A DNA stretch of 64,000 nucleotides from Callorhinchus milii. Taxonomy: Eukaryota. Position numbers and translations under genes: made by a program. Location of the stretch: the NCBI RefSeq assembly GCF_018977255.1, contig NW_024704742.1, positions 75,828,001 through 75,892,000 on the forward strand, in the 5' to 3' direction. The notes beneath the pieces are model-generated. The model did not search any database. It saw nothing but the letters and a program-made list of their open reading frames with translations, and was not told the DNA's origin. How positions within the stretch are numbered: position 1 is the stretch's first letter; the number at the start of each line of letters is the position of its first letter. Positions 1 through 64,000 of the stretch are shown in pieces.

Positions 1-834
1 AAATATTAGAAGAGAACAATGAGAAGGATTTCTCTCCTCCCAGGGCATGTTGAACACATTAGAGAGGTGCAGTGCTGATGTTCAGTAATATTACATCAGT
101 AGTATGTACTCAATAGCAGCAGATGAGCACTGTAGTAAGTTCAAATTGTACTCAAGCTCCAGCCTGCTTCACGTCCCCCGCCCCCCCCCTCCCCCCTTTA
201 TGATTAGGTCACACACAGAGTTATTTTATATGCAAACAGTTGCCTCCATACCTGCAGAAGCAGCAGATCCCATTCATTTTCTTTAGTGTTGTTCCATTAC
301 TGCGGTGATGCTTTTGAAACAGCAGACTACCCACTAGCAGCCCAAATTCCTCTCCCACATAGTGTCCTGCAAACTAATACTATTTGGTTTATATTCTTGC
401 CCAATATTTTCACTCTGGATTCATCCTCATTCAGTAACATTGCCACTTTATCAGCCCAAATCTGTATCCTATTCCTATTTGTATTTAGTCAGCCAGTTCT
501 CCTCCATTTGTATCTACCACCAGACTGACATCGCCAGCCGATTTAGGTAACTGTTGTTTATGTTCTCACTTTGAAATAGTTTATGTACAGTATAAGTATT
601 ATTGACCCAAACATGGAGACCTGCATTGCTATCAACAGATGGACAGAGCAGTGCCAGTGGAGAGACAATTGAGTTGGGGAAGGAAAGTTAGGACAGGAAG
701 CAGCAAGGTCTGAGTGGTTGTGGGAGGAGGGTAAATGAGAGGTAGAAACTTATAACCGTAATATTCATCCTTGCGTTTGGTATAGTGGCTTTCACGTCAG
801 GAGGTCTCAAATGCGCTTCATGGGATATACTATA

Positions 835-1255
835 AAATAATAATCCTTGTATTTGATATGCGCCTATCACATTGTTAAGATGTCTCAAAGCGATTCACAG
901 GATATAATGTAAAGTGGATTGGCTGTATAGTTTGTGGGTGAAATCCGGCTGCCAAGTTGCACACAGCAATGTTCCACAAACAACCATGAAGTGAGTGACC
1001 AACTTTATTTGTGAATTATTGGCCACGACACCGAGAGTAACTCCCTTTCCTTTTTGAATAGTACCAAGGTATCTTTAACATCCACCTGAACAGGCAGACG
1101 GACCTCGGTTTAACATCTCATCCAACAATGCAGCACACCTCCAGCACTGCACTGGAGGGTCAGCCTAGATCAAATAAGTTCCGAAATGTGGAGCTTCGAC
1201 CCGCAATCCTTTGGACTCGTAGAAGAGAGTGCTACCAACTGAGCCAGGCTGACAC
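835..1255 (-). mobile_element. Older ~420-bp Deu-domain SINE (SacSINE1/AmnSINE1-like); further copies ~9390-9690, 10464-10790, 10880-11610, 19445-19930, 20315-20550, 25735-26152, 33490-33695, 34885-35625, 39235-39680, 47505-47750, 56598-57070, 59585-60670
   Basis: Head gtcagcctggctcagttggtagcactct; core ggatgagatgttaaaccgaggtccgtctgcctgttcaggtggatgttaaagat, recalled as the DeuSINE central domain; not database-checked. Confidence 0.78.
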
Positions 1256-1957
1256 GCAATTGGATGAAATGAGAAAGAGGAGTTGAAAATTGAAGTCAGA
1301 CATGGTGTGGAGTGCTATGTGTTCAAGACAGAGATATGTCAGAGGCTGGTAGCACGAGTGCCTGAGATTGGGAGAAAAGAGTCAGAGGTGGAGGCAAGCT
1401 AAAGGGGAGGGGGTTGATCCAATGGCACAGTTATCTCACACAGATTTTGAAATTGTGAAAAATTATTTTGTATTGAGTAAAATGTTATAAAGCCTGAGCA
1501 AGGATTAATTACTATCTGTAAGTTTATCAAGGACACTTCCACTCCACTCTGTAGATTGTGTGTAAGGGAGTCAGAGATGCAGATGCAGGGGATAATTTAA
1601 GTTTTGATGAATCAGCGCTAGTCTTTTCTCATGTTTGCACAGATGTAATTTGCTTACAAAAATACATTCACTACATTTTACAATGAATCCTGTAAAACGT
1701 TTTGAGATATCTTCCCAACATGAAAGGCGCTGTACCAAATGCAAGGATAATTATTTATTATGATACTAGTCACTGCTTTCAGAATTAGATCTGTGCTGCA
1801 GTGGTGTTTTTCTCTACAGGAGATACAGCTGGTCTAATCCCAGTTGCTCCTCATACCCTTTATTGAAAATAGCCTCTGGTGGGAGCTTTATTTAATATCA
1901 TTGGCTGCAATGCCATGCTGTAATTACAGGCAGACGTAGACAAGCTTGCTCCTGTAC

Positions 1958-2110
1958 CTTGGAGTTTGCCACTTCAGTCAGCCCAAGCTCTTTGATGACC
2001 TTGTCAATTCTTTTATTCTGTTCTATTCGACCGATATGCCTCGGCAAACGCAAGGCAGCAGAGAACTGGAGATTCTCTCTCACAGTCAGTGTCCCCATCA
2101 CCACATCATC
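1958..2110 (-). CDS. ABCG2: ABCG2-like exon (DDVVMGTLTVRENLQFSAALRLP...ELGLTEVANSK)
   Basis: 153 nt, aag| acceptor, aag|gtacag donor. Confidence 0.95.
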
Positions 2111-2429
2111 CTTCGAAATAATAGAATTAATAGCACGAGTCAGAGAGACAGTGATTGCACTAATCATGCAAGAGTAACATTATTGTTGGATCTACAACAA
2201 ATACACTCAAAGAATCCAGTAGAAAGTTTCAGAGAGGAGGTTATTCTACACTTGTCAATAAAGATATCCACCTTCAGGACTATGCAATTATAACAGTGGG
2301 ATTCTCTAAAAAAAAATTTTCATTCACATCAAATTTCCTGAGAGGCAAAGAATAACCCCAAAGTGTCCAAATTGGATCGTCTGTCATTACTGTAAAAGTT
2401 TGCATTACTGACACAATACAATACAAATT

Positions 2430-2800
2430 GACATTTATATAGCATCTTTCACGTCGGGAGAACGTCCCAAAGTGCTTAAGTATTGGCTGGATACTGGCTG
2501 GGCACCAAAAGTGGGTGAGAAAGGAAAAGATGACCAGGAAAGATGATCGAATGTGCGGTCAGAGACTGGTCTTCAGATGGACCTTGAAAAATGTGAGGGA
2601 TGGAGTTCCAGAGGGTTGGGGCAGAGAGCTCCCCCACACCCACCGATGGGGATGTGAGGAGGACGGGGGACATGAAGTAGACTATCCCGTTGAGGGAAGG
2701 AAGTGGCCACGCCGTAGGGTTTGTGGAGGTCAGAGGTGGGTTGAGGTGACAGGTATTTAAAGGTGAGAACAAGGATGTTGAACACAAGCCACGGGGGGAA
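2430..2800 (-). mobile_element. L2 3' fragment (similar short pieces at ~22140-22360 +, 37515-37705 +, 57070-57280 -, 61817-62075 -)
   Basis: SAPTLWNSIP motif and shared 3' tail. Confidence 0.8.
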
Positions 2801-3269
2801 TCGAGAGCAAATTGAGACAAACAAGAATGCGGGTGATACACTTGCAGATAGGCCTGGTGCAAGAAAGGACTTGGGTTGGAAAGCTTTAATATATATAGCG
2901 TGTATTTTGTTTGTAAACATGGCAGCCAATTTGTTCATAGCAATGTCCGACAGACAATCATGAAGTGAATAATTGTTGGTCAGGACACCAGGAAAAACTC
3001 CCTCTTCTCCTTTTTTGAATAGTGGCATGGGATCTTTAATGTCCATTTTGATGGTGAATTCTATCACAAACCACTACAAGCCTCTCCAACAGAGCTCAGA
3101 GACTTTCTAATGGACGTAAGTGACTAACATGAGTGGCTTTCTGTAACTTGAATTTCTCTCTATATATCTAAACCAGACAAAATGCTTCAAGACAGACAGG
3201 TGTTAGGGCTCCTGCAGAGCTGACCTGTAAGATCTCAGCTAGTCCAGTTCCATAAACAAGAGTTCTCAC

Positions 3270-3384
3270 CTGTATAACATATCCAGAGATACATTTGAAG
3301 TTTGGAGGCTGGGGAGCACCATCTAACAGCAGCTCCCCTGTCAGACCAGCCTCAGCTTTCCTGGCAGCCAAAATATCTAACAAC
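3270..3384 (-). CDS. ABCG2: ABCG2-like exon (LLDILAARK...QPPNFKCISGYVIQ)
   Basis: 115 nt, ccag| acceptor, cag|gtgag donor. Confidence 0.95.
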
Positions 3385-4041
3385 CTGGAAAGTAACCAAA
3401 ACAAACAGCAGTTTATATTTGCTGGAGAAAAATCTCTGGAGTGTTCAGTGCAACCTTAAATTATACACCTGAAAGCTGTCAACAGAAAGAAAAAGATTTT
3501 CTAAGCCAGGAAAAGGCGAAGTCTCCTGAGGTTGAACTTGCTACGGGGAAGACACAACTGGCAGAGCCTAGCAGATCTGTACTCACAACCTGAAGCAGAT
3601 TCAAAAGTATTGATTTTTGTATTGAAAGATTTCACATGTTCTCATGTCTGTGAGTCCAGTGTACCAAGATGTGTGCTATGTTGTGTGGCTACTCCTTACC
3701 CTTTCATAAGTCTAAAATGTTAAGAGTGAAATAGCTGCAAATCTTTCACTGTGTGTTTTTAACCGTAGATCTCCTGTTACAAACATGCAATAAAAGATTA
3801 CCGACACACAGCGAATAATGCTCAATGCTCAACTCCAACTAATTCTGTTTTATAACACACAGAATTACTACACTTGCCAGCAATTACCTGTGATATTCTT
3901 TCAGATGTTATAACATTATAGGAACAATATCAAAAGCAAAGATTGCTAACAGGATAATATGAACCAGGGTTGGGTACATAAAGTACAATAAGCCACAAAC
4001 TTCCTAAGTATTTTCCAGGGAAAAAGATCATAAACACTTAC

Positions 4042-4101
4042 GAGGACTTTCCACTGCCTGTAGGACCTAGGATAGCATTCATTCCAGGGCTCATAATGCC
4101 A
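4042..4101 (-). CDS. ABCG2: ABCG2-like 60-nt exon with Walker A (GIMSPGMNAILGPTGSGKSS)
   Basis: Not in ORF track; read by hand: tatag|tggcattatg...aagtcctc|gtaagt. Confidence 0.95.
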
Positions 4102-5666
4102 CTATAAAACAGGAAGGAAATAGTCCAAACAATGTCTTGTATTACACCAGCAAAATCCATTCACGTTACTTGACAGATCCTACACAATCCTTGTTGCCAT
4201 ACAAAAAGAACAAAGAAAGTAAAGCTAACTCAAGGTGAGTTCAAGTTAAGACAGACAAAGTGCAACGCTTAAGAGATATATTGATAATAAATGGACATTT
4301 GAAAAAACAAATGTGGTGTTTCACTTCTTATAACACACATATCTCTTGTGCAACAGTAGGTGTATACAGTATTAATAAATGCTCAGCCAGTGAATAATAA
4401 TTTTCATTCTATAATTCAATTTAGTAGTCACACTTAATAACAGTAACAAAATTACATTTAAAGAGCGCCTGACAGGTGTATATATACAGTGCTTTTTTGT
4501 GAAAATAAAGATACAGACAAAAGAGCACAAGATTATAAACTGAGTTCAACTACTTCATGTTAGTCACTAATTTATGAAACACTCCTTAGTTATTTGAAGA
4601 TATTTAAAAGATATGTCATATATGTGAGATATACATGTTTAAGAAATGTAAAACTCACTGAATGCAGCTATAAAAGGATTGCAAATATAAGGATTATTGT
4701 AATAAGGAGAAACAGCCAGAGACGATATTAGAGAAAATTATAATAATAATCCTTACATTTGGTATAATATCTTTCACTTTGAGAAGCTGTCTCAAAGCAC
4801 AAAGATCCATGAAATGAACGACCAATTTTATCTGATGGATTGTTGACCAGAACACCAAGAGAAACGCCCTTCTCTTTTCGAACGGAGTCACCGGATCTTT
4901 AGCTTTCCAATGGCAGAAGTAAGGATTAATTGACATTTTTTGTAATGTAACATTCTGAGCCAATGTGTCAGATATTTTGGCAGGTTACTGCCTCTCCACT
5001 TCACTCAACTTGAAAGACAATTTTATACTGTGGTTGGTTTCTTCGGTTCAAACATGTCCCATTTCTCAATATTTTTATACTTCGGATCACAAGATTAGTT
5101 CAGTGAAGAAGGCTTTACGCCCCACCTCCAGAACACCTACCCTACCATTCCCTCAATCACCGGATCAAGTTGTTTCTCAAGTGAGCACCATATCCTGACC
5201 TCACCACCTTCCTGATAACCCGTTCTTATCATTAAATACCCTCTGGATAATTAAAAAAAACACTTCCTGGTGTTCGCCCTGAAATTGCCCTTTGCAAATC
5301 TAAATCTACGTCCTCTCGATCTCCTGTATTGGTGCATCCTAAAGTATTGTTATGGGTTTCTAAAATCTTTTTACTTTTATTAAATCCTATTTAAATAATA
5401 ATAATAATGAACCTTGCATTTGATGTAGTGCCTTATCACGTCGTTGAGATGTCTCAAAGCGCTTAACAGAATATATTGTAGATTTTGTGAGTGGAACGCG
5501 GCAGACAATTGTGCACAGCAGCGTCCCACAAACCGTTGTGGATTAAGTGACCAAATTATTATTCTAATTTTTTTTAAGCAATTATTACCTCCAGAAAGCG
5601 ATCTGCCAATCGACCTACAACAGGTTTCCCACCAAATAAAATAATCAACTAGATAAAAGTACTTAC

Positions 5667-5857
5667 TTGATATCAGTTAGAATTTCCTTCATTTTGACCT
5701 TATTGAAGTAGGGTGGACCACTTCTGGTTTTCACTCTGTAGTAAATGCTGTAAAAAGTGACTGTACATCCAGCAGGTAGCTCAGACTTGTCTGACTGAGG
5801 CACAGCGCCATATTTATCAGCCGTGGCTACAGCATTGGCAGCTTTAGATTTGAACAT
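5667..5857 (-). CDS. ABCG2: ABCG2-like first coding exon (MFKSKAANA...TVTFYSIYYRVK...KEILTDI)
   Basis: ATG at 5857; upstream acceptor ttttatag| near 5878; donor |gtaagt at 5666, phase 2. Confidence 0.85.
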
Positions 5858-6009
5858 ATCAGCTGGTTATCTGTTCTCTATAAAATAGATAAAAAGTCCG
5901 TTCAGACCACATTTCACAGTCTAGTATTTTTTAAGGTAAATTTCAATTTCCTTTTCCACCATAATCCATGATATTGTTATTTCATCTATACAGTACATCA
6001 TAAAACCGA

Positions 6010-6335
6010 TGATGATAATAATAATAATCCTTGCGTTTGATATAGCGCTGTTCACGTCGGGAGGACGTCCCAAAGCGCTTCACAGAACAAACTGTAAAGT
6101 GAATTGACTGTGTATTTGTGGGCGAACGCGGCAGCCAATTGTGCACAGCAATGTCCCACAAACAGTCGTAGATTGAAAATGACCAATTTAATTATTGGTT
6201 TGGGTTTTGGAGGGATTATTATTAGGCTCTGTGTGGAGTAAGGAAACTTGCCCAAGGTTTCGCCCTGTGCCTGGAATTGAACTCAGGTCTCTCACTTGCA
6301 AAGCGAGTGCTCTAACCACTGAGCTACAGGACTCC
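6010..6335 (-). mobile_element. Young tRNA-derived SINE (Deu-domain-like core, L2-type tail), short form
   Basis: Head ggagtcctgtagctcagtggttagagc (A box), gagttcaattcc (B box); core tgtgggacattgctgtgcacaattggctgccgcgtt; (tta)n tail. Confidence 0.92.
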
Positions 6336-7095
6336 GATGTCAGCCAGAGAGAGTGTACAAACATACCAATTCTTATCTATTTTCTTTTTTAAAAAAGTGG
6401 TTTCGAAAAAATAAATGATATAGATTGGAATATATATTCAGATTACAGAACGCGTGCAAAATATCAGCATTTTCTTCAACCCTTAGCTCTCCATTAACTC
6501 TTTCATCCAGTCCCTGGCCCAGTCCTGTTTTCTGCAACCTTGAATATTAATAATAATGCCTGCGTATTATAGACAATCTCTCTCCTACACCAGTCCCATC
6601 CAACTCGGGCTCCATTCTCTTTGCACCACATTGAGGCATTTTCCTACGTGAAAGATGCTGTATAGATGCAAGTTGTAGCTCACATCCAAAATGTATTTAT
6701 TACATAAAAATAAAGACAGCAGGTCTTGAACATTTTGAATCCCAGTGATTGACAGCACAAATGGGAGTGTGGAAAACTGAACGCCACACCTAAAACGGAA
6801 AACCTTGAACAATGTTTTAAAAATCTCAAAACCAAGAGACTTTGTTTCGTGTAATGTCGATCAGTCACTCCAAGATATTAAAATATAACAATAATGAGCC
6901 TTGCATTTGGTATAGCGCCTTTCACATTGTCCGAAACAGGATTTACTGTAAAGTGTAGCGACTGTTTTGCAGGTGATGAGTCCCTTTATTGTGTGTATAT
7001 ATTTAAAAAAATATTAATAGTGTTTTAACTTACTAGTTGTCTTGAACCCTCCCACACACAAAAAATAGACAACAGCACCGCCTTATCACACTCAC

Positions 7096-7210
7096 CTGAA
7101 GTGAAAACTAAACTGAGTGTCAAAACTAATACGATTTTGACATTTAAATCTGCAGCAACGTGACTCTTCTTCAAAAGCAAACACACTCCCTGGGCAACTG
7201 CTGTAAGTGC
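7096..7210 (-). other. Candidate non-coding first exon of ABCG2-like gene
   Basis: Strong donor ttcag|gtgagt at 7095 in unique sequence; the first coding exon has an acceptor upstream of its ATG, so a 5' UTR exon is expected. 5' boundary is a guess. Confidence 0.4.
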
Positions 7211-7224
7211 CCAGCAGCCTGGCC

Positions 7225-7630
7225 TCTGCCACTCACACACACACTGCCCTGAGTCACTGCCACTCACACCAACCTACACACTCACACACACTGCCCTGAG
7301 CCACTGCCACTCACACCAACCTACACACTCACACACACACTGCCCTGAGCCACTGCCACTCACACCAACCTACACACTCACACACACTGCCCTGAGCCAC
7401 TGCCACTCACACCAACCTACACACTCACACACACACTGCCCTGAGCCACTGCCACTCACACCAACCTACACACTCACACACACACTGCCCTGAGCCACTG
7501 CCACTCACAACCTACACACTCACACACACACTGCCCTGAGCCACTGCCAACACTCACTCACTCACTCACTCACTCTGCCCTGAACCTCAGCCACTGCCAA
7601 CACTCACACTCACTCACACACACACTGAGG
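7225..7630. repeat. Minisatellite, ~7-8 units of ~46-49 bp
   Basis: Unit cactgccctgagccactgccactcacaccaacctacacact(ca)n. Confidence 0.95.
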
Positions 7631-7639
7631 CCTCAGCTC

Positions 7640-9258
7640 ACTGCACTGCTCACTACCCCCCTCCTACTGTACCTCCCCCCCTCCCTCCTACTGCACCTCC
7701 TCCCCTCCCTCCTACTGCACCTCCCCCCCACCTCCTGCTGCACCGCCCCCCACTGCACCTCCCCCCCCCACTGTACCTCCCCCCTCCTACTGCACCTCCC
7801 CCCCCACTGTACCTCCCCCCACTGTACCTCCCCCCCTCCTACTGCACCTCCCCCCCCACTGTACCCCCCCCACCTCCTGCTGCACCTCCCCCCCCCCTCC
7901 TGCTGCACCTCCCCCCCCACTGTACCTCCCCCCACTGTACCTCCCCCCTCCTACTGCACCTCCCCCCCCACTGTACCCCCCCCACCTCCTGCTGCACCTC
8001 CCCCCCCCCTCCTGCTGCACCTCCCCCCCCCACTGCACCTCCCCCCCCCCACTGTACCTCCCCCCCCCACTGTACCTCCCCCCACTGTACCTCCCCCTCC
8101 TACTGCACCTCCCCCCCCACTGTACCCCCCACCTCCTGCTGCACCTCCCCCCCCCTCCTGCTGCACCTCCCCCCCACTGTACCTCCCCCCTCCTACTGCA
8201 CCTCCCCCCCCACTGTACCCCCCCCCACTGTACCTCCCCCCCTCCTACTGCACCTCCCCCCCCCACTGTACCTCCCCCCACCTCCTGCTGCACCTCCCCC
8301 CCACCTCCTGCTGCACCGCCCCCCCCCACTGTACCTCCCCCCCTCCTACTGCACCTCCCCTCCCTCCTACTGCACCTCCCCCCCCCCACTGTACCTCCCC
8401 CTCCTACTGCACCGCCCCCCTCCTACTGCACCTCCCCCCCCACTGCACCTCCCCCCCCCCACTGTACCTCCTCCCCTCCTACTGCACCTCCCCTCCCTCC
8501 TACTGCACCTCCCCCCCCCACTGTACCTCCCCCCTCCTACTGCACCGCCCCCCTCCTACTGCACCTCCCCCCCCCACTGCACCTCCCCCCCCCACTGTAC
8601 CTCCTCCCCTCCTACTGCACCTCCCCCCCTCCTACTGCACCTCCCCCCCCCCACTGTACCTCCTCCCCTCCTACTGCACCCCCCCCACTGTACCTCCCCC
8701 CTCCTACTGCACCTCCCCCCCCCACTGCACCTCCCCCCCCACTGCACCTCCCCCCACCCACTGCACCTCCCCCCACCTCCTACTGCACCTCCCCCCCCCA
8801 CTGCACCTCCCCCCCACCTCCTACTGCACCTCCCCCCCCACTGCACCTCCCCCCACCCACTGCACCTCCCCCCCACCTCCTACTGCACCTCCCCCCCCAC
8901 TGCACCTCCCCCCCCCACTGTACCTCCTCCCCTCCTACTGCACCTCCCTCCCTCCTACTGCACCTCCCCCCCCCACTGTACCTCCCCCCCTCCTACTGCA
9001 CCGCCCCCCCCTCCTACTGCACCTCCCCCCCCACTGCACCTCCCCCCCCCCACTGTACCTCCTCCCCTCCTACTGCACCTCCCCCCCTCCTACTGCACCT
9101 CCCCCCCCCACTGTACCTCCTCCCCTCCTACTGCACCCCCCCCCACTGTACCTCCCCCCTCCTACTGCACCTCCCCCCCCCACTGCACCTCCCCCCCCCA
9201 CTGCACCTCCCCCACCCACTGCACCTCCCCCCACCTCCTACTGCACCTCCCCCCCTCC
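7640..9258. repeat. C-rich minisatellite, ~15-19 bp units
   Basis: Alternating ctcct(a/g)ctgcacctCn and cactg(t/c)acctCn. Confidence 0.97.
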
Positions 9259-9362
9259 TGTCACACACACACAGGATCACACTAAACACCTGTCACACAC
9301 ACACACACACACAGGATCACACTAAACACCTGTCTGACACACACAGAGGATTCACACTAAAT
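9257..9362. repeat. Short tandem repeat, 3 units
   Basis: cctgt(ca)nggatcacactaaa x3. Confidence 0.85.
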
Positions 9363-9844
9363 AAATACGAGTTGTTGTTGTTGACCAATGTATCTGGAAG
9401 ATTGTCAGCTATCCTGACATCAGTGTTGTTAAAAGGGTCTTGAATTAGGACACTGGGAGAAACTACCTTTTTCCCAGGAGTGTCATGGAATATTTAATGG
9501 CCACCAATAACATTGTTCGAAAAGAGAAGGGCAGAGACTTCACCAAAGAATGGCACCTCCGACAATGTAGCACTGATCCAGTATTACATTGGACTGTCAG
9601 CATAGGCGAGAACTGAGGTCCACAATGGGGCTTAAACCCACAACCTTTGCTTCAGAGGCAAGAGTACTGCCATCTGACTGAGATTGACACCTGTTTAAAT
9701 CTGGCACACCATTCAACGTGCCTTTTACTAAACATGGAATAACTACAATGAGCTGTGGTTTCTACTGCATTTGAACAGCAGTGCTATTGAGAGCTTTGAG
9801 GTACGCGGTCTGTGGCTGAAATTTCCTGGTAACTTGCGATCGAA

Positions 9845-10440
9845 CATAACAAGAAGAACAATGATAACAAATTACATTTGTATACCGTCTTTTATATCAG
9901 GAGAACGTCCCAAGGCGCTGGACAGTCAGGGATCTGCACCCGAGCTGGTGGTTGGGATTAGAAAGGGTGGAGGTCAGGGAGGGTAAGGGTAGGAGGGTGA
10001 CCAAAGGCACAGTCGAAATAGAGGATCTTGAGACGGGTCTTGAAGGAGGCAAGGGAGGGGCCGAGGGGGAGGGGAGGGACTGTGGGATGGAGTGTCAGAG
10101 GGTGGGGGCAGAGTGGCTGAAAGCCTGCCCACTAATGGTGGGGTGGACAAGGTGGGGGATGTGAAGCAGGCTGGAGCTTACTGAGCGGAGGGAGTGGACA
10201 GGCTGGTAGGGGGTTAGGAGGTCCCACAGGTAGGGAAGAATAAGGCCGTGGAGGGCTTTGAAAGTATCTTGAACTGTATCCACTGAGTGATGGGGAGCCA
10301 GTGGAACCGGGCGAGGATGGGGATGATGGGGTCGCTGAGACTGGTGTGGGAAAGGACATTGGCTGCAGAGTTCTGGATGATCTGCAGCCTGTGGAGAGAG
10401 GAGTACGGGAAACCGACAAGCAGGGAGTTTGCGTAAATTC
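9845..10440 (-). mobile_element. L2 LINE 3' fragment
   Basis: FKALHGL..PYLWDLL, GQAFSHSAPTL; tail. Confidence 0.88.
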
Positions 10441-11039
10441 AATTTAAAGCAACATCTTGATGTGTCAGCCTAGCTCAGTTGATAGCACTCTCACCTCTGA
10501 ATCGGAAGGCTGTGGGTTTAAACCCCACATCAGGACTTTGAGTGCACGGCAAAGGCTCACACTCCCGTGCAGGGCTGAGGGACTGCTGCATTGTCAGAGG
10601 TGGTTTTCTTCAGATGAGACTTTAAAATAAGGTTCCATCTGGCCGTCCAGGCTAATGGGAAACATCTCATTGCACTGTTCAAAAATAAGAACAGAGTTTC
10701 TAGTGCTGTCCTGTAGAACAATCCTCCAAATTGGTCATTCACTTCATGACTTGTTTGTGGAGGATTGTTGTGTGTACTCCTGACATGAAGGCGCTATACA
10801 AATGTAATTTGTTGTCGTCGGGTAAATTGGCTACCCGTTTCCCTACAAATATGTAATCACTGCACTTTACAGTAAATGTGTGTCAACCTGGCCCAGTGAT
10901 GGCACTCTTGCCTCTGAGTTAGAAGGTTGTGGGTTCAAGCCCCATGTCAATACTTGGGATCACATTGTCTAAGCTGACACTCCAATGCAGTGCTGAGGGT
11001 GTGTTTCATTGTTGTTAAACCGATATCTTGTCTGCCTGT

Positions 11040-11345
11040 TCACCGGCCTCCAGCCTGCTTCATGTCCCCCGCCTTGCCTGCCCCACCAATGGCGGGCGGG
11101 CCTTCAGCCACTCTGCCCCCACCCTCTGGAACTCCATCCTGCAGTCCCTCCGCCTTACCTCTCCCTTGCCTCCTTCAAGACCCATCTCAAGACCCTTTTC
11201 TTTGACCTTGCCTTTGGTCTCCCTCCTTCCCCGCCCTGCCCTGCACCCTCCCTGATCCCGACCCCCAGCTCGGGTCCAAAACACTGATTGTCTAGCACCT
11301 TGGGTTGTCCTCCTAACATGTATACACATGTAATTTTGTTGTTCC
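11040..11345 (+). mobile_element. L2 3' fragment nested in a SINE
   Basis: GGRAFSHSAPTLWNS, FKTHLKT; flanked by two halves of a Deu-SINE. Confidence 0.88.
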
Positions 11346-11781
11346 AGTCGTTGGATGTTAAAGATCCCTTGGCACTGATTGAAAAGAGAAGGAAGTTTCT
11401 CCCAGTGTCCTGCCTAACAATTCCTCCAAATAAAATTGGTCACCCACTCCATGGCTGATGAGGGAACACTGTTGTGCACAATTGGCTGCCCCATCACACC
11501 CACAAAATATTGTCAATCTTCTTTACAGTATATCCTGTGAAGCACTTTGAGACAGCTCAATGATATGATAAGGCTCTATATCAAATCCAAGGATTATTAT
11601 TATTATTATTAATCCTGTGAAGTGCTTCGAAATATTTGATGGTAATGATAAGGCCTCTATCAAATGCAAAGATTATTATTGTTATTTATTCTTCCTGCCT
11701 GAGCTGATTATCTGTATCAAGAGTTTTCTCAGTGTAGAACAAAATCTACAAACAACATTGTAAATTAAAAAATATAAGGGC

Positions 11782-11787
11782 TTTATT
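11782..11787 (-). terminator. Probable ARHGEF38 polyadenylation signal (implies ~2.2 kb 3' UTR)
   Basis: AATAAA on minus strand, followed ~20 nt later by CA and a GT/T-rich tract; an alternative AATAAA lies at 12085-12090. Confidence 0.6.
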
Positions 11788-14011
11788 CTGCAATTTAAAT
11801 TCAACAGCCATGTATAAATCACTTTATACAACAAGTAAATCGATCTATCCACTGAGGTTTACAGATACCATATTATTTCCCCATGGGAACACACAACCAT
11901 TAGGTCATTGTTTAAAATACTAAACACATAAAATGTGAAATTTTCACAAGAACAGCTGGATATCATTGTTGCTGAATTTAAAATGCACAAAACCTATGTT
12001 TTATAAATTTGACGTTAAGGCAAAGAGCTTTGTACTGAATGAAACACTGAAAGTATCTACCGAGGGCTGAGAGGCACTGAAAACTTTATTTGATATGAAA
12101 ATCTATCACCATGCTTTAGAATATCTAAACCAGAATGAGAGTTCCAAATATTCACGCTGCCTACTCATGGAAATACCTGCAACCACTGCCTCCTCTGGCT
12201 CATCATCAGGACTTGGGAGGGGGAAGGGATTCTTCCCATTCAGCTCCGATAAACCGTGCAATCCAAAGCCCTGTCAGGATGGGTGGACAAGTTGACAGTA
12301 CTCTCAATGGCAAGCTATGCTGGTTAAATTCCAGCAGTACGCCAACATACACTTTGGGGTCCTCAAGCCTTGGCTCTTGCCAACCTGCGCCAAATATTCT
12401 CCAGAACTAGTTAAACAGTGGCTGGGATCACACAGGACTTCATGAGTTTAAACCATTGTCAGGTTTGAATCCAGCTGCTTTATATCCCAACCTTTTGGCT
12501 CTAGCGCCTAGTGTGCAAAAATCATCCTACATGAAAAGCGAACTGGACACGAAAACTGGGACATTAAAGGGATAGACCACTTGATGCCAGTGCTCAATGC
12601 TTCAATGAGGAGACAGAAGCACATGTCAGAAAATAAAGTTACAATCTTTGGATTTGCTCTTACTGTCCCTTCTCCTAAGCCAAGTTATGCCAGAAATTCC
12701 TTCATATTTTTTACTGCTGTGCTGAAAATATTGCAACCAGTCTACAGTGGAGTATTAGGTTGACAACACATTCCAATATAATAAAATAAAACACACAATA
12801 ATATAAGGCAACAATTAAACAGAACAATTAACAATCAAACAGAATCATAAAATTAGACAACATTATCGTTCCAGATTGTCTGGTTACAGTATCTGCATTG
12901 ATACTATCATGTAAGTGGCATTACTGATTACCTATAGATTATTACAATAACAGGTTCCTCAGTGTTTGTGCTTCTGTTTTCCCTTCTAGTTAACCATCTC
13001 ATTGTGTCACAGAAAACCACCCCAAACACTCCCTTTTCGGTCATGACACAAGAAAATCCAGTTAAGGGTTTTCCCCACATTCAGTGTTGTACACAATAAA
13101 TAAATTGTGCTGCGTTCTTTCCTCAGAAGAACGAGAATGAGGAACTTCATTCTGTATGACTGACTGTTTGCGATACATTACACCATTTGGCCGAAAAGGG
13201 TTGCAAGGGTCACATTGTCACAGGACATAATTCAGCTACCACAATTAAATGTACTTTTGAAATACTAACAAGAGTTACAAGGTTAGAATGGAGAAAAATG
13301 TTTTTAAACATTCTGCTTAATGTATGAGACGGCATTGTATATTAACATTTTACAAAGAATTACTCCACAGGAGTAGCATTTAATAACAATGCCAGTATTT
13401 TGGATGTGGGTCAACTTTCCTACAACTTGTTCTACTAGGATCAGATAGAATATTGCCACTTTTCCCTCTCACATGCGCGCACACACACACATTCATACTT
13501 CTAAGATTTTTACATTATAAAAATACATGGTCAATTTGTCTAGTAATATACACTGAACTCCACTCCTGTGAAATGCTTTGAGACCTCTCAGCAACGAATG
13601 TTATATTGAATGTATACATTGAATACTACTCTTATCAAGCTTGCCATCAGTCCTTCATGAAAAAAGTTTAAAAGTCTTCAATTGGAAGAGAAATATAAAC
13701 ACAGAGGATTTTTTTTGGGTGGGGGGTGGTGGGGGAGGGGGATATTTGAGACAAGGGGAGCTTTGAGACAGCCTTGGGGAGGTTAGATTCATGGAGCTGA
13801 GTTTGATGAATGAATCAGTGCAAGTACAGGGCTATATTACAACCTGGCTCAAATAGCTGTTCTCTTGTAGTAACCATTCTGGACAGAGGGGCTTGGCTTC
13901 AATGCTACAGCGCGCTACACCACAGTGAATACAGCTGTGAATCCAATGTTACTACAGGAAATATACCTCTTTCACCTTTCATCTATTAATACACTTATTG
14001 CTCATGAGCTG

Positions 14012-14197
14012 TCAAGCATAGGACATCCTTCCCAGGTGGTTGGCAGGAACGTATCCCTTTTGCCCTTTAGCCTCTGCCAGCCACCAATCTTTGTTGCCAC
14101 TCAGGTCACTGAACTTCAGTATTCTCACTCGCTCCTGCTCCTGAAGGCTGAGTTCATGTTCATTCCGTGCTTGAAAGGAATAAACAGCATAAAAAAT
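14012..14197 (-). CDS. ARHGEF38: ARHGEF38 exon 14 (C-terminal SH3, stop)
   Basis: IFYAVYSFQARNEHELSL...WWLAEAKGQKGYVPANHLGRMSYA*. Confidence 0.96.
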   Translation of the reverse strand: MFYAVYSFQARNEHELSLQEQERVRILKFSDLSGNKDWWLAEAKGQKGYVPANHLGRMSYA

Positions 14198-15065
14198 CTG
14201 GAGAAATAAAATAAATAGTGATATTACAAATAAAATCAAACTGTAGTGGAAAGTTGGTGTAGTCCATTTCCACAGTACCATCTGATATGTTGCCAAGATC
14301 GACATTCTTTCATGTATGAGCCTGGACTCGGAACATCCTCCTGATGTGAAAGGCCCTATAGAAATGCAATTTGTTTCTGCTGTTGTTGTTGTTGTTGGAC
14401 TGTAAGGTCTAAAACTTGCTGTTTATTGATATGCTCTGCACTTGCAATGAGGTCCTGACCTCACCCACTGTATACCTTCCATCAGGAATCACTGGATAGC
14501 AATCATTTGCAGAAATGCTTGTTGACTTAATATTAATAATTGCATTTGATATAGCACCTTATCACGTCTTTGGGATGTTTCAAAGCACTTCACAGAACAT
14601 ACTGTAAAGTCAATTGACTGTATATTTTGTGGGCGAAATGCGATGGGTCTATTCCTTCCCTGACCTGGGTCAACTTTAGCACTACAGCTGATAGCATCCA
14701 ACTCAGCATAAACCCGGGTCACTCTGGGCAACAAGTAGGTTTGTGGTAACAGTTGCCGGCAGCTATAGATTATGGTCTATGTTTTTAGATAAAATATTAG
14801 GGATACAATTATAAGTGCCTGGCCTTACTCTTCTCCCACTCCCCTGCGTGCTTATTAGGGAAAAGCTAAAATGATCTGTGATTACTGGGGGTTTTGAAAA
14901 AGTGCTCGAAAGGCAAAATTGAAGCGAAAATGACTTCTCATAGCATAAAAAAAGTCTGAGGAAGCAATGTGAGCCTCCTGTAGGTAACCTGATATGCATC
15001 ACTCTAATTTGAGGGAACTTTTCAACCTCAATGATTAAAGAAGGAAGCAAGCAAACTGCTCTCAC

Positions 15066-15349
15066 CTCATGTTCTCCAAGGTCACTTGAACTGTCGTCAC
15101 TTCTTTCTTTTGGCACTGGCTCAGGGATGGGTGGGATCCCTTCCTGACAGCCATTCACACTACTGTTACCATTGCTGCCTCTGAAGAGCAGACTCTTTAC
15201 ACTGTTTGTATCACCAGAATGAGGCGACACAAATAGGTTAAAGTCATCGAAATCTCCATTAGGAGTGTAGCGCACTGCTGATGTCACATTCTGTCCACAC
15301 GCAAGATTGTATGGTCTCAAAAATGAGGAATACACGTAGCCTTGCGTCA
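15066..15349 (-). CDS. ARHGEF38: ARHGEF38 exon 13
   Basis: TQGYVYSSFLRPYN...DLGEHE; 284 nt; ttgcag| and gag|gtgaga. Confidence 0.92.
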
Positions 15350-15714
15350 CTGCAAAGGAACAAAGCATTACAATATGACAACTCATAGATTACCTTTGAA
15401 TGATACACATACTAAGCAGTTATTTCTTAACCAGGATTGTCTTTATAAATAACTATTTGTATGGATGATCCCAAATACAAACATCCTAGAATTTTTGATT
15501 TTTTTCGTTCCCAATCTACTTTCTCGATTTATGCTCCTTATTTATTATTAAGAAAACTGTAAGAAGCCTTGTAATTTGATATAGCCTCATAACACATTGT
15601 TGAAATCTCTCAAAGCACTTCACAGGATTTACTGCAAAGTGTAGTGACTGTGTATTTATGGGTGAACACAGCAGCTAATCTGGGCAGAGCAAATGTCCCA
15701 CAAATATGAAATGA

Positions 15715-16216
15715 ACTCCCTGCTTGTCAGTATTCCCAATTCCTCCCTCCACAAGCTTCCAAGCTCTGTGATCCTACCACCCCCTCCCTCACCCAGTTCG
15801 ACTTGCTCCCCATCCCCAGAGGATAGAATTCAAAATCTCGACCTCGCTTTCAAAGCCATCCACAGGCTTGCTCTTCCCTACCTCTGTGGTCTGCTAATGC
15901 CACATCGACCTGTCCGCTCCCTCCATTTGGCGTACTCTGGCCTGCTCTATGTCTGCCGAACCATCAGCGATCAGACTTCAAGCCTCCCTGCCCCTTTGGA
16001 ATTCCATCCCTTCATCTCGCCCACGCACTACAAGGCCCATCTCAAGACTTTCCTCTTCGACTGGGTCTTCAGTCACCCTCCTACTCCCACTCTCCCTGCC
16101 CTCCTCCCCTCCCCTCCTGATCCCAAACCCCAGCTCGGGTGCAAATCTTTCATTGTCCAGCATCTTAGGACATCCTCCCGACGTGAAGGCACTATACAAA
16201 TGTAATTTGTTGTTGA
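15715..16216 (+). mobile_element. L2 LINE 3' fragment
   Basis: FKAIHRLALPYL, KAHLKTFLFD; tail gacgtgaaggcactatacaaatgtaatttgttgttg. Confidence 0.88.
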
Positions 16217-17022
16217 TTAATTTTATCTGGGGGACTGTTGGTCAGGATGCCGGGAGAGATCAGGATCATGTCCCATTTGATTACTTTTGCAATTCATTAA
16301 AAAGCTACTTGGCTTTTATATTCACTTGTGCATTCACGTGGTTCTATTGCCCAATAAGGATACATTGAAAGGCCCACAGTTCACGTGACAGGAGACTGGC
16401 ACTGCCAATAGTGACAATATATTCTTGTACTTTAGAATGAAATGTCCATTTAGAGGCAGAGTAGCTTGAGAGGGTAAAGAGGTTGAAGATGTTCGAAGAT
16501 TGTCGAAGAAGAGTTTTGAAAAGCCCCTGAAGTAAAGAAGAGGTTGATGATGTTGGCTTGTATGAGATGTGGAGGATAGTTAGGTAGTAGTTAGGAGCTG
16601 GGTTTGTAAAAGCTCAAGGGAACACGGTAAACTTCTGATCTATCATCATTCCAAAGGAAAAGAGCTCAGTGACTCTATATTCTGAGTGACAATGTAGGCA
16701 TGAGTCCTCTGGGGCCAGATACCAGCACATACTTCCTGTGCAGAGCAAACAGCTGACAGTATGACAAAGTGGCCCTGGCCCCCATAACTGCTAATTTATT
16801 TGTCAAAACTTGGTTAAATATAGTACAGTATAAGTTTATAATTAGGCATATTGTCTATAAAAAACTTGGCAAATTTCTCTTTAGAAGCAAAAACATTTAC
16901 AAACATAAAGTCACTAGGAAAGAGGTCAAATCTGAAGACGTTAAGGCCTAATGTTTAACAAGTGGGCCGGGCTCAGCACAGTGAAGGCTGGTAAAAGTGA
17001 ATTGAATGTTGAAAGCACTCAC

Positions 17023-17221
17023 TTCCTGTGTCAACAAGCCATCTGCTGGTGCTCCCCATTGGGTCCTGCTGCTCAAGGATGGCCACAATCTCACCTTCGT
17101 AAAGACACACATCTTGCTCTTGTGCAGCATTGAACTTCCTCTTTGCTTGAAATAGTTTCTCAGGGCTGTGCTCGGACAATAACTTTGACCTGTGATCTTC
17201 TGTCTGATGGGGGGCATCAGG
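17023..17221 (-). CDS. ARHGEF38: ARHGEF38 exon 12 (first SH3)
   Basis: PDAPHQTEDHRSKLL...QDPMGSTSRWLVDTG; 199 nt; donor |gtgagt. Confidence 0.94.
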
Positions 17222-18153
17222 CTTGAGAGACAACAGAAGCATAGCCTTAAGTACCAATAGGTGTCTCCCTCAACAACATTATCGGATGACTCATTGCTCG
17301 ATATTATATTTATAGTACAGTCAAAGCTACAAACGTTCAGATGACAGAAACTAAACCCATGGGACAATGCAAGGCACATGCTTCCTAGATTTTAGATTTA
17401 TCCTACCAACCCGGCCTGGCCGCTCCCTTTGCTCAGCAAACACTGGTTGCTGCATGTCCCAGTAAAGGGGCAGTATAAACGTAAAGCACATTGTATTGTA
17501 TTACTTGCAATTAGATGTTTATTAAGACACTCAACCACCTTCTCCACAAAACTTCCAAGAATCGGAAAATCTCCAGTACAGAACAATTTAGAAAGCACAC
17601 TTAAAATAAATATTTACTTAAAAACAACCTTACTCCCACCAATGCAATTCAAAAGACAATGAGGTTTAAAATGCAGCACCATCACTGCTGTTTCTCAGAA
17701 TGTCGTCAAGCAAAATGGCGACTACAGTACCACCTTTGCCAGTGTTTGAGATTGCGATTTCTTAAGCAAATTTTCAGCAAATTGTATAATTTTAGGTGAA
17801 AAACAGGGTTGCAATTATTCTTATTAATATAAAATATAATACTAATTAATATTAATATCCTTGCATTTAATATGGCGCCTTTCTCGTCTCAAAGCGTTTC
17901 ACAGGATTTTGTTATTTGTAGGCAAGGCTGCGGTTCAGTTCAGTGACTGGGAATCTTTTGAACATCCCATTTTAAACCCCTTTTTGTACAATTGAAAAGT
18001 TTATCATAGTTTCAGGATCTAGAAGCCTGAAACCTCCTCATGTTCTTTGATCATTTTGCAATTTCAGCATTTGAAAAATCATTAAATTGTTCAATTGGAA
18101 GTAGGTTTTCTACAGTTCCGAAAACTATGAGGAATTTCAGACCTTTTACTTAC

Positions 18154-18312
18154 AATAGAAGTCGACAATCTTTTCTTCAACCGTTCATCTGAGCTGAGCC
18201 TCCGTTCAACCAACCTCTGAGTTCCAGTACTGAACTCCTTAACAAACCACAAATGGTGAATTTCTTCAAAGACTTGACTCTGTCTGTTCCCAATGCTCAT
18301 TGAAAGAGAAGC
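18154..18312 (-). CDS. ARHGEF38: ARHGEF38 exon 11
   Basis: ASLSMSIGNRQSQVFEEIHHL...LSTSI; 159 nt; donor |gtaagt. Confidence 0.88.
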
Positions 18313-18733
18313 CTAAAGTAGAAAATGTGAAACCTGTAGCGTCACAAAAGATGCTCTTTAAAGTATAAGTACTTCATTTAATTTTCTTAGTACTCTGGAG
18401 TGGAACAAGGGTATTGGAAATTGGATTGGGGAGGTTTCACTCAAGAATAGGTCATAAACTACCCACATGGACATTAATAGTCAAGTTTTATGACTACTGA
18501 GCCCTGAGTCATGGATGGCTGCGACCTGTGGGAACGCCGCTCTGACGGGCCAGGAAGGAAATGGCGTTGAAGCAAAGTGCCCATGAGTTGACGTGACACA
18601 CACATATCTGTGGGCAGGATTCAATACTTAGGAATTCTGCACTAATCCTGGTTACAAATCCTGCACCGTTTGCCCCAATATGAATGATTTCACTACTTCT
18701 ATAATGGCTATTTGTATTGAGACCACAACCTAC

Positions 18734-19072
18734 CGGTAGATGTTTGACTGCTGGAGAGGCCAGTAAAGCTGAAGTCATATGATCCCTGAATGCAGCCGTA
18801 AAACAATAAATACAGTTATTTAAGACTGTCCTGGCTGCCTTATTAAACTTCTGCAGCTCCTCCACTAGCTGCGCGTTTAGTGCTTCATAGTCTTTTTTAG
18901 CCAGATTCAGTTCTTCTGCAGCTTTTCTCTCCTTCACACTTTCAGAGCGCTCGAGGCGGCTGATATAGTCAAGCATCTTGTCGTAACGCTTTTGTATTAG
19001 TTTCTGAGGACCGCTAAACAGAGTCTGTAGAGCAGCGAGCGGCATCACAACTTGTCTTTCCAAATTGTCTTT
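18734..19072 (-). CDS. ARHGEF38: ARHGEF38 exon 10 (BAR region)
   Basis: KDNLERQVVMPL...GPQKLIQKRYDKMLDY...YEALNAQLVEELQ...VKHLP; 339 nt. Confidence 0.94.
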
Positions 19073-20600
19073 CTAGGATAAAAATAAATAAACACACAAT
19101 GAGAAAGCAGACTTGAAAGAAGGTAAATTATTTTTATCTCTCCTTTGACTGAATTTGCCGGGTGATGGTATGCTTGAAAATGGAATACTGCGTATCCACC
19201 TGGCTCAGGAACTGGACCTCCAAGACAGCCTCAGAGGTTGGGCTGGGCTCGATTCTGATATTCCGTTGCTAAACATGTCATCTTGGAGCAGGTTCAGCTC
19301 CAAGGAAACCCCACTTACCTCCCCCCACCAAGGAGGATAGTCACTAGTTGGTCATTTGACAGCCACCAAGTGCGGGTTTGAGTGCTCACTAGGTGGATGG
19401 TAAGAACTCCCTGTGAACTTTCTGATGCTTTAGTTTGCTGAATTATAATAATAATAATCCTTGCATTTGATATAGCACATTTTATGTCAAAAGGACATCT
19501 CAAAGCGCTTCACAGTAAAGTATATGACCATGTGTTTTGCAGATGAATGTGGTAGCCATTCTACATACAGCAATGTACCATAAATAGCTATGAAGTGACT
19601 GAACAATTACTAACCAGTACACTGAGAGAATTTTCTTTCCTTTTACCAAATAGTACCATGGGATCTTCAATCTCCACCTGAACAAGCAGACAAAACCTCA
19701 CTTTAATGCCTCACATGAAGGACATCACGTCTTGACAATGCAGTATACCCCAAGAATACATTGAAAGGTCAGCCTAGTTTGTCACCACTGGTAGCAGTCT
19801 TGCCTCTGAATCAGAGAGTTGCGGGCTCAAGCCCCACAACAGAATTCATGATCATTGCTGATGTTCTGGTGCAGTATTAGGTGAGCTGCATTGTCGGAGA
19901 TGGTGTGCTTCAGGTGACACAGGGAATTCATCCATTGTTTTGGCCATTTTTCACCAAAATTGGTGAATTGATCACTGTTTTTGAGAGATTTGTGGCACAG
20001 ATTAGTTGTGCCCTCTGTCAGTTTAACAACTCATTACACTTCAAATAGCTCATTACATGAAGTCTTATTAATTAATCTTGTTGTGGGCTCAATCATTGAG
20101 CTCACAGTCGAGGCATGTGCCAGCCAAACTAAGGCCTGAGAAGAGCTTCAGCCACCCCAAACATTCGCACCAGACTAGGTAAATCCATGTTCGATCAGTA
20201 GTGTGTTTCCAGGTTTTTCTTAATTGAATATTTCTTGATTTATGACATAAATCAAAAGATATTCAATCAAGCAAATATATTTTGTTGGCTGAACAAAAAG
20301 ATAGGCCACCAGAGGTCTAGGCTAACACTCCAGCGCAATGCTGGAGGTGCACTGCATTGATGGTGGTGCCATCCTTTGGATGAGACGTTAAACCGCAATC
20401 CCGTCTGCCTGTTCAGATGGACGTAAAAGATCCTATCGAATTACTCGCAGAGAGTAGGGAGATTCCTCTGGTGTCCTGTCCAACAATACTTCAAACACAA
20501 TTGGTCATTCACTTCATGGCTGTTTGAGGGGCACTGCTGTGTGGAAACTGGTTACCCAGGTAATACAAGGGTTGTGGGGATCACGATAGCAGATACTTAC

Positions 20601-20723
20601 AAAATGTTCAAATGAACTCTGAGAGTTTTTCAGCTCCTGAAGATAAGTGCCATTGACGTGATTGGAATCTCGTAAAATCTTCTGAAGATCATGGACATTC
20701 TGAACAGCTAGTAATATACCTTC
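20601..20723 (-). CDS. ARHGEF38: ARHGEF38 exon 9
   Basis: EGILLAVQNVHDLQKI...SFEHF; 123 nt; donor |gtaagt. Confidence 0.9.
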
Positions 20724-21743
20724 CTGAGCAAAAAAATACAATTGATCAAGCTACAAATTATCCCTTTGAGTGAAGGTCACTAACCAGGTCAACACCAATG
20801 TGTGAGATGGAGAAATTTGAATGACTTATCCTCCAAATTACTGCTTCTCTGATGTTGTGGAGTTGAATCGTGTGAGCAGTTCCCTCCGTCTCCACAGAGA
20901 AAGTGAAAATGATTGGGAATAGTGTGAAAGTTGACAGCGATGTTCCAAAATTATTACGTCAACTCATTGGTGGAAAACTTTGGAAGTTTATTTTCCCAGG
21001 TGATGCTACCAGGACACTGGCCTCCACTCTTTCCAGTCTCTGCTCTCAATGAGAAAGATTGAAGAGAAAGAGAGAGAGACACACAGAGACAGAGAGTGAC
21101 AGATACAAAGACCCTGAGACACAAGGCCAGAACAAACCCACAGCGGATGACATAGGCATAGAGAGCGGGACAGATTCAGGGCTTGAGAAAGAGCAAGGCA
21201 GGAAGACTTGCAGAGACAGTTGGAAGTCAAAAGACTTATTACCAAACAAAATATAGTTCATGTGACTACGGACAGCTTCCTCCTAAAAAGTTTTATTCCC
21301 AGGTAAGCTCTCCTCTCTATTGTCCAACCTCGGATGAGCCACTTTACGAGTATTCCCATAACAGTTGAAAAAGTACTCGAATGGCCATAACCACCAGAAA
21401 AACACTCCTGACATAAGTATTTTCTCTAGAGTGACTCCTTTACACTCTGCTCCATTTTACGATATTAGTTGCCTCCTGAGGTAGACTTGCTGCTCAAGGT
21501 AAACTCGCTGTGTAAAAGAGATATAAGATGGGGTTTCGGGGTTGTTGTGGATGCCTTTTCAACGGGTTCTGATATTTGAGATTTTTAAATCCCAACATGT
21601 ATATCACAGAAATGTTCACTGGTGTAAAATTTGTTCATTTCACACCTATATGTAAGTAAAATGGGCTGTCTGATTATGCAACGACATGCATACAATTATA
21701 CAAAGCATTTTATTGTTTAATTTGGATAAAAACAAACATTCAC

Positions 21744-21848
21744 CTGAATGTTTTGAAGATAGCAGGATGTGTTCTTTGCACAAAGTCTCACAGCCTTTTC
21801 TAAGTTTCGAAACATTTTTTCTTCTCTATCAAAAATCTCATCTTTGAC
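21744..21848 (-). CDS. ARHGEF38: ARHGEF38 exon 8 (BAR region)
   Basis: Not in ORF track; hand-translated VKDEIFDREEKMFRNLEKAVRLCAKNTSCYLQNIQ; 105 nt; ttcag| and cag|gtgaat. Confidence 0.93.
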
Positions 21849-23152
21849 CTGAAACAAAGTACAGTAATAACAAACTCACTTTTTATGCAAATGCACGCAT
21901 TCAAAACAGTGCCATCACTTTCCACCAGCTTCAGCATGGATTATCTCTCCAAATAAGTTCTGTATCTCAATTTTATTCTACAATCCTTTAATAACGGTAA
22001 TTTTTCTATTTAATATAGTGCCTTACCATGGCAAAACATCTCAAAGTGATTCACAGTAATTACTATTAAGTGTAGAGACTGTATTTGTGAGCAAATGCAA
22101 TAATCAGTTTGGCACACATCAAAGTCCCATGAACAATGCCACCCATATCAAACTCCACACCCCCATCAACCAAATCCCTGCCAGGCTCCATTGGCTCTCC
22201 ATTGCAGAACAGATCGATTTCAAGATCCTCACACTCACAAGTCATTTCATGCTTGAACAGCTCTCTCAACCACTCACACCTCAATCCTTTATTAACCCTC
22301 TTCATTTGGCTGGCTTGGGCCTTTTACACAGCTCCGACCCTCCACTCCACCATCAGCAGCCCTGATAAGCTGCCCAATGCTGCATTAAAATGTCAACCTG
22401 GAGTGTCAACCTGGACTTTGAGCTCCAAGTCCCCAGTATGAAACTTGAAACCGCAATTTTCTGACCCTGAGTCACAACTGCTACCAACAGAGCCAGGCTT
22501 GAGAGCTTTGTACTGTAAGTAATTTGAGCAGGGCATGGATTCTTAAAGCCGTTTTCCCTTTCCACCTTTTCGAACTATCCTCTCCTCCCAGTTATTTAAA
22601 TAAGTCAGAGGATCGCTCCTAGAATTTACTGCCCTCTCAAGTAACGCAGTGTGAGGAAGGGTTTGAGGTCTTTTGATATCAGAAAGCACAGTATCCAATG
22701 AAAGGCTTTTCATTTAATGTCACACAACTGAGAGCCATTCAAGCTTTTTTTTTCCAAATCAACAAAATAAAAACATGGGTATTTTTCAGGGATGCTTTTT
22801 ACTAAAAAAAAGGAAAGAAAAAAATTGCGGGTAGGGGGAGGAAAAATTGATGCAAAAAACGCAGGCAGATTTGGTAAAAACATTAAAAATCTGTCATTGC
22901 TTGTGCTGCATTTGACTGCAGGCCGTCATACAAAACAACACAATTTACATAAGATCGTGCCTTTCATTTAGGGAGGATGCCCTAAGGTGCCAAACAATAA
23001 AGACTTGGCACCCGAACAAGGGGTGGGAGCTGAGATGGGTGGGTATGGTGGGTTGGGTCACCATTGTTCAGCAATGCGTAAAGAGTGAGTGCAAAGCTAC
23101 AATTAAATAAAATACAAAGAGTAAAATACCCATTCAAAATAACTGTACATAC

Positions 23153-23286
23153 CTGATGCTCCCCTCCAGTCAGGATCTTGAGATGACTTGTGACTCGGTT
23201 GGATTTTTTCACGATAGAGCGGATGTTCAGCTTAGACAGCCTGTGTCTTAGTGACTCGTCTTCATCACAATTCTTGTACTTCATCA
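23153..23286 (-). CDS. ARHGEF38: ARHGEF38 exon 7
   Basis: VMKYKNCDEDESL...HLKILTGGEHQ; 134 nt. Confidence 0.95.
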
Positions 23287-23454
23287 CTAAAGAATGTGCG
23301 AAGAACAAATCGTCAATTGTACAAAGAGAATTTTTCATTGGGTTTGTGGTTTGGTAGCTTTGCACCAGTGGTGGAGCTTCTGCTGTCCTGCAGAGGGAGA
23401 TGCAGTCTTATGGCTAACTAAAACAACATCTACCAGGCTCAGGTTTCATCTCAC

Positions 23455-24622
23455 ATCAACAAAAACAACAAAAAAATTACATTTGCAGAGCACCTTTCAC
23501 ATCAGGAGGATGTCCCAAGGCGCTGGAGAGTCAGGGGTCAGGGCCCAAGCATGGGGGAGGAGTGGGGTAAGGGTGAGGGAAGGCAGAGAGGTGGGAGGGC
23601 AGCTGAAGGCACGATCGAAGAGGAGGGTCTTGAGATCGGCCTTGAAGGAGGCAAGTGAGGAAACAAGGTGAAGGGACTGTGGGATGGAGTTCCAAAGTGT
23701 GGGGGCAGAGAGGCTGAGCCTGGTCACCGATGGTACAGTGGTCACATCAAGGTAGGAGACATGGAGCAGGCTGGAGCCTGCTGAACGGAGGGAACGGGCA
23801 GGTTGTAGGGAGTCAGCAGGTCAGAGAGATAGGATGCGCCAAGGCCATGGATGGCCTTGAAAGTGAGGGACGAGGATCTCGAATTTGATCCTCTGAAGGA
23901 TGGGGAGCCAGGCGAGGGTGGGAGTGATGGGGTCACAGAGCCTGGTGCGCGAGAGTAGATGAGCTGCAGAGTTTTGGATGATCTGCAGCTTGTGAAGGGA
24001 AGAGTTGGGAAGGCCGATGAGGAGAGAGTTTCCATAATCAAGCCTTGATGTGACCAGTGCGTGCGTGGGTTTCAGCAGCCTGAGGAGTGAGGCAGTGGCA
24101 CTCTGGTGATGGTGCGGAGGTGGTGGTAGGCAGTGTTGGTCGTGGCGCGGATGTGGGGGAGAAAGGACAGTTCAGGGTCAAACAAGACACCCAGGTTCCT
24201 GACTGGCTTAGTGAGGTTGAGTGTGCAACCGTGGATGCTGATGCTGCCAGCGCCCGAGGTGCGGAGGCGCTGGCGCGAGCCAATCAGGAGGGCCTCAGTC
24301 TTGCTGACGTTCAATTGGAGAAAGTTGTCCCTCATCCAGTACTTTATGCAGTCGGTCAGGACGACAGTAGTTCTGGAGTTGAGGGTAGAGGCAGAGAGGT
24401 AAGAGTTGGGTGTCATCCGTCTACATGTGGAAATTTATCCCATGTCTGCGGATGACGTCACCAAGGGGGAGCATGTAGAAGGTGAAGAGGAGGGGACCAA
24501 GGACAGAGCCCTGAGGAACACCGCACAAGACGGTGCAGGGGCTGGAGGAGAAGCCGTTTGCAGAGATGAAGTGGAGGAGGTGTGAAACGTAGGACCTGAA
24601 CCAGTCAAGGACAGAACACTGA
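23455..24622 (-). mobile_element. L2 LINE 3' fragment, decayed
   Basis: [30 protein letters not shown]; same 3' tail as the 29413 element. Confidence 0.92.
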
Positions 24623-25243
24623 AGATCACAATCAGTCCTTTGATTTCATCCTCCCTACTGTCCCCCTGTCAAGCTGTTATTTAAATGAGTCCAGTGTCCT
24701 GATAGAGACATTTCTGGTAACCTGTTCCAGTTGTTAATTACCCTCTGGGTAAGGAAAAACTTCTTGCCTGAAATTGCCCTTTGCAACTCTAAACCTGTCC
24801 TCTTGTTCTATTGTCTTGGTGTATCCTAAATTATTGTTCATTTTTTCCTCAGTGTAATTTTTCAAACTTGTTTATGATCTCATCCAAACCAGTGCCTGAC
24901 TTTCACTAAGAGTTCCATCTCAGATAGAGACACACCTACTGGCATCTTACAACCCTGCGAACACATCTCAAACTGGGATAGGAAAGACATTAAGGCGTGG
25001 GAGGGTGGTACGGTGAAGATCAACAGGATTTTGCCTGGAATGAGGAACTGCAGTTATAGGGAATGACTTGATGAACTGGGGCTTTTATCTTTGGAGCTCA
25101 GAAGACTGAGGGGGATATGGTGGAGGCATATAAGATGATGGAAGGCTAAGATAAGGTGTACAGGTAAAGATTATTTCTGGGTCAGGGAGGGCATAGTCCC
25201 AGACATGTGTCAGACACCTGGCTGACCACAAAAATAAACTTAC

Positions 25244-25443
25244 CCAGGTCTTTTCTCCTTTTCAGTTCATTAATGTTCATGTTGATTTCTTTTACTGCTG
25301 CCAGTGCTTCCTTAACAGGTTTATAATCTGCGTGCAGATCCGGGGTGGAATTCAGCAGCTCACTCAGAAGCAGCGGGTATTTCATGACTCGCTGCACTGG
25401 TTTAATGAGGATTGAGCCCATGTCTAATAAAGTGCTGCTCCTT
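25244..25443 (-). CDS. ARHGEF38: ARHGEF38 exon 6 (end of DH domain)
   Basis: [26 protein letters not shown]...[10 protein letters not shown]; 200 nt. Confidence 0.95.
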
Positions 25444-28269
25444 CTGGAAACAGGAAGAGGATAGGATCCGGAAATAAACCATTACACACAGAGACCAAAA
25501 AACATTTACGATTCAAAAATAAAATTAGAGCAGAATATTGATAACATCGGAGCAATTTGTTCAACACATATTCAATACTAATACACTTATGAGGAACATA
25601 TCTCAAATATCATAAACCAATTCTCCATTCCCAGCAGGATCCAGAATAAGATTTAATACTGATGTACATAATATCCAGCCTGAGGTGCATTTTATACTGC
25701 TGTACACAGCATTCAGCAAATGTACAATAATACTTCCAGCGGCTTATCCCATCATTGAGATGTCTCAAAGCGCTTCACAGGATTTTACTGTAAAGTATAG
25801 TGTCTGTATATTTGTAAGGGAACACGGCAGTCAATTTGGGCGCAGCAATATCCCACAAACAGCCATGGAATGAATGATCAATTTTATTTAGGGGATTGTT
25901 GGCCAGAACACTGAGAGAAACTCCCTTCTCGTTTGAATTGTGCCATGGGATCTTTAATTTCCACCTGAACAGGCAGACAGCATCTTCGTTAAACGTCTCA
26001 TTCAAAGGACGGCACCTCTGACAATGCTGTACACCCCCAGCACTGAACTGGAGTGTCAGCACAGGCTGTGAGTTCAAAGTTCTGATTTGGGGCTTGAGCC
26101 CATAACCCCTAATTCAGAGGTGAAAGTGCTACCAACTAAGACAGGCTGATACTGCAATTTAAATCAGAAACCTAAACAACTACAACACTTTTTTCTATTG
26201 CAAGACATCGGTTTAATTTGCAGAACATGCAAAGTATAGCACAAAGAAAGAAAGAGTTTTAAAACCCATTTGAAAAAAATGGCCACGTTAGCAGGTAAGG
26301 TTGTGCAAGAGCAGATGTTGCAGCCCCAGAAGTTGCCAATTGAGATGAAAGATCTTTTGCCATGACTGAAAGAACACCTGGAGAACAACTGCATATACCC
26401 CTCAGTTTAAGCACATTAAGCAGAGATAAACCTGGAAAACATAAAGTATCACATTCTGTTAACTAGCTGCAAAACTAGTCAAAAGAATTTGCATTTGTAT
26501 CACATCAGAGCATATCAAAGCCATCAAAATAGTTACTGCGAAATGTAGTGACTCTTTGTTGGCTAGTACAGCATCCGTTTACACCAGCAAAGTTCCACAA
26601 ACAACCAAGAGTTGAATGAACAATTAATCTGGAGGATTGGCGACCAGGACACAGGGATAAAAGTGAGAATAGTGCCACTGAATCTTTAATGTTCACCAAA
26701 AGGAAGACAGGACCTCAGTTTAATATCTCACCCAAATGACGCAAATGATCCGATATTTTAACATAAAGTGTTGGGGAAAATCCCCACCAGGCCCAAGGAA
26801 TCCCCAGCAGTAATTTCAAAATTCCCCACCAGTAAGTTGCCCTTTGATACTACTACTAATAATAAAGGTAATGGCAATTTATTTGGCAGTTGCCAAGCAG
26901 TCACAGTTTAGGCAGTGGCGGTGTTGTATCTGTAGCAAGTCCTCATCAACCACATGAAGCATTGCTTCATCTGTAGAAATCTGTTTTTAATGTCTCTGGA
27001 TATGGGATAAAAGTGCCCTTTTGATTTCAGTCCCCACAAGTCAAAATTCCTGGGTCTCATGGTCAACAGTCACCCTTTGGTATTTCCAACAAATGGCCAT
27101 TCGTTCAGTCTGAGCCTTGACAGTTCCTATTAGTGGTCTATTCAGCCACGGGGATTGTCTTCAAGCGCTCTGAGAAGCTACTCTTTGTGGAGGGCGCTAT
27201 ATAAGTGAAAGTTGTTGGTTGTTGTCTTGCTGAGCAATATCCTGCCTGTGTCAGAGACCTGGCTTTGCTGTGCAGTGAGTCCTGACAAGTGGCCATTGTT
27301 CACATGCGAGTCTTGGCATTGAGTGTAAGCTGGCCACTTGAGTGTAGAGAGTATTACAGCCCAGCGTGACGCTCTTCTGGCTGCTACACATATGTAGACC
27401 AGCAAGGGGGTTGGAAGTAGAATGCCCTGAGCCAGACCACAGCCAATCCACTGAGCAGCCCCAACCCATGGCACTCGTGGACTCCCTCTTGGCTCTCTCC
27501 CAACTCATCAGCGGTCCCTGCCCATCAATATTATCCAATATTATCACCAGCCACCTCTGATGACCAGTACCAATTTAGCCTCCCTGAGAAGCCCTGACTG
27601 ACACCAGCATCCTTAGCATAGGCTACGATTTGAACCAGCAGTTTATACATCGCTCTAGGTACTACACCGTCAGGAATACCCATTAAATATTTGTCTTGGC
27701 AGTGAGACCCTTCACTCATTTTCCTTCAGGAAGATTTCACTCTGGTGCTCTTATTCCAGATAAGATTTTTTAATATGAAAATACAAAATTACTACGATTC
27801 ACATGGCAGGATTCCTTAATAATGACTCCGAGTTGCAAATGGAAATTCCAGAACACCTTTGGATGGACGTCTGGAGGTAGACTATATTGGTTCTACATTT
27901 CCGCAGGTCATATTGAGGTAATTGTAGTTCCTGGAAGAAATCCTCAATAGCAACTTTTTAGCAATAGCAATTTGGAGTCTTTATAACCGAGAATCCTGCT
28001 GAGAAACACAAATTAGACCCCAAAGCTTTGAAATGAGCAAATGTTAAAATCAATTCAGTTTTGTTGAAGTTCAGTGGCACCATTGAGTGAATCACCATAT
28101 TGGTAAGTACCTGAAGGGTGGTTGTCGGCTGTGGAATAAATAGGGATCACTGCTGGTGAAAGGCAGAATGCATACAAGCCACACTGCGCATTGCAGAAAG
28201 CAAGCACAAGCTAGTCAAGGGAAGAGAAAAGGAGCAAGCAAATTAAATTAATTAAAAATGAATACTTAC

Positions 28270-28287
28270 TGCTCGTGATATATTTTC
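28270..28287 (-). CDS. ARHGEF38: ARHGEF38 exon 5, 18-nt micro-exon (KIYHEQ)
   Basis: ttttttaaattag|gaaaatatatcacgagca|gtaagt; phase 2-2; resembles the KKIYMQE segment I recall from the human protein. Confidence 0.88.
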
Positions 28288-29412
28288 CTAATTTAAAAAA
28301 ATAAACAAACTGTAATTAAAAAAAGGTTAAAAGTGTTTTTCTTAAAAACTAACTCAGTACAAAATCAGAACTCCTGAAACGCTATGTGACAGTAATAACT
28401 ATTAAGATGCAATGTTTTGGACGTGATAAGCACTTCAAGGTTATGCAAAACACAAGTCCACACAGGTCTGTCGTCTCACCAACATTTTGCCTAACCATAG
28501 CCCTACATCTCAACTACAGTGACCTTTTTTGCTGCTGTTAGATTACTTTTATATTAGGGTGCAGTGCCATGTGATTTCAAGAACAACAACTTGAATTTAT
28601 ACAGCTCCCTTCACATGCTGTACAGTGGTGAGGTTGGACACTGAGAAAGGGGAGGAGTGCTTCATTTGCCAGTATTAATCAAACGTTATTAATTTATGCT
28701 ATTATTTAATGAATTAAAACAAGGAACTCTTGAAAAAAATCTATTTTACTCCAATATTCCTATTTTGAANTTTTTTTTGATCAGCTGGATGTCTGACACA
28801 TGCAGAAACCCATCACCATGTTTAAGATTATCCAAACCAAACTGAGATTTCCATGCATCCCACTACACATGGAAATCACAGAGGTAGATTTTGGAATGGA
28901 ATGCACACTCTCTTCCTGGAGGGATGCATCCTGCTTACCTAATTCTGGAAAGTATGAGGTGCGGATTGGCAAGATCCAAGGCTTGGGGACCCCAGAGTGT
29001 GTCTTGGGGTAACTGTTGGAATATAACCAGCTAAAACTGCATAGCTTGCCATTGATATCGCTGTCTGGCAAGCTTTTCCAGCTGCTTGTCCAGCTAGTAC
29101 CACCCTACCCTTTAAGGCTTTAGCTTGCACAGTTAACAGGAGCTGAGTGGGTTTCCGCATGTGTCAGTGACTAGTCTGCTCATCCAGGTCTTGCCGATGA
29201 GCCAGGCTGGCTGTGCGGTCATCAGCAGTGCCTCGAATACTGTGGACCCACCTGGCTCAGGAACTGGACTACCGAGACCACCAGAGAGGGCTGACTTGAT
29301 TTTGACATTCCATTGCCCGGCATGTCACCTTGGAGCCAGTTCAGCTCCAAGGAGACCTTGCTTACCTCCCCACTAAGGAGGATATTGAATTTCTTGCACG
29401 TCTTATCTTTGT

Positions 29413-31552
29413 ACAACAACAACAACAAGATTCCATTTATAAAGCGCCTTTCACGTCAGGAGGACGTCCCAAGGCGCTGCACAGTTGGGTCATGACCCGA
29501 GCAGGGGGGAAATGGTCAGGGTGAGGGAAGGGAGGGAGCAAGGAGGGGGGAAATGGTCAGGGTGAGGGGAGGGAAGGGAGGGAGCGAGGAGGGGGAAGAG
29601 AGTCGAGAGGGGAGCTGAAGGCACGGTCAAAGAGAAAGGTTTTGAGACCGGCCTTGAAGGAGGAAAGGGAGGAAGCGGCGAAGGCACTGGGGGATGGAGT
29701 TCCAGAGCCTGGGGGCTGAGAGGCTGAAGGCCCGACCACCGATGGTAGGGCGGTTGGGGCGGGGGACGTGGAGCAGACCAGAGCCAGAGGAACGGAGGGT
29801 ACGGGCAGGTAGGTAGGGGGATAGTAGGTTGGAGAGGTAGGAGGGAGCAAGGCCGTGAATGGCCTTGTAGGTGAGGATGAGGATCTTGAAATCAATCCTC
29901 TGGGGGATGGGGAGCCAGTGGAGGCGAGCGAGGGTGGGAGTGATGTGGTCCCGAAGCCTGGTGCGGGACAGTACACGAGCTGCAGAGTTCTGAATGACCT
30001 GCAGCTTGTGGAGGGAGGTGGCGGGAAGGCCGGCGAGGAGAGAGTTCCCATAGTCCAGCCTTGAGGTGACAAAGGCGTGGACCAGGGTTTCAGCAGCGTG
30101 AGGGGTGAGGTAGTGCCGTAGTCTGGCGATGTTCCGAAGGTGATGGAAGGCGGTGCCAGTTGTAGTGCGGATGTGAGGGAGAAAGGACAGCTCAGGGTCG
30201 AACAAAACGCCGAGGTTCCTGACTGGCTTTGAGAGGTGGAGAGTGCAGCCTTGGATGCTGATGGTGTCAGCGCCTGAGGTGCGGAGGCGCTGACGTGAGC
30301 CAATCAGGAGGGCCTCGGTTTTTCGCACGTTGAGCTGAAGAAAGTTGTCTCTCGTCCAGGACTCGATGTCGGACAGGCAGCTGTCAGGACATCGGTGGTC
30401 GTGGAGTTGAGAGTAGAGGAGGAAAGGTAGAGTTGGGTGTCATCCGCATACATGTGGAAGTTAACTCCATGTCTGCGGATGATGTCACCGAGGGGGAGCA
30501 TATAGAGGGTGAAGAGGAGGGGACCGAGGACAGAGCCCTGAGGGACACCACATGAGACAGTACGGGGGGTGGAGGAGAAGCCATTCGTTGAGACAAAGTG
30601 AAGACGGTGGAAAGGTACGACCTAAACCATTCAAGGACAGTGCCTTGAAGGTTGAGGTGGGAGGACAAGCGGTGGAGTAGGATAGCGTGGTCGACCGTAT
30701 CGAATGCTGCCGATAGGTCGAGGAGGACGAGGAGACAGAGGGAGCCCTGGTCACAGATGGTCAGGATATCATTGGTGACCTTGACCAGGGCAGTTTCTGT
30801 GCTATGGGCAGCACGGAAACCTGACTGAAGGGGTTCAAAAAGAGAATGGGTGGAAAGGAAAGAGCGCAGTTGGGAGGCGACAACTCTTTCCAAGACCTTG
30901 GAGAGAAAGGGGAGGTTGGAGATGGGCCGGTAGCTTGATAGCTGCGACGCATCAAGGGAGGGTTTTTTCAGGGTGGGCGTGATGATGGCAGTTTTTAATG
31001 GAATGGGGACAGAGCCAGAGGAGAGGGACAGGTTGATGATGTCAGTGATATGTGGGGCAAGAAAGTGGAGCTGGGAGATAAGGAGTGGAGTGGGGATGGG
31101 GTCAAGGGAGCAGGTGGTTGGTTTTAGGGATAGGATGAGTTCAGTGACAGAGGGTGGGGAAACGGGTACGAAGGTGTGTAGGGGAGGATGGGTAGGAGTC
31201 GGAGTGTGGGAGGGAAGGGGTGGGTGGTGGGTGGAAGTTGGAGGGGAAGTGACCGCGGAGCGGATTCCCTTGATCTTGGATTCAAGGAAATCCAGCATCT
31301 CCTCGCAGTGAAGGTTGGAGGAGATGACCTGCGCGGGGTGGCGGGGGGGACGGAGGAGTCGGGTTGTGGTGGAAAACAGTAGCCTGGGGTTGTTCTTCGC
31401 CTCCAGGATTATCCTGGAGTAGAAGGACGACTTGGCCGAGGCTAGAGTGGAGCGGTAAATTTTGAGGAGGTCCAGCCAGATTTGTTGGTGGACCGTTAGG
31501 CCAGATTTGACACAGGTGCGTTCAGCAACCCGCACCTGGCTTTTCAGTGAGA
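29413..31552 (-). mobile_element. Young 5'-truncated L2-clade LINE (ORF2 RT and C-terminus, 3' UTR, (TTG)n tail)
   Basis: [67 protein letters not shown] across three frames (shifts near 30605, 30382, 29680); CpGs retained. Confidence 0.95.
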
Positions 31553-32589
31553 TTTGTAGATTGAACTGTGAGTGTGCGAGACGTGATAGCAAATCTGAGG
31601 CCTATTTACTAGAGATAAGCAGGAGTGAACCTCAAAGGATTACAAATTCTCTAGCCAAACTACAAGTAATTCATTCTTAGGAATGGTGTTCCATTTTTGT
31701 ATACTAATAGAGGTGGGCAAAAATAATAAAAAATAATAATAAATTCTTGCATTTGATATAGAGCTTTATTATGTCTTCCAGATGTCTCAAAGCACTTCAC
31801 AGAATATACTGTAAAGTGAATTGACTGTATATTTTGTGACCGAAATGTGAAAGGCGCTATATAAATGTAAATTGCATTGTATTATAATATCTAATGTAGA
31901 CTCAAAGCATAATCTATATCAAGCTACCATGTATAACCAGCCTCCCTAATACAGATTCACTCCAGGTCCAAGTCCTTAATTAATAATAACAAAATAATAA
32001 TCCTTGCATTTGATATTGTGCCTTTCACATCAAGGTGTTTCAAAGAACTTCATGGGATTTACTGTAAATCTGTTTTTGTAGGCAAATGTGAATGAGTACT
32101 GATTGTAAGAGAGCTTCCAATGAGCAAACACCTTAAATATCCACAGTATTTTATTCAGACAAATGAAAAACACTTTACCAAATGTAATAATAATTATTAT
32201 AAACTATCTGGAGCTCTCAGCTGCTATTTAGAGATATGAAGTTCACAGTAGTAATACTGTTACCAAAGCAACCGAGAGCACTCCCCCACAACTTCGGGCT
32301 GGACTTAAGTCCTGTTTACACCTAGAAAAGAGTCTCCTTTGTACTCCTCTGAGACACTACCCTGCATGAGGGCACTATATAAATGCAAGTTGTTGTTGTT
32401 GTAAGTGCCCCACAATAAAAATAGACCAGATGGTCTTAGCCCAGCTTTCAGTGAGCATATCCCACATATTTTGTTTGGAAATGTAACAAGAAGGTCAAAC
32501 AAAATGAGCAGATGATAACTAAATAAAGAGAGGACATCTCACTTGGCATCTCTCCTTCTAATGTTTGAGAACAGGAGGCTATCAATGAA

Positions 32590-32940
32590 GAACTATCAGA
32601 GCTGAGGGGTTGAGGAGTGATATTACCCAGTTGGTCAAAATAATGAAGGGAATTGAGCTAGATGAGGGAGGGGGTGGCTGCTCTTCCTTCTGGAAATGGG
32701 ATTCAAAGCAAGAGGGCCTGGTCTTAGAATTAGGGATAAACCATTTAATGGTGAGATCAGAAAACATTTCTTTCCACAGAGGGTTGTAAAAATGTGGAAT
32801 GCACTGCCCCATAAAGCCATCTGTTTAAAAAGTGTTTAAAAGGGAGAAAGCTAGATTGTAGGGATTGGGGCTATTAAGGATCTAATTACATGGTATAAGA
32901 GATTCAATGGACTGAATGGCCTCCTCCTGTTCCTACATGT
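32590..32940 (+). mobile_element. CR1 LINE 3' fragment (others ~5080-5350 -, 24630-24830 -, 25010-25170 +, 36490-36615 +, 38370-38500 +, 43145-43320 +, 44010-44100 -)
   Basis: Encodes IRKHFFPQRVVKMWNALP; 3' UTR gg(a/g)ctgaatggcctcctcctgt typical of CR1. Confidence 0.8.
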
Positions 32941-33123
32941 ATGGCTGGCAGAGGTCTGCATCCATACAGTACAGTTACTATACTGTATATGCCTGGAACT
33001 CATGCAGGTATTCAGATTCTTTTTAAGTTGTGAGGTAGATTCACCTCCAGTGGATTGTGATGCTGCATAATGTTAGTATGCAACCTATCCTGCGAGCTTT
33101 CAAACAAAACACCCACTACTTAC

Positions 33124-33271
33124 TTCAACTCGTTGACTTGGTTCCTTAAATGCTGTTGAAGATCTTCTTCTTTTTCGTACATTTCAAGCAAAGTGTTGGC
33201 ATCATTGTGGTGATAACAGTAGATTTTATAGACCTCTTCTAATGGAGTCTTAATTTGTAAGAACACCTCAC
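33124..33271 (-). CDS. ARHGEF38: ARHGEF38 exon 4
   Basis: GEVFLQIKTPLEEVYKIYCYHH...NELK; 148 nt; donor |gtaagt. Confidence 0.95.
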
Positions 33272-34300
33272 CTGTTTTAAAAACAGATGTCTTGGAAGTC
33301 AGCATGATAGGTTTTGGCTAGATTAAGTTTGACAATCACTTATTACAGAATAACCTGGTTATAAGGCATCCCTTTATAAGATGGCTTTATAAGCAGGCTC
33401 TCTGTGGACCCACAGTTGTTTTTGGTGTATGAACCAGCCAGCTTCCCACATACTGAAAATGGCTGACTTCTGGGTTGTATTTCCTGTGCATGTGGACATG
33501 TGCAGGAAGTGGTTGCACATTGGCATGCTAACCTCTGCAGACCTTGGATTAACGTTTCATCCAAAGGCATCTCCAATAATTCAGCACCTCACACAACACT
33601 TCATTGGAGTCTGAGTTTAGATTATGAGATGAATGTTATCAACACGGGACTTGAACCCACAACCGTCCGACTCAGGCGAACAACTTAGCCAGGTGGATAC
33701 CAATAGAACAGAAGATCGGCAAACATTTCTTTCCACAGAGGGTTGTGAGAATGTGGAATGCAGAAATCAACCATTTTTGGTATGTGAGAAGCAACTGGGG
33801 TCCACAGGGCACCTGCATTATACACAGACCTACTAAATTAAAAATTGTTCTGTACTAAAACTGGCTCATCTGGTAAGAGTCCTCATTTGTGACTTGAATT
33901 CTTTAGAAATCCAATTTAAAATCACTGCAGTTTAGCCCCAAATATCAGAGGTGGGTAAGATCTAAAGATTCATTACTGTATTAACTATCTTAACTATCTT
34001 TCACAAGCAGCCCAATTCTAGAAATAGGAGATTGTGGATGTGAAGAGTGTTCAGCTGTTGTACGATACCAACTCTGTCAGAGTCAGAAACATTGTGTTTT
34101 GCTAACACATTACTTGGTCCCTCTCTCAATTGTCATTGTCTGATGCCTGCATATACATGTTATTTAACAACTGTTCGAAGATCGAAGATCGAAAGCTAAA
34201 GATCCAGTGTTTATGTACAGGGTTGGTTTATTAGATTTGTGTTGACGAGAGAGGTCTGAATAATAAACAGGCCAGTTCATCACAGGAGTTGATGACTCAC

Positions 34301-34424
34301 CTATTACTTGCATTTCTGGTTCATCGTCGGCTGTAGCTTCTTCCAGCAATGACAGCAGCGTAGCAGATATCTGACAGACTGACTCAATGTTACTGAACAG
34401 TCCATCCACATCTAGGCTTTCCAC
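34301..34424 (-). CDS. ARHGEF38: ARHGEF38 exon 3
   Basis: VESLDVDGLFSNIESV...EMQVI; 124 nt; donor |gtgagt. Confidence 0.95.
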
Positions 34425-35151
34425 CTGTAGACACAGATGTACATTAGTTTAAAAAACACATTAAGAAAGACAATCCAGTTTTCTTCTAACTAAAGAAAAA
34501 GGTCTATTGGTTTTAAGAGTTTAGATGGATCCTAGTTGTGGACAAAGCGTCCAACTTTGGCTTTGGTTACATTGCATTTCAAGCCCACTACAGGATTTAG
34601 AGCCTCTGGTCAGCCCAGGCTGATATTCCAATGAAGTGTTGAGGGAGGCTATATTGTCCTTCGGATGAAATGGTAAACTGATGTCCCATCTGTCTGTTCA
34701 GGTGGACATTAAAGATTCCAATGGCACGATCTGACCCCATAACCACCCAGGATTACAGATTATATGACTGCCATAAACTAGTTCATCTGCAGCGACTGTG
34801 CTGCTGAGGAAGTGCTTTCCTCCCATTCCCCAATAATTATTATATTCCTCTTTAACAATGCAAATTCACTTTGGGTTCTGTTGAAAAATAATAATAATCC
34901 ATGCATTTGATATAGCGCCTTATCATGACATTGAGACGTCTCAAACCGGTTCACAGGATATACCATAATATACTACAATATATATTCTGTATATTTGTAG
35001 GCAAACACTGCAGCACAATTGCTCACAGCAATGTCCCATAAACAGCCACGAAACAAGTGATCAATTTTATTGGGGATTGTTGTCAGGACAGCAGGAGAAA
35101 CTCCCTTCCCTTTTCCAATAGGATCTTTAACGTCCACTTGAACAGGCAGAC

Positions 35152-35472
35152 AATAATAATAATAATAATAATAATCCTTGCATTTGATATAGCGCTTTTC
35201 ACGTCGGGAGGACGTCCCAAAGCGCTTCACAGAACACACTGTAAAGTGAATTGACTGTATATTTGTGGGCGAACGCGGCAGCCAATTGCGCACAGCAATG
35301 TCCCACAAACAGTCGTGGATTGAAAATTACCAATTTATTATTGTTTTTGGTTTTGGAGGGATTATTATTAGGCGTGTGGAGTAAGGAAACTTGCCCAAGG
35401 TTTCGCCTTGCCTGGAATTGAACTCAGGTCTCTAGCTTGCAAAGCGAGTGCTCAACCACTGAGCTACAAGAC
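35152..35472 (-). mobile_element. Young tRNA-SINE, short form, nested in older SINE (34885-35625)
   Basis: Near-identical to 6010-6335. Confidence 0.92.
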
Positions 35473-35747
35473 CTTGATATAACATCTCATCCAAAACCGC
35501 ACCTCTGACAATGCACGCCCCCAGCACCTCATTGCAGTTTAGACGATGTGAGTTCAAGTCTCGATATAGGGCTTGAACCCAAAACCTTCTGACTCAGAGG
35601 TGAGAGAACTACCAATTGAGCCACTCTTGACAGGTGTATTAAATAGCAAAATTGTAACCAAAAATAATGCACTGTTAAATCTGTCTGACAAACATCAAAA
35701 TGATCCTTGATCTTGAAAGGTTGAAAAATAATTATGTTGAACATTAC

Positions 35748-35932
35748 CTGTTTCTTTCTCAAGGGCTGTACAACTTCGGAGATGCACAGCTCTAAATCAC
35801 TCAAATAATCTCTTTCAGTCTGCACAAGCTCTTTGATGATCTTTGACCTCCTGGCCATCTTCCTTTGTCTCTGCTCTTCAAGATCCAGGGCTGAGGTCAC
35901 AGTCTCGGGAATTGCATGTGGCGTCATCTTTT
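35748..35932 (-). CDS. ARHGEF38: ARHGEF38 exon 2 (start of DH domain)
   Basis: EKMTP...KIIKELVQTERDYLSDLELCISEVVQPLRKKQ; ctccag| and cag|gtaatg. Confidence 0.95.
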
Positions 35933-35957
35933 CTGGAGGGGGCAAGGGGAGAAAAGT

Positions 35958-36470
35958 AAACTCTGCAGCTCGTGTACTCTCACGCTCCGTGACTCCATCA
36001 CTCCCACCCTCGCCCGACTCCACTGGCTCCCCATCCCCCAGAGGATTGAATTCAAGATCCTCGCCCTCACCTTTAAGGCTATCCATGGCCTTGCCCCGTC
36101 CCACCGCTCTGACCTGCTGACTCCCTACCAACCTGCCTGCTCCCTCCGTTCAGCGGGCTCTGGTCTGCTCCATGTCTCCCGTCCAACCCATCTTACCATC
36201 GGTGGCCAGGCTTTCAGCCTCTCTGCCCCACACTCTGGAAGTCCATTCCACGGTCCCTTTGCCTCGCTTACTCCCTTGCCTCCTTCAAGGCTGGTCTCAA
36301 GACCCTTCTCTTCGACTGTGCCTTTGGTCGCCCTCCCACCTCTCTGCCTTCCCTCACCCCTACACCATCCCTCCCCCCTACTCGGACCCTGACACCTGAC
36401 TGTTCAGCGCTTTGGGACATCCTCCCGACGTGAAAGGCGCTCTATAAATGTAATTTTATGTTGTTGTTGT
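35958..36470 (+). mobile_element. L2 LINE 3' fragment
   Basis: DSITPTLARLHWLPIPQRIEFKIL...GGQAFSLSAP; (ttg)n tail. Confidence 0.92.
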
Positions 36471-37049
36471 GTGAGCTCTGGCCACAATTGGGGAGGATAA
36501 GTTTGCAGGGCTATGGGGAGAGCGGGACTGAATTGAATAGCTCTTTTCAAAGAGCCGGCACAGACATGATGGGCCGAATGGCCTCCTTCTGTGCTGTATA
36601 ATTCTATGATGATATGAATGATCAAACACCCTCTTCTTCACATGGTAACCACTGGCTTTGAACAGGACCATAGACTGTCCTTTGAGAATACCTCAATTGG
36701 GATGGCTTTCATTACAATAGGTCACTAATATCCGTGATGGCCCTAGTCAGGTCAGTGATTAACGTATCCTTGTCAGACAGCATTAGTTGTAAAAGCTGCT
36801 TATTGTTCTCAATTGCATGCAGTTTAAAACCTGAGACATTTTCATTTTAATTTGTGTCAGGGTGTGACCTGCCAAGCTGGAAACCATTTACAATTATCTG
36901 TCTTGCTTTGTAATGCGAGAAACATATAGAGGGCCAACCATCAGTGTCACCGGTATTACCATCCCCTCAACTGGTTACAAACTGGTTCTGAAGGCTCCCA
37001 GTACAGACAACTGTGATTCTACAAAGTGCAACAGGATTCACAGATCTTC

Positions 37050-37226
37050 GTTGTCTTCTTTGTCTTCCTTGTCCTGCCTCTCCCTCTCAATTTGTCCTTA
37101 AAAATCTCTCCCTCCCAACATGCCCCAGTTCTGACGAAGGGTCATGGACCTGAAACGTTGACTCACTTTCCTTTCTCCATAGATTCTGCCTGACCTGCTG
37201 AGTTTTCCCAGCTCTCTCTGTTTTTG
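37050..37226 (+). mobile_element. Penelope-like pseudo-LTR / retrozyme-like insert with hammerhead motif
   Basis: ctgacgaagggtcatggacctgaaacgtt...cctgacctgctgagt; flanked by direct repeat ttcacagatcttc (37037-37049, 37227-37239). Confidence 0.65.
37127..37163 (+). ncRNA. Minimal type-I hammerhead ribozyme-like motif
   Basis: Stem I AGUU/GACU, core CUGACGA, extra A, stem II GGGUC-AUG-GACCU, GAAA, palindromic AACGUU stem III. Confidence 0.5.
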
Positions 37227-37803
37227 TTCACAGATCTTCAGTTCGATCCATGGGGGATGGGAAGCGAGGATGGGGGTTGTGATAGGCTTGCAGAGCCTGG
37301 CCCAGGCTGCAAAGTTCTGTATAGTCTGCAGAAAGTCATAATAAAATCTCTCTCTCTGAGATAGCCACAGCATTAAGACTGTAATTCTGATAATGTTGCA
37401 GTTACTGTAGTAAGGCCAAACAATGACAACATAATATTCCTTTGATATCACCTTATATTATTGAGGCATCTCAAAGTGCTTCATAGGATGTTACTGTGAA
37501 GTGTAGGATCCACAGACCCTCCTCCTCGCCCCCACCCGTGCCTCCTTTAAGACCCTCCTCTTCGACTGTGCCTTCGGTCACTCTTCCCACACTCCACCCC
37601 TCCTGATCCCAACCACCAGCTCGGTTGTGGATCCCTGACTGTCCAGCACCTTGGGGACATCCTCCTCACATGAAAGGCTCTGTACAAATGTAATTTGTTG
37701 TTGTTGTATTGGTCGGTGAATTTTTGCTCACTAAGTATACAGCCAATTCACTTTATAGTACATTCTGTGAAGCGCTTTGAGATGTCTCCAAGACGTGATA
37801 AGT

Positions 37804-38170
37804 GGAGTCTTGTAGCTCAGTGGTTAGAGCACTAGCCTCACAAGCAAGATACCTGGGTTCGATTCCCGGCAGGACGAAACATTGGGCAAGTTTCCTTACT
37901 CACCACACCTCTGTTTACCTAACAGTAAGTAGGAACCCGGTGGTTAGTCGATTAGTGGATCGCTTTTCCGGAGGTAATAATTCCTTAAAAAATAAATTGG
38001 TCACTCAATCCACGACTATTTGTGGGACACTGCTGTGTGCAACTGGCTGCCGTGTTTCGCCCACAAAATATACAATCAATTCACTTTACAGTATATTCGG
38101 TAAAGTGCTTTGAGCCATCTCGAAGACGTGATAAGGCACTATATCAAATGCAAGGATTATTATATTATAT
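37804..38170 (+). mobile_element. tRNA-SINE, long form (also ~40905-41252 -, 62595-63009 -, partial 5400-5650 - and 58930-59145 -)
   Basis: Same head and core plus ~65-nt segment ctctgtttacctaacagtaagtaggaacccgg...gatcgcttttccgg. Confidence 0.88.
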
Positions 38171-39978
38171 AAAATCCAAGGATTTTTATTATTATTAGCA
38201 TGATTTGTAGATATTGAGGCTGAAATTCCACTTGGGGCTAGATTTTTAGGGGTATTGTAGAACATGCAAATTTTGGAAAATCCTTCAAATTAATCTTAAT
38301 TTTGAAGCCAATTTTGTTATTCAATTTTCTTCAAAATTAAGATTGAGTAAGAACTCATTAAAGTTCTTGAAGGGGTTCATGGGATATGGGAATAAGGTAG
38401 GGAAGGGGTATTGAATAGACCAAACTTGCTCTGAGAGCCATTGCAGACTTGATGGGCTGAATGAGCTCCTTCTGCACTGTAAATTTCTATGATTCTACGA
38501 ACCTTTCACAGCATATACACACTGACATTGTTAGAAAAAGGGAGTCAGTTGTTCTCCCCCACTGTTCTCCAAACTTGGTAGAATTTATTCTATCACCAAA
38601 ATAATTGAAGGAGGAAAGTCACTCAGTTGCTTGAGAGAGATTACACTCAGTGGGGGCGCAATGACAAGGCACTTTACTCTGTGACAATGATATACAGCAG
38701 GGATTCCATGTAACCATGACAGCACATGCAAGAAGGGTAGTGGGGGGATTTAATTCAACTACAGACTAATCCGATAGGATGAAAGCCTCGCATCTCTCCT
38801 GCCTGTTTTGTGGAAGATTTAATGTTGGAACTCGGTTTCTAGTGGGTGCGAAAGCAGTGCAGAACCACCCATAATTGATAAACTCATCATAGAGGCCACA
38901 AGAGAGAACAGGGAATACAGACGTGTGCAGTGGTGGGCTCTGTGCAGGCTGGTTGCTCAGTGCTTTAATTGGTGGAGAAATTCTCACTGGGACAACACTC
39001 AATAAAACACGCAGAGACTTTACAATAAGTCATTTTGGAGTGAAATTTGCATTTTGTGTGTGAATGAGCCAAAGGAGAACCTCACTCACCCCACCTCCTC
39101 CCTCCAACATTGTTCTTAATGATTAACTGGGTCTACAGTGTTGGACTTGCAGATTGAAGCCACTGACTGCAGGTTAACAAGACACCATCTTTTTGTGTTC
39201 GTGTTTTAGCAAAAACTTGTTATTTGTTTAACCGTGTGTCAGATTGGCTCAAGTGGTATCACTCTTGTCACTGAGTCAGAAGGTTGTGGGTTGTGGTACC
39301 CCCAACTTGGGTCCGAAACCCTGATTGTCCAGCACCTTGGGACGTTCCACCGATGTAAAAGGCACTATACAAATGTAATTTTTGTTGTTGCTTTTGTTGT
39401 TCAAGCCCCACATCATGATTTCGAATCATTTTGTCTAGGCTGACATTCTAATGCAGTGCTCGGGGTATACTGCATTTTTGGAGGAGTGTCTTCAGAGGAG
39501 ACATTAACCCGAAGTCTCGTCTGTCTGTTCAGGTGGATGTTAAAGATCCCATGGCACTATTCAAAAAGAGGCATTTCTCCTGGTGTCCTGGCCAACAAAT
39601 CCCCCAAATAAAATTGGTCACTCACTTCATGGCTGTTTATGGGACATTGCTGAGTGCAAATTGGCTAACACGTTCGCCATGCTTTTGGACATGTGTGAAT
39701 ACATTCGGTATTCTGAAGGAACTGGGTGTAGCTAAAATAGGTCCAGGGTCTACAACAGGAGAACTGTGTAGGCAAGAGATTTAACAGGACCAAACCACAC
39801 TGCTGTTAAGTGCTCTGAGCGATGCTTGTGTGCAGGGTGCTAAATAAATGCAATTTGTGTTGTTTTTATGAATCAGGCAGTGTCAATGAGTGGAGCTGAG
39901 GGGTACAAATCTACCAGGTCTGATCCCATAGTCATAGGCTTCGAGCATGTGGGGACATCTGCAATACCATCCTAATTG

Positions 39979-40285
39979 GAGTCCTGTAGCTTCTGTAGCT
40001 GAGTGGTTAGAGCTTTCGCCTCACAACAAGACCTGGGTTTGATTCCCAGCAGGGTGAAATCTTGGGCAAGTTTCCTTACTCCACACGCCTGATAATAATC
40101 CCTCAAGAAAAAGAACAATAATAATTTGGTCACTTCAATCCACGACTGTTTGTGGGACACTGCTGTATGTAATGGCTGCTGCGTTTCGCCCATAAATATA
40201 CAGTCAATTCACTTTACAGTATATTCTGTGAAGCGCTTTGAGAAGATGTGAAAAGCGCTATATCAAATGCAAGGATTATTATTAA
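39979..40285 (+). mobile_element. tRNA-SINE, short form
   Basis: Same head, core and tail. Confidence 0.88.
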
Positions 40286-42103
40286 TTCCACATGCTACTG
40301 ACGAAAGTAGGTGGAAGCAGAAGAGTTACTATACTAGTTGTAGTGGGCTGATTCGGGGCTTGTAATCAAGGATCCTGTAATGGCTAGATTTATTCAACTG
40401 CTATGGATTAGTGGATGGTTAGAATCCCCCCAACCCACCACCCCCTGCCAATTCATCAGGGTTCAGGATCCCTGTAACCTGTGCTCACTCCGATGCAGAG
40501 CGGAGTGTTGCACAGTAATTCTCCAACAAACTACTGCAAACGTCAGTGCAAGCAGCTTGTCTATAACACAGCAGAAAAACACCCAAGCACTGACACTTTA
40601 AATAGACTGAAATACGCCACTGGGGAAGAGCAGCAAATGGAAAAGCAGCTGCTGACAACTGATCCATTAACAAGCTGAATCCACCTTGTGCAAGTCACAT
40701 CGACTCATGTATTACAAGGTGAAAAATAAGGAGTTCAAAATATTAGTGCTTACACCCACTTCTCCGTTGTATTAAACACCCTGAACAAGAGTACCTAATT
40801 TTAAAAGCAAACCCGAAACTGCCCCATGGTCTGCAGTAAATTGACAGTGGGTAGAGTCTGCGATTCTATGGTGTGTAGGGTGGTGATTTTATTTAGAGAT
40901 GATAATAATATTAATCTTTGCATTTGATATAGTGCATTAACACGTCTTCGAGAGGTCTCAAAGCGCTTCATAGAATATGCTGTACAGTGAATTGACTGTA
41001 TATTTTCTGGGCGAAATTTGGTGGCCAATTGCGCAAACAGTCATAGATTGAAATGACCAATTTATTGTTATTTTTTCTTGAAGGAATTATTACCCCCGGA
41101 AAAGCGATCCGCCAATTGACTAACAACCAGGTTCCTACTTACTGCTCGGTAAACAGAGGCGTTTGGAGTAAGGAAACTTACCTAACGTTTCGCCCTGCTG
41201 GGTATTGAACCCAGGTCTTTCGCTTGTGAGGCGAGTGCTCTAACCACTGAGACACGATCTACAGTACTCTGAAATGATGGGCAGAACAGCTGGACAAGCC
41301 AAACATTGCATGGGCTAATCATTGCAGTAACCCTGGAGGTGTTTGTGCCACTAAAATTGTAACTGGAGGTGTTTGTGCTACTGAGATGATATTATTCCCC
41401 AAGATCTCTAAGCAGGCTGGACATAGACATCACTAGACTGTGACACTGTGCTCTCTTGGAATTATTTGTTGTTACTCCTTCATTTATCTTGGTCCCAGTC
41501 ACAGTCTTCTCAAATTGGCCTTCCACCCAGTCTTCTCCCCAACTTTGGCCCATTCCATCACCTTCCAAGGCCATTATTATGACTCATCTTCAGCCAACTG
41601 GCATAATAACAATCTTGCCCACAAATAATTCACTTTATGGCTGTTTGTAGGACAGTGGTGCACAGATAGTATTGTGAAGACTGCTCCGGCTCCATAGCCT
41701 GGGAAAAGGCTGAGAGCTCACGGAAATGAGTCGCAGTCACTGTTAGGGAGGTATTTTGGGACATATGTGCATGCGATTGCCAGGAAGGTGGAAGGCAAAC
41801 TAGATGGACCTTGTTTTTTTTTGTCTAGCATTTCTTACGTTCTTGCTAACCACTTAATTTGCAGCCTTCCTCAATTGAAGAGTGTTGCATGGTCTGGCCA
41901 CATTAATTGAATCCAAAACATCTGCCCAAATACGCACACATACACACACAGTAATTTAGTCTGCTATTTCTGTGCAATGTATCAGGCTGTATTTCCACAG
42001 CACCCGCAGCCCAGAACTAGAACAATTCATTATTCCCCAATAATACAGACCCCAGATCACATTTAATGCCTGTTTACCATTCACATGCAGATATAGCTCA
42101 ATA

Positions 42104-42418
42104 TGTAGCTCAGTGGTTAGAGCACGTGCCTTGCAAGCGAGACACCTGGGTTCAATTCCAGGCAGGGCGAAGCCTTGGGCAAGTTTCCTTACTCCACACT
42201 CCTAATAATAATCCCTCCAAAAACAAAAACAATAATAAATTGGTCATTTCAATCCACGAATGTTTGTGGGACACTTCTGTGTGCAATTGGCTACCGCGTT
42301 TTGCCCACAAATATACGGTCAATTCATTTTACAGTCTATTCTGTGAAGCGCTTTGAGACATCGAGAAGACGTGAAAAGCGCTAAATCAAATGCAAGGATT
42401 ATTATTATTATTATTATA
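42104..42418 (+). mobile_element. tRNA-SINE, short form
   Basis: Same head, core and tail. Confidence 0.9.
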
Positions 42419-43382
42419 ACACAGTAAAAACATAGAGAAAACAAATGCCTAGAGAAAAAGTAATCATCCATTGTTACGTGGAAACTCGCACACGCCCACT
42501 GTTCCATTACTGTAATAGAGAATCAAACCTATGGTGATCATAATGAAAGGTAGTGTTATGCAACATTGGACAATCTTAGGATGCTTCCCTCCAAGCAGAG
42601 AGTGCGCATTCCATTCCAGAGATACAAATGTAGGTGACATACATGTGTAGAATTCTCCATCTGGTTTGAATATTTGCAAGCATGGTGATGAGTTTCTGCG
42701 TGTGTCAGACACTTAGCTGATCAAAAAACAATATTCTGATGAATTAAAATTCCCAGTAAAGTGATTCTCCTATAATACATCTTTGAAATCAATTATGATT
42801 TGCCTTTTCCCTCCCACCTGCCCTCCTCCCCCACCCTTCATCTGTGGTCATTAGCAGACTTGTGTTACTGGTCTCAACCCACAGTCCATCCTGTGGTTGG
42901 TTCCGACAGAGTTGGGATACAGTGCCGTGACCTGTGCTTTTCCTGCTCTCCAGAAAAAGAGGCAATGATGTGAGGGGCAAAGATAGCCAACCTCTGTGCA
43001 GTAGCTGAACACTTTCAATTAACAACAGGGCCTAGCTCCATAGACGATCAACAACAGCAACTTGCATTTATACAACACCCTTCACATGGGGAAGCGTCTC
43101 GGAGTGAAACAGAGCGAGATCAGTCCTGTAAGCTCCACCCTCTTCTTGAGGTATTTGTTTACCCAGAGGGTAATTGACTGGAACAGGTTGACAGAAAGGA
43201 TGGTTGATACCAACACACTGGATTCATTTAAAAAGCAGCTTGAAGCTGTAATGTAAGAATGGTAGGGTGGGTAGAAAAATGAGATCAAATGGGCCTAAGG
43301 GCCTTCTCCATCTAATCTGACTGTGATCTTGCAATTTTGTGGGAGCTGCATCTCTCTTATCTGGCATCAGGACTCTGCCATC

Positions 43383-43703
43383 AATAATAATAATAATCCT
43401 TGCATTTGATATAGCGCTTTTCACGTTGGGAGAATGTCCCAAAGCGCTTCACAGAACACACTGTAAAGTGAATTAACTGTATATTTGTGGGCGAACGCGG
43501 CAGCCAATTGCGCACAGCAATGTCCCACAAACAGTCGTAGATTGAAAATGACCAATTTATTATTGTTTTTGGTTTTGGAGGGATTATTATTAATAGGCGT
43601 GTGGAGTCAGGACACTTGCCCAAGGTTTCGCCCTGTGCCTGGAACTGAACCCAGGTCTCTGACTTGCAAAGCGAGTGCTCTAACCACTGAGCTACAGGAC
43701 TCC
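43383..43703 (-). mobile_element. Young tRNA-SINE, short form
   Basis: Near-identical to 6010-6335. Confidence 0.92.
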
Positions 43704-44374
43704 ACAATGCAGGTCCTATTACTCAGCAGGTTGGAGCATTGAGACCAACAGTACAGGGAGTCATGGTTAGAACCCAGAGAAGATGGTAAATAACTAATAC
43801 TGCCTTTGGTACTGTATTTCAAGATCAGCCACCGTTTCCTTCTGAAGAGTCATCTAACTAGTTATACAAGAACATTCTAAATGGATAATATTTGTATTGG
43901 AATGTTGTTCCATTGAAGCTTTCTCTTCCTCATGTCTACTCTCATTGTACTTAACCATAACTGAGACACACTGAATAATGGTGCATTGGCCATGACTGCC
44001 AGGAAAATGAACATCACATCACAGGAAGAAGCCATTCGGTCCATCATGCCTGTGTTGGCTCTCTGAAAGAGACATCCGTTTAGTCCCATTCACCTATCCC
44101 TCCTATGCCCAATACAGGAATCTCAAGTGCTTTAGGATAGGAAGGTCCACTGGTGGCGCTCAGGCCTGTTTTATCTGCCCCCTCCCCCCCCCCCCACTTC
44201 CCTCCATTTTATCTGGCCCACACGCTCCCTCTATAACCATTATGTTTCTGGAAGTGAAACAAAAAAATATTGCTTATGCAGCCTGCAGACGTTTCTCAAA
44301 TACGGCATCCAGCCCTCAGAAAAGGTTGGGCCACCCTGCTTGAGGACATTATCCCAACATGAAAGTGCTGTATA

Positions 44375-45330
44375 CAACAACAATAACTTGGATTTATATA
44401 GTGCCCTCCACGCCGGACGCCGTCTCAAAGCACTTTACATTAATAGATCCTGGGATCAAGCCAGGGGGAGGGGGAGGAAGGTGACTAAAGGCGCGGTGGA
44501 AAAGAAAGGTCTTCAGCAGAGACCTGAAATTGGGAAGTGAGGGAGTGAGGTGGAGGGAGTGAGGAAGGCAGTTCCAGAGCCTCGGGGCATAGTGGCTGAA
44601 GGCACGGCCGCCGAGGGTGGAGCGGAGGACTTGGGGGACAAGGAGGAGACCAGACCCAGAGGAACGAAGGCAACAGGTACTGTTTTGAGGAGAGAGGAGG
44701 TCAGAGAGGTAGGGGGGTGCAGAGGAGTGGAGGGATTTGAATACAAGGGTCACGATCTTGAAGTCGATCCTCTCTGGGACAGGCAGCCAGTGCAGTCTGG
44801 TAAGGACTGGGGTGACGGGGAGTGGAGTTTTGTCCGGGTGAGAATGCGGGCGGCAGAGTTTTGAATGATTTGGATTTTATGCATGGTAGTGGATGGGAGC
44901 CCAGTGAGGAGAGCGTTAGAGTAGTCCAGCCGAGAGGTGACAAAGGCATGGACCAGGGTTTCAGCGGCATTTGGGGAGAGGTATTGGCGGAGACGGCCGA
45001 TGGGTCAGAGGTGGAAGAAAGTAGTGCTGGTGAGGGACCGGATGTGGGGGAGGAAGGATAATTGGCGGTCGAACCTGACCCTAGGTTGCGTACGGGTTCG
45101 GAGAGTTTTAGGAGGAGGTCGGGTAGGTGGAGGAGTGAGATTTTAGACGTTGACAAGAGCCAAAGAGTATGGCTTTCGTCTTGTCAACGTTCAGCTGAAG
45201 GAAATTTGCACTCATCCAGCCCCTGAGATTTCACAGGCAGGCTGACAGAACATCAGGGGGCTGGGCGTCGCAGAGAGAGGTGGAAAAATAGAGTTGGGTG
45301 TCGTCTGCATCCATGTGGCAGTGTACCCCA
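44375..45330 (-). mobile_element. L2 LINE 3' fragment, different subfamily
   Basis: [12 protein letters not shown] segment, LGGRAFSHYAPRLWN, FRSLLKTFLF; (ttg)n tail. Confidence 0.9.
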
Positions 45331-48164
45331 CACTTCTATATAAATAGAAACTGTATTGTACCGGGCTATATTTTAATATAAAAGTCCTGCACAACACAAA
45401 TTTGTCAGTATGTTATCATACTTGTTGCCACGTCAGAATAAATACTTCTTGTTTACAATGAACAGTGAAGCCTGATCGCTTCTGTCATGCCAAGCTGACT
45501 TCCAGTTTGTAAAGGTGTTCCAGGACCTATCAGCATTGATCATGCACCTTTGTTGCACCCTCGAGGAATGTCACCATATAATGTCAAAATAAGCCAGCAT
45601 TATGCAAATATCCTCCCAGGGCTCATTTTGTTTCATAGTCCTGAGAAGCTTCGTCACATTAACAAATACATGCAAACTAAATTCACACAAAACATTGTAG
45701 AGCCTCCCACTTGTAGTTATCAATGATCTACAATATGTCACTGAAGGAAAATTCTAGTTGTAATAATTTACCTGCTATATGGGATTTATTGGATTTGCTG
45801 TATCATAGAATCAGACGAATGTTAAGGCACAGAAACAAGCCATTTAGCCCATCAATTCTGCACTGTTTATCTTCCCATAGGAAATATGTTCCTAGCTATG
45901 AGTGGAATGAAATCTGCTGTGCCATTTTCTGCCAGTTATAAGGTCATTGCCAAGGAAAAAAAAGTTTCTAACAGTGGTAAAAGTAGTGGAAATGTAAGTT
46001 ATTGCTGACACAATGATTGTACCCAGTCTCTCATTTATTCCACTGTGCTGATTGTAATAACATAGTTAGCACACTATGGGCATGTTCAGAACATTACTAA
46101 CCTGGGTCAGTTTATTATTAAAAAGAATGTCAAGCAATTGGAATTTAAGAAACATTAAAATGGGCAAGCCATGAGGTTCCCTATCTGTAAAGTGCTCTGA
46201 GACGTTATCCACTACGTAAAGGCTGCTATATAAATACAAGTTGTTGTTACGGAACAGTCTGTAGTTGGACACAAACCCTATCAAATAACACTGATTCCAT
46301 GTGTTTGCATTATAATAACGATGCCTTTTTTTTTCTCAGTTCATTACTAACAAAGCAGGAAGTGATAAAGAGTATCTTGGTTGGTAACAAGCAGATGGCA
46401 ACCAGCAAAAAGGTGCAGCTGGTTACCACCTGTGGCTGTACAAAGCTCGACTCGTACAATGTACAGACAAGAATCAGATATGGTACCACTCACTGGACAC
46501 AGATACTGCATAACAATGGGTGAATACTATAATGTGTTTTTACAGATTCTTAACGGTTAAGGAATGTCACAATGTTTTCACCCCAAAGTCTTCTATGTGA
46601 ACATTCAACAATTTGCATTTATGAAAGCGCCTTTCACATATAGTAACGTCTCAAAGTGCAGTACAGAGATGGAGTAGAAATTCGAGCAAGCTGGGAAATA
46701 GAGGGTAAGTGGGAGGGAATTCATCTAAGGTGTGGTGGAAGAAGTAGGTTTTTAGAAGGGTTTGGAAAACAGGAGGTGGGGGAAGGGGGAAGAGGGAGAG
46801 AGATTGATGGATTTGGAGGAAAGAGCTGTAGCGTATGGGGGTAAAGTGGCTGAAAACTCAGCAGTCAATGATTGGAGTGAGGGACATACAGCAGAGTGAG
46901 TAGGGGGTTGACAGAGTAGGCTGGAGGAAATTTCACAGAGTGGGTGGGACAGGGAGTGGAATGCTTTGAAAGGCAGAATGAGAATCCTGAATTACAGAAA
47001 TACCAACACTTGCTTTTAGTAATACCAGCACTTCAGCTTTTAACATCCTCCAAAAATGTATTGAATGCTCTTGGAATAATATAACAGATGGAGTTAGGGC
47101 AAAAGACTGACATTTCTAGTGGACAGTTTTCTAACACTGACTGCTTGTAAAATGTCTTGGTGACTGACAGTAAGTTGTTTCAAGAGACAGAAGGATTGAC
47201 CATTGTGACAGCCCACAATTCACCAGAAGTCACTGTAAAAGGCTCAATAAAAGACCACATTATATTTTGAAAATAACTGATAATAAAAATTATGATCATT
47301 ACATTTGATATAGCACCTTCCACGTCAGAAGGATGTCCCAAAGCACTTCACAGGATATACTGTACAGTGCAGTTACTGTGTATTTTGTGTGGGAATGCAG
47401 CTGCCCAATTATTCACAGCAATGTCCCACAAACAGCCATGGGGTAGTTGACTAATTTTGAATACTCCTCCTGCTTCCCTCTTCGACTGCAGAGAAAAAAA
47501 TAATAATCCTTGCATTTGATTCGCCATTGAGATATCTCAAAGTGCCTGTTAAGTGTAGTGACTGTGTATTTATAGGCAAATGCGAAAGCAAATTGAAATG
47601 ATTTCAGCCATGAAATGATTGGTCAAGCTTATTTAGGGGATTGTTGACCAGGACACTGGGAAGAAACTCTCTTTTCTTTTGAATAGAGCCATGGGATCTG
47701 CAACATCCACCTGAACCGACAGATGGGAACTAGGTTTAATGTCTTATCTGCAGATGATCTGAGACAATCTCACAGTAGTAGAGTATTTGCTTTTATGGTC
47801 TGATGATAGCTATAAATGACTCACACTTTGCTCTTGAAGTCTACAAGCACTTCTGCATTTTACTGCTGTATTTAATCCCTTGTATCCATTATGCTCTTGC
47901 TTAACAAAGCACGGCATTGTGGAAAATTCTTTAATGTAGCCTTAATTCAGAAGCTGGTTTCTTTTTAAGAACTGTAGAAAACTGAATTCCAAATTAAACC
48001 TGAATTGAAGAATTTTCCACAATGCCACATTTTAAGATGAAAAAACCTTACAGACTGAGACTGGGTGGAATTTCGGGCCTACTGCAGGAAAAAGTATGTC
48101 GGATTCATTACCCCATATTCTTTGGTGCTATCACAAGGAATGCGCTTTCACAAGCAGTACAAAA

Positions 48165-48320
48165 ATATAAATACAAAAATTATAATTTCTATTATATTTA
48201 TACTCATAATGCTTATATTTTATATCATATATAATTTATATATTATATGTAATATATTTATATAATATAAATTATATTTAGCAATATAAATTGTATTTAT
48301 AGAATACTATATTTTATTAC
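48165..48320. repeat. AT-rich low-complexity tract
   Basis: Almost only A/T with degenerate (ta)n. Confidence 0.8.
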
Positions 48321-51106
48321 TTCACGGCTGTTTGTGGGACACTGCTGTGCACAATTAACTGCCACGTTTCTCCTACAAAACAGTCAATCCACTTTACAAT
48401 ATATTCTGTGAAGCGCTTTGAGATGTCTCAATGATGTGATAAGGCACTTTATCAATTGCAAGGATTATTATTATTGTTAGTTCTTCCTATTATCACTGGC
48501 ATAAGATTACAATTCAGTCAACAGATACCCACAGCACTGCTTGCCAAAGCCATCGATGGCCCTCCAACACCCATATATTCCCTGCATGGGGCTATATCGA
48601 AGCAGATTCTGTGGAGTGGAATTCACTGATATATCACCATAGAACAGCCAGAATTTGGCAAATTCTTAAATGCATTCTTCACTTTTTCGTTTTTCTGTAA
48701 GTTCTTTAAGAACAGCAGAAAAAACTGTTTAAATTTTCGACATCCTGAAATACTGCATAAAATTTACACCCAGGTAGCATTTCTCCAGTAATTAGTTTAA
48801 AAAAACCCACAAGGAAACTGTCTTGATTTAATGATATTTCTAACTGAGCACAAACAAGAATGGAATTGGCGACCTTCTTCTTTGTGTGACTGAGTTCCAC
48901 ACCAGGCACCAAAACCTTTGTTTTTTTTACTCAACAGAAGACTCCTTAAAATGAACTATTTCACTGCTAAGGAATAGAATGCTCTTGTATTTTGGGCACC
49001 TTTGTGTTCCAGATCAGGAATAACATAGGCTGAATGTAACGTTCCCTTTGCTCTGCTCAACATTGTGACTCAGCCCCAACACCAAGAGAGCAAACTCTAA
49101 CTTTGTAAGTGTCACCACTTCCCACACATGCTTTCCTCGTGATCTCTCAGTGAGTCTTTGTGTTTGGTGCCAAATTGGTGCGAGTTTGTGTGCTATGGGT
49201 CCACGCCCAATAAGAACTGGGTGGTGACTGTCCACAATCACGTCATGTCGGACACTTTACAGACAACAGACAGAGGAGACTCTCAGTCCAATCGATTTGA
49301 ACGCGGGTTTCAGATACAAAATAATATTACGCCACTGAACCGTGACACCCGAGCCACTTGAAGGTGAATTCATGTCAGGTAAAACTGGTTAAAGGATTTG
49401 TATTTTGACAAGTTACGAGGAGGCACTGTCCAATTTTGTAGCCATTCAAAGCTTCCACGAAATCTGTTGCATATAAATCATACCCTGTAGCAGGTTTCTA
49501 AGAGCATTTGCGCAATTGGGACCAATTTGTTTACCCATTAAATACAGTCATTCCACTTTACAGTATATCCTGTGAAATGCTTTGGGACATCTTTCTGATG
49601 TGAAAGACACTACCTTTATAACAAATGCGAGGGTAATTGTTATTCGATACACTGGATGTCATGGGAAGTGCATTCTGTGTTCACCTGCAGGTGCAGCAGT
49701 GATATCAATGTAACAAGTAGAGGGAACTGGAAGGGAAGGGATCACCACTTAATAAAACAGTGTCTATACACCAGTGCACACAGGTGGAAGAGTGAGGAGT
49801 GTCCCTGGCTCTATCCATCCCTGCCTTGCAGTGTATAAGATGGGCATGACAACCCAGCTGCATGAATTCAGGTTATAAATATAGAACATCGTGCATCGCT
49901 CCAAGACCAACTGACTCATGCTGCGAGCACAGAATTTCTGTGTCCGAATGCACTCCAATGAAATAGAGAGGATAGTTACAGAGATGGAATTTGTTTGTGA
50001 TAGACTAGTAAGTTGCTCCAATAAATTAGCAGGGCTAATTTCTATATCTACGCCAGACTTTCACTTTGTACAGGAATTATTTTTTGTTGAATGAATATTT
50101 ATGCCATAAATCAAGAAATATTCAAATCAAGAAAAAGCTGAAAACCCACTACCCAATCGAACACGAACTTACCTAAATTAGTGCGAATGTTTGGGTGGTT
50201 GGGGGTGGGGGGGGCAGGGGGAAGGGTCCTGATTGCCATGGGGCCACTTCTGGTTCACTGACCTAATATCATAATATTGATTGAAATTTTTACCCCTTTA
50301 CCTGCCTGTAAAAGTAAAGAGACTGGTATACGATATTGCTAAGCAATCCAAATAAATAGAGATCTACTGTTTTAAACACAAAAATGGGAATCTTATTAAG
50401 GGAACCTGTCAGAGTTCCCATGAGTCTGTTTTAATTTGGAAACTTCTTCTTAAAAACTGCAGTAAGTCAGCTTCAAAATGAAGAAATGTCCACACGCTGT
50501 TCAATCTTATAGTAGTATTACAGGCTAAGACTAGAGGAAATTTTGGACCTCTGATTGATGCTAACACATGCAAACACAGAATAAAACGCAGAAAAGGGAA
50601 GCGATGTCTCTGGGATGGTTTAAAGGAAGCAAACACTGGCTGATTTTTTCCAAGAACATTGACGTCAGACGCAATGCCCTCAATATTGCCCAGCTCAGCT
50701 CATTTGCCTCACTAGGGATTAAATGTGCGTTTCTGGTCAGTATATACCAAATCACACCTAGTAAAATGTTTACCCACTGAGGCATCGGATGAGCCAAATT
50801 GGAAAGAGGGAGCTGGAGAAAAGCACACACAATCCACTGAAGACGAGATTTTGAAAATACTCATGGACCAAGCTAACATCACTCCTTTTGGTTTGGGAGG
50901 GATCAAGTAAGTTTTCATAACAATCATACTACACTGGGGAAAAAACTCAGAAAAATGGATCTAATCAATAATAATCCTTGCATTTGATATATAGTAGTAC
51001 CTTATCACACTACTGAAATGTCTTAAAGTAGTTTGTAGATTTACTGTAGAGGGTTGTGTAATTGTACTTTGCAAGCAAAGACATAAGACAATTTGTGTAC
51101 ATCAAT

Positions 51107-51497
51107 GATCCTCATCCTCACCTACAAGGCCATTCACGGCCTTGCTCCCTCCTACCTCTCCGACCTACTATCACCCTACCTACCTGTACCCTCCGTTCCT
51201 CTGGCTCCGGTCTGCTCCACATTCCCCGCCCCAACCGCCCTACCATCGATGGCCGGGCCTTCAGCCTCTCAGCTCCTAGGCTCTGGAACTCTATCCCCCA
51301 GTGCCTTCGCCGCCTCCTCCCTTTCCTCCTTCAAGGCCGGTCTCAAGACCTTTCTCTTTGACCGTGCCTTCAGCTCCCCTCTTGACTCTCTAGCCCCTCC
51401 TCGCTCCCTTCCCTCACCCTGACCCAACTGTACAGTCCCTTGGGACGTCCTCCCCACGTGAAAGGCGCTCTATAAATGGAATCTTGTTGTTGTTGTT
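51107..51497 (+). mobile_element. Young L2 3' fragment, near-identical to the 3' end of 29413-31552
   Basis: ILILTYKAIHGLAPSYLS; same 3' UTR and tail aaatggaatcttgttgttg. Confidence 0.93.
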
Positions 51498-52965
51498 CAG
51501 CTAGGACTGTCGTGCAGTTAAGAGTTTGACTTTGTGATCAGGACGTGTTCCAAAACTCACTGATGAGCCAGACATGCTGGTCCCCTTCCAACAAAATGTT
51601 TTAGATTAGTGTGTGCCTATCCGGCTTGGGGACCCATGACTCAATACAATCAGTTCAACCCAAGCAGATCCGACTAACCAAGGAGGATATTTAGATCTTG
51701 TAATGTATTTTAAATTAACATGGAATGGGCATAGGAGACTCACTAGAATTCAAATCCTTAATCCCTGGTCCTATATTTGCCAACAAAAAAACACTTTGGT
51801 ACACTGGACAATAATTACTGTGAGGAGCTTTGGGGGGGTTTGTGCATTTTGTGTGCAATTCACCATAAAAATGCAACTTCTTCCTCTTTTCTTTGGTGGA
51901 TCCAGTACTCAACCGGTTGAGATACCTGGGCCTGATTGCAGTGTTGAGGTTCAAGCTGTAATGTGGCTTCTTGGTAGAAATCTTTCAGAAGTCGTCACCT
52001 TGTGCTTCGTGACATCAACTATCTATAATAAGCAAATGTTATTCTCTGAATCCTGTTGTATTCACTGCACTATATCACCAGGGCAATCTGAATGTAAAGC
52101 CTTTTTTTCGGTAGGGCGGCTGATCTACCTCCCAGCTTTGTTTGGGTTTTAGGAAATGAATACAGCGATCACCTGTTTGCTTGCCCAGGTTCTGGGAACT
52201 GCTAACACATTACATCACTCACCTGCCTGCCGATCGCCGTGTTATACCTGAGACGTACCTGAGCCAGGAACAGGGCTCGTATTACACTCTGACTCATCAG
52301 GGAATTAGGTCATGTTTAACCCTCAAGGGCAATGTTCCACCTGTAACTGCACCGACACACACGCAGGAAGAATGCCACTGCGATGCAATAGAGTCTCTAT
52401 TTCACAGTGACCGCAAAACTGCCCTGAAAAAAGGGAAACGTTTTATTGCACAGACCTATCAACTTAAAAGTGCATTTAGAGGCTGACTGGGATGCAAGTG
52501 TATCTGTTGAGGTGTCTCTAGTCAGGCACATTGCATTCAGCTCCCTGCAGTGCATAATACCCTCACTGGGAGTTCGTTATCCAGTGAACTCCCACTCACT
52601 CAACCCCAACACTGCAAACCTCAATCCAGTTACTAAATCGCTACACGATCGGTTTGAGAGTTTTATTGAATGACTGTGGCAACAAGAGAGGAGATCCAAC
52701 CCAAACACCAGCCAAAGTTCCCCTGCAATGATCCCAACCCATAGAGAGCACATTGCAGACCGTTATACACGAGGCGATGGGTTTAGTTGGGGTGTGCACT
52801 TGCCACTCTTTCAAGACATCTTACAAAAAAAAACTATATTTTAATGTCGGCGTCAGGACTAACAGAGAACATGTTGGCATCGCTTTTTCAAAGTACCAAA
52901 CGGTGTTGAGTAGCGATCGCAGGTACCCGGGGAGTGCGCACTGAAGGAGAGCTGGGGGGTTGCTG

Positions 52966-53364
52966 GTGAGTGACTGAGTGAGTGAGTGACTGAGTGAGTG
53001 ACTGAGTGAGTGACTGAGTGACTGAGTGAGTGAGTGAGTGAGTGAGTGACTGAGTGAGTGACTGAGTGAGTGACTGACTGAGTGAGTGACTGAGTGAGTG
53101 ACTGAGTGAGTGAGTGAGTGTGTGACTGGGTGAGTGAGAGAGTGAGTGAGTGACTGGGTGAGTGAGTGAGTGAGAGAGTGAGTGAGTGTGTGACTGGGTG
53201 AGTGAGAGAGTGAGTGAGTGTGTGAATGAGTGAGTGACTGAGTGAGTGACTGAGAGAGTGAGAGAGTGAGTGACTGAGTGACTGACTGACTGACTGACTG
53301 AGTGAGTGAGTGAATGAGTGAGTGAGTGACTGACTGAGTGAGTGACTGAGTGAGTCAGTGAGTG
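52966..53364. repeat. Mosaic tetranucleotide microsatellite (GAGT/GACT)n
   Basis: Directly visible; begins ~22 nt into ARHGEF38 intron 1. Confidence 0.97.
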
Positions 53365-53386
53365 TTTGGCGGCGGTGTCTGTGTAC

Positions 53387-53603
53387 CTTTGAGTTTGCGG
53401 CTGTACTCCGTGCGGTCGGATTGGCTCCTCCGCAAGTTGCTGCTCTTCTCCTCCTCTGCGGCCGCCGAGCTCTCGGCGATGATGGTGTCTGTCCGCCGCC
53501 GCTCCAGGATGTACAGTCTGGGTCTGAAGAAGCTCAGGTTTTTCTTCTTGGAGCCCGAGCCCTCCTTGGCCGAGGGGGCAGCGCTGTCGCCGCTGGTGTC
53601 CAT
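53387..53603 (-). CDS. ARHGEF38: ARHGEF38 coding exon 1
   Basis: MDTSGDS...LRRSQSDRTEYSRKLK; gacATGG context; donor aag|gtacac; CpG-rich. Confidence 0.93.
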
Positions 53604-53734
53604 GTCCGGCTGCCCTGCTCCAGCCTCCCGCTGACCCTGCGGCTGCCCCGATACACCGCCCCGACACTGATGTTACTGAGTTATTACTGTGACTCCGCCC
53701 AACAGCCACACACCTACCTACCACCTACCTGACA

Positions 53735-55227
53735 CTCAGTCACACACACACTCACTCAGTCACTCACTCAGTCACTCACTTAACCTGTGCAACCTTACTG
53801 CATCGCAACACACACACTCACTTAACCTGTGCAACACTCCTGCATCACAACACACACACACACACTCAACCTGTGCAACACTCCTGCATCACAACACACA
53901 CACACTTAACCTGTGCAACCTTACTGCATCACAACACACACACACTCAACCTGTGCAACCTTACTGCATCACAACACACACACACACACTCAACCTGTGC
54001 AACCTTACTGCATCACAACACACACACACACACTCAACCTGTGCAACCTTACTGCATCACAACACACACACACACTCAACCTGTGCAACCTTACTGCATC
54101 ACAACACACACACACTCAACCTGTGCAACCTTACTGCATCACAACACACACACTCAACCTGTGCAACCTTACTGCATCACAACACACACACACACTTAAC
54201 CTGTGCAACACTCCTGCATCACAACACACACACACTCAACCTGTGCAACCTTACTGCATCACAACACACACACTTAACCTGTGCAACCTTACTGCATCAC
54301 AACACACATACACACACACTCAACCTGTGCAACCTTACTGCATCACAACACACACACACACTTAACCTGTGCAACCTTACTGCATCACAACACACACACA
54401 CACTTAACCTGTGCAACACTCCTGCATCACAACACACACACACACACACTCAACCTGTGCAACCTTACTGCATCACAACACACACACTTAACCTGTGCAA
54501 CCTTACTGCATCACAACACACACACACACTTAACCTGTGCAACCTTACTGCATCACAACACACACACACTCACTTAACCTGTGCAACCTTACTGGATCAC
54601 AACACACACACACACTTAACCTGTGCAACCTTACTGCATCACAACACACACACACACACACTCAACCTGTGCAACCTTACTGCATCACAACACACACACA
54701 CACACTTAACCTGTGCAACCTTACTGCATCACAACACACACACACACTTAACCTGTGCAACCTTACTGCATCACAACACACACACACACTTAACCTGTGC
54801 AACCTTACTGCATCACAACACACACACACTTAACCTGTGCAACCTTACTGCATCACACACACACTTAACCTGTGCAACCTTACTGCATCACAACACACAC
54901 ACTTAACCTGTGCAACCTTACTGCATCACAACACACACACTTAACCTGTGCAACCTTACTGGATCACAACACACACACTCACTTAACCTGTGCAACCTTA
55001 CTGGATCACAACACACACACACTCACTTAACCTGTGCAACCTTACTGCATCACAACACACACACACATTCACTTAACCTGTGTAACACTCCTGCATCACA
55101 ACACACACACATTCACTTAACCTGTGCAACCTTACTGCATCACAACACACACACATTCACTTAACCTGTGCAACACTCCTGCATCACAACACACACACAC
55201 ACACTGTGCAACCTTACTGCATCACAA
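53735..55227. repeat. Minisatellite, roughly 35 units of ~36-46 bp
   Basis: Unit ct(t/c)aacctgtgcaaccttactgcatcaca(ac)n. Confidence 0.97.
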
Positions 55228-55724
55228 CTTCTCAAACAAACCCCAGAACCTTCTGACTACTGCACGCCCCAACTCTGCCACTTTTAATAATGGACAGAGT
55301 TGCAACGATTCCAGTTGGTATGTGCTGTACTACACTGCATGTAGCTATGCAGACAGACAGGTGTATAAGATTGCACTTAACTGACAGGATCGCACCTGGT
55401 TTCCTGCCCCCCCCCCACCCCACCCGCATTTAAAGAGATCACGTACATCCGTGTGCAAAAGAACAAGTGAGGGATCACCTTGATCATTTATTGGTGGCCA
55501 TGAATTCACATCGGTTATTTATGCTCCCCCCCAAAAAACAACAAAATTACATTTATTGAGCGCCTTTCACGTCAGGAGGACGTCCCAAAGCATTGAACAG
55601 TCAGGCAGTCCAAAAAATGTAACGGAAGTGAATTGCACTGAGCCATATTACATGTTACAGTGTGTAACAGGTTATATACAGTGGAGACTTGTGCAGAGTC
55701 TGGTGATAAGGCAGACAACAACAA

Positions 55725-56230
55725 AAACAGCAACAACTTGCACTTATATAGTGCCCTCCACGTAGGGTAACGTACTCCGCAGCTGTCTGGATGGGGGCAG
55801 GAGGAGAAACCATTTGCCGAGATGAAATGGAGATTAGTTAAGTATGACTCGAACCAAGTGAGTGCGGTCCCACTAAGGTAGATGAGGGAGGAGAGGCGGT
55901 GGAGGAGGATGGCGTGGTTGACTGTGTTGAATGTGGCAGAGAGATCACGAGGAGGCAGAGAGAGCCCTGGTCACAGAAAAAGAGGATGTTGTTTGTGACT
56001 TTGACAAGCGCTGTCTCTGTGCAAACCAGACTGCAGGGGCTCGAGGAGGGAGTGGAGCGAGAGGTGTGACTGAAGTTGACCTGCAACAATGTGTTCTGGG
56101 GCGTTGGCAAGGCAGGGAAGTTTGGAAATGAGATGGTAGTGTGAGAGATTAGAGGGATCGAGGGTGTTTTTTTTGAGGAGGGGTATGATAACAGCAGTTT
56201 TCAGGAACAGTGGAACAGAGCCTGAGGAGA
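55725..56230 (-). mobile_element. Decayed L2 RT fragment with internal deletion
   Basis: [23 protein letters not shown]. Confidence 0.8.
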
Positions 56231-59200
56231 CATCGCCCTTTCATCATTGACTGAAGAGTGGGCGTTGCCCTCCTAGTTTCCTTGTTAAACAACATGCTGT
56301 TACAAAAGCATTAGCATTACCTTGAATGCGCTTCACAGGTTGCTGTCTTTCTATTTATTTAGAAATTGATTTGTTTCATGGAAATGCATGGGAGGAGTCA
56401 AGCACCCCAGGACTCCTCACAGCCTGGAGTAATACCCACAGGTGAAACTGAAACATTGCTCGGTTAATGATTCAACTTTCCTCTGTTAATTCACCTCAGC
56501 CAGACTCAGAGGTTCCTTCAGGCCTGATTCTTCCTGATAGTGCCACTGATACTTACTACTGTATTTATATAAAGCTGTAGATATTAACGTATTAAGGTGT
56601 CAGCCTAGCTCAGTTGCTAGCACTCTTGCCTTTGAGTCAGAAGATTGTGGTTTCAACCCCATGTTGGGACTTTGAGCTCACAGTTTAGGCTGACACCCCA
56701 ATGCAATCTGAGGATGCACTGCATTCCTGGGGGTCCCGTACTCACATCAAGAGGATGCCTCAAATGGCTTCACAGGATTTATGTAAAGTGCAGTGATTGT
56801 GTTTTGTGGGCGAATACAGCACCTTGGGACGTCCTCCTGATGCGAAAGGCGCTATACAAATGTAAATTGTTGTGTTGCACACAACAGTGTCTCGCAAACA
56901 GCCATGGCGTGAATGACCAATATGATTTGGGGGATTGTTAGCCAGGATACCAGGAGAAACAACCTTTTCTTGTTGAATAGTGCCATGGTATCTTTAACAT
57001 CCACCTGAAGAGGCAGACCGGACCTCAGTTGAACAGCTCATCCCAAGGACGGCACCTCCATCAATGCAGCACAGTTAGAGGTGGGCAATGTTATGTAGAT
57101 GGGGGAAAGCTGAACGAATCAGGCAGTGGGGAAGTGAAGGACAATTGAGGGTCAAACAAGGTGAGGTTCTGCATCAGCTCCGCAAAGTGGAGTGTAGGTT
57201 GATGCTGTCAGTGCCTGAGACGAAAAGACGCGGACTGGAGCCAAGCAGGAGAGCCTTGGTTTTGTCTAACTTAAACCAAGAGAAACCCACGAGCTTCCCG
57301 CCCAGAGGCAACTGAACCAAACTGGCGCACATATCTTGCTAATGCACATGCTTAAGCTCATACGTAAGGAACAATCATGCCAAGGTACTAGAGGGTGGCC
57401 AGTGCCTGTGTAACTGTACCATAGCAGGAGATGCTGCCTGGAGGAGAGGAGGGAAAAAGAACTTTCATTTGGGAATTTTTATTAACCCAAAACGTTACCT
57501 ATTGATGTAGGGCAATACCTATCAATGTTTCCATGATAGAGTTACACAGTTACACAAGGATGTGATAAACTGCTATATCAAATGCAAGGATTATTATTAT
57601 ATTAAGTTGTTCTAGTTTGAAATCTTCAAGACTGCGATCAAATATTTATCTCCAGTTGGCGTGCTTCTCAATTTATGCACCTTGACAGCATATCAAGTAT
57701 TAGCCTTACTCAGAGCTTCCCAGTTAATCTCACAAGGTCTCTGTGGAAAAATGTAAAACACAGCTGAAAGTGTACTTTGTAGCTGCACTTAAAACAATAA
57801 TACTAATCCTTACATTTGATGTAGCACCTTTCATGGCAGGAGGAAGTCCCGAAGAGCTTCACAGGATATATCATAAAGCGCAGCACTCCATTTTAATTTA
57901 GTGTGTAAAATTATTTTTCTAATTTCCCCACCATTATTTGCCTTTCTGCTCATGATCTGGCCTCCTCTTGCTGAGGTGTGGTTCTTACCTGGAAACAGAT
58001 ACAAGGCAAATTGTAAGAGATAATAAAAGATTAATTTAGTGATTTTCTTTTGAAGATTGATGGTGTTTATCCACAATTAACTTGGCTTTGATATGAAACA
58101 ACCCAACATTTTGCCTAATGGTGCAGTGCTGTTGTAAACACTGTTTAAACATGGTCAATGTAATGAAGAAACATCAACCCGCAGATCTGAGTCACATTGT
58201 CAGCTCCACAAGCTCTTGCTCTGAGCACAACGCAACTGTACCTCAGTTCAAACATCTGGGGATAAATTGTACCTGGATAAGGATATACTTTGTTTATGTA
58301 CCGTTTCAGCTTGACTCAGTTGGTAGCACCCTTGCCTCTGAGTCAGATAGGGGCTCCAGCCCCATGTTGAGACTTTGAACTCACGTAGTCCATGCTGACA
58401 CTCCAATGCAATGCTGGGGGTGTACTGGAATGTTGTACATACTGTCCTTTGGATGAGATACTGCCCAGCCCTATGCCATGCTGGTTGCACGTTCATATCT
58501 ATGAGCTGAATGAGCTGAACTGTGGCAGCATTTAGGATATTACTATAATCCGACTTCCAAGACCTCTGGATTAGACAGGTAGACAATTAACTAGAACTCT
58601 CACTTCTGATCGCTATTCTGACCTCCTCTCTCCCAGATTGGGCATTGACATAAGATGAGGACAGCATCAGACTTGACTATGATGCCATTATTCAATGGTT
58701 TACCAACGTCACTGCCAACGGCCCCTTCAAAAAAGGAAGAGTTTCTCCCAGTGTCGTCACTAACAATCCTCCACACAAATTGGTCATTCACTTCATTGCT
58801 ATTTGTGGAATGTTGCTGTTACAAATGACTGTTAGATCGTCCTACAGATACACAATTACTACATTCAGCAGCAGCAGCAATTACCTGTGAAGAGCTTTTA
58901 ATAACAATAATTCTTGCAATAATCCTCTCATCGTTGAGATGTCTCAACGCGCTTTACAGAATATACTGTATATTTTGTGGGTGAAACGCAGCAGCCAATT
59001 GCGCACAGCAGTGTCCCACAAACAGTCGTTGATTGAGTGACCAAATTATTATTTTTTAATTTGAAGAAAGCAATCCACCAATCGATTAACAACCGTGTTC
59101 TATTTACTGCTAGATAAATAGAGGTGTGTGGAGTAAGGAAATTCGTCCATTTTATCTTGATAAAATGCTTTAAAAATGAAGTTCTTTCTAAATGGCTGTG

Positions 59201-59649
59201 TTTCCACCTGTCTAAACAAGGGGGCAATTGTTACGCCTTGTCACATTGTCACGTCCTACCTGCTGAGGCATAGTATTTTATTTATTCCACTCCCCCCTTC
59301 TCCCTGGTCCTCCCATTTTATTCTGAACAAAATATGAGATATTTCTTTTTCAGTCAAGGAGATGAAAGTTATGTTTGAAATGTAAGTTCACACTTGTATA
59401 TTTAAAAGAAGAAATGCTGCGGTCACTTTGCATAAATAAATTGTGAGAAAGAAACAGACACACAATTCACAGCACTCCTCCTTCCTCAAGACTGACTGTG
59501 TGCTCTTCACAGGTAAAGTCTATATGCAACAGTGACTCACTATAGGATAAACATGTCATGTCAATTGTAACACTGACATTAGTGTGTCAGCCTGGCTCAG
59601 TTGGTAGCACTCTCGCCTCTAAGTCAGAAGGTTGTTAAACTCAAATAGT

Positions 59650-60317
59650 GGAGTCCTGTAGCTCAGTGGTTAGAGCACTCGCTTTGCAAGTGGGACACCT
59701 GGGTTCAATTCCAGGCAGAGCGAAACCTTGGGCAAGTTTCCTTACTCCACACGCCTAATAATAATCCCTGCAAAAAACCAAAAACAATAATAAATTGGTC
59801 ATTTTCAATCTACGATTGTTTGTGGGACATTGCTGTGCGCAATTGGCTGCCGCGTTCGCCCACAAATATACAGTCAATTCACTTTACAGCATATTCTGTG
59901 AACCGCTTTGAGACGTCAAGAAGACGTGAAAAGCACTATATCAAATGAAAGGATTATTATTATTATGATGATGATGATGATTATGATTATCGAGTCCTGT
60001 AGCTCAGTGGTTAGAGCACTCGCTTTGCAAGCGAGAGACCTGAGTTCAATTCCAGGCACAGGGCAAAACCTTGGGCAAGTTTCCTTACTCCACACGCCTA
60101 ATAATAATCCCTCCAAAACAAAAAAAATACAATAATAAATTGGTCATTTTCAATCTACGACTGTTTGTGGGACATTGCTGTGCGCAATTGGCTGCCGCGT
60201 TCGCCCACAAATATACAGTCAATTCACTTTACAGTGTGTTCTGTGAAGCGCTTTGGGACGTCCTCCCGACATGAAAAGCGCTATATCAAATGCAAAGATT
60301 ATTATTATTATTATTAT
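59650..60317 (+). mobile_element. Two head-to-tail young tRNA-SINEs (59650-59975, 59992-60317)
   Basis: Two full copies, each with A/B boxes and (tta)n tail. Confidence 0.93.
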
Positions 60318-63165
60318 AGTCTAAGCTGACATTCAATGAAGTGCTGGGAGTTGGTGCTGTCCTTTGGAGAAGACATTTAATTCAAGGACCCATCTGCCTA
60401 TTCAGGTGGACATTAAAGATCCCATGGCACTATTTGAAAAGAGAAGAGAGTTTCTGCTGGGGTCCTGGACAACAATCCCCCATATTAAATTGTTCACCTG
60501 TTTCATGGCTATTTGTGGAACATTGCTGTATGCAATTGTGCTGCTGCGTATTTGTAGTCAAATATTGTGAATTTTATTTCACATTAAATCCTGTAAAGCG
60601 CTTTGAGACATCCTTCCAACCTGATAAAGTGCTATACCAAATGCAAGTATTGTTATTATTATTATTATCACTACTACTTTGGAACTGTTGTGCCACAAAT
60701 GGAATCTACATTGCAACGTTTTGTTTAAAATGTATATTTTTGCAGATCCAGAACATTTTTTTTACACTGTTAGCAACATTCTTTTTAACATCCTTCAAAG
60801 TCAGGTGTTCTGCCCTGCACCTAACTGCACCTGACTCCTTTGTGAAGTATAATTTGCAACAAGCAAACAATACAAATACCTCCATTCAAAGGCACATCAG
60901 AAAGATCAAATACAGAGATAGGTTAAGTGAGACAGTGGCATGTAATTTGAGACTGATAGGAAATGGGTGGAGGAACCAGGTATGTAGTCAGACCAAAATC
61001 CATGTTACCTGCCACTTTTTTTTGGCAATGTGACAGTATTTGGTAAATTTATTCAAATGAATAATTATGGGCAGATTGGTGTTCAATATCAGGGATTCAA
61101 TTTACTATTTCAAACAGAAGGTATGGTCAGATTGGCAAACCTGTTTTAAGGAAAAAACATTCTAAATCCACAACTCCAGGATCATTGAACTTACCAACAA
61201 TAATAAAAGCAATAACAATCCTTACATCTGATATAGGGTCTTATTTATTACATTGATATGTCTCAAATTCCTTCACTGAGTTTTATGTAAAGTGTAGTGA
61301 TTGTGTATTTGTAGACAAACAAGTGGAGAGTAACCCTCCAATGTTGCCAACCCATGAAATTGGGTCAAGTCTTCAGTTGATTTAGATTTGGAAACCAAAA
61401 TGTTGCTCACTGTGTAAAAAAAATCTGCAAAAACGGGCATTTTAAACATCTGAAAAGTGAACATGGGGTTCACTTTTGAATCCCAGAAACCCCAAACTAT
61501 AGGTCACGGTATACTTAACCATCCTTTCTGTCCCCCACCCCACCAGCACACCTTCCCCAATTTTCAACTTTCTGAATTTGCTACCTCATACTCAGTCCAG
61601 TACATGTTCCACATACACTATCTGAGCTGTAACTCTAATCCTATGTATGTATCCCTAACCCTACTGTGGAGCTGAGACAGTGAATATTGGCGGACATTTA
61701 TCTAAAACTGTCCTGATCTCACCAGTATCTGTACAGATGCACTTTCCACAGGGTCTTGGACAGGGGCGAGGACACTAAGTGATTTTGTTGCCTCCCATCT
61801 TACCCTGCGGGTGCTCAACAACAACAACAAATTAAACTTGTATAGTGTCCTTCACATCGGAAAGACATCCCAGGGTGCTGGACAATCAGGGGTTGGGGTC
61901 AGAAGGGGAGGAAGGTAGGGGGGTGAGGGTGGGAGGGTGGCCGAAGGCACGGTTGAAGAGGAATGTCTTCAGACGGGACTTGAAGGAGACAAGAGAGGAG
62001 GTGAGGCAGAGGGATTGTGGAATAGAGTTCCAGAGTGTGGGGGCAGAGATGCTGAATGCCTGACCACCAATGGTTGGTGTACTCAGACCAATTGTTAGCT
62101 TGTTCTGTTGATTTTTAAAATAATTTTATTGCTTTGCACAGACAAGCTGAAAATTTAAGGATTACTTTAAGTCTAAAAATGTTCTGAGGACATCAGATAT
62201 CAGTAACCTTGAGCCATGCTCACTTCTTGATCTCTTTCCTATTTGGCAACAGTTTTTAGAGGTGCATTTTATCTAGTTTTTAGCATTAACTAACCAGGAG
62301 GTGGTCACTGCTCTGTCAAGGCAGATATGGACCCAATGAAGACATAAGCACAGTACATAGATTGAAGACTTATTAGTGAAGGAACTGCCCAATGTGGGAT
62401 TGAGCACTAGCCCAGGAAGGTCACAAATTCTATTGTGGGTCTGCAGTAAGTTAGCTGAGCTCAACTGAGGTGGCAGTTGGGTTGCCACAAATGGGAATAA
62501 CAGCTCAGAATTAAGGAAAAGAGAAATGGGCCAGGTTTCCATCTCTGGATTGCTATCTAGTAATCCCTGCTAGAGAGTTCACAAGTGTGGGTATAATAAT
62601 AATCCTTGCATTTGATATAGCGCCTTATCCCATTGTTGAGACATCTTAAAGTGCTTCACAAAATCTTTTGTAAAGTGAATTTTGTGGGCAAAACGCGGCA
62701 GCCAATCGAACACAGAGGTGTCCCACAAACAGTTGTGGATTGAGTGACCAAATGTTTTTTTTAAGGGATTATTACCCCAGGCTAAGCGAACCGCCAGTCA
62801 ACCAGGTTCCTACTTACTGCTAGGCAAACAGAGGTAGGGAGTAAGGAAACTTGCCTTATATTTCTCCCCGCCCAGGAATCAAACCCGGGCCCTTTTGTTT
62901 GTGAGTGCTCTAACCACTAAGCTTTGGGACATCCTCCCGACGTAAAAGGCATTATACAAATGTAATTTTGTTGTTTATTTATTTGTTTATTTGTTTGTAC
63001 AGGACTCCACAATGGACAGGAGGCTGTGGTACACCCCACAGACGAGTGACTTACTGATTCCAAGGCTCACACATGAAGATTTATTGTTCAGGTAAGATAT
63101 TGGAAGGCAGTCAGTCAATGCCAATGGAAATGTACCACAACACACGTCGCTCAGGAAAGCAGAAG

Positions 63166-63790
63166 AGAGGAATTTCCCTAAATAAATTAATTAATACTTT
63201 TTTGCCCAACACACAATTGGTGTCATCAGGAAGGAGCAGATTGGCTTCCGTTCTCATAACTAATGTATGGGACAGGTTGTAGCTTTATATGAGATTGCAG
63301 AAAGTCACTAAGGCTATGGGGAAACCCACCTATGTTTTGTTCATTGATTTTCATAGGGTGTTCGACAGAGTGCCTCATGAAGTCCTCATGATAAAACAGA
63401 AAGGCATAGGAATACATAGCCAAATCTTGGATTTTATCCGGAATGTGTATTCCAGTTATAAAATCCATGTAAGGGTCGACAGTGGATTTACTGAGACTAT
63501 CCCTCCTGAAAGTGGGGTAAGGCAAGGCTGCCCATTGTCACCCACCCACCTTGATGTTTTCGTCAATGACATGTTGGGTGGCATTGAGGGGGTCGGAATT
63601 GTTGCATCTGAACCAAGCATTTCTGACAGGATTGCGGTGCTTCAGTTTGCAGATGATATTGTGCTGCTGGCAGACTCACCTGGGGATCTTATGCACTGCA
63701 CCTGTCATCTTGAACACTGGGGCAACCATTGGGGCATGATGGTGAGGGCCCCCAAGTGCGGAATCATGGTTCTGCAAGGCTTAAGAGAAG
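63166..63790 (+). mobile_element. Degraded non-LTR retrotransposon reverse transcriptase, not L2/CR1 type
   Basis: RGISL (63166), KEQIGFR..*CMGQVVALYEI (63231, other frame), FIDFHRVFDRVPH, GVRQGCPLSP, LQFADD, WGNHWGM..APKCGIM. Confidence 0.88.
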
Positions 63791-64000
63791 ACATCGGGGG
63801 AATTCCTTGGCATCTGTCCCAATTGTTGATTCTTGGCAGGATCTCAGGGTAATGGTGGGTACCTACACTTGCCTGGATACTGTCCATGACAGTCAATCTG
63901 CACACAGCAATGTCCCACAAACAGCCATGAAATAAATGGCTAATATATCTGGGGAATCATTGGAAAGAACTCTGGCTAAACTTGATTCTTGTTTTGAATA

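Follow-up and report, generated by a model that had tools for sequence, protein, structure and literature searches.

The insert, its copies and its host intron

The feature analysed here is a short insert in a 64,000-nt window (the whole stretch of DNA under study), where it lies in the first coding intron of a RhoGEF gene, antisense to that gene and about 1.1 kb from the acceptor (Table 1). RhoGEF exon matches were found on the minus strand at 35652-35840 and 25269-25433 of the window, and the exon at 53603-53387 joins in frame, with GT/AG borders, to the exon at 35932-35748. A first-pass annotation had placed the insert in intron 1 and had cautioned that it runs antisense to the host gene, and both statements are borne out by the exon matches together with the in-frame join. 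The gene is presumably ARHGEF38-like, by resemblance, and the test itself covered the designation 'RhoGEF'.

Table 1. Features of the insert and its surroundings (positions in the window)
Feature	Position	Strand	Basis
Host intron, first coding intron of the RhoGEF gene	35933..53386	-	RhoGEF exon matches; GT/AG borders; in-frame join of flanking exons
Target-site duplication, left copy, 13 bp	37037..37049	+	Exact repeat; missing from the flanks of other copies
5'-truncated pLTR/3' UTR of a Neptune-type Penelope-like element	37050..37228	+	92-96% identity to 39 other scored places; other copies extend upstream into a GIY-YIG/RT frame
Minimal type I hammerhead motif, predicted cut 37159/37160	37127..37163	+	Sequence; 2,120 genome matches vs 97 control
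Stem I, 5' strand and 3' strand	37127-37130 and 37160-37163		
Core CUGACGA	37131-37137		
Unpaired A	37138		
Stem II, two strands	37139-37143/37147-37151		
GAAA	37152-37155		
C-G-U-U	37156-37159		
5'-end hotspot of other family copies; the window copy starts elsewhere	37127..37129	+	38/92 copies within 9 nt; 5' loose ends in 4/4 runs
Branch-point/pyrimidine/AG-like stretch, then the family ATG, altered here (37185)	37160..37186	+	Sequence resemblance only
Target-site duplication, right copy, 13 bp	37227..37239	+	Exact repeat; starts at the most frequent type of 3' end in the family

When 37050-37226 was searched against the genome, 4,261 first-look candidates were obtained, 40 of which were scored, namely the window itself and 39 other places at 92-96% identity. 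A 19-mer from the 3' part of the insert was matched exactly at 5,614 places in the genome, against none for the control, and, given decay of about 5% per base, the true copy number is probably above 10,000. The earlier description of the insert as single copy thus holds within the window only.

The insert is enclosed by an exact 13-nt direct repeat, TTCACAGATCTTC, with 177 nt between the two copies, as had been reported, and the last 2 nt of the element piece (TT) are common to the right copy. This repeat had been read as a target-site duplication, a view that agrees with its position exactly at both ends of the homology and with its absence from the 60-nt flanks of other family copies (0/29). 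The same count speaks against a source in the family consensus, the other origin that had been considered for the 13-mer. Exact duplications of 12-15 nt of their own were present in 8 of the 29 other copies, compared with 21 of 812 swapped-flank controls, at or near the ends of homology or the ends of inverted partners, and 21 of the 29 lacked an exact duplication of at least 12 nt. An exact search was used for these counts, since a search allowing one mismatch proved too loose (13/30 control matches).

The left flank (36800-37049) has no second match in the genome, and as the flanks of the insert are unique or nearly so, there is no paralogous empty site. The comparison with an empty site that the first-pass annotation had envisaged found no such allele among the contigs of four public runs, in which no join skips the insert; a second sample of the same organism carries both insert junctions, and the contigs of one other organism cover only 36650-36943 of the locus. 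As no empty allele was seen, we infer the target-site duplication rather than prove it from a pre-insertion state.

Elsewhere in the window are long low-complexity tandem arrays (7200-9250 and 52950-55200), comprising a C-rich minisatellite and, where the first coding exon lies, repeats of GTGA and CA-rich type. Eight tRNA-like stretches (35403-35473, 37806-37877, 59652-59723, 59994-60065, 6268-6328, 41197-41255, 42104-42164 and 43636-43696), three of which were called by ARAGORN as Ala, Val and Ala, are probably the heads of tRNA-derived SINEs.

The hammerhead motif in the window copy and across the family

The insert contains the elements of a minimal type I hammerhead, with a stem I of 4 bp, a CUGACGA core followed by an unpaired A, a stem II of 5 bp whose first pair is G·U, then GAAA and C-G-U-U (Table 1). 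The fold that had been proposed stands as regards stem I, the core, stem II and GAAA, whereas its helix III, given as AACGUU, is reduced to ACGU. In standard numbering, helix III is the ACGU palindrome, the first A of the longer string is core A14 and its last U is U17, and the predicted cut therefore follows GUU. The pattern CTGANGA-N11-18-GAAACGTT has 2,120 exact matches in the genome, compared with 97 for the reversed control, and occurs once in the window, while the GUC version has 141 matches against 87. At 22-fold over control, the hammerhead motif is beyond chance. GUU is listed as cleavable, without a rate, in the accessible text of one study (PMC3138052). It would be a weaker cleavage triplet than GUC.

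Rfam covariance models, the means by which the first-pass annotation had hoped to recognise the motif, gave no match to a hammerhead family when 36500-37800 was scanned at E<=5, and none at gathering score over the whole 64-kb window. The 203-nt insert folds less stably than its shuffles (z=+2.0), and its global fold is without the hammerhead, the helices of which have a pairing probability of at most 0.01 when the insert is folded as a whole. Taken alone, the 37-mer does form the stems, but its best fold ties the core to CGUU (-8.9 vs -6.3 kcal/mol). The window copy departs from the majority of 29 copies at 7 positions in 177 nt (about 4% decay), two of which are CpG sites within stem II/loop II, and the change at 37151 gives G·U at 10.1-11.1 instead of G10.1-C11.1; all letters of the catalytic core are intact. 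These differences read as ordinary decay. As it stands alone, is partly decayed and runs antisense to the host pre-mRNA, the hammerhead of the window copy is most likely inert.

In an alignment of 29 copies, the rows of which were picked by the core pattern, 88% of the stem cells were paired and 12 cells were changed on both sides, against 0/500 shuffles, with 10 of the 12 representing one subfamily difference. Two subfamilies can be told apart, by G-C or A-U at the first pair of stem II and by U·G or U-A in stem I, and pair 10.1-11.1 is G-C in 10 rows, A-U in 12 and G·U in 5. Covariation would therefore lend the stems modest support, being essentially one event in rows picked by the core pattern.

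The motif resembles the minimal hammerheads of metazoan Penelope-like elements (PLEs), as described in the accessible part of the report on them, in being of type I, with a 4-bp helix I, an unpaired base before helix II, no helix III loop and a palindromic 15.2-16.2 (PMC4209133). An unpaired base between 9 and 10.1, G10.1-C11.1 and the palindromic 15.2-16.2 are listed there as traits of Penelope hammerheads, and hence the 'extra A before stem II', previously counted as a defect, is a conserved feature of the class. In contrast to those hammerheads, helix II here is 5 bp long, N17 is U family-wide, as reflected in the GUU and GUC pattern counts above, and one subfamily has A-U at 10.1-11.1, where the conserved pair is G-C. 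The same report records Penelope hammerheads in Xena, Poseidon and Neptune elements of fishes, cartilaginous fishes being unnamed among the hosts in its accessible text, and found that the minimal hammerhead in vitro showed no cleavage as a monomer and weak cleavage as dimers (PMC4209133). To judge by its repeats, the genome studied here may be that of a cartilaginous fish.

Two stretches resembling splice acceptors flank the hammerhead. One (37098-37128) terminates at stem I (AG/TT), and the other (37160-37186) follows the cut site, shows CTCAC/CTCAT/CTAAT variation at its branch-point-like position and terminates in AG/ATG.

Two further groups of hammerhead-like sequences were encountered in the genome. 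The first (L290-L298, on contigs C121, C152, C176, C210, C213, C241, C248 and C269) has GUC, a stem I of 3-4 bp, a longer stem II and an AT-rich 3' side, and is found on small unplaced contigs, where several copies lie within 5 kb. No tandem arrays were detected in it by TRF, one locus (L293) has weak RT homology, and it could be a second PLE family or derive from a contaminating organism. The other, older family (L141, L150, L152, L162, L164, L299 and L300), with a CTGAGGA core and GUC, is dispersed on large contigs and had no homology to the PLE proteins tried.

The parent element and the origin of the insert

In the 29 best copies the homology reaches from 1 to 763 nt further upstream, with ragged 5' ends, and the extensions enter a frame whose end is a GIY-YIG-like domain. 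Loci picked by this domain continue into a reverse transcriptase (RT) with a YIDD motif, and one of them (L036) has 470 stop-free codons across RT, linker and endonuclease. A Pfam search with this 470-aa frame gave no family at E<=0.1, and a second locus (L050) gave a sub-threshold RVT_1 match (23.1 bits vs a cut-off of 29.6). A search of longer proteins returned 28 homologues, the best with E 6e-119 at 48% identity, of which 22 contain PF00078 and 4 contain PF01541, the latter being GIY-YIG; the assignment of this domain is based on motifs and on the annotation of the homologues. Between RT and endonuclease the upstream frames have a linker that reads CX4CxxC, and the motif CX2-5CxxC is present there in 25 of 30 endonuclease-bearing loci (L031-L060). 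According to the accessible text of PMC8557442, the CX2-5CxxC linker is a mark of Neptune and Nematis, and the clade is thus named here from a motif that the two have in common and not from an RT tree.

At two loci (L101 and L103) the frame is preceded and followed by the insert sequence in the same orientation, as pLTR-ORF-pLTR, and the former locus has a 14-bp flanking duplication. Inverted 5' partners accompany 24 of 90 anchored loci, all pairs being joined 5'-to-5'; the window copy has no such partner and contains no part of the RT/GIY-YIG frame. All the long copies among the loci fetched were broken, and none was an intact autonomous copy. The view of the first-pass annotation that the insert is a solo Penelope end with a target-site duplication is in this way upheld by the linkage of its copies to an RT and GIY-YIG frame, by the pLTR-ORF-pLTR arrangement and by the copy-specific duplications, and the Penelope ORFs for which it had suggested a search are those into which the longer copies run. 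Two pairs of loci (L046/L054 and L191/L192) were near-identical across the whole 3 kb fetched, although on different contigs or 67 kb apart, and would represent segmental duplication or assembly redundancy.

The family shares with the endonuclease-bearing PLEs of the Neptune clade, as portrayed in the accessible text of PMC8557442, an RT and C-terminal GIY-YIG in a single frame, the CX2-5CxxC linker, a hammerhead in the pLTR, partial-tandem pLTRs, an inverted 5'-truncated partner and an optional tail of 30-40 nt. It differs in that the clade is here taken from the linker without a tree, the same linker being found in Nematis, and in the target, as the linker is tied there to microsatellite targeting, whereas the DNA around the window copy is unique and free of microsatellite, and the 13-bp duplication there is clean (PMC8557442).

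The 3' ends were compared in 92 distinct copies anchored on the 19-mer, these being the first 93 of the 5,614 places with one identical pair merged; all come from the first 13 Mb of contig C1, and one copy, compared with itself, was over-extended. The homology ends at a first U-rich site in 47 copies, about 35 nt further on in 39 and elsewhere in 6, and these two ends match the optional 30-40-nt tail described for PLEs (PMC11167929; accessible text of PMC8557442). In PAc, a Poseidon element of Anolis carolinensis, copies with and without the tail were traced to two internal, adjacent RT start sites (PMC11167929). The window copy is without the tail, which is about 37 nt long, and has its 3' end at the first U-rich site.

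We conclude, with a probability of roughly 0.93, that the insert is a dead-on-arrival, 5'-truncated piece of the 3' end (pseudo-LTR, pLTR) of a Penelope-like retrotransposon that bears an endonuclease and has the Neptune/Nematis type of linker. By the known mechanism, the GIY-YIG nuclease of the element would have nicked the intron with a stagger of 13 nt, and RT would have started copying at an internal position, the first of the two U-rich sites, perhaps aided by the 2-nt match, a start which would account for the missing tail. Synthesis would then have covered about 180 nt, through the hammerhead, before an early stop, and repair would have duplicated the target. As the window copy spans the cleavage site, its template would have been uncut RNA, the hammerhead having been carried along as a standard part of the pLTR.

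The first-pass annotation had also allowed for a non-LTR retrozyme monomer, that is, a non-autonomous unit of about 180 nt spreading via self-cleaved circular RNA. Metazoan non-LTR retrozymes are likewise short, non-coding, pLTR-related and equipped with a type I hammerhead; the insert falls within their range of 150-450 nt (accessible text of PMC7229834), and a preprint, in its accessible text, traces retrozymes back to pLTRs and reports them from one chondrichthyan (10.64898/2026.07.22.740005). However, they are defined by head-to-tail units, with mostly canonical hammerheads and circular RNAs, in the available portions of both sources (PMC7229834; 10.64898/2026.07.22.740005), whereas the family of the insert is dispersed and 5'-ragged, continues into an ORF, occurs in head-to-head pairs and has a minimal hammerhead. 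No head-to-tail arrays of the kind that had been suggested were found in the sampled loci, same-strand neighbours within 1 kb being present in 0/29, 1/30 and 1/90 loci, both cases partial pieces, and inverted neighbours in 5/29, 11/30 and 24/90. The cut site, moreover, does not set the ends of the insert, and the insert folds worse than its shuffles, while retrozyme circles are described, in the available part of PMC7229834, as highly self-paired. A retrozyme origin is thus very improbable, the sequence being the 3' UTR/pLTR of an RT and GIY-YIG element.

Co-option by the host, in which an antisense transcript would use the hammerhead or a splice-acceptor-like stretch to affect the RhoGEF gene, could draw on the intact core letters and on the presence of the insertion in a second sample. 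Against it stand the 7 differences from the family majority, which include the loss of G10.1-C11.1 to G·U and have the character of ordinary decay, the near-zero pairing probability of the helices in the whole insert, the core-blocking fold preferred by the isolated 37-mer and the lack of in vitro cleavage by single minimal hammerheads in the accessible account of PMC4209133, and we consider such a role highly unlikely. That the 13-mers arose by chance or from the element, and that the motif is a chance look-alike, would fit the Rfam result, the missing empty site and the resemblance of the family continuation to the start of the 13-mer over 2 nt, but is scarcely credible beside repeats placed exactly at both homology ends and missing from other copies, a motif well over control, and subfamilies that differ from G-C to A-U in stem II and from U·G to U-A in stem I.

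The 5' ends of family copies

The insert itself is minor, since both its element class and its ribozyme class are known and decayed copies like it number many thousands. The thousands of family copies, however, record the start and end points of cDNA, and PMC8557442, in its accessible text, describes the function of Penelope hammerheads as unclear. Among the 92 copies, 38 start within a stretch of 9 nt that covers stem I on its 5' strand and the beginning of the core, while 2 start within about 2 nt of the predicted cut, which is no excess. The 5'-stop rate per base is 0.111 in this hotspot, as against 0.016 and 0.019 in the sequence to its two sides and 0.006 where the cut is predicted. Contigs of all four public runs (labelled as three organisms) have their best-supported 5' loose ends with unrelated flanks at the positions equivalent to 37127-37129 (Table 1). 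With its start 81 nt before the core, the window copy falls outside the hotspot class. A tight boundary search found duplications in only 5 of the short anchored copies, and the hotspot class as a whole is thus without demonstrated duplications.

With 2 of 92 copies at the cut, hammerhead cleavage was rejected as the source of the 5' ends. The copies show a sharp limit along the hammerhead's 5' edge but none where it would be cut, a pattern that points to an RNA 5' end. Of three readings of the hotspot, we favour, if tentatively, a transcription start at CCAGTTC, which the initiator consensus allows us to call initiator-like. The promoter of the D. virilis element lies within the pLTR, according to the accessible text of PMC2377424. 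The second reading is a splice acceptor, and the D. virilis intron ends at helix I in the available part of PMC4209133, but apart from inverted element pieces no common upstream sequence was seen among the hotspot copies inspected, which tells against a spliced upstream exon as the cause. The third is a stop of RT at bound or folded RNA.

A fuller scheme, reminiscent of a strong stop, is possible, although we hold it at rather less than even odds. In this scheme transcription would start at CCAGTTC, which is also the 5' strand of stem I, placing the hammerhead at the extreme 5' end of the element RNA. RT would start internally, still within this 5' pLTR but about 100-140 nt further downstream, and run off the uncut RNA end. 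The resulting cDNAs of about 100-140 nt would be the most frequent inserted unit, at about 40% of the copies sampled. A ribozyme so placed would be unable to free the RNA from upstream sequence and would more likely act as a switch or have a structural role, being kept inactive in the monomer by core-CGUU pairing, which U17 would permit. The window copy would derive instead from a read-through 3' pLTR.

PAc likewise uses uncut RNA as its template and has no ends at the hammerhead cut, and hammerhead cleavage was dispensable in vitro (PMC11167929). It differs in belonging to the Penelope/Poseidon clade and in the start of its ORF inside the hammerhead, whereas the ORF homology here begins about 200 nt downstream (L101), and a hotspot of 5' ends at stem I is not among the features described for it in the accessible text (PMC11167929). 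Nor was a description of such a hotspot found in the open-access main text of the other papers searched. Of the 38 hotspot copies, 11 have GTT as their exact first letters, preceded by a base other than A, and this pattern may reflect a start site or a G derived from a cap.
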